Position numbers and translations under genes: made by a program | Part shown: one piece after another, positions 1 to 64,000 of the stretch | Layout of the letters: each line of letters begins with the position of its first letter | Numbering within the stretch: position 1 is the stretch's first letter | NCBI RefSeq assembly: GCF_030028105.1 | Contig: NC_092402.1 | Coordinates: forward strand, 28,566,843 to 28,630,842 | DNA: 64,000 nucleotides | Source of the DNA: Mobula birostris | Lineage: Eukaryota | Direction: 5' to 3' | The notes under the pieces: model-generated | The model's input: the letters and a program-made list of their open reading frames with translations, nothing else | Told to the model about the DNA's origin: nothing | The model's database searches: none

Positions 1-584
1 CGACAAGCACGACCCACTTATACCACCACACTAGACGCATCACAACGATTTGACACCAAATTTACTGTGTTGCTTTAAATTTGGCATTATGCTAAAATCC
101 AGTGACTCCTGAGCTTTCAAGTTACATTACAGTCCTCAATGTCAGGATCTCAGGATATATAAACACTGTCATTTAATGCGCCAACATTTCAATTAAATCT
201 TTGTCTCAGTCAAAATATGTTGCTGAGAAATCAGTATTGCTTTGAAATCTAACTGGGATCTAACTGGGGAATTTACATTAGTGAAAGTTGGTGTCATGAA
301 CTTTGAAGTGAAGGGAAAGCTCAATGACAATGTTACAATGCAACCATATAATTTTATCAGTAGAACTTTCATGAAACAAAGCTCCTCCAGCAAGTCCTGT
401 CATTTAACGTTAAAATATATTGATATTTCTGTTTGAATATAAACAAATAACTATTGCAGTAATTTAAGCTAGCAAAGCATTGAAATGAATTGTTAAAGGA
501 GTGCCTATATTTTGTAGAAACTATCAAAATTAAAGACATAATTGTGAAAAATATGTTTCAGACAGAGATTGTGTGAGACCTCTT

Positions 585-1345
585 GGATTTAATGCTGATG
601 CTTTATAAGGCACTGTTGAGGCCTCACCTTGAGTATTGTGAACAGTTTTGGGCCCCTCATCTTAGAAAAGATCTGCTGTCATTGGAGAGGGTCCAGAGGA
701 GGTTCACAAGGATGATTCCAGGAATGAAAGGGTTATCATATTAGGAACATTTGATGCCTCTGGATTTGTACTTGCTGGAATTCAGGAGGCTGAGGGGGGA
801 TCTCATTGAAACTTTTCGAAAGTTGAAAGGCCTAGACAGAGTAGATGTGGAAAAGATGTTTCCCATGATGAGAGAGTCTAAGACAAGACGGCACAGCCTC
901 AGGATACAGGGGCGCCCTTTAAAAACAGAGATTCGGAGAAATTTCTTTAGCCAAAGGGTGGTAAATTTGTGGAATTTGTTGCCACATGCAGCTGTGGAGG
1001 CCAGGTCATTGGGTGTATTTAGGGCAGAGATTGATAGATTCTTGATTGGACGTGGCATCAAAGGTTACGGGGAGAAGGCCAGGAACTGGGGTTGAGGAAG
1101 AGATAAAAAAAAGATCAGCCATGATTGAATGGTGGAGCAGACTCTGGGCCAGGTGGCCTAATTCTGCTCCTATGTCTTATGGTCTTATGGCCTATGGAAT
1201 GAAGGGATGGGGGGGGGGGGGGTGGGAAAGGCAGGAGATCTGGGCTGAGAGGGAAATTGGATCAGCCATGTTGAAATGGTGGATCAGACTTGATGGGCCA
1301 AATGGCCTAATTCTGCTCCTATATCTGATAATCTTATGATCTTAT
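585..1345 (+). mobile_element. CR1 LINE 3' fragment (RT C-terminus and 3'UTR, with a second tandem 3'UTR)
   Basis: LYKAL.RPHLEYC and ORF 751-1095 (RRLRGDLIETF...RNFFSQRVVNLWN) are typical CR1 ORF2 C-terminal motifs. The (tatggtct)n-type tail follows. Confidence 0.9.
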
Positions 1346-1444
1346 TACACAATACAATGAGTACAATGCTGGCAGCTGTGAGAGGGTGGAATAGCATCCA
1401 TAAGTGATTTAGAGGCCTTTCTTTAGTATAACATTAAGTATCAT

Positions 1445-1700
1445 GGGGCACTACAGTAATGTAGTGATTAACGTAATGTTTTACAGTGTCAGCGATCAGG
1501 GTTTAATTTCTGCCACTGTCAGTAAGGAGCTTGCACTTTCTTCCTGTGACTGCATGGGCTTCATCCCAGTGCTCCAGATTCCTCCCAAGTTCCATATAAA
1601 TTAGGGGTAGAATTTGGTTAGTGAGCCTTGGGCAGGCTATATTGGCACTGGAAACATGGCTGCACTTGCAGGCTGCCCAGCACAATCTTTGCTGATTTGA
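1445..1700 (+). mobile_element. tRNA-derived V-SINE-like SINE (decayed)
   Basis: A-box-like taatgtagtga and B-box-like gtttaattt, followed by a central gtgactgcatgggcttc...ttcctccca domain shared with 1703-1985 and 26357-26735. Confidence 0.65.
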
Positions 1701-1702
1701 TC

Positions 1703-1985
1703 ATGGCACCACGGTAGTGTAACGGTTAGCAAGATGCTATTACAGCTTAGGGCATCGGAATTCAGAGTTGAATTTCAGTGTCCTCTGTAAGTAAGTTGGT
1801 ATGTTCCTTCCCATGTGCTCTGGTTTCCTCCCACAGTCCAAAGACATCCTGGTTAGTAGGTTAATTGATTGTCATGAAATTGTCCCGTGATTCGGCTAGG
1901 GTTAAATCAGGGGTCGGTGGGTAGCGTGGCTTGAAGGGCCAGAAGGGCCTATTCCATGCTGTATCTCAATAAATAAATCAAATAA
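1703..1985 (+). mobile_element. tRNA-derived V-SINE (HE1-like)
   Basis: Head ggtagtgtaacggttagc, V-domain ggtttcctcccacagtccaaagac, and a (aataa)n tail. Confidence 0.75.
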
Positions 1986-2310
1986 AAAGCTTAAAATATT
2001 CCATTTTATATTTTGTTACAAATGCATTCAGCTACATGAATAGGCCAGAAGAATAGAAAAAATACTTTAAGGCCACATTGTTAAAATATTATAACAAAAG
2101 CATAAATTGCAGTAAGTTGTATTAGACTCAGGCATTTCACAAGACAAAGGAGCAGAAGTAGGCCATTCAGCCCACCGAGTCTGCTCTGCCACTCCACCAT
2201 AAGCTAAACTATTCTCCCATCTAGTTCCAATTTCTGGCTTTTTCCCCATATCCCTTGATACCCTGACTAATTAGATACCTATCAATCTCCTCCTTAAACA
2301 ACCTCAATGA

Positions 2311-4975
2311 TCAGGCCTCCACAGCTGTATGTGGCAACGAATTCCATAAATCCATGACCCTCTGGCTAAAAAAAATTCTTCTCATCTCTGTTTTAAATGG
2401 GTACCCTCTAATTCTAAGATTGTGGCCTCTTGTCTTGGACTCACCCACCAAGGGAAACAGCCTTTCCACATCTACTCTGTCCAAGCCTTTCAACATTCGA
2501 CATCTTCTATACTCTAATGAATACACTCCAAGAGCCGACAAATATTCCTCATATGTTAGCCCCTGCATTCCAGGAATCATCCTCGTAAATCTTTTCTGAA
2601 CTCTCTCCAACATCAGAACATTCCTTCTAAGACTGGGGGCCCAAGACTGCACACAATATTCCAAATGAGGTCTCACTAATGCCCATAGAGCCTCATCAAC
2701 ACCTCCTTACTCTTATACACTATTCCTCTTGAAATGAATGCCAACACAGCATTCACTTTCTTTACTGCCGATCCAACCTGGTGGTTAACCTTTAGGGTAT
2801 CCTGCACAAGGACCCCCAAGTCCCTTTGCACTTCCGATTTTTGAATTTTCTCCCCATCTAATTAATAATTGGCCCGATTATTTCTTCTTCCAAAATGTAC
2901 AACCGTACATTTCTCAACATTGTATCTCATCTGCCATTTCTTTGCCCACTCTCCTAAACTGACCAAGTCTCTCTGCAACCTTTCAGTTTCTTCAACACTT
3001 CCTGCTCCTCCATCTATCTTGGCATCATCTGCAAACTTAGCCACAAAACCATTTAATCCATAATCTAAATCATTGATATACATTGTAAAAAGAAGCCGCC
3101 CCAACACCGACCCCTGTGGAACACCACTAGTAACCAGCAACCAGTCAGAATAGGATCCCTTTATTCCCACCCTTTGCTTTCTGCCTATCAGCCAATGCTC
3201 CACCCATTCCAATATCTTTAGTGTAATTCCATGGGCTCTCATCTTATTAAGCAGCCTCATATGCAACACCTTATCAAAGGCCTTTTCAAAATCCAAATAC
3301 ACAACATCCACAGCCTCTCCCTTATCAATCTTATTTGAGATTACCTCAAAAAATTCCAATAGGTTGGTGAGGCAGGATCTTCCCTTCATGAAGCCATGCT
3401 GGCTTGGGTTTATCTTGCATGCACCTCGAGGTATTTCATAACCTCGTCCTTGAGGATCAACTCAATAACTTTCCAACTACCGATGTCAGACTAATAGGTC
3501 TGTAATTTTCTTTTTGCTGCCTCCCTCCTTTCTTAAACAGCGGAACTACATTTGTGACCTTCCAGTCCTCCGGAACCATGCCAGAGTCTATTGATTCCTG
3601 GAAGATCATTTCCAATGCCTCCACATTCTCCAAAGCCACCTCCTTCAGAACCCGTGGGTGCACCTCATCCGGTCCGGGAGACTTAACTATTCTTAGTCCA
3701 TTTAGCTTCCCAAGCACTTTCTCTCTAGTAATCTTGACTGTACCTAATTCTATTCCCAGAGACCTCTGGCTATCAAGTATGTTGCTAATATCTTCCACTG
3801 TGAAGACTGATGCAAAATACTCATTTAGTTCCTCTGCCATCTCTTTGTTACCTGTTATAATTTCTCCAGCGTCATTTTCAATCGGTCCTATATCTACCCG
3901 TGTCACTCTTTTACCCTTCATATATTTAAAAAAACTTTTAGTATCCTTTTTAATGTTAATTGCTAACTTCCTTTCATAATTCATCTTTTTTTTCCTAATG
4001 ACTTTCTTAGTTTCCTTCTGTAAGTTTTTAAAAGTCGTCCAGTCCTCAGTTTTCCCACAGATTTTTGCTTCCTTGTATGCCGTCTCTTTGGCTTTTATTT
4101 TAACCTTAACCTCTCTCGTTAGCCACATTTATGCCATTTTTCCATTCATGATTTTCTTTTTTCTTGGAATATATTTTTCCTGCATTTTCCTTATTTCATG
4201 TAGGAATTTCATCCAATTCTGCTCTACCATCCTTCCACCTAGCTTTCTCTTCCAATCTACTTCGGCCAGTTCCTCGATCATACCACTGTAATTTCCTTTG
4301 TTCCACTGAAATATCGATACACCTGATACCAGCTTCTCCTTTTCAAATTTGAAACTGAACTCAATCATATCATGATCACTACTTCCAAGGGGTTCCATTA
4401 CCTCCAGCTCCCTAATCGCCTCAGGTTCATTACACAACACCCAATCCAAAACAGTCAATCCCCTGGTGGGCTTATGGACAAGCTGACCAAAAAACCATCC
4501 CATAGGCTTTCTACAAACTCCCTCTCCTGAGTCTAGTACTTTCCTGACCTCCCCAATCCACTATCATATTAAAATCCCCCATAATTATCTTGACATTTTC
4601 CTTCTGACACTGTCTTTCTATTTCCAGCTGTAACTTGTAGTCCCCATCCTGGCTGCTGTTCGGAGGACCGTATATAACTACTATTAGTGTCTTTTTACCC
4701 TTGCTATTTCTTAATTCTACCCATAAGGATTCTACCTCTTCTGACCCTATGTCCCTTCTTTCTAGTTATTTGTTATTGTTGCTTACCATCAGGACCACGC
4801 CACCCCCTTTACCACCTTCCTATCCTTCCTATACACTGTGTATCCTTGGACATTCAGCTCCCAATCACATCCATTATTTAGCCATGACTTAGTGATGGCC
4901 ACAATGTCATATCTTCTAACCTGCAGCTGTACAACAAGGTCATCCACTTTATTTCTAATGCTGCATGCATTTAAG
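2311..4975 (-). pseudogene. CR1 ORF2 (APE endonuclease and reverse transcriptase), broken by stops and frameshifts
   Basis: SDH endonuclease motif, DFEKAFDKV, PQGSVLG, YINDL and FADD, spread over several frames. Confidence 0.93.
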
Positions 4976-4977
4976 TA

Positions 4978-6532
4978 CAGGTTTCCCCCGCCATCCGAAG
5001 GTAGAACGTTCCTATGAAATGGTTCGTAAGCTGAGATGTCGTAAAGCAAAGAAGCAATTACCATTTATTTATATGGGAAAATTTTGTGAGTGTTCACAGA
5101 CCCAAAAATAACCTACCAAATCATGCCAAATAACACATAGAACCGAAAATAACAGTAACATTTAGTAAAAGCAGGAATGATATGATAAATACACAGCCTA
5201 TATAAAGTAGAAATACTTTTCCACAATCATTAATGAACTGTTCTCCGTAGCGAAAATCTCACGCAAGCGCCGTCAGCAAAAAATCTCACGCAAGCGCTGT
5301 TGGCAAGAACACTCTCTCCAGTAACCTTTAAGCTATGAAGCTGCCAAATCATACCAAATAACACGTAAAAATACACAGCCTATATAAAGTAGAAATAATG
5401 TATGTACAGTGTAGTATCACTTACGGGAATCGGGAAGACAGCGAGCACACTGATGATGGTGTGTTAGACTTGTCGGAGTTTGGGCAGTGCAGTGGCCCCC
5501 ACCCTCTGGGCCGCTGAACGATACATTGCCGCGAAGCATGCAGGAATGCAGCAGTAGCTGGGAGGTACACAGCACATCTTTAAGAAAAAAGCCGAAATAA
5601 ACAAGCTAATCAATTAGGTGCCGTCCGACACGTAATTGTCGGCCCAGATCAGTGCCGATTTCCGATTTCGTCGTCTCTGATCTGGGTCGGCAGCACCTGA
5701 TTCATTAACATAATTATTTTGGCTTTTTTCTTAAAGATGTGCTATGTGCCTCCCAGCTACCGTTGCATTCTCCGCGAATCGGTATCTGTCCGTGTCCTGG
5801 GGGTTGGGGTGGTGGGACACTGGGGTGTCATCTCGTCGCCTGTTTCCATTAGAGCAGGCAGCTCATCTTCTCCTATGACTGCCCGCCTCCATGTCGAAGG
5901 TCGAGGTTCGTCGCCTGCTGTGGCTGGTGTGGAAAGCTTGCTTGACTGCTGAGCCTCACGTATTTTTCTATCACACAGTTCTTTAATAAGGACTCAAACC
6001 ATCCTGCAAATATCCCCTAAACCGACGTACCCTTTCAAAATTAAAGTCGTACTTTATCATTACTCATTCGGTTTCCATTGTTATCCTTTTTTCTTCCAAT
6101 TGCATCAGCTCTTCATCTGTCAGTTCTTGGTGATGGGATGCCAAAACCTCTTCAACATTATGTTCGTCAGCTTCCACAAGCCAAACTCACGTTGTCCTTA
6201 CTTCGTTCGCCACGATCAAAATGCTTAATTATGTCTAGTTTTACTGTAAGTGTAACACCCTTACGAGCTCTTTCAGGCTTTTCCGATACCATAGAACTCA
6301 TCTTGCAAACGGCTGCTCACAGGCACGTGTTAAAGCAAAGCAGTTCCGAATCCGGGGGAGAGCGGCTGCCCGGGACACGCTGTCTTTTATCGCGCACTGA
6401 TTTTTTCGCGAGCTGATATTTTTTTTCGTAACAGTGAAAACACCTTCTGAAAGCAAAAACAGGGTACTAATGTAGGTCTTTCGTAACAGTGAGGTTTTGT
6501 AAAGCAGACGTTCGAAAAGTGGGGGACACCTG
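4978..6532 (-). mobile_element. Tigger/pogo-like DNA transposon, internally deleted non-autonomous copy
   Basis: TA duplication at 4976-4977 and 6533-6534. Imperfect TIRs CAGGTTTCCCCCG.. and ..GGGGGACACCTG. A minus-strand remnant from about 6300 reads MSSMVSEKPERARKGVTLTVKLDIIKHFDRGERSKD, a CENP-B/psq-type HTH N-terminus. Confidence 0.88.
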
Positions 6533-6696
6533 TATCTGTTACCAATTTTACTATATTTCTATCGCACAGCAAATTATCCTGTCTATTCACCTGCCTGTCC
6601 TTCTTGCCATCTTTGCTGCACAGTATCTTTGACTTATTTCTATTTTCCTCTTCCTCGACCCTAACACCCTGGTTTCCTTCCCCCTGCCAACTTAGT

Positions 6697-7170
6697 TTAA
6701 ACCCTAACAGCTATATTAAACAATCCCGCTAGGATATTAGTACCCTTTGAGTTCAGGTGTAACCCATCGTTTTTGTATAAGTCATACCTCCCCCAAAATA
6801 GATCCCAATGATCCAAGAATTTGAAGCCCTGCCCCCTGCACCAGTTACTTAGCCACACATTCATCTGCTTAATTCTGCTATTCTTACCTTCATTACCATG
6901 TGGCTCAGGCAGTAATCCTGAGATTATTACTCTGGAGGTCCGGCTTTTCAACTTTCTTCCTAGTTCCCAGTAATCTTCCTTCAGGACCTCCTCTCTTTTT
7001 CTGTCCATGTCATTGGTACCAACATGTACCAAGACTTCTGGCTGCTCACCCTCTCTCCTCAGAATACTCTGGACCCGATCTGAGACATCCCATACCCTGG
7101 CACCAGGGAGGCAACACACCATCCGGGTATCCTTGTCCGGCTCGCAGAATCTCTTGTCTGTTCCCCTCAC
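6697..7170 (-). pseudogene. CR1 ORF1 SGNH/GDSL esterase domain
   Basis: VCCLPGARV, VHVGTND and DGLHLN are SGNH hydrolase block motifs found in CR1 ORF1p. Confidence 0.9.
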
Positions 7171-9150
7171 TATGGAATCCCCTATAACTACTGCATTTCT
7201 CCTTGCTCTCTTGATTACGGCACTGGGCAGAGTGCCAGAGTCCCGTTCGCTGTGGTCTTCCTCTCTCAGGTCAACCTCTCCAACAGTATTTTAAACGATA
7301 TATCGATTTCTGAGGGGGACTGTCACAGAGGTCACAGATTTCATGTATCTTATTTGTTATACAGTGAAACTTGTAATGCAGTGACGAGAAGGAATGCAGT
7401 ATTATTTGGGTGCCATCAGTTATGTACACTATATAGTAAAACCAACGTTTCAGTGAAATCTACAAATCATTTTTAAGGTAATACTTTTACCACAGTGTAA
7501 TTAGTGCTTCAGTGAAGCCATCATCCTGAAGCCATATTGCAATATGTCAGGTTGCACAGATGTACCACTGGATTCTGCATAAAAGAAAAATCTAAATTAC
7601 AATGCATTAATGTCTCTCATGAAACCACCTTCATTACACTGAAAACAGCTTGCTGCATTGAAATTAATGGGCAAAGAAAACAGTACCATAGGTGAAACTG
7701 CTATAGCTAGTTGAATCTGTAGTAAAGTAACACTGTTTGTAACAGAATGAAAGCAACATTATGTACTGATCCCATGTTGAAGTAAAATCTGTATTGGAAG
7801 GAAGCTGGTGAAGTTTGTTACCTGCATGATATTCAAAGAATAATATGCTAAAGTAAAATAATAATAGTGTAATGAATTTTATGTTGGATCTTGAATTTGA
7901 GTGGAATATCAGTGAAACATAACAATAAAGCCAAAAGACCATGTACATTGGACAACTATATTACAGCACATCATCAGCTAATGTATTCATTACTTCAGCC
8001 CTGTGCTGCAGCAATTATACTTTGCATTCAGACCGAATCACAGGAAAATCTGGCTTGCCACAAGCCCTGAATTTCTATAAACATGTTGCTGCAGTAAGCC
8101 AGTGCTATAGCAATATACCTGCAAAATAAATCACAAGTACTTCAGATTTTCCAAGTGATCTGTGCCAATGAATAATCTGTAGTATGATCAAATTTATTAG
8201 AGGGGAAGTATAACCAGGATTGCAGTAAGTTCAAATCTACATTGAAAGCTGAAAGATTATAAAATCAGTGCTACAGAGAAATAATTTAACTATATAAAAA
8301 AAACTATCGTGCATTGATCTCAATTACAGATGTAAGTCACATCACAGCAAATCTAGCTTTGCATTCAAATCTGTACTTAAGAAAATCTGGTGTTAAAATG
8401 AAAGCCACCTCAGTGAGTCACTAAACTGAAAGAGGTGAATTACATAGAATACCTAATTATATTGCAATTTGTGTTGCAGTAAATCCTGAGCTGAAACTAT
8501 AATGTTAATACATTTATTGGAGAATCTAATGAAAGTTGCATTAAAGTAAATATTGGCAAGTGGCACAGGTGCATTGAATTGTTGTAATGGGCTGGGCTAA
8601 TCAGACCCAATTATTCGAGTGTCCAGGAGATGTGGTAGTAAGTGCAGAAGCCGAACAAAGTAACTTACTGTAAGGGTAGTTTATTATCATCAAATATTTA
8701 GTACAAATAAATCACCTGAAATACTACATAGCAAGTCAGAAAGATTTCTGGTCTCACACTTTCTGGTCATCACTTGGTTGTTGTTGGGGTAACTCCATTT
8801 CCAAGTCATGAGAACACCCCTTGGTTTCAGGCACCGATTGTGAGTCCAGGCCGGCTGAAGTTTCAGTAAAGTCTGAAAACTTCCTCTGTATATGCAATTT
8901 TCAGAAGCACAGTGTCAGCAAGAGAGACAAATACTTTGTTCTCATGCCAGTACCAGTCTAGTTTCTTTCAAGCAACACATCTTGTCTGTTAACACAGTCT
9001 TCAGCACACTCTCATATATCAACTCGACATTTTAATGACTACTCCTTGTTATCTCATTCATTAATCTCACAATGTATGTGACACACAATGTTCCTTGGGC
9101 TTCCACAGTACATTAATATAAATGATACCTCCGAGTTCAGAAAGAGTCCA

Positions 9151-9557
9151 GCTTTCAAAGAGTCAGCTTTCAGCAGACATTTAAAGGTTCAAAGGTTAAT
9201 TTATTATCAAAGTATACAACTCTGAATTTTTTTCTCCTCTGGGTAGCCATGAAACCAAGAAAGAAAAGAAAGGCAACACGGTCATCAACTCCAAAGCCAC
9301 CCTCCCCACACAAAAAAAGGCAAAAACAGAACAGGCACATCAACCCTCAAATCCCCTATCCCTGCACAAAAAAATGAGCAAAATAAAACAAATATATCGA
9401 CTCCCAAATCCCCCCTGCACAAAGAAAATGAAAAAGATTGGGCGAAAAACACAAAATATGAAAAAACTATAAGACTGAAAGAAGTCTATAGTCCAAATCC
9501 ATATCCAAACCACAGAAAATCTGGGTAAGGTAACATTCTTCAGTCATTACAAGCTAT
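9151..9557 (-). mobile_element. 5'-truncated non-autonomous retroelement (SINE-like) with (ttgaacct)n-type tail
   Basis: Tail aaaggttcaaaggtt followed by tttatt (minus-strand AATAAA). Bracketed by the 18-bp direct repeat gagttcagaaagagtcca at 9133-9150 and 9558-9575. Resembles the 3' ends at 18570 and 19475. Confidence 0.6.
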
Positions 9558-11782
9558 GAGTTCAGAAAGAGTCCACTTATCACCCCAGCTAATAGATATT
9601 CAATCATCGTTTTACAAATCCCAATTTGCTACAATTGTACTTCACTTCAATAAATCATAAATGCATGATGGAAATTATGGTAAATGTTTAATCCCAGCCT
9701 TTTTCTGCTTGTTATTTTAATGGTTGGTTGGGGTATTCAAAAACAAGATTTTCTCTAAAACAAATTGATTTTCTACCCTAATAATGAATTCTGATAGAAT
9801 ATTGAGATTTTTTTTGATCTATGCCTGTTTAATTTTTCACTAAAGTAATGAATGGAAGAAAACATAGTCTAAGATTCTAAAATATATTTTGTTTCAATAA
9901 CAATAATCTGCTCAACTTTCCAGGAAAATTAAAACAGTTTTGGGTCACTTACTTTCCTGACATCAGCTTTTTACTTTCAACTTGGTTGTTAAATCAGGGT
10001 AACTGTGAGATTCAAGCAAAACTTGAGATTGAGCTGCCTGTGTCTTTGTCTGTGTATCGTTGTGTCTGTAACCATGATGCCTTAAAGAACTCATTACTGA
10101 GCTGTCACTGTCTGTCTATCCATATATCCCTGTACACTATATCAAGAACAATGAGGCTTGAAAGGACCACTTACCAAGTTGCCTGTGCCTATTTTTCTAG
10201 GGTTGTAATTGTAGGGCTAGATACAATGTATACTGATGTGTCCTTGTCTGTCAGTCCATCTTCAGTCAATGGAGAGCCCTTAATGAGTTTCAAAGGATTC
10301 TCATGGAATAGAAACAAAAGGTCTGAAAATAATTTCATGTGATTAATACAAATAACATGAAGATTATTTCTCACATTTTAACAGACAGTTCAGCAAAGGC
10401 AATAGGAGAAATATTATTCCTGTACATGACTACTTTTGTATAGAGGAAAAACCATTGACCCATGAGTTATTGAGGTCTTGACATTGATACTATTACAGCA
10501 ATGATTCTGCCGTTCATTTTACTAAAATCTATTTTAATTTCAATGTGCTCTGTTATGATCATATTGCAGGAAGAGTAGGAAGAGTAGAAACAGACCTCTT
10601 TGAGCTAATTCAATTTGATCTCAGCTAACTTTCTAACTTGGATCCGTTTTTTTTCATGTTATCCCCATACTTAGTGCTGGATCGAGATATCAATTGAGAG
10701 TCTTCAACACACTTAAGAACTGCACATTCAGAGTCATCTGTGGTTTACACCTTCTGTGAATAAATTTCTTCTCATCTTAGTCCTAAATGGAAGAGCTTAG
10801 ATTTAGATAGGGACACCTGATGTTATCATATTGGACACAAATCCAGGAAAACTTGTACTTGTATAGCAGCTTTACATATTGTTGAAATGTGCCAAAATAT
10901 TCCATATAAATAATTACTTTAGCAGTAAATTAAAAGTGTAGGCAAACAGTAAATTGCCATTTATTAAAATTTCATTTCACAAAAGTAATGAACAGAATTT
11001 TTTCAGATTCCTTGTTGTGGCAAAATTTTGTTTTCTCTTTCAGCAACAATTATAACAGTGCTGAAATGCAAACAAAATTGTAATTTATTTATTTAATACA
11101 TGACCTACTTTATTTGCCAGGTGGTGCTTATTTTCTCTGCAGAACACCGCAGATTAAAGGGATTTTTTGCTCTGCTGATGATTGGAACAACAGTTACTGA
11201 ACTGTGCCCAAGTGCTGTTGCCTAATCAGAATCTTTCAGGTGGATTTCCCATAATCAGCATCACTGGTAACCCTAGCTTTGAGCAACTGTCGCATTACAA
11301 TCTATTGATGTTTCCCCAGAATCAATGAATTAGCATCTTTTTGAGGCATTTGTGTCTGAACATTTGGCGGTCTGTTTCTCAGAACCTGGTATGAAAGTTG
11401 CTCAGAGCCGCAATAAGATAATGCAATGTCAGTCTTGTTGTGTACTGACAACAAATATATTGATTTTTAGCTCTATGAAAAGAAAATATTTTCTGTGATT
11501 ACTTATAGAATTGAGTGGAAGTAAGCTATCTGGAGGCGAATGTTCGGAATTACTTTCAGGCAAAACCTTTACTGTGCATTTGTTCTTGAGATTGTAATCA
11601 AGTGAAGAAATTATCATTTTCGATGGTATTGCTTGTCTGAATTTATGTGATATTAAATCGTGAACATTAAAAAAAGTTAACTGTGTTCACAGAACTAGAT
11701 CCTAAACTATATAGTGGATTACTTTCTGCTTTTTGTACAAACAGGGAATCTTTATGTTTTGATAGATTCATGTTAAAGGTCT

Positions 11783-12160
11783 GAATGTTAAAAGGCCTGC
11801 CAGCAGATTAAATATGGCAAGGTTGTTTCCCATGGTAGGGGAGTCTGGGACAAGAGGGCACAACTTCAGGATTGAAGGACGTTCATTTAGAACAGAGATG
11901 CAGAGAAATTACTTTAGTCAGAGGGTGGTAAATCTGTGGAATTTGTTGCCACGAGCGGCTGTGGAGGCCAAGTCATAGGATGCATTTAAGGCAGAGATAG
12001 ATCGATTCTTGATTAGCCAGGGCATCAAAGAATATGGGCAGAAGGCAGGGGAGTGAGGTTGACTGGAAGAATTGGATCAGCCCATGACTGAATGGCAGAG
12101 CAGACTCGATGGGCCACATGGCCTACTTCTGCTCCTATACCTTATGGTCTTATGGTCTTA
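11783..12160 (+). mobile_element. CR1 3' fragment
   Basis: agagggtggtaaatctgtggaatttgttgcc, then the 3'UTR and a (ttatggtc)3 tail. Confidence 0.9.
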
Positions 12161-12594
12161 TGTCTGCAATTCAAAATTACTCTTACCAACATTAATGTGG
12201 TAGGTGGTCAATCAGGATCTATCGATAATAAAGCTCCTGTCATTTTATTTTCATTATTTGAATTAGCATGTTACCAAAGTGAAAGATTTTCTCTACCTTT
12301 TTGGAAAGAGTCCACGTATTTCCTCAACCATGTTTTGGGGAACTGGTTGAAAAATATGCATAGACCCTGTGGTGTCTGATGGTAAACTAGACACCTATGG
12401 TCAATGATGACAAGGGTCCAAATTTTCCATAGCCAAGAAAAAAGAAGAAAAGAGAAGCTTGAAATATGGAATAGATGGAGATGTAAGCTACAAATAGATC
12501 CTAAGAAAATATTAAAACTTCTGTGAGGAAACAGAACAAGGTGATAAGACACATCTTAAATTTAATTTGATATTGAAAGAGAATTATTTTCACT

Positions 12595-12960
12595 TTCATT
12601 TGTTCATTCATTATGTGCCGGATCATATGACATGGATGATCATTGTTTTTCTATGACCATGATTGTTCTTGACAAGTTATTTCTTTTCTGCAGTAGTTTG
12701 CCATTGCCTTCTTCTGGGCAGTGTTTTTACAAGATGGGTGACCCCAGCCATTATCAATACACTTCAGAGATTGTCTGCCTGGCATCAGTTGTCGCATAAC
12801 CAGGATTTGTGATCTGTACTAGCTGCTCATACGACCCTTCACCTCCTGCTCCCATGGCTTCACCTGATCCTGATCGGGGTTGCCCAAGGGTGATCTGCAA
12901 GCCTGTGGAGGGAAGGAGCATCTTACACTTCCTTTGGTAGAGACGTATCTCTAAACTACC
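12595..12960 (-). mobile_element. RTE-related SINE or non-autonomous element
   Basis: Contains gtagtttgccattgccttc, the motif typical of RTE/Bov-B-associated SINEs, next to a (ttca)n tail. Confidence 0.45.
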
Positions 12961-13289
12961 AGCCTAATTTCCTCATCAGATTTGCCAAGTATGTAGCTGT
13001 AATGGAATTAATGGGCAAGAAACATTTGAAGGTCCATCTCGTTCAACTGCTCCTCACCTCATAATCACATGATACAAAGATGCTAGAACTGGGGATTAAT
13101 TATAGCAAAAAATCAACTGGACAAAAAAAATCTGATGTGAGGTAAAGGAAATGCCAGATGATGGCAAACATTGAAACTCATTGGCCCAAAGTCATCTGTT
13201 CCACTCAATACCAGGTAACACCTCACAAAATTACTGTATCCTTAATTATTATTTTCAAAAAGAAATTATATTTTGATGTTTGAATAACT

Positions 13290-13745
13290 AACATCCGTTT
13301 ATGATGGTGGTGAATATTGGTTGCACGGGTTGAGGCATTTAATATGGTGGTGTTTGCCAAGCTTTGCAATTAGCTTGCAGACTTTTGATCACCAGTCAAG
13401 ATGACATCCTCAGAGGACAGTTGTTGATGTTCCTCTCTGGGAGTGCTCACGTTTATATAGGCCCCCGTTCACTTGCCTCGGTCCTGATTGGTTACGCTTT
13501 CAGTTGACCTTTGAATTCTATTGGTTCACATTTCTTTGGCTCTTAGGAGTTCGTAGATGGCATCTATTTTGACATGTTTGTTTACAGAGTTATCAGAAAT
13601 GCACCATACTTCTAAAAATTCTTATGCCTGCTTCGTGTTTGCTTGCATTGGAACATCCGCGATGCCCCAGTTAAAGAGATGTCCTTCTCGCTTTCTTGTT
13701 ACGGAGATCAGTGATAGTGGATCATGTCTCTGTACGGCAAGTTTT
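13290..13745 (-). mobile_element. Penelope-like element 3' end (GIY-YIG C-terminal half and pseudo-LTR)
   Basis: Minus translation LAVQRHDPLSLIS...GHLFNWG...EFLEVW..SDNSVNKHVKIDAIYE matches PLE endonuclease C-termini. A degenerate hammerhead-like ctgaggatgtca...tgatcaaaagtctg lies at about 13376-13413. Confidence 0.75.
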
Positions 13746-13779
13746 GTTTTATTTTTAAAGAACTCTTCATGCAGCAAAT

Positions 13780-15450
13780 AGCTAATCAAGTCATTTTAGT
13801 CCTTGCTAATGCACCCATGAAGGACAATAGGGAGCTTACGAAAATGGCTGATAATCTACACTCAGCTAGGCAGCTATGAATCATTCCTCCTCTTTTCTCT
13901 ACCTCCATAAACCCGGTCAGCAAGGCCTCCAACATTAGGATGCCTGCGGCTATGAAACAGACGACACCAGACCTGTGTCTTTACCACGATCACTTTGGTG
14001 TGAACTGTAAGAAGTGCCAACCGCCTTGTAGCTTCAACAATGCCAGTGCATTGAGATATCAGAGATCTGTGAGCACAACTGTTCCATCTACCAGGGTTAT
14101 CTACCGTTCATTACAGACACCCTTTCAGGACAACGCTTTCCGTGTGACATTGGTGCTCACGTGAATGTGCTGTCGGCATTGCCTATTGATGAGAAGGCAA
14201 AGAGTAACGAAGCCTCACTTACGGGTCACGACGGGTGATGCTCTGCTTCAGTAGGCGGTATTACACGTGGAACTTTGTCCTGGCTAAAGTGGCTAGACCT
14301 CTGCTCCGTACAGCTTTCCTGTGTGCCCAAGGACTTTGGGTCGTTACCCTGCTCCCCCAATAAGTTCCCCACAACTCTGTCAAGCACATACACCATTGCA
14401 TGTGAGTTTACTCAACTGCTGGGAGAATTCCCAAACCTCATCAAGGCAACATTTCCCACTACAGTCAAAACATGGGGTCAAGCATCACATTCTACAACTG
14501 GCCTGCCAGTCCATGCCCACATGGGTAGACTGGACCCAGAAAAGTTGACAACAGCAAAGGCTGAGTTTGCCAACATGGAAAGACTCAAAATTGTACGCTG
14601 GTTGAATAGCCCCTGCGCTTCACCCCTCCTTTTGGTTCCTGAGTCCGTTGGTGGTTGCCACCCATGTGATGATTACCAAAGCCACCACCCCCGATCTTTA
14701 TCTGATCCCACACATCGAAGACTTTATGGCACATTTAGCCGGAAAGTTAATTTTTTCCAAAGTCGATCTGGTTAGGGGCTACCATCAGGTGCCTGTGTGC
14801 TCTGAGGGCTTCTCTGATGGAGAATGTTGGCATGATCATCTCCCGTGGGTCCTGCTGGGGCTCAGGACAGCTCCAAAAGAGGACCTGCAGTCGTCCGTGG
14901 CTGAGTTGGTATACGGGCAGTTGTTCCGAGTGTCAGGTGATTTCATTCCTGACGCCACAACTGCCTGATCAGTCTCTCAACAACATTCCACCCTCCTTAG
15001 TAAATTCAATTCCTTTTCACCTATTCCTACCTCCCATCATGGCATACAGCACTCATGGGTTCCTGTTGACCGACATTCTGCCCCGTTTGCTTTCGTACGC
15101 CAAGATGCAAAACAACATCCCCCTTAGGGCCCCTTACGATGGCCTGTTCTGCATTTTGGTATGGGGAGAAAATACTTTTGTCATAGATAAGAGTGGTAAA
15201 CCTGGAACATATTTCAGTAGATCACCTTAAACTGGCCCACCATCAGATTTGGAGTATTACTCTGCCACGCTCCTGACTTCACAGCATGACCACGAGCATG
15301 TTAACACATCTCTGGATGAGCCAGAGGCACCTGCTGTTTACTCACTTATGGAACACCGGACCAGAGCCAGGCGGCTCATCTGAGGTCCAGAGAGGCTCAC
15401 AATGCCAGTTTTAGTGAATTCTGAGGAGGTGGGGGGGGCGGGGCCTGTGT
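13780..15450 (+). mobile_element. Ty3/Gypsy LTR retrotransposon internal remnant (gag-PR-RT-IN with large deletions)
   Basis: Gag knuckle LCLYHDHFG...CKKCQPPC; RT SPCASPLLLV, PDLYLIPHIEDF, FSKVDLVRGYHQ; integrase WHDHLPWVLLGLRTAPKEDL..S.AELVYG; G-rich PPT at about 15423-15443 followed by TGT. Confidence 0.88.
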
Positions 15451-15467
15451 AGGGTATTTGCAAAAAC

Positions 15468-15761
15468 CTATAGGATAATGATATTGAATGACAAGCTGTA
15501 GCCGATAAAGAGCATCTTGATGTATGTATCTTTGCTGTCCAGATGTTCCAGAGTTGAGTGAAGAGCCAAGGAAATGGCATCTGCTGTGGACCTTTCACTC
15601 TGGTAGGCAAATTGGAGCGGATCCAAGTCACTTCTCTGGCAGGAGTTGATACGTTCCATCACCAGCCTTTCAAAGCACTTCAACACTGCAGATGCAAGTG
15701 CTGCTGGATGATAGTCATTGAGGCAGGTTACCACGTTGTTCTTAGGTACTGGTATAAGTGA
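15468..15761 (-). mobile_element. Rex1/Babar LINE RT fragment
   Basis: CLNDYHPAAL..VLKCFERLV...LDPLQFAY...RSTADAI. Confidence 0.85.
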
Positions 15762-16139
15762 AGGTTTAGGTAAAGACTCACAGGATGGATTTCACTTTAT
15801 AGTGTCTCTTTCTAATGTTACGCATAGCTTAGTCTGGGCTTGTTGATTGGTAAGATACAGCAAGGACACAGATTGAGTGGCAGGTGTATGAGTATTATTG
15901 TTGCTGGGCTGACACAAGAACATGGCCACTGTCCTCAAGGGGTGCTTCAAGGCTATTAAATCGTAAGCTCCCTATTGTCCTTCACAGGTGCATCTAAACT
16001 GTTGTGACACTCTGCAAGCCGTTTAGAAAGCAATGTCTGAAGCTATCATGGCAGCAGTGCAGCAAGTCAACCTCGCAAATTCAGTTTCCATCACAACATT
16101 CTGCTTTTGATGGATTATTTTTATGCTGACTGTGAATCA

Positions 16140-16500
16140 CTGAGTAGCATTCATATTTGTCAGAGAGAAGGCTGTGGGCTTAACTTAACTCCAGAGAATT
16201 AAGAGAGAAGACTTGGTTGATATCTAGTGTTGTACTGACTATTACACACTCTGGGGGTAAAGGTAGCATTAAATTAAGGCCCTTTCTGTTCTCTCTAATA
16301 AATAACAGCAAGGTGTTAGTTGGGAAAGCAAAATATTCTCCCTGATCTTGTGGCTAATATTTATATTCAACTAGCATCACTTTAAATCATCATCATGGCA
16401 GTGCCCTTTTAGGAGTTTGCTGTGGCTAAGCCTTCTCTACATTACAAGGGTGACTATTCCTAAAAAGTCCTTCATTGCATCTACTGAGTTTTGAGACAAA
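16140..16500 (+). mobile_element. Ancient Deu-domain SINE (SacSINE1-like), decayed
   Basis: Order of motifs: agaaggctgtggg...actccagag head, ttctccctg..tggctaatatttat, tgctgtg...ctacattacaa..gtgacta...ttcattg. This resembles the shark Deu-SINE as recalled from memory. Confidence 0.55.
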
Positions 16501-17559
16501 TTGATGCATTGTTTCTTTTTATCCCTACTCCTAGCCAGCGTATGAGAAATATTTTGTACAGTGTCTTTCTATAGTTCACTTCGTATCCTAAAACACAAAT
16601 TTACAATGCCTTTCCGCCTCTTCTCTTCCAATGAATTCATGCCAAATTTAGACTGCTTGTCATTATCAAAATTCCTCATTCCTCTAATCATTCTCATTCC
16701 TCTCTGCTACATCTTTTCAACGCCTGCATTATCCTTTTGTATGGAGATAAAAAGCACTGAGTGTGGTCACACAATAATTTGTAAAACAATGGGGTTATAT
16801 TTGCCTTTTAGCTTAACCTTTTGAACCACTCCATATCTGAGTCTTTTCTGTGCACTCCCACTAAACACTGGTATGATAGAAAGTAGATACCTAGGTCTAT
16901 TTGAGTTTCAATGCACAATATTATCTTTCCATTTTAGAAAAAAAAATATTATTTTCATTTTCTCAGTTAGACAACAAGTTGGCCGAAGGATGTGTTCCTA
17001 TGCTATATGCTCCATGACTCATGACTCCTCAATCTATCTGTGAATCCTTCTGCACTTTTTGCATTTAATTAAATATGCTACCTGCTTAAATCCCAAGCAT
17101 CTTCATCTCTAATCCTGTGATTTTCTGTTTATATTCATTAGCTTTGTATTACCTACAAGTTTAGCCTTATACTTGCCACTCATAACTTAAATAAGTTGAA
17201 CAAAATAAAGTTCTAAAAGCACATACTCAACTAATAATGTGATGATAATAACCAATAATATCACTGCCAGTTAGATCCACCAATTAATTAATCACCTATC
17301 CATTCTGAAAATTTCTTCCAATAATTTTTCAGGATTAACTCTTGAAGAGTAACTCCAACAATATTCAAGGATTTTAACATCAACAAATGGCATACATGAA
17401 GTTTATCTATATCATTTCCACACATTTTCCCTCTGTCATGCTCTTTTGTAATGACTTAATGTAACCCAATAAGATGTATCAACAGTACTTCCTCTTAGTA
17501 ATCTGTAAGTCAAATGCTCCATTTTATCCAGTTTATAATTCATTTTTTGAGGAAAAGGC

Positions 17560-18350
17560 AGCCCTGGCAATGTCAGTTTTGATACCCTCTCATCCTCCTG
17601 CCCCCGAGAAGCTGGTTGTGAACTGCCTTCTTTAAATCTTGGTGAAGTCAAACTCATAATGTTTATGTTTAATGAGATAGACCGATTGGCAGTGAAAGGA
17701 TGCGAATATGTTTCCAAATAAGACGAATGCGTGTCTTGGAAGAGAAACTGCAGGTTGGGAGTATTCCCATGCAGATTCTGCCTTTGTCCTTTTTTATAGA
17801 TGACACACACAGCCACACTCTGTAGTAGAGAAGGAGGTAATAATTATTTAGGCTGGTGGATGGTTGCTAGTCAAGAAGGCTGTGTTGTCTTTTCTGGTGT
17901 TGAAATTCTTGAATGCTGGTGGAGCTGTATTTACCCAGGAAAGCGGAGAGTATTTCTGAGTTGTGTCTTCTGGATAGTGGAATATTTTTGGAATATCAGT
18001 TGAACCACTTACCCAGGATGCCCCACCTCTGACTGCTCTTGTAGCTATATTATTTAAGTGGTTGGTCCAGTTTAGTTTTGGTCAACTGAGAACCCTGGCT
18101 AGTTTATAATGAGGGATTGAGTGGTTGTAATGCAATGAATGTCAAGGATAAGCGGATAGTCTCTTGTTCTTTATGCTGAGGTCACTGCCTGGCGTTTTGC
18201 AACATAACTGTTAATTGTCACTTAACCGTCCTTCTCTAGCTCGTACTGCACACAGCTTCATTAACTGAGGAGTTGCAAATGAAACTGATTTTTGTAGACT
18301 TCCCAGTTCTGAACATATAATGTAAAGAAGACCATTGATGAAGCATTTGA
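17560..18350 (-). mobile_element. Old LINE-like repeat 3' region (family uncertain)
   Basis: tgcccccgagaagctggttgtgaactgccttc and downstream blocks resemble a common shark LINE 3' end. No intact ORF remains. Confidence 0.35.
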
Positions 18351-18569
18351 AGACCTTTGATCTTCCCTTCTGTCCCTATCAACTATTCACTGTCTTACAG
18401 CACTTTCCCCAACAACACTTTTCCTTTCACCTTTTCCCATTACCCAGTCATAGCAGATGAACTAGTGATTCAGGATTTCAAATCTAATTACTTATTTGGT
18501 ATTTACAGCGTAGACTCTTTTACAAGGCAAAACTGGATTGGGTGATTACTTTGCAGAGGACCTGGGTTC

Positions 18570-19235
18570 AGTCAATGATTCAATGGTTCAATGGTTCCAT
18601 TCAATATCAGAGAATATATAGTGTACAATCTGAAATTCTTGCTCTTCCCAGACAATCATGAACCAACCACCCATAAAACAAGCAATAGTAAAACCCCAAA
18701 GAGAGACCATGATCTGCAGTCCAACAAAAACTAATGGTTCACCTGACAATTCAGCATGCCACAGGCTTGCTCTCTCCCCCTAATGAGGGACAGAGAGGTG
18801 CCACCACAGCGAGAGGGGAGCCCAACAAAACAAAACAACTTGCTGATTACAGTGTTCCAGTTTGCCGCATCGCTTTTATTCAAAGTTCTCTGACAGAAGA
18901 ATCAGCAGTCAATTCTTCCCCCACCATCGAGATAAAGAAAGAGAGAGTGATCGCCCGAGTACAGAGGCCTCCAACAGCTGTTCCACTGTTCGGGATGTTC
19001 CATTTCTAGCGTCTTCCAGGCCACATCCTAGGGACATTGAAAAGACGGCCTGTCAGTGAGCTCCAAGAGTGGGAACCACCACTGTAAAGGACCGAAGTTT
19101 GAGTAAAACTGTAGATCACGGACTTGGACAGAACATTATCCAACTTGAAAAGGAAAAACAAGACATTAAAGGGAAGAAATTAAGCTGTCTCACAGTTGAG
19201 CTCAAAGAAGTCACCCTCTAGTGATATCTTAGTTC
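18570..19235 (-). mobile_element. Non-autonomous retroelement, related to 19475-20300
   Basis: (caatggtt)n tail, and a block atatcagagaa..tata..gtacaatctgaaattc similar to 19500-19540. No coding motifs. Confidence 0.55.
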
Positions 19236-19474
19236 CACATCCATCAATAGAAATATCTCTCAGTTTTCTTTATCCTACTACTTTAATTCTACACTGCAGT
19301 AATACTCTATCTCTCTGTTTGTGGCATCCTATACTGTTACAAGGAGGCCCAATGCAAGCTTGAGGAAAATCTGATCTTCCTTCTGGGTGTACTGGAGCCT
19401 TACTGACTTAATATCCTCAAATTAGGGAATTTTCTTCCTCTGTAAGTCGCCCATTTGTGATAGAGGCTCATTTT

Positions 19475-20300
19475 TTCAAAGGTTTCAAAGGTACATTTAA
19501 TGTCAGAGAAATGTATACAATATACATCCTGAAATGCTTTTTTCTTCGCAACCATCCACAAAAACAGAGGAGTGCCCCCAAAGAATGAATGACAATTAAA
19601 TGCTAGAACCCCAAAGTACCCTCCCAGCTCCCCTCTCTCCCACGCATAAGCGGCAGCAAGCAATGATCACCCCTCCCCCGCCATCAAAAAAAGCAATGGC
19701 ACCCACCACTGAGCACTCAAGCGTGCAGCAAAGACACAGACTTGCAGTACCCCAAAGGCTACTCACTCATTCACCCGGTATTCGACATACTACAGGCTCT
19801 CTCTCTCCCCCTAAAAAGGGAGAAAGAGGTGTCTCTGTTTCACAGTGAGAGGGGAGACATAACAAACAGCTCACTGGTTTACGATGCTAAAAGTCCATTG
19901 CATCGCTTTTCCCGAGCTCTGTGCCCAAAGATCTCATGTTTCTGGGCGCACAGCCATAGATTTTCCAACTCCCCTGACGACGCATGGTTCAGCCGCGCCA
20001 CCAACCTTTGATCTGCCCATCTCCAGAGCCACGAGATTTCGGTCCTCCATAGGCAAGCTGAGCTCTTAGGCCGGGCCCTTAGCATGCCGAATAACGGCCA
20101 TTTGTGAAACCCCCGAGAGCGGGCCCCATTCCCGCAAAGAACCGAAGTCAGTGTGTAACTCCAGGTCGGGGTTTTCAAAATATCCCTGAGAGGGAAAAAT
20201 AGAGATATTAAGGATGAAAATAGAGCTGTTTCCAAAGATGCAAGCAAAGGAGTCGCCATTAGGCGCCATTGTCTCCTCCTAAGTTCCTCCTCCATTAGCA
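19475..20300 (-). mobile_element. Non-autonomous retroelement (about 820 bp)
   Basis: (tttcaaagg)2 tail. The GC/CpG-rich head reads ggaggagacaatggcgcctaatggcgac on the minus strand. Confidence 0.65.
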
Positions 20301-20584
20301 CTGACCGACATGCTGGTTATGTCTCATGGCCTAGCTATTAGCGACACATGAAGAAACATGATCACCCACAAAAGTCTCCATTCACTCATTTGACCTGTCT
20401 ACATCATCCCTTTGTTCTAACTATCCCTCTTGTGAACTTCTCTCTCTTTTCCAGTTCTGACCAGAGGTTTTCAATTCAAATTGTTAACTCTTTTCCTCTT
20501 TCCACAGATTATGTATTACCTGCTGAGTCTATTACCTTCTGTTAATTTCAGTACACTTAAATTCCTGTTGTCATCTTTAGTGAG

Positions 20585-21123
20585 AGTCATAGAGTCATAG
20601 AAAAGTGCAACACAAAAACAGACCCTTCCATTTAAACTGCCTAGTCCCATTGATTTGCACCTGGATGATAACCCTCCCATATCCTGACAATTCAAGTACC
20701 CATCCAAACTTCTCTTCAATGTTGAAATCAAGCTTGCATGCACCACTTGCACTGGCAACTCATTCCACACTCTCATAACCCTCTGAGTGAAGAAGTTTCC
20801 CCTCATGTTCCCCTTAAACTTTTCACCTTTCACCCTTAAACCATGACCTCTGTTTGAAGTTTCACCCAACCTCAGTGGAAAAAGCCTGTTTGCATTTCCC
20901 CTATCTATACCCCTCATAATTTTTTATACCTCCATCAAATCTTCCCTCCTTCTTCTACATTCCAAGGAATAAAGTCCTAGCCTATTCAATCTTTCCTTAT
21001 AACTCAGGTCCTCCAGTCCCAGCAACATCCTTCTAAATTTCCTCTATACTTTTTCAACCTTATTTACATCTTTCCTCTAAGTAGGTGAACGAAGCAGCAC
21101 GCAGTACTCCAAATTAGGCCTCA
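20585..21123 (-). mobile_element. CR1 3' fragment
   Basis: ORF 20516-20917 MRGIDR...NFFTQRVMRVWNELP, with a (catagagt)n tail. Confidence 0.9.
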
Positions 21124-22704
21124 GATGCTTAGATGGGATAGAAATTAGATTCTTTGTGAAACCTATCAACAAATTTGAATTTGGACAGTGCCCTTCTGCC
21201 AGAAAATGATTTAATTTTGTTTTTCATAGTATTGGTTGCAAACATTATATTACACTGTTAAATTGGCCAAAGAGGACACTTGGTTGCCTTGATCCATAGA
21301 ATGAGGATTCTTCCACATTATTTCATTGCAACCCATCACCAAATTCTTCATTTCTCCCTGATAACTTATCAAACTTCTTCATCTGTGTAATACTGTTCAA
21401 GTGCTCCTTGTGGTTGTGAGCCCCACATTCTTACTTTTTCCTGAATACTGTGTGGTTTATTCCTAGCCATTTTACATTTATGACCCCTGTGATACATCCT
21501 TTCTTTTTCCCACAGCTCTGCAAAATGCCATTTTGCAGTTTCTCTCAAATTTTCAGTTGTAAATTTAAAGCCAGTCGACTATTCCTTGCCTATATGGAGA
21601 TTATTATCTGACTAAAGGATGAGGACTGTATAATTAAAAGGCAAAATATTGTCCAAACCGATGATAAAACATTTGATTTGTACAATACATAAATAATTCC
21701 TGTGCTATCGGTGCCTGAAGTTAAGCAAACTGTTTCAAACTAGAATACATTAAGCAGAGACAATTGAGGAGGGGAAAAATACTTGATACTTCTAAACTTT
21801 TATAGAGAAAAAATGGATGGGTTGTTTTATTGATTTTCTTTCAGTTTGTTCTTAAATACATTTGCTTGGAAATAAATCTGGTATTATTACTCATGCAGCT
21901 GTCATGTGACACAAACTGCCTGACTGCACTTTGTGCTGTAATTGAGGAAATTATATTCAGAATGTGGAGGGAACATAATGCAAGTGATCAGGTCAAGCAT
22001 AAACAGAAGCTGAAATGCAGGCACATCAATCTTAAAAACCATTCTCTTGCTGGTTCGGTTATTAGAGATTAAACCTGCCAAAATCTGAAGGTTACTTGAG
22101 TTGAAAACCTATAAATTAGAAGGACCTTGGATAACATTTTTCCCTTTGTCACAACTTTGTGGAATGAATGGAATGGTGTTTAACCAGTTACCCAGTTATT
22201 TAAGTATTTTATATTGCTTGCTTCCTTTCAGTAACTGGAAGATGCACGAATGATAAAATTTGTGCGACAGGCTTTACCACTTCCACCACACAGTTACCCT
22301 CTTTCCTTTCTTCTTTTAGAACTGAATATATCAAGGAGTGGAGCTCTCTCCTTGTTACTTTTCTGTCGCCTTCTCTTCAAACCACAGGAACAGGACAAGT
22401 TGAGCCTTGATCCTTTGATTCAATTATGAAATCTGGTTGACCTTATACTCCTGCCTCTCCTGATTATCACACCCTGGATATAGTTAACAGATGCTAAGAG
22501 CTAAAATTTATTTGGCATCAGAGGATTACTTCTGAATTAAGCCTTTTCTGGTGTACAGTTATGGTGGTTCAGTGTTTACTTTGCATGCTTAGAGAGGAAA
22601 CTTTTACAAGCACAAGAGAAGTGAAAGTACTCAACAGAATTTAAAGTGGTTGAAAGCAAATTTTCCAGGAACTTGAAGGAAAATTTGATGTAGTGGCGTG
22701 CTAA

Positions 22705-22770
22705 TACTTCTTGACCTGCTGAACTTTTCCATCATTCTGTCTTTATTTCAGATTTCTAGCATCTGCAGTC
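22705..22770 (+). repeat. Decayed partial copy of the Penelope/hammerhead repeat
   Basis: tgacctgctgaacttttcc...cagatttctagcatctgcag. Similar remnants occur at about 20455-20540, 23780-23835, 44455-44575 and 60065-60130. Confidence 0.55.
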
Positions 22771-23109
22771 TTTAAGAATTTCATTTACTATTTAATTAAC
22801 TGCCACATCTCCTTTAGGAATGCCAAACTAAATCAGGGTTGGATTATTCAAGTTTAACTGTTTGATTTTGTAATTACCATTAAACAAGCTCTCTAGCACT
22901 GATGTTTTTAAGAAGTATGACAGCATAAATTCAAATATGAATTTTGTTAAATATTTAACTTTGAAAAAATGTCTTATTCATTTTTCTTTTAATCCAGTCT
23001 TTCTTTTCTTGGCCTTATTTCATTTTCTGTACATGATTAGACTTGGAATAAAATATAATAACATGCACTTCTTATTTTAGACTCTAGATTGCTTCATTAC
23101 ATATCTGGT

Positions 23110-23268
23110 AAACACAAGAGATTTTGCAGATGCTGGAAATATAGAGTAATATGCACAAACGTATGCAGGATGACTTCGATGAAGAGTCTTGGCCCAAAGT
23201 GTTGGCTTTTTATTCCTCTCCATAGATACTGCCTGACCTGCTGAGTCCCTCTAGCATTTTGTGTGTTT
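23110..23268. mobile_element. Inverted Penelope-derived hammerhead repeat unit
   Basis: A minus-strand 3' end (aaacacaagagattttgcagatgctggaaat) is fused to a plus-strand copy (gatgaagagtcttggcccaaag...catagatactgcctgacctgctgag). Confidence 0.75.
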
Positions 23269-23842
23269 TTCAGACTGGTTGTTTGAAGTAATGGGATGCT
23301 ACCTTTCTTGTCCAAACAAGTCCCAGATCCTTCGCAAATGTCATTTATTCATCACTAGCTGCAAAATCCAGTCCAATTTCTAAACCGATTTTCAGTACAG
23401 AAATTGTTGATATGTCTTAGCTTGGATCAGCCTCTACTTCCTTAATTCAGTTTATGCTGTATGTGAAAACATACTGTGTTCAACGTGATTGGCATATTTA
23501 CCTATAAAATTATGAACTGGCTTTGAAATGCTTTAAGAAATCCTATGTGAAGGGGTGAGGCTTTATACGTTTGCTGTGATAGAGGAAAAGGTCTTTGAAA
23601 TAGCTCATGGAGAAAATGCTGTATGAGCTAAGTTCTGTGTAACCAGAGAATCAATCCAAAATATCATAGACAATATGAAAGAAGCCAGTACTTTTAGTGA
23701 ATGCAAATTGGCAACATGAAAATTACTTCAAGTTAATCAAGCAGTATTTGTAGAGAGAGAGAAAAAAGAATGACTCTCAGCTTTCACTCCTCATTGATGC
23801 TGGCTGATCACCTATGTCTTCTCAGCATTTATTCTTACTCCA

Positions 23843-24528
23843 AATGGAGGAGAAGATGACGGCACGATGGCAGCGCGCACAGCCTCTCCGGTGATGAATA
23901 TCTGTAATCTGTCAAGTAGGGGACCGTGCGCAATTCTGATTTGATGGAGACGGACGTGAGAGTATGGAGGAACATCTGGAAAACTTCTGAAATGTCCGCT
24001 TCGCTGCCGCTGCTACTGTGTGGTAACCGGAATCTCTGGAGCAGAAGGCCCCGAATCCCCGGCTTTGCTTGTTTCAGCAGCCGGGGCTAGGTCGAAGGTA
24101 CTCGGCAGAGGATGGCGCTCGGGAGGCTGTATCGGAGGGGCTGGTCGGAGGCTTGAAGTTTTCGGACGGATGGATTCAGTATCAGCTGCGGTCAGCTGCT
24201 TCCAAGGGATCGGCCAGTTGACGGTGCCTGGAGGTTTATGGCAGGGAGCTTCTCCCTTTTGCTGCCTGCTATCGGGGACTCGGGAGTCGATCGACTTGGG
24301 GACCTTTGAGACTTTATTTACCGTGCCCATTGTTTGTTCTTCATCAAATTATGGTATTGCTTTGCACTGCTTTAACTATATGTTATAATTATGTGGTTCT
24401 GTCAGTGTTAGTCTTTGGTTTGTCCTGTTTTCTGTGATATCACTCCAGAGAAACATTGTATCATTTCTTAATGCATGTATGCATTTCTAAATGACAATAA
24501 AAGAGGACTGAGTGTTCTCATAATCTAA
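23843..24528 (+). mobile_element. Non-autonomous retroelement (about 690 bp) with CpG-rich head
   Basis: Starts ggaggagaagatgacggc and ends caataaaagagg...ataatctaa. Sharp composition boundary with the AT-rich flanks. Confidence 0.65.
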
Positions 24529-26356
24529 ATTTCGAACATAGGCTGTGTTTTCCTTTTATATTACTTTAAGCAGATCTCAACTAACTTGATTTGTGGTGTC
24601 TTTATTTTAAGATTCAGGTCATTCTTGAGTCATTGCAAACAAAACAGCCAAACATCCTGAATTTTTTCATAAGCTGCACTTATTACAAATGAATAATGCA
24701 TGGCTTGCTATGGTTTCAAACATTAATAAACCACTACCTCTATAGAGCTGCACATTGCCTCACCAATTTATTACTAATCAGTTAGCCTGCTGTGGCAGCA
24801 TTTTTATATTGAATTTGGATCAATTATTCATGGTATTTTATCATTATTTTAATGGTGAATAATTTGCCTTCGATGGAACATTGCAGTTTTGTTTAATATT
24901 GTGATTTGTTAGTATTTTTATGCCTGGAGTATAATTTTAGCCGGTCAAATTGGTACAGCACTGGAAAATTGGCATGATTCCAGAAGGGAGGAAAGTTGCA
25001 ATCTTGAGGTGAAACTGGGTATCTTCCTTGTGGAAATTATCCCACAAAGTAATTTCAGAGTGTGGAAGTAATGGGCAGACAAATCTGGGTGTTGTTACGA
25101 CTGACTTAATATTGAATAGGACAGGATATGTGATGGATTCCTTGGTTACTCCAAAAATTCCATACAGGTTCGACAAGCTGGATTTTGCTACTGTCAGGTC
25201 TTGCCACAGGACTAAAGGATGATCTCAGGCTCTTGAAGCAAGATGGACAGGGGATTCTTCTTTGAGATGTGTCTCAACTTAAGCTTCAGGTCTTCTTTTT
25301 TGGGGATAAAATGAACCACTCTGATACTTGCAGTGGGGTAGTCAGTAATCTTGCTTCAATGCAGGGCATGGGTACCTTGCCATGGGCATGGGTATTAAAA
25401 TGATTCCACCTATGTGAATTTGGCAGGGACAATGGCCACCTACAGCAGAAGATAGGGATTACCCTCTTCAGAAAGTGACCTCAATTATGCCCTCTACACC
25501 ATCTATCAGATAGTGTTTACCCACGGAGAATGTATTCCCAAATTCCACCAACCTTCTTATGCCTGTTAAAAAGCAGTGAAGAAGGGCTTGTATCCGTCAG
25601 AAGTGCCCGCCTGATTGGACAGGTGTGGTTGGTTTCATTCCTAATCCTTTATTCAAAGGAAGGATTGTTGACATTTACCTGAGAGATAACTAGGTCTTCA
25701 GTTTGATAGCCAATCCACACCATGAAATTTCCTATTGTTCAGAATTTCCTCAGTGCTTCACTGAGTATTGGCTTAGATTTGGTGTTTGCATCTTTGAAAG
25801 TGACTTTATGAAAAATTAAGCTATTAAGTAAGGATTAACACTTCGAAGGAAGGGAAACTCAAAGTGCATATCTGCAGTTCTTTGACATTTGTAACTTGGT
25901 GGTATTACTCTAAAGGAATCTGATCTGGGATTGCATCTCTTCATGAATTGTTTCAATGAAACAGGCAGAGCTAGAGGGGACAATGTCTAAATTTGTAGAT
26001 AATAAGTAATATGTTAAATAATTTTGCAGATGAAAAATTCTAAAATAATTTATACTGGGAATTATGGAATTAATAGCAATTAGTAACTAGAATTCAATGT
26101 CAGTAAACATTTGTGATATTCAGTATTTTGAATTTTAAGAGTAGTCATTGTTTATATAAAAAATGACTTAGTGATGCAAGCAGTAAGTGAGATGAGGTGT
26201 TCAAATTAAAAAGAGGTGTTGAAAATAAGAAAACAGAAATACATCAGTGAACCTAAATAGAACTTGATAGTTCAGTTGAAAGAGTGAAGGACTGTTCTGG
26301 AAACTGGTCATCATGTCATGGGTTTAACTCAGGATCAAAGGAATAGACCTTCTTCT

Positions 26357-26735
26357 GGGTGACATAGTATTGCAGCTTGTAGAGTTGCTGCCTCACCGAT
26401 CCAGGTTCATTCCTAACCTTCAGTGCTGCCTGTGTGGAGTTTGCTGATTCTCCTTGTGACTGCATGGGTTTCCATCAGGTGAGAAAATCTGCAGACACTG
26501 GAAATCCAAGCAACACATGCAAAATGCCGGAAGAACTCAGCAGGTCAGGCAACATCTATGGAAAAGAACACAGTTGACATTTCGGGCTGAAACCCTTCAG
26601 CAGGTCCTGAAATGTCTCAGCCTGAAACGTCAACTGTACTCTTTTCCATAGATGCTGCCTGGCCTGCTGAGTTCCTCCAACACTTTGTGTTTGTTGCTTC
26701 TATCAGGTGGTCTGGTTTTCTCTTACATCTTTAAA
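26357..26735 (+). mobile_element. V-SINE interrupted by a hammerhead-repeat insertion
   Basis: tgtgtggagtttgc..ttctccttgtgactgcatgggtttccatcaggtg resumes after the insert as atcaggtggtctggttttctc. Confidence 0.75.
26482..26697. mobile_element. Palindromic (head-to-head) Penelope-derived hammerhead repeat with 12-bp TSD
   Basis: Two arms of about 95-120 bp are reverse complements meeting near 26604. Flanks are ttccatcaggtg (26470-26481) and ttctatcaggtg (26698-26709). Confidence 0.85.
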
Positions 26736-27035
26736 GATTTGCTTTATTTGTCACATATACATCAAAACATACAATGAAATGCATTGTTTGTGTCAAATCA
26801 AATCAGCAAGGATGTGCTGGTGGCAGCCCACAAGTGTCAGCCCAGTCCGGCACCAGCAGAGTATGCCCACAACTCATTAATGCTAACCATATGTCTTTGG
26901 AATGTGGTTAGAAACCAGAGCATCTAGAGGAAATCGATGGGGAGAATGTACAAACTCCTTAGAGACTGTGGCAGAACTGAACCTTGGTCACTAGTGTTGA
27001 AATTAATATTATGCTACCCACTGCACTATCATGCT
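26735..27035 (-). mobile_element. tRNA-derived SINE, reverse orientation
   Basis: Reverse complement resembles 1445-1700 (gtagcatgatagtgcagtgggtagc head, ctggtttcta..cacattccaaagac). Confidence 0.6.
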
Positions 27036-27139
27036 ACCTTCAAGTTAATCTATGATGTAATTTAAGATGTACAGCTTGGTAAATTAATTGGCCATGGTTG
27101 CTTGACCCTAGCATGTAGGTGAGTGGTTGTAATGTTGCA

Positions 27140-27650
27140 ACATTGCAAATAAATGCAACGTTAGCATTCATTTTGAGAGGAAATGAATATGAGAGTAAGA
27201 GCGTGGTGCTGAGGCTTTATAAGGCATTGGTCAGACCACAGTTGGAGTATTATGAGCAGTTTTGGGCCCCTTATCTAAGAAAGGATGTGCTGGCATTGGA
27301 GACAGTCCAGAAGAGGTTCATGAGAATGATCCCAGGAATGAAGGGTTAACGTATGAGAAGCATTTGATGGCTCTGGGTCTGTGCTCGCTAGAGGCTAGAA
27401 GAATAAGGGGGATATTGTTGAAAGCTATTGAATCTTGAAAGGCCTAGATGGAAAGGATGTTTCTTGTAGTGAAGGATTCTAGGACAAGAGGACACAGCCT
27501 CAGAATAGAAGAGTATCCTTTAGAACAGTGATGAAGAGGAGAGCAAATCTGTGGAATTCATTGCCACAGGCAGCTGTGGAGGCCAAATCATTGGGTAAAT
27601 TTAAAGTAGAGATTGATAGTTTAATTCTGCTCCTGCGTCTTATGGTCTTA
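27140..27650 (+). mobile_element. CR1 3' fragment
   Basis: ORF 27119-27349 LYKALVRPQLEY..QFWAPYLRKD. Confidence 0.9.
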
Positions 27651-28699
27651 CGGTTGAATCCGGGAAGTGGGAGATGGAAGTTCCTGGGAAAGCAGGGTGG
27701 ATAAAATGGAATTAATGTAGGAGTAGAGTAAATGGTCTCTGTGTGTGCATTCTAGGCCATAGGACTTATCTCTGTGCTGTTTAACTTTGTGACTCAGTAT
27801 CATAGTTTTGGATGTCTGCATTTATATCTGTTTAGATAGGAAAAAATAATGTAGCAAAGATTTACTAAAATTTTCTTAATAGAAGAAAGCATGCAAAAAA
27901 ACATTGAAAATGTTGACTTATCTCAAGGAATACCCTCCTTATATCAAATAATCTTGAAGACTATTAAGTGACAGTTAAGGTAACATCCAGCTATTGCTTT
28001 TAAAATAAATGTATCACAACTAATATTCTCAGAGCTACCAAATTCTCTTAAAACCAAGTCAATATAGGGTCATGCAGAATCAGTGAAAGTAAAATCTAAT
28101 TGTTGCTGTCGGTATCCAATCCTTTCTTATGGTCCATTTTATTGGTTCAAACAACTTTCTGTCCAACTTTCTAATTGGCTACTACTGACAAAGAAATCAG
28201 ACTGCATAACACCAAAGTTTTCAGGCACAAAGATTGCAAAATTTGCTTGTTTTTCTGGAATAGATCATGAAATTGGATGAGGCATGTGCCGCCGACGTTG
28301 GGACATCTGATTCTTGTGCTGGCATTAATACTGCACTGATTGCATACTCCACATGTCTGTATGTGCTGGTAAATTTGGAGCTATGATCTTCACACCATAA
28401 CTATTGTGGACCATTCCCAGACTGGGTGTACATTGTACTACTGTACTTGTTGCTTTCCCTTTGATTTCAAGTGACACTTTACTAACCATGGGAGAACACC
28501 TTGGACGACTTCCTCTCCACAATATCTTTCCAAGCAGTCACAGTACATCACTTCCATATTTCTGTTTTTTTTTTTTTTGCTTGAATTGTAAAAACAGCCA
28601 GTACAGTATATAGACTCATAGAGTGCCTATGCATATACCTATCCTCATCCATGTACCCATCCAAACTTCTCTTGAACGTTGAAATCAAAATCGCATCCA

Positions 28700-29120
28700 C
28701 CCCTGACTAGTAATGCTACCTGATCCCCTTTAATCCCTCCTGCTTTGTCACATTTAAGATAACAGAACACTGGAATATTGAGCTGCCAGTCCTGTCCCGC
28801 CAGCAAACAAGTCTCTCTAATGGTTACAATATCATAATCCCATGTGTTGATCCATGTCCTGAGCTCATCTGTCTTTTCTACAATGCTTTTTGTATTGAAG
28901 TGTACGTAACTCAGAACATTAGTCCCACCATGCTCAACCTTTTGATTCCTCGCTTTGAGGCCTTAAAAACATCTGCTTCCATCGTCTATCACCTTCTGTT
29001 TTGGCACTCTGGTTCCCGTCCCCCTGTAACTCTAGTTTAAACTCTCCATGCAGTACTAGCAAACCTTCCTGCTAGGATATTAGTTCCTCTCCAGTATAGA
29101 TGCAAGCAGTCCCGTCTTCC
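28700..29120 (-). mobile_element. CR1 fragment spanning the ORF1 end and the APE start
   Basis: Similar to 4830-4975 plus 6660-6780 (cccctg.aact.tagtttaaac...gctaggatattagt). Confidence 0.7.
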
Positions 29121-31033
29121 CTTTATGTGAAGAAATTATTTTATTTTAATTAATTTTGGTAAGGAGTAGGTGGCGTCTCAGGCACTGGGAACTTCCAGCA
29201 TTGCTGGGTTACGAGGAGTGTGCTTGTGTCCTATTGGGACTACCATCTCATCTGGACCATCTCAACAATAGGAAAATCTCTGCGCCCCCCCCACCGTCAA
29301 TGTGTTACTTGTGGATCATGAGAATAGTGTCCTCACGATGAATGTCATTTTCCTGCGAACCAGCATGGCTCCTTCATTCTGAGGGTGATCAGCTGTCAGG
29401 TGTTTCAGCAGCCAACACTGCCCAGAAGGATGAATCCGGCAGACAAAGATGTCTCCCATGACCTCCAGGACTGTTCATACCATTACACTCTGTTAAAAGA
29501 ATCACCCCTTGTAATAATGATCAGTGAGGCACAGAGAATCTGTATTTACTGACAAGTAACTTTTATTGCTTCAACGAACCGTCTCCATGTGCACCCTACT
29601 AGAATTCCCTGACACTCCATAAACAGTCAATGAAGAGAAAAGGATATTACCTGGGAAAGGAGTCTACGCTGGTCCTGATCTCCACGTGTCCGTAGTGTCC
29701 TCCTTATCCGCGATGGTTGGTCTCTGGTTGCTGGAGAGTTATCGCCCCTGCGTATTTGGAGCTCCTGAGTCTTCTACTGTTCCTCATCATTTGAACCATT
29801 GGATCTCCACTCCATTGGCTCAAGGTCACCTGACCTACCTGGGTCACCTTCTTACTGGTCATTGTACAGGGCTACAGCCAACATTGTTTCATGGCTCTGC
29901 CCACCCCAGCCTTGTGTATTTGTGTCTTTACACTCTGACTGGTCCAGACCAGTTAAGTGAGGCAACCCAGACAGAGTCTAACAAGATCACCGATTACAGG
30001 CCTGGCATTTTACAAAACAAGTAGCTACTCCTCTAGGAATGGTCTCAGGTTTAGCAGATCATTACCTGAAGCTTCCTGTGTCCACATTCAGTTGCTCTGA
30101 TTAGATTATCCAAGAGCAAGAAACTGTTCAGACTCCACAAAATGGGGGAAACAAAGTAACTTGTCTGCTTCTCCTGTCCTTGATCAGACTGCAGTTTCTT
30201 CTGGCCAACAACTCCATCTGTAGCTGCTGAGCACAGGCTGAACACAAACTGTCCAAGCACCAAGTAGAAGATGTTATTAGTCATTTTATGGTGAGGTCGG
30301 TTGCCTGCAGCTATGTAGCTGCATACTATAGCAGATCCCAAGTAGATGCAGAGAATTCTTTACTGTTGACAATTCTGTAAACAGCAGCTTCTACCAGGAG
30401 AAAAACGGCAAGATGAAAGCTTAATGACCATGAGGCAAAGCTGGTTGAGCAATTAGAGCAAGAGGACTGGCTGGGAAATGTTGGTGCTCAGTATCCACTG
30501 CTTCCTCTTTCCATCGCTCCGGGAGAGGAAAGCATTTTCAGCACCAACTAGGAAAGACTGCCTAGAATGATAGTCTTCTCTTTAGGAGCCTACAAAATGA
30601 GTCCCAGCGCAAGGCAAATAACCCTTCTTCCACTCTAACCATTATCACCAATGTAGCACATCAGCAATCAGCTAGGAGAGATCAAGTGACCCATTTACAT
30701 CCTACTTTGCAGGTTCACTGACTGATTATTATATGGTTGAATGAATCTCTGCTTAAATTAATTAAATGATTTTCTAGAACATTCTGTGTGATGAGTGACA
30801 CTTTGCTTGAAGAATTCAGACCTTAGCAATAATAATACACACTTTTCACTAAGGATCTCCACTCTACAACTAATATTGGTCATCCTGACATATCCTGCCG
30901 TGACATGAATTTGTACCTGACTTTGTACATTATGGGGAGGAGGAGGCTGTTGCCATCTCTTGCCCTTCAAGCAACACACATCAAAGTTGCTGGTGAACGC
31001 AGCAGGCCAGGCAGCATCTCTAGGAAGAGGTAC

Positions 31034-31069
31034 AGTCGACGTTTTAGACCGAGACCCTTCGTCAGGACT
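31034..31069 (-). ncRNA. Minimal type-I hammerhead ribozyme motif (inverted copy, GAAA core mutated to AAAA)
   Basis: Minus strand reads agtc CTGACGA agggtctcggtct AAAAC GTC gact. Confidence 0.65.
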
Positions 31070-31786
31070 AACCTCCTGGTACAAGTGCTACACATGCCCT
31101 TCCACTTCCTCCCTTACCACCATTCAGGGCCCCAGACAGTCCTTCCAGGTGAGGTGACACTTCACCTGTGAGTCGGCTGGGGTGATATACTGTGTCCAGT
31201 GCTCCCGACACGCCCTTCTATACATTGGCGAGACCTGATGTAGGCTGGAAGACCGTTTCGCTGAACACCTACGCTCTGTCCGCCAGAGAAAGCAGGATCT
31301 CCCAGTGGCCACACATTTTAATTCCATGTCCCATTCCCATTCTGATATGTCTATCTACGGTCTCCTCTACTGTCAAGATGAAGCCACACTCAGGTTATAT
31401 TCCGTCTGGGTAGCCTCCAACCTGACGGCATCAACATTGACTTTTCTAACTTCCGTTAATGCCCCACTTCCCCTTCGTCCCCATCCCTTATTTATTTATT
31501 TATTTATTTATTTGTTATTTTCTTTTTCCTTTTTTTTCTCTCTTTTTTCTCCTTCTGTCCCTCTCACTATAGCTTCTTGCTCATCCTCTGAGCTTCCCCC
31601 CTCCCCCTTTCTTTCTCCCTAGGCCTCCTGTCCCATGATCCTCTCCCTTCTCCAGCCTGGTATCCCTTTTGCCAACCAATTTTCCAGCTCTTAGCTCCAT
31701 CCCTCCCCCTCCTGTCTTCTCCTATCATTTCGGATCTCCCCCTCCCCCTCCCACTTTCAAATCTCTTACTATCTCCTCTTTCAGTT

Positions 31787-31822
31787 AGTCCTGATGAAGA
31801 GTCTTGGCCCGAAATGTCGACT
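31787..31822 (+). ncRNA. Minimal type-I hammerhead ribozyme motif
   Basis: AGTC (stem I), CTGATGA (31791-31797), stem-loop II agagtcttggccc, GAAA (31811-31814), tGTC, then GACT (stem I'). Predicted cleavage is after C31818. Confidence 0.75.
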
Positions 31823-32199
31823 GTACCTCTTCTATAGATGCTGCCTGGCCTGCTGCGTTCACCAGCATTTTTTGTGTGTGTTGCTTGAATTTCCAGCATC
31901 TGCAGATTTCCTCGTGTAATGGCTCAAACAACAGTCCTCTTGCTCTTTGTGTTCATAAACTTCATTAGTGTGTCATTACATGTTCAAAGGTTGTTAAGTG
32001 GGACTGTGCATTTCATATTACCAAAAAAATTTGCAAGAACAGGGAAATCCTATTTCACTCTTTTCTCATGCTGTGCTCTCAAGGTTCCTTTAGATTAGTC
32101 CACTAAATATATGTCCTAAAATGATCTCACCATTGCCATAACGGCTGACAAATATATGTTGCAGCTAAATATATTGTTTTTAAATTAATACAATAAGAT

Positions 32200-32545
32200 A
32201 TACTGTAGAAGCAGAATTAGGGCATTTGGCCTGTCAAGTCTGCTTCACCCTTCAATCATGACTGTTTTTGAAACCCATTCTCCTGCCTTCACCACATAAC
32301 CCTTAATCCCTTTACCAATCCAACAACCTATCAATTTCTGCCTCAATATGCCCAATGTCCTCCACTATGAGGCAAAAAAAAAATCCCCAGTTTCACTACT
32401 TCTGTCTGAAAAAATCTGCTTCTCATCTCATTTTTAAAGGAATGTCCCTTTGTTCTAAGGCTGTGCCCTCAGATCCTAGACTCTTCCACTAATAGAAACA
32501 TACTCTCCACGTCCAATCTATCTGGGCCTTTTAATACTTGGGATG
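32200..32545 (-). mobile_element. CR1 3' fragment
   Basis: agcagaattagggcatttggcc 3'UTR and the reverse complement of the RT C-terminus. Confidence 0.8.
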
Positions 32546-32697
32546 TTATTGATGTATACATGAGAGCTGAATTTACCACTTAATATAACTTCTGATATAT
32601 TGTTGCAATAGACGCTATTATTGGTTTTTGCTACCATCAATGAAAGATATCTTGTTGGTGGCACTACCCTTATTCTTTGCCCTGGTGAACAGCAATA

Positions 32698-32798
32698 CAG
32701 ATGAAGGATGTCAACCCAAAATGTTAACAGTCCATTTGCCTTCATAGATGCTGCCTGACCTGATGAGTGTTGTGTGTGGCAACACACAAGAATGCAGG
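32698..32798 (+). repeat. Decayed hammerhead repeat copy
   Basis: gatgaaggatgtcaacccaaaatgttaac...catagatgctgcctgacctg. Confidence 0.65.
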
Positions 32799-33679
32799 GA
32801 TAATACATTATTGATGAGTTTAGGATTATATTTGAGATTGTTTTGAGATTGTGAAGAAGTAACATGATTGTTATCAAGTATGAAGTAGTAGAAAATGGGA
32901 TTCTCTATGTTAAGCGGCAGTGATGGTGATGAATTGACAGGGTGAACTTAGGAAATTTTAAATGACTTAGTTACTTACTGTGTGAAGGAAATGAGTAGAG
33001 ATGTTCCTGACAGTGACTGATGTCTCAAGGGAGGATTGTGGCTTTGCATGGAAAGTGAATGTCAATATTTTTGCTGGTTATTGGATGGCAGGCACATGAG
33101 GTGTTGGTGTGTTTACAGGTACTATGATCAGAATCTTGCTCAAAAATGTTCTAACTGTCTTAAAGGAATGCTTTAACCCATGGCTTTAGGGATCTTCAAA
33201 TGGCATGTTTGGCACATGACAACAGAGATCAAATAAAACAGATAATGCATGATCAACTCAAAGAAACTGGCTGAAAGGTGTAGCTTTCTGATGTTTTTAG
33301 ATCAGGAACTGTGGGATTATTTGTTGAGAGAATTCAAGCAAAGCTACATGTCATGCTGGATCTACCAAATGACCTGCTGCAGCACTTTTTCTCAGAGTAT
33401 AATTTTGCTTTTGAGGTATGAATCGAGGCCACTGAAATGGCAATCGCAGTTTAATGTTGCAAGTGGGTTTGTCAGAAAACTAGATCACATTTGCAAATTA
33501 TGTCAATGTAAAAGCCTGTAGGTCTTGCCTGTGCTGAGCAATACAAGCTTTGGGCAGAAAGAGTACTGTTTTAAAGTTCTGAGTGTGAGGTAATATCAGT
33601 TTGAATGTCCACCGGCAATATCTGTGTACATGTTTACTTCAGTTTGGGGGAGTAACAAAAACAAATCATAAACACAAGA

Positions 33680-33950
33680 GCAAACGGGAGAAGACTTGCA
33701 GATGCTAGAAATCCAAGAAACGCACACAAAATGCTCTTGAAGGGTCTCAGCCCGAAACGTTGACGTACTCTTTCCATAGATGCTGCCTGGCCTGCTGAGT
33801 TCCTCCAGCATTGTGGGTGTCTTGTATAAACACAAGAAATTCTGCAGATGCTGGAATTCCCAAGCAAAACATGAAAGGCTACAGGTCAGGCAGTATCGAT
33901 GGAAATGAATAAACAGCTGACGCTTCAGGCTGAGACTCTTCATTGGGACT
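33680..33950. mobile_element. Cluster of three hammerhead-repeat segments (-,+,-)
   Basis: tgaagggtctcagcccgaaacgttgac on the plus strand at about 33738-33764, flanked by two reverse-oriented segments. ataaacacaaga is repeated at 33668-33679 and 33826-33837. Confidence 0.8.
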
Positions 33951-35357
33951 GTTTATTCATTTCCAACGAAAACAAATACTGTATTACAAAAACAGTGAGA
34001 TTCTGAGACAAGAGGCATCTCTTACTGAAGCACCTGCAGAGACCAAATTTAGAAAAACATATCTGCAGAACAAGCATTAAGCAAGCCAGAAAAGTAATCT
34101 TTGATGTGAAACCATTTTGAGATGCCCATATTGAGAGTATCATGTGGAAAGTGACTGAGTATTTTCAGAACTATTGCAATACTTCCAGTTCTTGATGGCA
34201 AGCAATTTGAAAGAAATGCCCATAATTGATTTAGAGACTGCAAGGCAACCATATAATTGAAGTGTTGGGATGGCTGTGTCATTTCAAGGATCCATGGATA
34301 GGATCCTTGCACTTTGATTTCAAGGTTATTTCAAGTCAGATGGTGGTGCTGCATCAAGCTTAGATTGGGTTTGGTGTTTAAGCTGATAACTGCATATGGC
34401 CGTGGAATCAATACAAGAGTTCCAAGAGTGATATTACATTAGGCTTATACTGACTGATGTATATAGTGAGATATATACTGGTAATGTGTGAGGCAACCCC
34501 TGCATTATAATGGCTTGGATAACGGTTATTCACCTTTATGAAATTCACAGATCACTAATCACTACCAACAAATGCTGAGATACAATCAAAATGTATTATC
34601 ATGTGCCAATTTTTAAATTTTATTTTCAGATTGCTATTGTTAATGCATATCCAAAGGATGGGGTTTGTATTATGGAAATTTGCAAAACCAATGATTTTCC
34701 TGGAATGAACACTATCACCTCCCATTTAACACAGAGGCTGACTATGTAGTGTGTTATAAAAATAATGTTCAATATGTGAACTATTGAAGCACTCCATGGA
34801 GAGATGACTTTCTAAGTTCAATGGGAACAACAGTAAAGAGAGAAAATGCAGAGTCTATGGAATGTCAAAATGCACAAAGGAGTCTTTAGAGGAATCACAG
34901 AAGAAAATATTAAAAATAATGAAGATACATAAAAGACTGAATATAGTTGTAATCACTGTGGTATTTGATGTTTTATTAAACAGTGATAACAATTGTACAT
35001 TGTTGCAGTAAATGTTTAGAAACTGCAATACACATCATTTTGGTAATATACATTCAAGGTTACAATTGTAGTCCAGATGTCAACGTTCAAAGTTCAAAGT
35101 AAAATTTATTATCGAAGTATATATATGTCGCCGCATACAACCCTGAGATTCTTTTTCTGCAGGCATACCTAGCAAATCTATAGAACAGTAACTGCAAACT
35201 GTAAACAAACTGTGCAAGTGCAGATATAAATAAATAGCAATAAATAACGAGCATGAAATAACAAGATAAAAGAGTCCTGAAATGACTGTAGTTATCCCCT
35301 TTTGTTCAAGAGCCTGGTTGAGGAGTGGTAACTATTCTTGAACCTGGCGGCGTGGCG

Positions 35358-37760
35358 ATGATCGCAAGAGAATGAGTTTGTTGAATGCCTAAGAGATGGC
35401 TTTTTAGAGCAGTTTGTTGTTGAACCTACTAGGGGATCAGCTGTACTGGATTGAGTGTTATGTAATGAACTGCTTAAGGTAAAAGAACCCTTAGGAGGCA
35501 GTGATCACAATATGATTGAGTTCAGCTTGAAATTTGATAAGGAGAAAGTAACGTCTGACATAGCAGGATTTCAGTGGAGTAAAGGAAATTACAGTGGTAT
35601 GAGAGGGGAGCTGGCCACAGTAAATTGGAAAGAGATGCTGGCAGGGATGACAGCAGAACAGCAATGGTGTGAGTTTTTGTGGAAAATGAGGAAGGTGCAG
35701 GATAGATGTATTCCAAAAATGAAGAAATGCTCAAATGGCAAAATATGGCTGACAAGAGAAATCAAAGCTAATAAAAAAGCAAAAGAGAAGGCAGACAACA
35801 AAGCAAAAATTAGCGGGAAGATAGAGGATTGGGAAGCTTTTAAAACCCTACAGAGAGCAACTAAAAGAATCATTAGGAGGAAAAAGATGAACTATGTAAG
35901 CAAGCTGGCAAACAATATCAAAGTGGATAGTAAAAGCTTTTTCTAGAATGTAAAAAAGAGAGATGAGAGTGTATATAGGACCCTAGAAAATGAGGCTGGA
36001 GAAATAATGACAGGGGACAAGGAGATGGCAGATGAATTAAATGAGTATTTTGTATCAGTCTTCACTGTGGAAGGCACGAGCAGTCTGCCATTTGTTGAAG
36101 GGTGTGGGGGAAGAGAAGTGAATGCAGTTACTGTTACAAGGGGGAAGGTGCTCAAAAAGCTGAAAGACCTAAGGGTACATTAGTCACCCGGACCAGATGA
36201 GCTGCATTCTAGGGTTCTGAAAGAGGTAGCGGTAGAGATTGTGGAGGCAATAGTAATGATCTTTCAAAGATCATTGGACTCTGGCATGGTGCCAGAGGAT
36301 GGGAAAATTGCAAATGTTACTCCACTCTTTAAGAAAGGAGAAAAGCAGCAGAAAGGAAATTATAGACCAGTTAGCCTGACTTCAGTGGTTGGAAAGATGT
36401 TAGAGTCAACTGTTAAGGATGAGGTAATAGAGTACTTGGTGACACAGGACAAGATAGGACAAAGTCAGCATGGTTTCCTTCAGGGAAAATCCTGCCTGAG
36501 GAAGCTGTTGGAATTCTTTGAGGAGATTACAAGTCGGATAGATAAAGAGGATGCAGTGGGTTTTGTATATTTGGAATTTCAGAAGGCCTTTGACAAGGTG
36601 CCACCGTGAGGCTGCTTACCAAGTTAAGAGCCCATGATATTACAGGAAAACTCCTGCCATGATTAGAGCATTGGCTGATTAGTAGGAGGTAGCGAGTGGG
36701 AATAAAAGGATCCTTTTCTGGTTGGCTGCTAGTGACTAGTGGTGTTCCACAGGGGTTGGTGTTGGGACCGTGTCTTTTTATGCTGTATATAAATGATTTA
36801 GATGATGGAATAGATAGCATTGTTGCCAAATTTGCAGATGATACGAAGATTGGTGGAGGGGTAGGTAGTGTTGAGGAAACAGGTAGGCTACAGAAGGACT
36901 TAGACAGTTTAGGAGAATGGGCAATAAAGTGGCAAATGAAATACAGTGTTGGAAAATGCATGGTCATGCACTTTGGTAGAAGAAATAAATGTGCAGACTA
37001 CTTCTAAACAGGGAGAAAATCCAAAAAAATATGAAATGTAAAGGGACTTAGGAGTCCTTGTGTAGAACACCCTAAAGGTTAACTTGCAGTTTGAGTTGGT
37101 GGTGAGGAAGGCAAGTGCAATGTTAACATTTATTTCAAGAGGTCTAGAATACAAGAGCAGGGATTTGATGCTGACGCTTTATAAGGCACTGGTGAGACCT
37201 CACCTTGAGTATTGTGAACAATTTTGGACTCCTCATCGAAGAAGAGATATGCTAGTATTGGAGAAGAGGTTTTCAAGGATAATTCCGGGAATGAAAGGGT
37301 TATCATATGAGGAACGTTTGATGGCTCTGTGTCTGTACTCACTGGAATTCAGAAGGGCGAGGAGGGATCTCATTGAAACCTTTCAAACGTTGAAAGGCCT
37401 AGACAGTGTGGATGTGGAAAGGATGTTTCCCATGGTGGGAGAGTCTAAGTCAAGAGGGCACAGCCTCAGGATAGAGGGGCGTCCACTTAAAACAGAGATG
37501 CGGAGAAATTTATTTAGCCAAAGGCTGGTGAATTTATGGAATTTGTTACCACAGGCAGCTGTGGAGGCCAAGTTGTTGGGTATGTTTAAAGCAAAGCTTG
37601 ATAGGTTCTTGATTGGACATGACATCAAAGGTTAAGGGAGAAGTCCAGAGAGTAGGACTGAGGAGGGGAAGAAAGGATCAGCCATGATTGAAAGGTGGAG
37701 CAGACTTGATGGGTCAAATGACCTAATTTTGCTTCTATGTCATATGGTCTTATGGTCTTA
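35358..37760 (+). mobile_element. CR1 LINE, 5'-truncated, degenerate ORF2
   Basis: ORFs 35455-35946, 36241-36609, 36696-37007 and 37084-37635 are colinear with CR1 ORF2. 3'UTR and tail are present. Confidence 0.95.
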
Positions 37761-38126
37761 TACTGTTTCCCAGCTAAATGGACATTCCTAAATGGACCCC
37801 TGCAAATACCACCCACCTACAATCTCCGGAAAGCCACCATATCCCATGATCTGCATTCCACTTGCCTTTGCATTTCACACACAGCCCTGTTTTTGAGCAT
37901 CTGAGGAAGTAAAGGCACTGTTGTACCTTCTTCACAATAATATTCATATGATGGGTCCAGGACAGGTTCACTGAGATAGTGGCGCACTGGAATTTAAAGT
38001 TACTGACCCTCTCCACCTCTGATCCTCCAATAATTACTAGCTTATGGGCCTCTGGTTTCCCCCTCCTGAAGTCTACTATCAGTTCCTTGCTCTTATTGAT
38101 ATTCGGTGAGAGGATGTTACTATTGC

Positions 38127-39790
38127 CAATGAGAGGGAACTTGATGATGGTGAGGACAATATGACTGAGGTTGATGTTCTGGAGCATGTTGATATTAAGG
38201 GAGAGGAGGTGTTGGAGTTGTTAAAATACATTAGGACGGATAAGTCCCCAGGGCCTGACGGAATATTCCCCAGGCTGCTCCACGAGGCGAGGGAAGAGTT
38301 TGCTGAGCCTCTGGCTAGGATCTTTATGTCCTCGTTGTCCACGGGAATGGTAGCGGAGGATTGGAGGGAGGCGAATGTTGTCCCCTTGTTCAAAAAAGGT
38401 AGTAGGGATAGTCCGGGTAATTATAGACCAGTGAGCCTTACGTCTGTGGTGGGAAAGCTGTTGGAAAAGTTTCTTAGAGATAGGATCTATGGGCGTTTAG
38501 AGAATCATGGTCTGATCAGGGACAATCAGCATGGCTTTGCGAAGGGCAGATCGTGTCTAACGAGCCTGATAGAGTTCTTTGAGGAGGTGACCAGGCATAT
38601 AGATGAGGGTAGTGCAGTGGATGTGATCTATATGGATTTTAGTAAGGCATTTGACAAGGTTCCACATGGTAGGCTTATTCAGAAAGTCAGAAGGCATGGG
38701 ATCCAGAGAAATTTGGCCTGGTGGATTCAGAATTGGCTTGCCTGCAGAAGGCAGAGGGTCGTGGTGGAGGGAGTACATTCAGACTGGAGGATTGTGACTA
38801 GTGGTGTCCCACAAGGATCTGTTCTGGGACCTCTACTTTTCGTGATTTTTATTAACGACCTGGATGTTGGGGTAAAAGGGTGGGTTGGTAAGTTTGCAGA
38901 CGACACTAAGGTTGGTGGTGTTGTAGATAGTGTAGAGGATTGTCAAAGATTGCAGAGAGACATTGATAGGATGCAGAAGTGGGCTGAGAAGTGGCAGACA
39001 GAGTTCAACCCAGAGAAGTGTGAGGTGGTACACTTTGGCAGGACAAACTCCAAGGCAGAGTACAAAGTAAATGGCAGGATACTTGGTAGTGTGGAGGAGC
39101 AGAGGGATCTCGGGGTACATGTCCACAGATCCCTGAAAGTTGCCTCACAGATGGATAGGGTAGTTAAGAAAGCTTATGGTGTGTTAGCTTTCATAAGTTG
39201 AGGGATAGAGTTTAAGAGTCGCGATGTAATGATGCAGCTCTATAAAACTCTGGTTAGGCCACACTTGGAGTACTGTGTCCAGTTCTGGTCACCTCACTAT
39301 AGGAAGGATGTGGAAGCATTGGAAAGGGTACAAAGGAGATTTACCAGTTTGCTGCCTGGTTTAGAGAGTATGCATTATGATCAGAGATTAAGGGAGCTAG
39401 GGCTTTACTCTTTGGAGAGAAGGAGGATGAGAGGAGACATGATAGAGGTGTACAAGATAATAAGTGGAATAGATAGAGTGGATAGCCAGCGCCTCTTCCC
39501 CAAGGCACCACTGTTCAATGCAAGAGGACATGGCTTTAAGGTAAGGGGTGGGAAGTTCAAGGGGGATATTAGAGGAAGGTTTTTTACTCAGAGAGTGGTT
39601 GGTGCGTGGAATGCACTGCCTGAGTCAGTGGTGGAGGCGGATACACTAGTGAAGTTTAGGAGACTACTAGACAGGTATATGGAGGAATTTAAGGTGGGGG
39701 CTTATATGGGAGGCAGGATTTGAGGGTCGGCACAGCATTGTGGGCCGAAGGGCCTGTACTGTGCTGTGCTGTACTATTCTATGTTCTATG
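38127..39790 (+). mobile_element. Young CR1 LINE, 5'-truncated, with an RT domain interrupted by a single stop
   Basis: 346-aa ORF 38161-39201 is in frame with 39229-39723 across one TGA. (ttctatg)n tail. Confidence 0.96.
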
Positions 39791-40049
39791 TATTACACAA
39801 CTCGGGCAAGTTTTCAGTCTTCCTCCCGTATGCTGATTCATCACCAACTTTGACACAGCCCATAACACATGTGGAGCTTATTTGGAGAAGCAATTTATGG
39901 AAATTATCTCTACCGGGAATGGGAACTGCATAGATGTTAATTAAGTAGAATTTGTAGTTGAGGCAACTAAGGAAATGGGCAATTTACTTTTGCTTAAATG
40001 TATATCACTATCAATAGTTATCATTTTACACATATGCATAGCTTACCAC

Positions 40050-40650
40050 TGATAGACTTGGGTTCCTCCGTTGTAGGTCGGGGTCGACCATGGATGTTGT
40101 AACTCAGCTGTCTACATGGTACTCAAGCCAGTCCACAAGGCAGGTTAGTATGATATGAAGAGCAAGCTGTTGTCCATGTAACAGGCTCCCTTGCTCCACA
40201 CAGCTGATGAATCCAAAGGAATGGCAGAGACCAAAACATTTTGGCACCAGCGGCATTGCAGAGTTGCCAGTTACCATTAGTAGCTTTAGGGATTCCAGCT
40301 CTGGATTTTTCCTCGAGGTTTACTCCTGAAGCCTTCCCCATGAGTGGGTGTAGCTGCAAGGCAGTGGAGGTTTGAGATCAGGGTTTTCCAAATCTTCCAA
40401 ATCTTCCAAGTCTTCCAAATGAGCTGCCAAATACAGCTGATAAGCCTCATCTGCCTGAAATGAGTCATATTAAAGCACCAGTAACCTACCTTTGCCCCTT
40501 CTCCTGTCAGTAGAAACTGTTCCTCTGGGTTTAGACACACGTGAAAGCCAGGAGCTGGACTTGGTTGCCAGAAACTACTTGAAACACTGGGAGCATTTAA
40601 TAGGTAGTGAGAGCTTATCCTCATTACCATCCCTGGATACAACAATATTA
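40050..40650 (-). mobile_element. RTE-like non-coding repeat with a short (aatcttcca)n duplication
   Basis: GC-richer block with ttggcaccagcggcattgcagagttgccag and ccttcccatgagtggg motifs. Family assignment is tentative. Confidence 0.4.
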
Positions 40651-41134
40651 GGGAGCCACTGATATATTTAATATGCATGTATATCAATTGGTTTGTATCG
40701 GCTGTTATATTTTAAGAGGAAATGATGCAGCACTTATGTGACCGTTGTATACCTTGTGGTGTGACTTTTGATACACTGGTGAACTAAATGCTATTCTTAT
40801 CTGAATGTTGACTGCTTCAATTAAACTTTGTTACTCACCATAGTGAGAGGCAACAACAAGCCTACAGACACTATGGTCAATAATCAGTATTTGAGAGGAT
40901 GCTTTTTGATAGGAAAATGGAGGGCTATGTCGGAGGGAAGGGTTAAATTGACCTTAAAAGGTTAAAAGGTTGGCACAACATCGTGGGCTGAAGGGCCTGT
41001 TCTGTGCTGGAATGTTCTATGTCCTAAACCTGGCTTTGGACCCTGTACGTGTAACACCGTACTATCTATGATAAGAACCTGATACACAATAGAAAATTAC
41101 GCCTAAAGAAGTAGTATTCCTATCATTATAATGC

Positions 41135-42350
41135 CGAATCAGAATCTAATTTGTTATCACTGACTTACTTGACAAGAAATTAGCTGTCTTGCAGGAGCAG
41201 TACAGTGCAAAGACATAAGATTACTATACATTACAAAGATAAATAGTGTAAAAATGAATGATAAGTTAGTGTTCATAGATTCATGGACCATTCAAAAACC
41301 TGATGGTGGAGGGGAAGAAATTGTTTCTGAATCATTGAGTGTGAGTCTTCAGGCTCCTGTATCTGCTCTTCGCTCGTGAGGGCTAGTGGTGGATGCAGTC
41401 CTCTTGAGGCACAGCTTCATGAAGATGCCTTCAGTGGTGGGGATACTTGTGCCAATGATGGAACTTGCTGAGTCTAGCTTGTGATCCTGTGTATTGGAGC
41501 CTCTAAACCATGCTGTGATGTAACCAGTCAGAATGCTCTCCCCATTCATCTTTAGAAATTTGTACAACTCTTTGCTGAAATACTGAATCTCCCCAAATTC
41601 CCAATGAAGTAAGGCTGCCGGTCTGCTTTCTTCATGACTGCATCCATGTGTTGGGCACAGGATAGATCCTCTGAGATGCTAATGCCCAGGAACTTGAGCC
41701 TGCTCCCTTTTCCACCACTGATTTCTCAGTGTGGATTGGTGTGTGTTGTCTCAACTTTCCCTTCCTGAAGTCCACAATCATTTCCTTAGGTCTGCTGAGT
41801 GAGTGAGGGGTTGTTGTTGCAACGCCACTCAATCAGCAGATCTATTTCACACTTGTGTGCCTCCTCATTCCTATCTGAGATGCTGCCAACAATAGTAGTG
41901 TCATTGGCAAATTTATAAATGCCCTTTGAACTGTGCTTAGCCACATAATCATGAGTGTAGAGAGAGTAGAGATAAGCATGCACCTTGAGGTGTGCCTATG
42001 CTGATAGACAGTCAGGAGGAGATTTTCTTACCGACTGGTATCCCATTTCAAAACTGGAGATGTACAGAAGCCCAGGGTTTGAACTTGGTGATTAGTACTG
42101 AAGGGACGATGGTGTTGACTGCTAAGCTGTAATTGATAAACAGTAGATTAACATATGTTTTACTGTGTCTAGTTGCTCCAAAGCAGATTGGAGAGCCAAT
42201 GAGATTACATCTGAAATAGACCTGGTGTGGCAGTAAGCAGTGGTCCTGTCTCAGGTAGGAGTAAATAGCTAACCTCTCAAAGCACTTCATTATGGTAGAT
42301 TTGGATGGTACCAGATGACAGTTGTTGTGGCAGCTCACCCTACCCTTGTT
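41135..42350 (-). mobile_element. Rex1/Babar LINE, degenerate
   Basis: ORF pieces IMKCFERL, LYSLYTHD...YKFANDTTIVG, KEMIVDFRK and ESILTGYITAWF. Confidence 0.88.
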
Positions 42351-43014
42351 ACACTTAGACTCTTTGCAGAATCTGTTGTGTGAATCAGTAATTCATTGAT
42401 GATGCGGCACGCAATGCATAAAGTCCACCTGGAATCCCCTGGATAAATAAGAAACATTCATTTGCCTCTAGAACCCAGTGAGGTAAACAGGGCAATCAAG
42501 ATTCTCCCATGTGTTCTAGCTTGCAAGGGTTTTGTTCAGATTTTATCCCTCCTTGATCTTTGCTTGGTCCTGTGTAAGGAAGGCTGTGATTTTGAAACTG
42601 TTATCCTTGATTTCAGATCCCTCCATGGTCCCAGTTCTCTTTTGTCTTGTGACCTCCTCCAGTCATATAAACTTCTGAAGTATCTGCAATATTCCAATTC
42701 TGACCTCTTGAGCTCCATGTGTGATCACTCCACCAGTGCTATAGAATAAAGTGCATTTTGTAAACCTCAAGAATATAGTACATTTTGTAAGCATTTGAAC
42801 ATCTTTTTCTTCTTTAAAAACACTTCCTAAAAACTTTTTTTGGCCATTTATCCTAAAATCTGCTTAGGTGGTTCACTGTCAAATTTTGTTTTATAACCTC
42901 TTGTGAAATGCATTGAAATACTTTGCAAGTATGTGCTGTGTTGGTAATAATCATTATTGTCTTTGCTACTCTTCTCACTTACATCCAGACCCTGCGTTAT
43001 GTTATCCTCTGAAA

Positions 43015-44040
43015 GAGTGGAAATAAAAGGGGCCTTTTCTAATTGGTTGCCGGTGATCAGGTGTTGGTATTGGGTCTGCTACTTTTCATATTATTCAGTT
43101 TGTTAATGATCTGAATAACAGAATTGATGGCTTTGTGGCAAAGTTTGTGGATATTTACAAAGAGGGACAGGTAATGTTCAGGAAGCAGGGAGGCTGCAAA
43201 AGGACTGAGACAGATGATAAGAATAAGCAAAGAAGTGGCAAATGGAATGCAGAGTCAGGAAGTGTATAGTCGTGCATTTTGGAAGAAAAAATAAAAGCGC
43301 AGACTATTTTCTAAATGGGGAGCAAATTCAGAAATTGGAGGGACATAGGAGTCCTCATGCAGGATTCTCTAAAGGTTAAATTGCAGGTTAAGTCGATGGT
43401 GACGAAGGCAAATGCAATGTTAACATTCATTCCCAGAGGACTAGATTATAAGAGCTTGCTTATAATGTAATGCAGAGACTTTACAAGGTATTGGTCAAAC
43501 CATACTTGGAGTGTTGTGAGCAGTTTTGGGTCCCATATCTAAGAAAGAGTATGCTGGCATTGGAAAAAGTTACGAGACTGACCTCAAGAATCAAAAGGTT
43601 AACATATGAGGAGTGTTTGATGGTGCTGGGTCTGCTCTCCCCGTAGTTGAGAAGCATGAAGGAAGATTTCATTGAAACCTATTAGATGTTGAAAGGGCTT
43701 GATAGAGTGGATGTGGAGAGGATGTCTGCAATAGTGGGAGAGTCTAGGATCAGAGTTCACAGCCTCAGAATTAAAATACATCCCTTTCAAACAGAAATGA
43801 AGAGGAATTTCTTAAGCTATTTCTGTGGGATTCATTGTCACAGATGGCTGTGGAGGCCAAGTCATTGTGTATATTTAATGCGGAGATTGATAGATTCTTG
43901 ATTAAACAGGACATTAAAGGTTATGGGAAGAAGGCAGGAAAATGAAATTGAGAAGAAAGATAAATCAGCTATGATTGAATGGTGGAGCAGACTCGATAGG
44001 CTGAATGGCCTAATTCTGTTTCTTTGTTTTATAATCTTGG
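43015..44040 (+). mobile_element. CR1 LINE 3' part, degenerate
   Basis: RT C-terminal similarity (ORF 43686-43901) and 3'UTR. Confidence 0.88.
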
Positions 44041-44736
44041 GTCTATTTAAGAAGAAATGACAATTAAATCAGGAAATAACAACATGATTCAAAAAATCTG
44101 TTTTTCTTTTGGGTACTTCACATTAGCACAACAAAATTTCGAGACATGCATTAGTTAAAAAAAAACATACATTATGTGGAAATTCTATGCATGGCACATA
44201 TATGGTGTGAAACACTCAAGGCAAACAGACCATTGCTATCTTACAAGGTCAGCTTCATCACACAGGAGGTCCTGTCTGAGGGCTTCCCCCAATCTTTCCC
44301 ACCCTGATTACAATCCTAACCAATCCCATGCCTGCAGGGACCAGAGCCTGTAAACTCTTGTGTTTCTGTACCTGTACCCAACAGCAGTAAAACTTAATTA
44401 GATATGAAGAAGCCATTGCAGATACATTGAAAAGAAATAGTTAAAGGAGCATAGACACAGGAGAATGCAGATGATAGAATCTTGATTAATAAAATCTGCT
44501 TCAGGAACCCAATGGGTCAAGTAGCATTTTCTGGAAGCAAAGGGATAGTTGACATTTGGGTCAAATCTACTTCAGGATACAGTACAAACAGCAAGAAGCT
44601 TACACACAATAGCATTTAATCTAATAGGAAATAAGTCAGATGACTGAAATAGAATAATAGCGAATGAGTGGTATAGTTAAGCAAGTGTTAACCAAGAGCA
44701 CAGCTCCTACATAATTACTAATATTTGACATGATAT

Positions 44737-45298
44737 AGAAACATAGAAACATAGAAAATAGGTGCAGGAGTAGGCCATTTGGCCCTTCGAGCCTGCACCG
44801 CCATTTATTATGATCATGGCTGATCATCCAACTCAGAACCCTGCATCAGCCTTCCCTCCATACCCCCTGACCCCCGTAGCCACAAGGGCCATATCTAACT
44901 CCCTCTTAAATATAGCCAATGAACTGGCCTCAACTGTTTCCTGTGGCAGAGAATTCCACAGATTCACCACTCTCTGTGTGAAGAAGTTTTTCCTAATCTC
45001 GGTCCTAAAAGGCTTCCCCTTTATCCTCAAACTGTGACCCCTCGTTCTGGACTCCCCCAACATCGGGAACAATCTTCCTGCATTTAGCCTGTCCAATCCC
45101 TTTAGGATTTTATACGTTTCAATCAGAATTTCAATTTGTGACCCCAGTTGTTTACAATATATATTAATGACTTGGATGAGGGAATTAAATGCAGCATCTC
45201 CAAGTTTGCGGATGACACGAAGCTGGGCGGCAGTGTTAGCTGTGAGGAGGATGCTAAGAGGATGCAGGGTGACTTGGATAGGTTGGGTGAGTGGGAAA
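44737..45298 (-). mobile_element. Young CR1 3' end (44737-45126, minus) with an adjacent inverted RT segment (45141-45298, plus)
   Basis: (catagaaa)3 tail, ORF 44833-45096, and plus-strand FTIYINDLDEG...KFADDTKLGG...DLDRLGEW. Confidence 0.9.
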
Positions 45299-45300
45299 AT

Positions 45301-45399
45301 GGTAAGAAATGGTGTGGCCCTATATCTATAAAATTTCTCGGTAAGAAATGGTGTGGCCCTATATCTATAAAATTTCTCGGTAAGAAATGGTGTGGCCCT
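45301..45399. repeat. 39-bp tandem repeat, 2.5 perfect copies
   Basis: Unit ggtaagaaatggtgtggccctatatctataaaatttctc. Confidence 0.95.
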
Positions 45400-45761
45400 T
45401 TGTTATTAATTAGGGAGAATGAATGGTAATCCTCATGGATTGGACATCATGTGGATTTCTGTGGATCAAAGGGGCGGTTGTTTAGTTTTGATCAACAACG
45501 TCCAACATGTTTGAGTTCCCCTTAGGGGATACATTGGACTCACCCAGTTTGCAATAATTGATGTAGTTTTGGAAGATGAACGATAGTTATGCCTGGAAGG
45601 AATCTAAGCATTGTTTCAAATTGTTTGATTTTGATATCTTTCTTCTCCTTGAGTGGTTTCAATGCTCATGTTAAACATATTACATATTGCATCTTGTCCA
45701 AAGATTTTGAACTGATTAAATCTGCAAAATAGTCACTGACAATGTGTTGATGGGAAAATCT

Positions 45762-45850
45762 GTTGCCATGACAACAACTGTGCTTCTACTTAACTGAGGT
45801 AAAACTGTCCAAATCAATCTTTTAGCAGTTCAGTTCATTACCATGGAAAC
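45762..45850. promoter_or_regulatory. Pair of RFX X-box-like palindromes
   Basis: GTTGCCATGACAAC (45762-45775) and ATTACCATGGAAAC (45837-45850) in unique sequence. Confidence 0.35.
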
Positions 45851-47341
45851 AACCAATGTTCATTCTATTTCATGCTGCAATAATTTTTTAGCTTGATGAT
45901 TTTTCAGCTCATTTTAAGATTCTCCTGCTCAGCGTGTTGTTTATTTTAAATTCATTTATTTTAAACCTTTTTTGTTGCATATCTTACCATTTCCAAATAG
46001 CCTCTGTTAATCTTAAAAGCTGGTTTTGCAAAATAGTAAATGTTGCCTTTAAAATACAGACTGTTCTTCAAAAGAATGGGCAATCATTGAAACAATGTGA
46101 AGTGCTCAGAACATTGTTACTTTCCAATGGTCACTTTTTGTGCAAATATAAAACAACTTTTTCAATAGTTCACTGACATGAAACATGTTTTAGTACAGCC
46201 TTGCAAAATCAGTTACTAATATTTGTAACCAGTTATAAGAAGACACAAATGCTAGATTTTATGAACAGTTGAATTTCTATTCAGATTGTGATGCAACGCC
46301 ATCAATCTAATAATGGTTCCTCTCTTTTCTTAATATGCAGTGAGTTCTGACTAGATATTTATGCATTTGGGTGCATAACTTTAAATCATTTTACAGCCTT
46401 AACTCAATAAGTCTGAATTTTTATTCCATCCTACAGCTCATCATTGATTTTAGACTTCAGTCATTTTCCAAATCTTTTGATTATTCAAACAATGGAAATT
46501 TACCAGTGGATGCATTGTCAGGACTAATGTGGCATTGTGTACAATTCTGGGGAGAACTTCTGGAATGGCAGGATTTTTTGATATTGCTGGATGCATTACT
46601 GCTTTCTGTCATCTGATCATGCTATTAGGGTTATTGAGATTCAACAAAGAAAAGACATGCTTGCAAATGAATTTATTGCAAAAGCACAGATGAAGCGCCT
46701 GGCTCCCTATTGCGGTTTAAGAATATTTTCAAAATCAAGAGAACTCTACAAATGGAGCACATTTGTTTGGCAGTATTTTCTATAAAGTAACACTAGCCTT
46801 TGGAGGTCAATGAGTTTATTGAATATTCGATTCCACTGCTACTGAGTTGTGTGCAAATAGGTCGAAGATTAGCTTCAGCTCCTCTGTGTCTGTATGGAAG
46901 ATTGAGGTTGCTGTTTCAATGAATAATGAATGTTCCCAACGACCTCAGAGCAAGTCAGTGTCATGATCATGCTTCAAAAACTGTTATTCTGCCTAGTCCT
47001 ATTGACCCGTACCTCAATCATAGCTCTCCATACCCCTCCCATCCATGTACTTATTCCAACTTCTCTTAAATTTTGAAATCAAATCCACTTCCACCACTTC
47101 TGCTGGCAGTTCGTTCCACATTTGCACCACCCTTTGACTGACGAATTTTCTCCTCAGGTTCCCCTTAAGTATTTCTGCTTTCACCCTTAACCTATGACTT
47201 CTAGTTCTAGTCCCATGCAAGCTCAATGGAAAAGGCCTGCTCGCATTTACTCTATCTATACCCCTCATAAATTTTGTATACCTCTATAAAGTCTCCCCTT
47301 ATTCTCCTACACTCCAGGAAACAAAATTCTAACCTATTCAA

Positions 47342-48766
47342 TGTCATGATCTGGTCCATGAAATCCGCATTCCGGTTCCTTATTCCAGGTTTTCCGGTTT
47401 TCCCAGTTTCTGTTGAGGCAGTTGATTCTCGTTTGTGCTGGCTTCATAAATAGCTTCAGGATTCAGCCTCTGTTTGCTGGATTGTTCCTGTTCTCACCCC
47501 CTGTCTGAATCCCTTCTCTGCCCCTTGCTCCTGAAAGCTTGCCATGACCCTGCAACCTGTGTCTGAAGCCTTGCCTCACCCTGCCTTGTCTGAAGCCTTG
47601 CCTCGCCTTGCCTCATCTGAAGCCTAGCCTCGCCTTGCCCCGTCTGAAGCCTAGTCTCGCCTTGCCTTGTCTGAAGCCTAGCCTCACCTTGCCTCATCTG
47701 AAGCCTTGCTTTGCCCTTAACCCTCGCCTGCACTGCTGTCTAGTTCCATCACCGGAACAAGATAAGGAACTGTATATTGTTGTTTTGGACTGTCTCTGTG
47801 TTCACACCTTCGCGAGGTAGGTCCGACCGTTTGCCACTACCTAGTGTTGGGAACCATCTGTGTCCATGCCTTCGCTAGGTAGGTCCGGCCGTCTGCCGCT
47901 ACCTTGTGTTAGGAACCGTCTCGTCGTGTTCAGCATTCTGTGTAATGAGTCCCGGCCCTATGTCCTGTACCCAAGGAGGGGTCCCGGCTCTGTGTTCTGT
48001 GTATGAGTCCTGGCCCTATGTTCTGTTTCTAAGGAGGGGACCCGGCTCTGTGTTCCATGTTCCTGTCTCTCCCTTGACCAAGGCTCTGCGTTCCTGTCTC
48101 TCCCTCGACCAAGTCAAGGCTTTGAGGTCTCGTCCAGTCCTAACCATGATCCATGAACTTTGTACTGTCCAAGCCATGGCTTTGTGTTCTTGTCTTGTCC
48201 ATGTGTCTCGCCCAGCCCAGGAGTACCTTGCTCAGCCCGGTGCTGGGGTTCCCTTGTCCTGTGCTGGGGTTTCCTTGTCCTGTCCAGGAGTCTCACGTCC
48301 AGTCCTGTTGCCTCTCCTCGTCCTGTAGCCACGTCTTGTTCTCACCTAGCTCTGGAGTCCGAGCCCGAGTCAAGTCTCAGGTTCTGGGTCCTTGCTCAGT
48401 CTCTGGCTTGGAGTCCGTATCCAAGCCTCGAAATACCCTAGCCTCGAAGAACTCAAACTTCATCATGTCTTCGCCTAGATCCGGGGTCGAAGCCCGAGCC
48501 AAGACCCAGGTTTCGGGTCCTTGTCCAGTCTCTGGCTCGGAGTCCAAGCCCAGGCTCCTAGTTCCAAGTTTCATGTTCTGGTTCCGCTATCCTAGTCAAG
48601 TCCTAGCCCAGGCCCTGTATCCTTGTCTCGTCCAGGGCCTGTGTCATATCCAGCGTCCTTTCTTCCCCACTTCCCTTGCTTTCTTGACTAACCTAGTCCT
48701 GTTCCTTGTACTTCAGTGTCTGTGCCTCGCATTTGGGTCCACCACCAATGCCCTCCTCCTATGATA
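47342..48766 (+). mobile_element. Solo LTR-like element (1425 bp, probably Gypsy) with 5-bp TSD
   Basis: Ends are TGTCAT...ATGATA (about TG..CA). TSD ttcaa at 47337-47341 and 48767-48771. gcatttgggtcc lies near the 3' end. Confidence 0.8.
47560..47712. repeat. 27-bp minisatellite (about 5.5 copies) inside the LTR
   Basis: Unit similar to gtctgaagcct(t/a)gcctcgccttgcctt. Confidence 0.9.
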
Positions 48767-49244
48767 TTCAACCTTTCCTTATAACTCAGGTCCTCAGGTT
48801 CTGGCAATATCCATGTAAATTTTCCCTGTACTCTTTCAATCTCCCCTGTAGGTAGGTAACCAGAACTGCACAGAATACTCCAAATTTGTTCTCACCAACG
48901 TCTTACAGAACTTCAACATAATAACCCAGCTACTGTGCTCAAAACTTTGATTTATGAAGGCCAATGTGCCAAAGGTTCTCTTTACAACTTTATCTACCTG
49001 TGATGCCACTTTCAAGGAACTATGGATATGTTTTCTCAAATCCCTTTGTTTTATCACACTCCTCAGTGCCTTACCCTTCACTGTGTAAGCCCTACCCTGG
49101 TTTGTCCTCCCAAAGTGCAATACCTCACACATGTCTGTTTTCAATTCCATCTGCCATTTTTCAGTCTATTTTCCCAGCTGGTCGAAATCCCACTGCAAGC
49201 TTTAATAGCCTTCCTTAATGTCCACTACACCACCAATCCATAGA

Positions 49245-49552
49245 AGGAGATTCTAGGACAAGAGGGCATGACTTCAGGATTGAAGGACATCCTTTAGAAC
49301 TGAGATTACTTTAGTCAGAGGGTGGTAAATCTACGGAACTTGTTGCCACGAGTGGCTGTGGAGGCCGAGTCGTTGGGTGTATTTAAAGCAGAGATAGATA
49401 GTTTCTTGATTAGCCAGGGCATCAAAGGGTATGGGGTGAAAGCAGGGGAGTGGGGATGACTGGAAGAATTGGATCAGCCTATGATTGAATGGTGGAGCAG
49501 ACTCGATGGGCCGAATTGTCTACTTCTACTCCTATATCTTATGTTCTTATGG
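49245..49552 (+). mobile_element. CR1 3' end
   Basis: Highly similar to 11845-12160. Confidence 0.9.
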
Positions 49553-49799
49553 TCAATCTTGCTTGATTGTGCACCATTTGATGAAATGTTGCCTAGTTTT
49601 CCCCACTCCAAACATAAAGACTCATTTTGACCCCAGAGGTTGGTAGCTAAGTCCATGATTGTTGCTTCCCAGGGAAATGACAAAGCTCAAACTCATTTCA
49701 TTATACCAGGGAAAATTTTTACAACCCAAGATGTCTGAGAAGTAAAAAAAATCATAAAGTTTTTGTCATATTTCTCATCTGAAATAAAACACAATCTCT

Positions 49800-50312
49800 C
49801 AGATCTAAAACACTCATATGTTCCAAGCTCTAATAAAAGTTTAGACCTTCAATAGGACACAATTTTTCACATAATATTAACAAGCAATCTGCAAGATCTC
49901 CCTTGATAGAAAACAAAAATACCTTGGCAATTATTGAAGCAATTTGATAGCATACCCCTGTGGCAGTTTTTGATTCCTTCTGCACCATATGGAACAACTT
50001 TCTGTGAATAGAAATGTCATGTAAAATCTGCAATTACTTTGCACAATTGTCCTCTTATTCATTAGAACTGGAATGTTTGGTCTTGTAATTCCTGTTCAGG
50101 CTGAACTCCTTTGGCAGTGCAAATTTCTTTTCACAGCTTAGATATATATTCAATCCTTTGAAATTTTCAACAATTACCAGCAACTTTTCCTTTTTCTTAA
50201 CCTCTGCTTGACTGTCTCTGAATGATTCTTGTACCTCTTTGGGTGTAATGGTCTCCCACACAAATTTTCTCTTTCTCTTTTTGCTGTCTCCTCTGATCAT
50301 TTGTAGTCCCAC
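49800..50312 (-). pseudogene. hAT (Charlie/SPIN, GTF2IRD2/EPM2AIP1-like) transposase N-terminal fossil
   Basis: KKRKRKF.WE...LSCEKKFALPKEFSLNRNYKTKH (decayed BED-like finger, compare C..C....KEYNL.RHY.TKH) is followed in frame by TATGVCYQIASIIAK..FS.KGDL.DCL.ILCEKLCP. Confidence 0.65.
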
Positions 50313-52224
50313 ATAGCTCGTTGCATCATCTGTCCCATCGTATTATCCTTCATCCTCACTATTTCCAGTGTTCTTTCTCCCCCTAATAACAATGTCAGCC
50401 ACCCATTTAAAAAAAGAAAAATAATTTGGGTCACCAATTGATTGGGAAGAAAGGTTTGTATTTGAATGGTCTAATCAATTATATACTGTATAATGGGAAT
50501 TTTGATCTCAAAAAGGCATCAAGTTAGGCTATGTGTTAGCACCTTCAAATTAAAAGAAATAATAATGCGCAGACCAGGTGCTATGACCTTTCTGAGACAG
50601 GAGGACTGGATAAATGAAGACTGGATTTTTGAGCTACATATGGTCCATGCCAAGAATCTTCATATCATCAAAAGTGGCCTCCAGGATTTCTAATGAAATC
50701 GTCTTCAATTGGCCAAGGTAGGGTTGTCCTTGGACCAGAGAAGGCTGAAAGAATTGTCAGAGGAGTTTGAAATTTAGTTCCTCTTGCTTAAGTGTCAACA
50801 AATGTGGATATAGATTTAAGGTGATTCCTGATGAACTAAGGAAAATACATTTTATGTACTGATTGGTTAAGATTTGGAGTTCCTGTCTGTTGGCTAAATA
50901 GAGATTCAAGTAGCCTTCAAATGGCAACTGCATTGATACATGAGGAAAAGATTCAAAGAATGTCCTGAGTATGCTTAGTTCAGTATAGCAACAGCATGGG
51001 CACTGTAATGACTTTGCACTTCAATGGACTTTGTTTTATTTATTCTGATTATGTTCTTTCTTGTAGAAACCTTATGTTTTTCTTATAAATGCTATTTATC
51101 TGATGCTATGAGCCTGTGATGCTGCTGCATGCAAGTTTTTCATTGCATCTGTGCATGCATATATTTGTACATATGACAAGAAACTCAATTTTGACTTTTT
51201 GACTTTGAGTAGAAATTGAGTAGAATCTATTAGATTACTATTCAGAAGAATTTGATGGGTCAAATGTAAATCTTCTGTACTGTGAAACCATAAATGTGAC
51301 TATATCAACCCACAATTAGAATATATTTCACTCTCCTCTCCACCAGGCCCACAAAACCTGCAGAGTGATCAAAGAAACACCTCTTAAAGGAATAAAACCC
51401 ATCAAAAGCACAATCCCTTCACCTCAGTCGTGGTTAATGCCCTTGAGTAAAAATCACACAGACGTGTAAATATGGGGATAGAAAAGGGGTTAAGTGAGAG
51501 AGGAATAAAGGAGCAAGAAAAATTAAGTAAAACTCTTGATATCATTAACATTAAACATGTTCTGAAGGAATGAAAGGAAACAGCATTTTTCAAATTTAAG
51601 TTATCAGTTTCAGAGAGGTTATTGGCTGATAACTGTGATTTATTTTAAATTTTAAAAATCACCGGAATCTAGCTGTCCCAACTTTTACGAGTGTGTTTAT
51701 TGGACAACTCCCTGACTTCCCATGGAGCTCAATAGAAAATCTTTTGACAAGGTACAATTATATTGTGGCACTGGAAGAGCAGAGTGAATCCAACACTTCT
51801 ACCCTTATCTTTACGTGCATGGACTCTCAATGGTACTGTATAATTTCTTCAATTGCATGCGTAAAAGCTATTAGTGTCACTTTATTCTCAACATGAAACC
51901 TGGGTCAATATCTGGAATGAAATTCCAATTTTTAATATATTCTTAGCTTTTGTGCTACACCAGGATACATTTGCTAAGAAGCGCAAATGCTCTGATCCGA
52001 GGAGTAGCATGAAGGTTATGGCATAACATACAAAACATGATAAGGTAAAAATTAGTGTCTGACAGAACGGGATAGAACCAGTTAGATTAAAAGTCTTGGA
52101 TGCCTCTAGTATTAGGTTTGCAGAAACTTATTTTAGGACATGGTTATTGAAATTCAATGAGAATATTTTGAAAACATGTTTTAAAAGTTCTCAGAACAAC
52201 AGAAATTAAGTGAAATTTACAGGA

Positions 52225-53660
52225 AGATGTTTCCTGCTTGGCATTACTGCCTGCCACACCTCCAACAGTGCCCATAGGCCAGCTGCAGGGTCATCAACCT
52301 CTCATTGATGTTTCACTTCCTTTGTCCTGGTCTCCCTGCCACCCTCTGCAGCTTCCAATGGGGTTAGTCAGTTCCCCAATTTCTGTTCTTTCTCCTCAGC
52401 CACAGGCAAAAGCTGTCCTCTTCTGGCTCTTCAGCCAATTCTCTGGTGGCCCTCCTGAGCTTCGCTCCAGTCACTGCCATATCATGGAGTAACCTTGTCG
52501 TCGATGCACTGACAAAGCCCCGGTGTCCTACCTCCACAGGGTAGATGATGGTCCTCCAGCCAGCATCCTTACACTCAGCTGCCAGGTCTGAGCATTTTAG
52601 CCTCTTCTGCTCATGGACGGCCTCCACTCCTTCCTCCCATGGGGTGGTTAACACTGTGAGGAGGGCAGTCCTTGTGGTCGTCTGGGCATAGAGTTGTAGT
52701 GGAAATTTACATGGGGAACTGTAGCTGTCCAGTTACATGAGATCTGCCCTCATGTTCCACTCCTTACCTAAGGGGAAGAGTCCTGAAGGAGCCCTTGGGT
52801 GGGTGCATTCAGCACTCTTACCAGCCTTAACCAATGGGATGAATTGTCATCCCACTGGGGAAAGGCTGCTTCTCACATCCCACCAGCAGGTTTCTAAGAT
52901 CTCTGCCAGCTTTTTAAGGACCTGCTTATGCTGCCATCAGTAGTGCCCTTGGGACTGGGCAGTCTTGCATTCTGCCAGGATGTGTTGGAGGTTGGCATTG
53001 GTGGTATCACACAGGGGACAGCTATCCTCACTACTGAACGACTGATGAAAATTTCGAGGCAGGGCAAGGTATCATAGGTTGCCCTGATGAGGAAGCTGAG
53101 TCTGGCTTGGGGGATCTTCCACAGGTCTGACCAGCTGCATGACTGGTTGATGGTGCTCTCTCACATTGTCCATCTTCCCTGGTGCCCTTTGCTACTGCCC
53201 CTGTAGCGCCCCTGCTCTGTTTTTGTCACCTCCTCCACTTCCATAGCTTCCCTCTCTTTCTTCAAGGCCTTGGACCAGGAATGTACTGCCTTCACCCAAC
53301 CAAGTCCTGCATGTCCAGCCTGGACTCTGCTGACAACCTCTCAATGCTGCAGCCTGCTGATGGCCTGTTCTACTTCAGCCTGAGCTCTCCATTTACAGCC
53401 AGTATCAATTGAGGCATTAGCACTCCTTACCAGCGGGTCGGTGGACTCCCTCAGCTCAACGGCCAGTCAGGTTTTTTCCTGCTTGTACCCCAGGCTGATG
53501 GATCTCAATGGCAGCTGCAATGTTTTCTTCCCAAAGAGGCCAGTGTTTGAGAAACACTGAGGCCACCTCAGCCATTTCCAAATGTACAATTTGGCTATCC
53601 CATTCATCCTCAGGGTATACTTTTCTGTCAATGCAGCTACACAAACCTATGCTGATGAAA
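52225..53660 (-). mobile_element. HERO-clade non-LTR retrotransposon 3' portion (zinc knuckle and restriction-like endonuclease)
   Basis: Minus translation: KWLRWPQCFSNTGLFG..LQLPLRS, WSDLWKIPQARLSFLIRATYDTLPCPRN, CPLC...LQHILAEC, and LTTPWEE...KRLK..DL...C...GW...PVEVGHRGF...LWLRR. Confidence 0.85.
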
Positions 53661-55231
53661 ACACCTGTACCTGAACCTGAGGGGTATGTGCACTTTGAGT
53701 GGTAACTGAACTCAATTATTGCTGTTCTCCTAACCTGCAGTGTTTGTTCACATTATGTGGGATAAGGCCAGAAGAGACAGGGGCAGAATTAGGCTATTTG
53801 GCCCATTGAGTCTGCTCCACCATTCGACTATGGCTAATAACTTGTGAAAAACACAAGTTATCCAGTTTCAGAAGTTGAAACAGCCTCTTCAACATAGGCA
53901 AATGAAAATATTGAAAATCTGAGAGGACTTTATATAATGTGTGCTTGTATAGTGAATATGGAAAGATGCATTTTCAAGTGGAACAAATCCTCGTGCATGC
54001 AACTTAAAATCCATTGAAATATGTGGAAGTTCCCATAACACAATCAATATATTTGAGGGCTGTATTACAAGAAATCAAGTTTCAAAATGCATTGTGAATT
54101 TGGTGCCGCACTACCTGAGGAGGATTATTTTAGTTTTATACGACTTATGGCTATAGGCCGCGGTAAGAAAACTCAAGCCAATTTTCCTTTCATTAGGTCA
54201 TTGAATGCTGGTGGACAGAATAACTGAGAGTAATGTGGAGGAGACATGAATTAGTGTCAGATGCCATGTATATACTCTGTGGCCAAGTTCACACAAGAAT
54301 GAAAACTGGCTTCTGCCTTTCTGAGGTTGATGGACTTTACATAAATTGACACCTTAAGAGAAGGAGGAGAAGAAAAAATCTGAAGAGGAACAGAAAACTC
54401 TTCTCTATCTATCTCCTGTTTTGCCAGTCACATACATGCAACTATGTTGAGCTGGCCAGATATAACGTTACTTTGGTTGGTTTTAGAGACAGAGGTCTCC
54501 AAAAATTGCTTAATTATGAATTTTCGTTTAATTCTAATTTGTTTTTACAAATTTAATTCTAATTTTTTTTATTTGTATGTCTCAAAATGTTAATTATGAA
54601 TGTAATGAAAGCATTTATTTCATTTTCATTACATTGAAACAAATTCAAAATACTGGTCTTGATTCTTGGTCCTCCCCAACCACTCATCTAATTGCTTCTC
54701 ATTTTCTGTCCATTTTGTGGAACTGGATGAAGTAGCAGTGTAGTTGAAGGTCACAGAATAACCAGAACAGTTGTGCTGCTATATCTTGCATGTCTCATTT
54801 CTTTAAAATTCAACATTTGTCCTACTTGTGACATAGGATATGCATGCACCCTGCCTGGGGAGATAAACACATTTCTATATGCTTAATGAGGGCAACCCAG
54901 ACAGAATTTGTCATTAATGTAGGTTTTATCTCATTAATTCTGTGTTTGAGTCAAAGTTTGCATTATCAAACAACTATGTTTCAATTAGAATGTGCTATAA
55001 AACTGCCTTCTGCCTATCTTGATGACTGTGATACATTTAGAAAAAGATGAAAACAATTCTCAGCTTATACTGCAGATGGTGCTGTTTATGAATTTTCGTG
55101 TAACCTACCTCTCTGGCAAGGATTGTTAATCTAAATGGAGTGGATTTTGTTTTGTGTGACAGAAGGTTTGAGTGGATATTCATGTACTCTGCAATTTTAT
55201 GTCAATGTTTTCACATTTCATATTTTACTGG

Positions 55232-55662
55232 ATGACTGGATGAACTAGGCTTGTACTCGTTGGAATTTAGAAGATTGAGGAGGGATCTGATTGAAACGTA
55301 TAAAATCCTAAAGGGATTGGACAGGCTAGATGCAGGAAGATTGTTCCCAATGTTGGGGAAGTCCAGAATGAGGGATCACGGTTTGAGGATAAAGGCGAAG
55401 CCTTTTAGGACTGAGATTAGGAAAAACTTCTTCACACAGAGAGTGGTGAATCTGTGGAATTCTCTGCCACAGGAAACAGTTGAGGCCAGTTCATTGGCTA
55501 TATTTAAGAGGGAGTTAGATATGGCCCTTGTGGCTAGGGGGATCAGAGGGTATGGAGGGAAGGATGGTGCAGGGTTCTGAGTTGGATGATCAGCCATGAT
55601 CATAATAAATGGCGGTGCAGGCTCGAAGGGCCGAATGGCCTACTCCTGTACCTATTTTCTAG
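55232..55662 (+). mobile_element. Young CR1 3' end, nearly identical to 44755-45126
   Basis: ORF 55251-55580 differs from ORF 44833-45096 at only a few residues. Confidence 0.93.
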
Positions 55663-55874
55663 CCCTTTAGCCGATGTTCAACAGTAGCTCTCTGAGCATG
55701 GCATCAGTCACATCCCCCACCTATTTCTCCATAAACCATTCCACGTAACATTACCTACCACCCATCATTCCTCGCGTGCTCCCCCACCCGTTGGAATACT
55801 CCTGCCATCCAGCTATAGTAAGCTGACTAACATACCAGCACATCTTTCGGGTGTGAGAAGAAACAAAACCAATT

Positions 55875-56985
55875 AGAAGAATCAGATTCAGGTTTAATAT
55901 TGTGAAATTTGTTGTTTTGCAGCAGCAGTACATTGCAATACATAGTAATAAAACTATGAATTACAATAATATATATAAAATAAATTAAATAAGTAGTGCA
56001 AAGAGAGAGGGAAAACTAGTGAGGAAGTGTTGATGTCCACTCAGAACTGATGGCAGAGGGGAAGAAACTGTTCTTAAAATATTGAGTGTGTGTCTTCAGG
56101 CTCTTGTACCTCCTCCTTGATGGTAGCAATGAGAAAGGTCATGTCCTGGGTGATGAGGGTCCTTAATGATGGATGCTGCCTTTTTGAAGTATCACCTTTG
56201 AAAGCATCCTGGATGCCGGGGAGGCGTGTGCCCACAATAGAGCTGGCCGAGTTGGCAATTTTCTGCAGCTTTTTCATATCCTGTGCAGTAGCCCTTCCAT
56301 ACCAGACAGTGATGCAGCCAGTTAGAATGCCCTTCATGGTACATCTGTAGACATGTGCGAGTCTCTTTGGTGTCCTCAAACTCTGAATGAAATACAGCCA
56401 CTGTTGTGCCTTCTTTGTAATTGTATCAGTATGTTCCACCCAGGACAGATCCTCAGAGAGGCTGACAACCAGGAACTTGAAACTGACCACCCTTTCCATT
56501 TCTGATCCCTTGATGATTGCACGTTGTGCGTTCCCTCGACTTAAGTGCAAGGTTGTTGTTATGACTCCATTCAACCAGCTGATCTATCTCGCTCCTGTTC
56601 ACCACCTCATCACCATCTGAAATTCTGTCAACAAAAGTTGTGTCATCAGCAAATTTATAGATGGTGTCTGAGCTGTACCGAGTCACACAGTTGTCGGTGT
56701 AGAGAGAGTAAAGCAAGGGCTAAACATGCATCCTTGATGTGTGCCAGTGTTGATTGTCAGTGAGGAGATGATATTATTTCTGATCCGCTGACTGTTCCAG
56801 GTCGAGTGAGCGGGACTGAAGTAGAACAGCCATGCCTGTGCATCATGATGAGTTAATTAAAAGGCCTACTTCGCCTCCGCTGCCTTTGAACGACTGAACT
56901 ACCTTGTCTTTACGGTGACTGGTGAAGCTATCGAGCTGCAGCGCTGCATCCGAAATGGCGACGGATAGCCATGTCTCTACGTCAT
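55875..56985 (-). mobile_element. Rex1/Babar LINE with a large internal deletion (APE fragment joined to the RT C-terminus)
   Basis: ETWLS...DAALQLDSF..HRKD....GSGGEV.LLIN (APE, 56843-56980), LYSLYTDNC..YKFADDTT, and KKAQQWLYF. Confidence 0.85.
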
Positions 56986-57304
56986 CAAAAGGAGAATATG
57001 CAAATTCCTCACAGGTAGCACTCAATGTGAAGATCAAACCCCAAAGCTATGTGGAAGCAATGATTACACCTATGGCATTCTGCCATCCACCACTACCAGT
57101 ATTTAGGGCAAGTATTTCTGCCTAAGATTTTGGAACTGTTTACACCAAAATATTTTTAAAATGTTATTAATTATTTTTGCGAGTACTCATGGTGCTGATA
57201 GCATTCCAATTATAGCAAACAAGATTCGCTCACAGATCCATTGTGGAAGTCAAATATAAAGAAACAGTGTGTGAGTACCCATACCAATTTAGCAGTATGA
57301 AACA

Positions 57305-57725
57305 TGGTTGAGTGAACTTGGCCTTTTCTCCTTGGATCAACGGAGGATGAGAGGTGACTTGATCAAGGTGTATAAAATAATGAGGGGCATTGATCGTGTC
57401 AATAGCCAGATGCTTTTTTCCAGGGCTGAAATGACTAACACGAAGGGACATAGTTTTAAGGTGCTTGGAAGTAGGTATCGAGGGGATGTCAGGGGTAAGC
57501 TTTTCACGCAGAGAGTGGTAGGTGTGTGGAATGCACTGACGGCGGCGGTGGTGGAAGCTGATACAATAGAGTCATGTAAGAGCCTCTTAAATAGGTACAC
57601 AGAGCTCAGAAAAATAGAGGGCTACATGCTAGGGAAATTCTAGGCAGATTCTAGAGTAGGTTACATGGTCAGCACAACATTGTTGGCTGAAGGGCCTGTA
57701 ATATGCTGTAGGTTTCTATGTTCTA
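57305..57725 (+). mobile_element. CR1 3' fragment
   Basis: ORF 57308-57643 LGLFSLDQRRMRGDLIKVYKIMRG. Confidence 0.9.
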
Positions 57726-58549
57726 AAACAGCTTTCTAAGTACAAACTATGACAATACAACTATAATAGTAACTTAGCTAATTTACATATGCAAATATAA
57801 ATTTGAAAATCATGGAAGTATTTCTTTTTCACAAAAATCTATAAATATTGTAAATTTAATTTAAAGTTGTGGTCTTGTGTCCAGATTTTAAATGGCTTAG
57901 TACAAGTTCCTGACTTAAGGGATAGCAAACAGGTCTAGAAAAGCACTTCCTATTTTATTTTTGTCTGTAGCTTTGCTATGGTATTAAAGTGTGAGATGAT
58001 GTTTTATGTTAATCAGATGAGTACTGCATCATTCATTGAGGAATACAATTTCCTGAACTAGAAATTTTTTCAGATACTTTGCACAAATTTAGGATAATTA
58101 AGGAATAAATACAAAAATAATATCTGGGTGCAAAATAGTATATTTTGGAAATTAACTCCATACCCCAGCATTCTTAGCCATTGTGAAATAACTAACGCAT
58201 GCACTCTTCATTTAGATAGGCAAAATATGAAATTACAATTCATGGCCAGTCAAATCAATTTGCAAATAAGAATATCATCTCCTTATAATATTTAACTGTG
58301 TTCAATTTGTCATTATGTAGTAATCTTTAGGGAGCTGTTCATTCTCCAATTACTTAAGTAATGTAAGTGTTGTATGTGGTGTGACTGTGGTATCCTCTGC
58401 AACAACGTAATTCCAGTAATATCTCGCAGAGCCATGAGCACACCCACAGTTTATTTAAATGCTGCCTTCTGTTTTGCATTTTGGAAAATAAATAAACAGG
58501 TGTCCTTGTTGAACTTCATTGTTGTGAAATGTTGTACCCAGATTAATTT

Positions 58550-59900
58550 TTTAGATTTTAGATTAGATTAGATTCAACTTTATTGTACAGATACAAAGCC
58601 AATGAAATGCAGTTATCATCTGACCAGAAATGCAAAGAATAGTGTTATTTACAAAATAACTTTGAATAAAAAGTAAGTGCTACAGCACATAAATATAAAA
58701 GTACTGAGACAGTACAATACGGATGCAATACTGCTTAGTGCTGTGATGAGAGGTTCAGCAGTGTCACAGCCTCTGGGAAGAAACTCTTCCTGTGCCTGCT
58801 GGTGTAGAAGCAGAGGCTCCTGTAGCGCCTACCGGATGAGAGGAGAGTAAAAAGTCCATGGTTAGAGTGAGATGCATCCTTGATAATGCTTTTCACCCTG
58901 CGCAGGCAGCGTTTACGATAGATATTCTCAATGGTGGGCAATTGGGTGCCGATAATCCACTGGGCAGTTTTCACCACATGCTGGAGTTCTTTGCGGTCCG
59001 ATATGAGACAATTGCTATACCACACTGAGATGCAGTTGGTGAGTATGCTCTCAATGGTACAGTGGTAAAAGTCTGTCAGTATCCTGGGACAGAGCTGAGC
59101 TTTCTTGATGCTCCTCAGGAAATAAAGGCACTGTTGCGCCTTTTTGATCAGGATGGAGGAGTTCAGGGACCAGCTGAGATCCTCAGAAATGTGGACACCA
59201 AGGAATTTGAAGCTTGATACACGCTCCAGCAGAGCTCCGTTGATATAGATGGGGACGTGAGTGTGGCTCCTAGCACGCCTGAAGTCCACAATGATCTCCT
59301 TGGTCTTCTGGGTGTTAAGGGCCAGGTTGTTGTCAGCACACCACGCGGCCAGGTGCTGGACCTCATCCCTGTAGGCTGTCTCATCATCCCGTCTGATCAG
59401 GCCAACCACCATGGTGTTGTCTGCGAACTTGATTATGGAGTTAGAACCATGTACAGGAATGCAGTCATAGGTGAAAAAGGAGTACAGAAGAGGGCTCAGC
59501 ACACAGCCTTGAGGCACGCCAGTGTTCAGGGTGAGAGTGGAGGAGGAGAGGTTGTCTAACTTAACTGATTGGGGTCTGTTAGTCAAAGTCCAGGGTCCAA
59601 TTGCAGAGGGATGAGCTGATACCAAGCTGGCGAAGTTTGGAGATCAGCTTGGAGGGGATCACAGTATTGAATGCCGAACTAAAGTCACTGAACAGCATTC
59701 TGAAGTAAGAGTTGGCGTTGTCCAGGTGGGTCAGGGCAGAGTGAAGTGCCGTGGAGATGGCATCCTCTGTTGACCTGTTGGTGCGATAAGCAAATTGATG
59801 GGGGTCCAGGGTAGTGGGCAGACAGGATTTCAGATGTGATAGAACCAGTCTCTCAAAGCACTTTGCAATGATGGGGGTGAGTGCAGCTGGACGGAAGTCA
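58550..59900 (-). mobile_element. Rex1/Babar LINE, 5'-truncated, RT with one frameshift
   Basis: ORFs 59579-59908 and 58735-59625 ([37 protein letters not shown]). (ttaga)n tail at 58550-58575. Confidence 0.95.
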
Positions 59901-60759
59901 ATTCTCACAAAGGTTATTGAATATTACAGCAGGCAAAGTGATAATAGAATGATAAAATGTGAGAATATAGAGCAAACTTTACTGAGCGGTGATACTGCAA
60001 TGCAAAGCTTATTGAACTCTCATATAGGCCGTCATTTCAGATATGGACCTTTACCATTGCCAGGTCTGCTAGATAGTACTTGACCTGCTGAGTAGCAATT
60101 TCTGTTTTCATTTCAGATTTCCAGCATTTTACTTTTTGTACAAAATCACCTCTCTGGTACATGTCCAGTAATAAAATTAGCAGATCAAAATATAATTCAT
60201 GTTGTGTATGTCATATTGTTGTAAAAGCAATATGCAGGGCAACTTCTAGTGCATCTTACTGTTGAACATGCTTATTCATGGCTATTTTGCAGATTGCTCG
60301 TTCATAATTATCGGTGGCATGGAAACAAACACCTGATAAAACTTCTTCAAAAGAATATAGAACTTTCAGCATAATTGGCCTAACTCTCATCTGCAGCATG
60401 CAGCATTTTCTGCCTGATTACAGCAGTTCGGTCCGTCATTAGAATCTCTCAAGATCAAAGATAACTAGCTTTCACTAATATTGTCTGGGTTCTAAGGTAA
60501 CTGATGAGAAAGAAGGGGGAATCATGAACTCTTCCATGTATGCAGCAAGGGATGTCCGATGGGTGATTTATGAGGTGGTGCACTCCTTCCACCATATTCT
60601 TACAGGTTCTCTGTTCTCCCAGTGCAGGAAGATGAGATTCTCAGTGCCATCCAAATACCCCTTCTTTTGAGCAGAACTTCCAACTGTCATTGGGGACATT
60701 CAACTATTTCAAAGAGGTTTAAGAATACCTCAACAGAAACCGGTCCTACCTGTTTGCCC

Positions 60760-60890
60760 AACACGCACAAACTCCTGGTGGAACTCAGCAGGCCAGGCAG
60801 CATCCACAGGAAGAAGTACAGTCGACGTTTTGGGCCGAGACCCTTCGTCCTGACTTGAATTTCCAGCATCTGCAGATTTCTTCATGTTTG
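60760..60890. mobile_element. Inverted Penelope-derived hammerhead repeat unit with 14-bp TSD
   Basis: A minus arm containing gacgaagggtctcggcccaaaacgtcgact is joined to a plus 3' end ttgaatttccagcatctgcag. Flanks are ctacctgtttgccc (60746-60759) and ctatctgtttgccc (60891-60904). Confidence 0.85.
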
Positions 60891-62320
60891 CTATCTGTTT
60901 GCCCTGTGGTTTTTGCAGAATGTAACTTGGAAGTCTAACCAAGTTGTAAAAGTAAACTATGTACATACTGTACATTGGTGTAGATCAGGAAATGCTGAGA
61001 GGATTGTTTCAACATATGGGTGTTAATTAAACATCACCCTGCTTCGTTCTATGAATATTTAGTCTTCAGCGTGTGCTATGCACTATTACAACAATTAAAT
61101 TGTGGATAATGTGCATGGAATGAGTTACTCTAAGTGTGCAGTCCAATTTTGAGACATGGAATCATAAAACTTAGACCATAAGACATTGAAACAGAACTAG
61201 GCCATTGCAAATATCACTCCATTCTGTAAGAAGGGAGGGAGGCAGAAGAGACGAAATTATAGGCCAGCTCCACTAATTCATCATGGTTGATTTATTATCC
61301 TTCTCAACCCCATTCTCCTGCCTTCTTCCTGGAACCTTTGATACCCTTGACTAATCAAGAACCCACCAATCTCCACTTTAAATAAGCCCAATGACTTGGC
61401 CTCCACAGCCGTCTGTGGTAATGAATTCCACAGATTTACCACCTTCTGGCTTATGAACTTCCTCCTCATCTCTGTTCTAAATGGACATCCCTCTATTCTG
61501 AAATGGTACCCTCTGGTCAGAAATTCCTCCACAATAAGAAGCACCCTCTCCACATCCATTCTGTCTGGACCTTTCAATATTTGATAGGTTTCAAAGAGAT
61601 CTCTCCTCATTCTTCTAAACTCCAGCAAGTACAGGCCCAGAGCCATTAAACAATCTTTACATGTTAACCCTTTCATTCCTGGAATCATTCTCATGAACCT
61701 CTCTGAACCTTCTCCAATGTCAACACAACCCCTCTTAGATAAGGGGCCCAAAACTACTGACAATACTCCAAGTGAGGCCTCACCAGTGCCTTGTAAAGCC
61801 TCAACATTACATACTTGCTTTTATATTCTAGTCCACTCAAAATAAAGGTTAACATTGCATTTGCCTTCCTCACCACTGACTCAACCTGCAAGTCAACCTT
61901 TAGGGAATCCTGCATGAGGACTTTTAAGTCCCTTTGCACCTCAGATTTTAACATTTTCTATCCACTTAGAAAATAGTCTACACTTTTATTCCTTCTCCCA
62001 AAGTGCATGACCACACACTTTCCGACACTGTATTCCATCTGCCACTTAATTGTCCATTCTCCTAATCTGTCTAAATCCTTCTGCAGCCTCCCTGCTTCCT
62101 CAACACTACTTACCCCTCCACCTATTTTCCTATCATATGCTAACTTGGCCACAAAGTCATCAATTCCATCATCCAAATCATAGGCATATAAGGTAAAAAG
62201 AATCAGTGCCAACACAGACCCCTGCAGAACACCAAACACTAGTCACCAGCAAGTAACCAGAAAAGCCTCCTTCTACTCCCAGTCTGCTAATCAGCCAATC
62301 CTCTATCTATCCTAGCATCT

Positions 62321-63539
62321 TGTAGTGGTAGTTAATAGTGCTCCTCCTGTGCCACTCAGTTAGCCTCTTCCACATGGGACGAGTTCACATACCGTACGAG
62401 TAGCATTATCAATAAAGTTCAGTTGAATATCCTGCATACTGGCGTTCTGGTGTGCTGTGCACCATTCCTCAATAATGAACACAACATGGTATCAGAAGTG
62501 GTTGATCATTGAGGAATTGGTGCTACAGGCCAATGGATATTCCCAACAAGAAAGAATTTACAGTAGGACTGTTTTTGTTCATCAAGTCTTGCTGAAGGGT
62601 CTTGGCCTGAAATGTCAACTGTACTCTTTTCCATAGATGCTACCTGGCCTGCTGAGTTCCTCCAACATTGTATGTGTGTGTGTTGCTTGGATTTCCAGTA
62701 TCTGTAGATTTTCTCTTGTTTGAAATTCACACTGAGTTGAAAAAGGACCAAATCTGCAGCAAGGTCATGCAACACTGTGAGCACGGATGGCCAGCTGTTC
62801 CAAAAAGAGCTCACAAACTCAGACCATACTGGCTTGAAAAAGACACACTCACCATTCTTGATGGTTTGCTGCTAAAGGGCTCTAGACACACCATTCCTGC
62901 TTCTACACATGCCAAAATCATCAGTCAAATCCACCAAGGACATTGAAAAATGTCACTTCATCTGGTCTGAGCACACAGCTGGGAGATTATGTAAAGCAAT
63001 GTGAAGCATGCAGAAAAATGCATGATATCATGTTGAACCTTACTGTCCCACAGAATTCCCAGACCCTCCACGGCAAATTTTTAAAAAAGAGTTCTAATGT
63101 TGAAAACGTTTCACAAAATGAGACTGTTCTTAAAAAAAAGGAATTGGTGAAAATAGGGAGGAAAACAAGTACAGTGAGAGACCACTAAAAATAAAAAGAA
63201 AGACAGTTATAATGTTGACAATTCTTTTTTATGTTTATGTAAGGAGCTCAAGTTACATGTTATGTGTAAAGTGAAAACTGAATTGCTCAATTTCAGTGAT
63301 TATAATTTCAATGTAGGTCTGTGGACAAAAAGTACATACCTAGTTTTCCTTTTTTCCCAAGAAGGGGAGATGTTGTGGTAGTTAATATTGCTACTCCTAT
63401 GCTACTCAGTTAGCCACTCCCACATGGGAGGAGTTCACATACTGTACAAGCAGTATTATCAATAAAGTTCAGGTGAATATCCTGTGTGCTGGCATCCTGG
63501 AGTGTGACTCTGCACTATCCCTCAATATCAATCACAACA
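62321..63539 (+). mobile_element. Two-LTR mini retrotransposon (internally deleted Ty3/Gypsy, TRIM-like)
   Basis: Direct repeats 62321-62486 and 63371-63539 (TGT..ACA, AATAAA). PBS tggtatcagaagtgg at 62487-62501 and PPT aagaaggggaga just before 63371. Pol remnant ..CEHGWP...YWLEKDTLTILDGLLLKGSR.TIP....IISQIHQGH...YVKQCEAC (integrase HHCC). Confidence 0.9.
62583..62721 (+). mobile_element. Full single hammerhead-repeat copy nested in the LTR mini-element
   Basis: agtcttgctgaagggtcttggcctgaaatgtcaactg...catagatgctacctggcctgctgag...atctgtagattttctcttgttt. Confidence 0.85.
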
Positions 63540-64000
63540 TCCACAATCTCTTCAGCTGCCTCTTTCAGAAACCTGGGGTGTAGTCCATCTGGTCCAGGTG
63601 ACTTATCTACCTAGAGGACTTCCAGCTTCACAAGCACCTTATCCCTAATAATAGCAACTGCACTCACTTCCATCCCCTGACATCCTTGAACTTATAGCAT
63701 ACTGTTAGTGTCTTCCACACTGAAGACTGATGCAAGATACCTATTCAGTTCATCCGCCATTTCTTTGTCCCTCATTACAACCTTTCCAGCGGTCCAATAT
63801 CTTCTCTCGCCTCTCTTTTATTCTTTTTATATCTGAAAAAACTTTTGGTATCCTCCTTGATATTATTAGCTATTTTACCTTCATAGTTCATCTTTTCCTC
63901 CTTATGGTATTTTTAGTTGCCTTCTGTTGGCTTTTAAAAGCCTCCCAATCCTCTAACTTCACGCTAATTTTTGCTCTATTATATGCTCTCTCTTTTGCTT

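Follow-up and report, generated by a model that had tools for sequence, protein, structure and literature searches.

A palindromic terminal-repeat insert in Mobula birostris as a probable product of two-ended integration by a Penelope-like element

A stretch of 64,000 nucleotides of the Mobula birostris genome (NCBI RefSeq assembly GCF_030028105.1, contig NC_092402.1, positions 28,566,843 to 28,630,842 of the forward strand; hereafter the window) contains a SINE that is interrupted by a short inverted dimer. What kind of element leaves behind a palindrome devoid of open reading frames, and by what route? An earlier note on this DNA had described the palindrome as two head-to-head copies of a hammerhead repeat that arrived in a single target-primed insertion. 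For its origin the note had offered either an extreme truncation/inversion of a Penelope-like element (PLE) or a self-standing, retrozyme-like unit. Our analysis favours the former. We put at roughly 0.8 the probability that the insert is a decayed, gene-less piece of a PLE resulting from one integration, in which both nicks primed short copies of the terminal repeat and these copies were joined head to head.

The insert occupies a single site, 26482-26697, and its length is 216 bp, exactly as first described. Its left part lies on the minus strand and consists of a "tail" of about 26 nt (26482-26507), which represents the 3' end of the element and is common to six other copies in the window (73-92% identity), followed by a tail-bearing arm (26508-26604) with a damaged minimal hammerhead motif whose core starts at 26603. 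After the head-to-head joint (26604-26605, placed from the sequence and from aligned contexts) comes an inverted, tail-less arm on the plus strand (26605-26697), which also includes a damaged minimal hammerhead and is 90% identical to the copy at 62588-62680. The inverted stretches proper, 26508-26600 and 26607-26699, are 93 nt each and 83% complementary; the arms differ at 16 of 93 positions, and 14 of these differences are transitions. The two head-to-head copies of the earlier note were thus borne out, but the arms are unequal: the tail nucleotides of the left arm have no pairing partner at the right end. For the same reason, and because the repeat is tied to an element with reverse transcriptase (RT) and GIY-YIG domains, we rejected a MITE. 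An assembly artefact was rejected in view of the 16 differences between the arms. RNA folding predicts a single long hairpin for either strand (-130 kcal/mol, z -16.0 for the plus strand; -147.8 kcal/mol, z -16.4 for the minus strand), and none of 200 shuffled controls folded as stably. The suggestion of a hairpin of about 95 bp is therefore a sound prediction: if transcribed, the insert would be expected to fold into a 93-bp hairpin. The joint had been placed near 26604, at the ribozyme core. The position holds, but it corresponds to the 5' edge of both cores, with an overlap of about 1 nt, and lies about 27 nt upstream of either predicted cut site (after 26631 on the plus strand and after 26576 on the minus strand). 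Joining at the cleavage site was rejected on account of this distance.

The insert is flanked by a direct repeat (26470-26481 and 26698-26709, both on the plus strand), in which 11 of 12 positions are identical. This is significant (p = 0.0012) against 4000 random flank pairs that were allowed the same slack of ±5 at each end as the insert; the inner edges of the repeat are ambiguous by 1-2 nt owing to microhomology. Alignment with three other SINE-like copies in the window shows that the 5' part of the host SINE (26345-26469 on the plus strand, start approximate) is continued beyond the second 12-mer (26710-26738, plus strand), so the SINE is indeed split and resumes after the insert. In all three copies, which align across the insertion position, the 12-mer is present only once. 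Consequently, a duplication intrinsic to the SINE was rejected, and a significant target-site duplication (TSD) of this kind supports the proposal of a single target-primed insertion. The left junction is also present in the read data, since one contig of sequencing run X1, possibly the source of the window itself, matches 25800-26509 without a single difference. The host SINE is a dispersed repeat, as seen both in window alignments and in sequencing-run contigs, and it is a putative V-SINE. In V-SINEs a tRNA-derived head is followed by a conserved V domain some 120 bp long; a search for such a head with ARAGORN found no tRNA. The SINE as a whole (26345-27140) has been split twice, by the palindromic insert and by a reversed SINE at about 26739-27040, and its 3' part seemingly resumes near 27060. 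A Pfam scan of 287 open frames in the window (150 of at least 45 aa near the insert and 137 of at least 72 aa elsewhere) detected no host exon, although short exons would escape such a scan. It returned retroelement-type matches (RVT_1, GDSL esterase, ALKBH8_N) and two weak strays. LINE-type remnants with these domains are located at 2865-3461, 6700-7290, 15471-15791, 36184-39198 and 58738-59923.

To which family does the arm repeat belong? A BLAST search within the window found the arm or its extension at about 10 places. The most informative of these is a copy of 949 bp at 30968-31916 on the plus strand, composed of an inverted tail-less repeat, a region with CxxC and GIY-YIG, a 3' region, a direct repeat and the tail. 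In other words, it has the same ends as the palindromic insert placed around some 720 bp of internal sequence. On its ribozyme strand, this long copy retains a decayed endonuclease region (31083-31456), with the CxxC motif ahead at 31086-31097. The translation of 31083-31376, with X at two stops, matched the Pfam GIY-YIG model with E = 2.5e-4 and 21.7 bits, just below the cut-off of 22.6. Proteins of Hypanus sabinus and Mobula hypostoma share 86% identity with the decayed endonuclease (17 matches among 36 candidates). Of the matching proteins, five were scanned; all had GIY-YIG and two had RVT_1 as well, both domains being present in relatives with identities of 64% and 47%. The long copy retains no RT, and the palindromic insert has no open reading frame, so that the linkage to RT and GIY-YIG is at the family level, via the long copy and its relatives. 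Since the GIY-YIG region sits between copies of the same repeat and relatives carry both RVT_1 and GIY-YIG, the arm repeat is identified, by sequence, as the pseudo-LTR (pLTR) of an endonuclease-bearing PLE. Judging from the CxxC linker, the insert likely belongs to the Neptune type; the linker points to Neptune, with the motif reported in Nematis and Naiad as well (PMC8557442). A fuller CX2-5CxxC motif, a Zn-finger-like linker, is present in one of the 86%-identical proteins (P0002). Another, weak fragment of a GIY-YIG region is found at 19311-19415 (53% identity to P0002 over 36 aa), with no recognised pLTR nearby. Exact-pattern scans returned zero loci in metagenome contigs and zero in viral contigs. 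We also observed that three NCBI models of ray host-gene isoforms, namely mucin-2, divergent protein kinase domain 1C and chitinase domain protein 1 (P0004, P0005 and P0014), include PLE coding sequence; exonisation and annotation error are candidate readings.

The layout of a tail half followed by an inverted tail-less arm is shared by the palindromic insert and four other inserts in the window. Apart from the long copy, these are mini-inserts at 33680-33825 (tail half of 55 nt, inverted arm of about 90 nt), at 60760-60891 (tail half of 38 nt, inverted arm of 96 nt, no overlap) and an older one at 23110-23270 (tail half of about 66 nt plus an inverted arm). While the tail half varies greatly in length (about 38, 55 and 66 nt, 123 nt in the palindromic insert and 844 nt in the long copy), the ends of the inverted arm are nearly fixed. 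In all five inserts the arm ends within about 8 nt of one tail-less point, and its start falls in the range from about -7 to about +4 relative to the first core base. The tail, 26 nt in the palindromic insert and about 30-38 nt in its siblings, is absent from every one of the five inverted arms. A significant adjacent flanking repeat accompanies three of the five inserts (11/12 in the palindromic insert, 12/12 at 33.7 kb and 12/13 at 60.8 kb; p about 0.001 or less). The 12/12 repeat counts for less, because it resembles the family's own tail end; this mini-insert landed inside the tail end of an older family member, of which it duplicated 12 bp (33668-33837). An adjacent TSD is absent from the older mini-insert and from the long copy. 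The latter has a 10/11 direct repeat (30940-30970 and 31935-31950; p about 0.005), the tail-side copy of which is displaced by about 20 nt from the end of the element, and this may possibly be a TSD with filler DNA.

Such a combination of one tail-bearing and one tail-less end fits what is known from biochemistry. For PAc, a Poseidon element of the anole, both target strands were reported to be nicked and extended in vitro, reverse transcription started at two internal sites, separated by about 30 nt, between which the tail lies, and uncut (unprocessed) RNA served as the template (Frangieh 2024, PMC11167929). By analogy, the endonuclease would nick both strands about 12 bp apart, and reverse transcription of the pLTR RNA would begin twice: from one nick at the tail end, and from the other at a second site some 30 nt further inside. 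Each copy would run through the uncut ribozyme, and repair would then join the two short copies. In the palindromic insert both copies would have come to a halt at the ribozyme's 5' edge, and the shortest symmetric product would have resulted. The inverted arms hold uncut ribozymes, in agreement with the unprocessed template used in vitro (PMC11167929), and in the 60.8-kb sibling the two halves abut where the tail-less arm ends, that is, at the second start site. The analogy spans two clades, as PAc is a Poseidon element and the insert belongs to another clade; moreover, joining of two short cDNAs and palindromes without open reading frames are not among the features of PAc considered here (PMC11167929).

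An inverted arm could also be produced within a single insertion if the 3' end of one cDNA folded back and primed a copy of the same strand, as was proposed for Penelope elements of bdelloids under the name of self-priming (PMC3846280). The palindromic insert taken by itself would agree with such fold-back, because its inverted arm is wholly contained in the tail half. There is even a sixth case in the window that looks like fold-back self-priming: within 33827-33969, a tail-bearing arm is followed by a 21-nt inverted piece (33949-33969), whose start coincides with the predicted cut site and with four matching nucleotides contributed by stem I. However, in three of the five inserts BLAST found no arm-length complementarity between the halves; in these the inverted arm was not copied from the tail half, and fold-back could not have generated them without later deletions. 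Fold-back also leaves the fixed tail-less end of the arm unexplained, whereas this end matches the second start site observed in vitro (PMC11167929). We therefore favour two-ended priming and regard fold-back as an improbable origin of the palindrome.

That the palindrome is instead the sum of two independent insertions, the second having entered the 5' end of the first back to back, is in our opinion scarcely credible. It would account for the 17% difference between the arms, and in a family this abundant nested insertions do occur, as the 33.7-kb sibling, itself residing in an older copy, illustrates. Nevertheless, the unit as a whole lies between the two copies of a single repeat, with no evident repeat at the joint, both arms have the same subfamily bases, and the pairing of a tail-bearing with a tail-less end recurs in all five inserts. 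The comparison of arm ages turned out to be neutral. The two arms are no more alike (82%) than either of them is to other copies of the subfamily (83-90%), as the inverted arm matches two unrelated copies at 90% and 86% identity and the tail arm matches both at 83%. Any proof of a shared template has been erased by age.

If both copies stopped at the same place, what stopped them? Candidate causes are the 5' end of the RNA, a splice boundary or a structural block. For D. virilis, the start of the Penelope transcript was reported some 120 nt ahead of the helix I border; 46 bp separate it from an intron of 75 bp, which at its 3' side ends at helix I (PMC2377424, PMC4209133). This upstream start weakens the simplest idea, that of the RNA 5' end. 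A splice boundary and a structural block are equally plausible, since a pyrimidine run followed by AG is found at the same place in the long copy. This site (31765-31790), directly before helix I of the intact 3' pLTR, matches both the D. virilis intron end and the start of the arms in most short copies, and can be viewed as a candidate splice acceptor. The 5'-edge rule is not universal, because joints in the sequencing-run contigs often resume downstream of the cut site (among the matches listed, several same-strand joints do so at 26633-26654).

How does the insert compare with known PLEs? An inverted truncated copy at the 5' end together with a tail of 30-40 bp at one end is standard for these elements (PMC8557442; PMC8969392), an inverted pLTR with a tail at one end was likewise described by Arkhipova (2013, PMC3846280), and units with inverted pLTRs in Adineta are surrounded by TSDs of 8-10 bp (PMC3846280). 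The endonuclease-bearing Neptune and Poseidon elements, as described there and elsewhere (Craig 2021, PMC8557442; Schostak 2008, PMC2377424), share with our copies a pLTR next to an inverted pLTR, a tail restricted to one end, TSDs of about 10 bp, strong truncation on the 5' side and, as in the long copy, GIY-YIG with an upstream CxxC. Compared with these published elements, the palindromic insert has neither an open reading frame nor a second direct pLTR, measures only 216 bp in its entirety, and has a TSD of 12 bp rather than the 8-10 bp of the Adineta examples (PMC3846280). The two start sites bounding the tail, the double nicking and the uncut template of PAc (PMC11167929) fit the two fixed ends of our copies. 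The insert thus represents a known PLE layout (a tail-bearing pLTR and an inverted tail-less one within a TSD) in its shortest form, and not a new kind of element. The layout match with published insertions and the identity of the arm as the terminal repeat of a GIY-YIG element together support the initial view of the insert as an extreme PLE truncation/inversion product. Our search of the literature, mostly outside subscription journals, found no report of palindromic pLTR inserts without open reading frames in rays, and the supplements of PMC11167929 and PMC4209133 may contain such copies.

There is also a parallel outside PLEs. In LINE-1 twin priming, the 5' part of the copy is inverted relative to the 3' part inside one TSD, and the two halves abut or overlap slightly. 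The inversion inside one TSD and the abutting halves of the 60.8-kb sibling are reminiscent of this process. Unlike in LINE-1, the second priming site of the PLE lies at a fixed internal position, poly(A) is missing, and complete overlap of the halves is possible.

As a single locus, the insert matters little, being an old and damaged insertion of a known retroelement class and most likely a neutral fossil. Its interest lies in the origin of inverted PLE ends: self-priming was proposed in 2013 (PMC3846280), and in vitro work of 2024 demonstrated the two internal start sites, the later steps still awaiting validation (PMC11167929). Short inserts are frequent (five in 64 kb), and a genome-wide table of their joints could therefore test two-ended priming against fold-back in vivo. 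Moreover, these inserts supply the genome with dispersed, ready-made hairpins of 90 bp. In Drosophila, siRNA was reported to arise from inverted Penelope copies (PMC3681739), and the ray hairpins would be no more than candidates for such a role. Two features seem particularly worth a genome-wide count: the fixed stop at the helix I border and a possibly amplified joint with TTA in the middle, which emerged from the comparison of sequencing runs.

For this comparison, contigs of four runs (X1, X5, X9 and X13) were matched to 25800-27150, and "opposite strand" joints were set aside, since we took them to be single arms that matched a part of each arm. The abundance of the family is very high, with about 91,000-119,000 contigs per run matching this stretch, which also holds SINEs. 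Among the 15 joints listed (2057 more exist) none skips the insert as an empty site would, and no listed contig spans 25800-27150. Among the contigs listed, at least four (one from X1, two from X13 and one from X5) cross a core-to-core joint similar to that of the palindromic insert, with 82-89% identity. Such recurrence of a joint in three runs would be expected if the palindrome were a copy of a self-standing non-autonomous element, retrozyme-like or hairpin-like, that moves as a unit. However, these contigs differ by 2-8 gap letters, and in X1 and X13 their depth is close to that of the flanks. The one from X1 represents another locus, because the X1 flank is identical to the window. Hence, symmetric core-to-core inserts recur, but amplification of the 26604 joint is without support.

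A different head-to-head joint, connecting 26542 to 26636 with TTA between them and lacking the ribozyme, behaves otherwise. Its depth reaches 417 in X13, 51 in X5 and 22 in X1 (0 in X9), compared with flank depths of about 9, 3-4 and 7 (5 in X9), and it occurs in several sequence variants among the matches listed. Contig depth does not measure copy number, and a fixed joint could be carried along within another repeat; the TTA joint may accordingly be an amplified palindromic PLE derivative or a passenger. Still, it is the best lead for a mobile palindromic derivative. The palindromic insert itself is very unlikely to be a copy of such a self-standing element, since all five inserts in the window have different joints. 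One may go further and speculate that ray genomes preserve a large natural record of two-ended PLE integration, in the form of short inserts whose inverted arm extends from a fixed second start site to a fixed stop at the helix I border of the ribozyme, and that some of the gene-less head-to-head units later multiplied as an independent palindromic, non-autonomous family that differs from tandem retrozymes; at present we would rather bet against this broader scenario, though not heavily.

The retrozyme-like option deserves separate mention. Non-LTR retrozymes are described as tandem units derived from PLE pLTRs (bioRxiv 10.64898/2026.07.22.740005), and they resemble the palindromic insert in being non-coding, hammerhead-bearing and pLTR-derived (bioRxiv 10.64898/2026.07.22.740005; PMC7229834). 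In contrast, their units are arranged head to tail, each with a whole type I hammerhead, whereas the insert is head to head, has a PLE tail and both of its motifs are damaged. The insert accordingly falls outside the definition of a non-LTR retrozyme, and with the joints differing among siblings as well, this half of the original proposal is not supported for the palindromic insert.

How firm is the hammerhead itself? Rfam returned no match at the gathering score over the 64 kb, and at a weak level it gave seven matches near the insert, generic hairpins or chance hits, none of them a hammerhead. The label is based on a by-hand register on the minimal type I motif of Cervera and De la Pena (PMC4209133); in this sense, the hammerhead repeat of the earlier note survives as a fit to the minimal motif but not as an Rfam call. 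In this register, all 13 core positions and all five stem I pairs are preserved in the long copy's 3' pLTR. In the palindromic insert, the minus-strand motif has the A6C change, two of five stem I pairs and has lost the ACGU palindrome, while in the plus-strand motif the first core box is 3 nt short or truncated. Judged by these changes, both ribozymes are damaged and probably inactive, A6C alone being a natural active variant (PMC7151607). Common features with the minimal hammerheads of PMC4209133 include type I topology, an unpaired base before helix II, a G-C pair at the base of helix II and a palindromic four-base stand-in for helix III. The insert differs from them in its helix II of 4 bp, in the damage to both copies and in that copies on opposite strands cannot form a tandem dimer. 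Pairs of minimal hammerheads on opposite strands, 100-700 bp apart, were reported in Schistosoma (PMC4209133), whereas the cut sites of the insert are closer, about 56 bp apart. The A6C change is common to two copies of one subfamily (26597-26603 and 62589-62595), and in other ribozymes it is a reported natural variant that favours manganese (PMC7151607).
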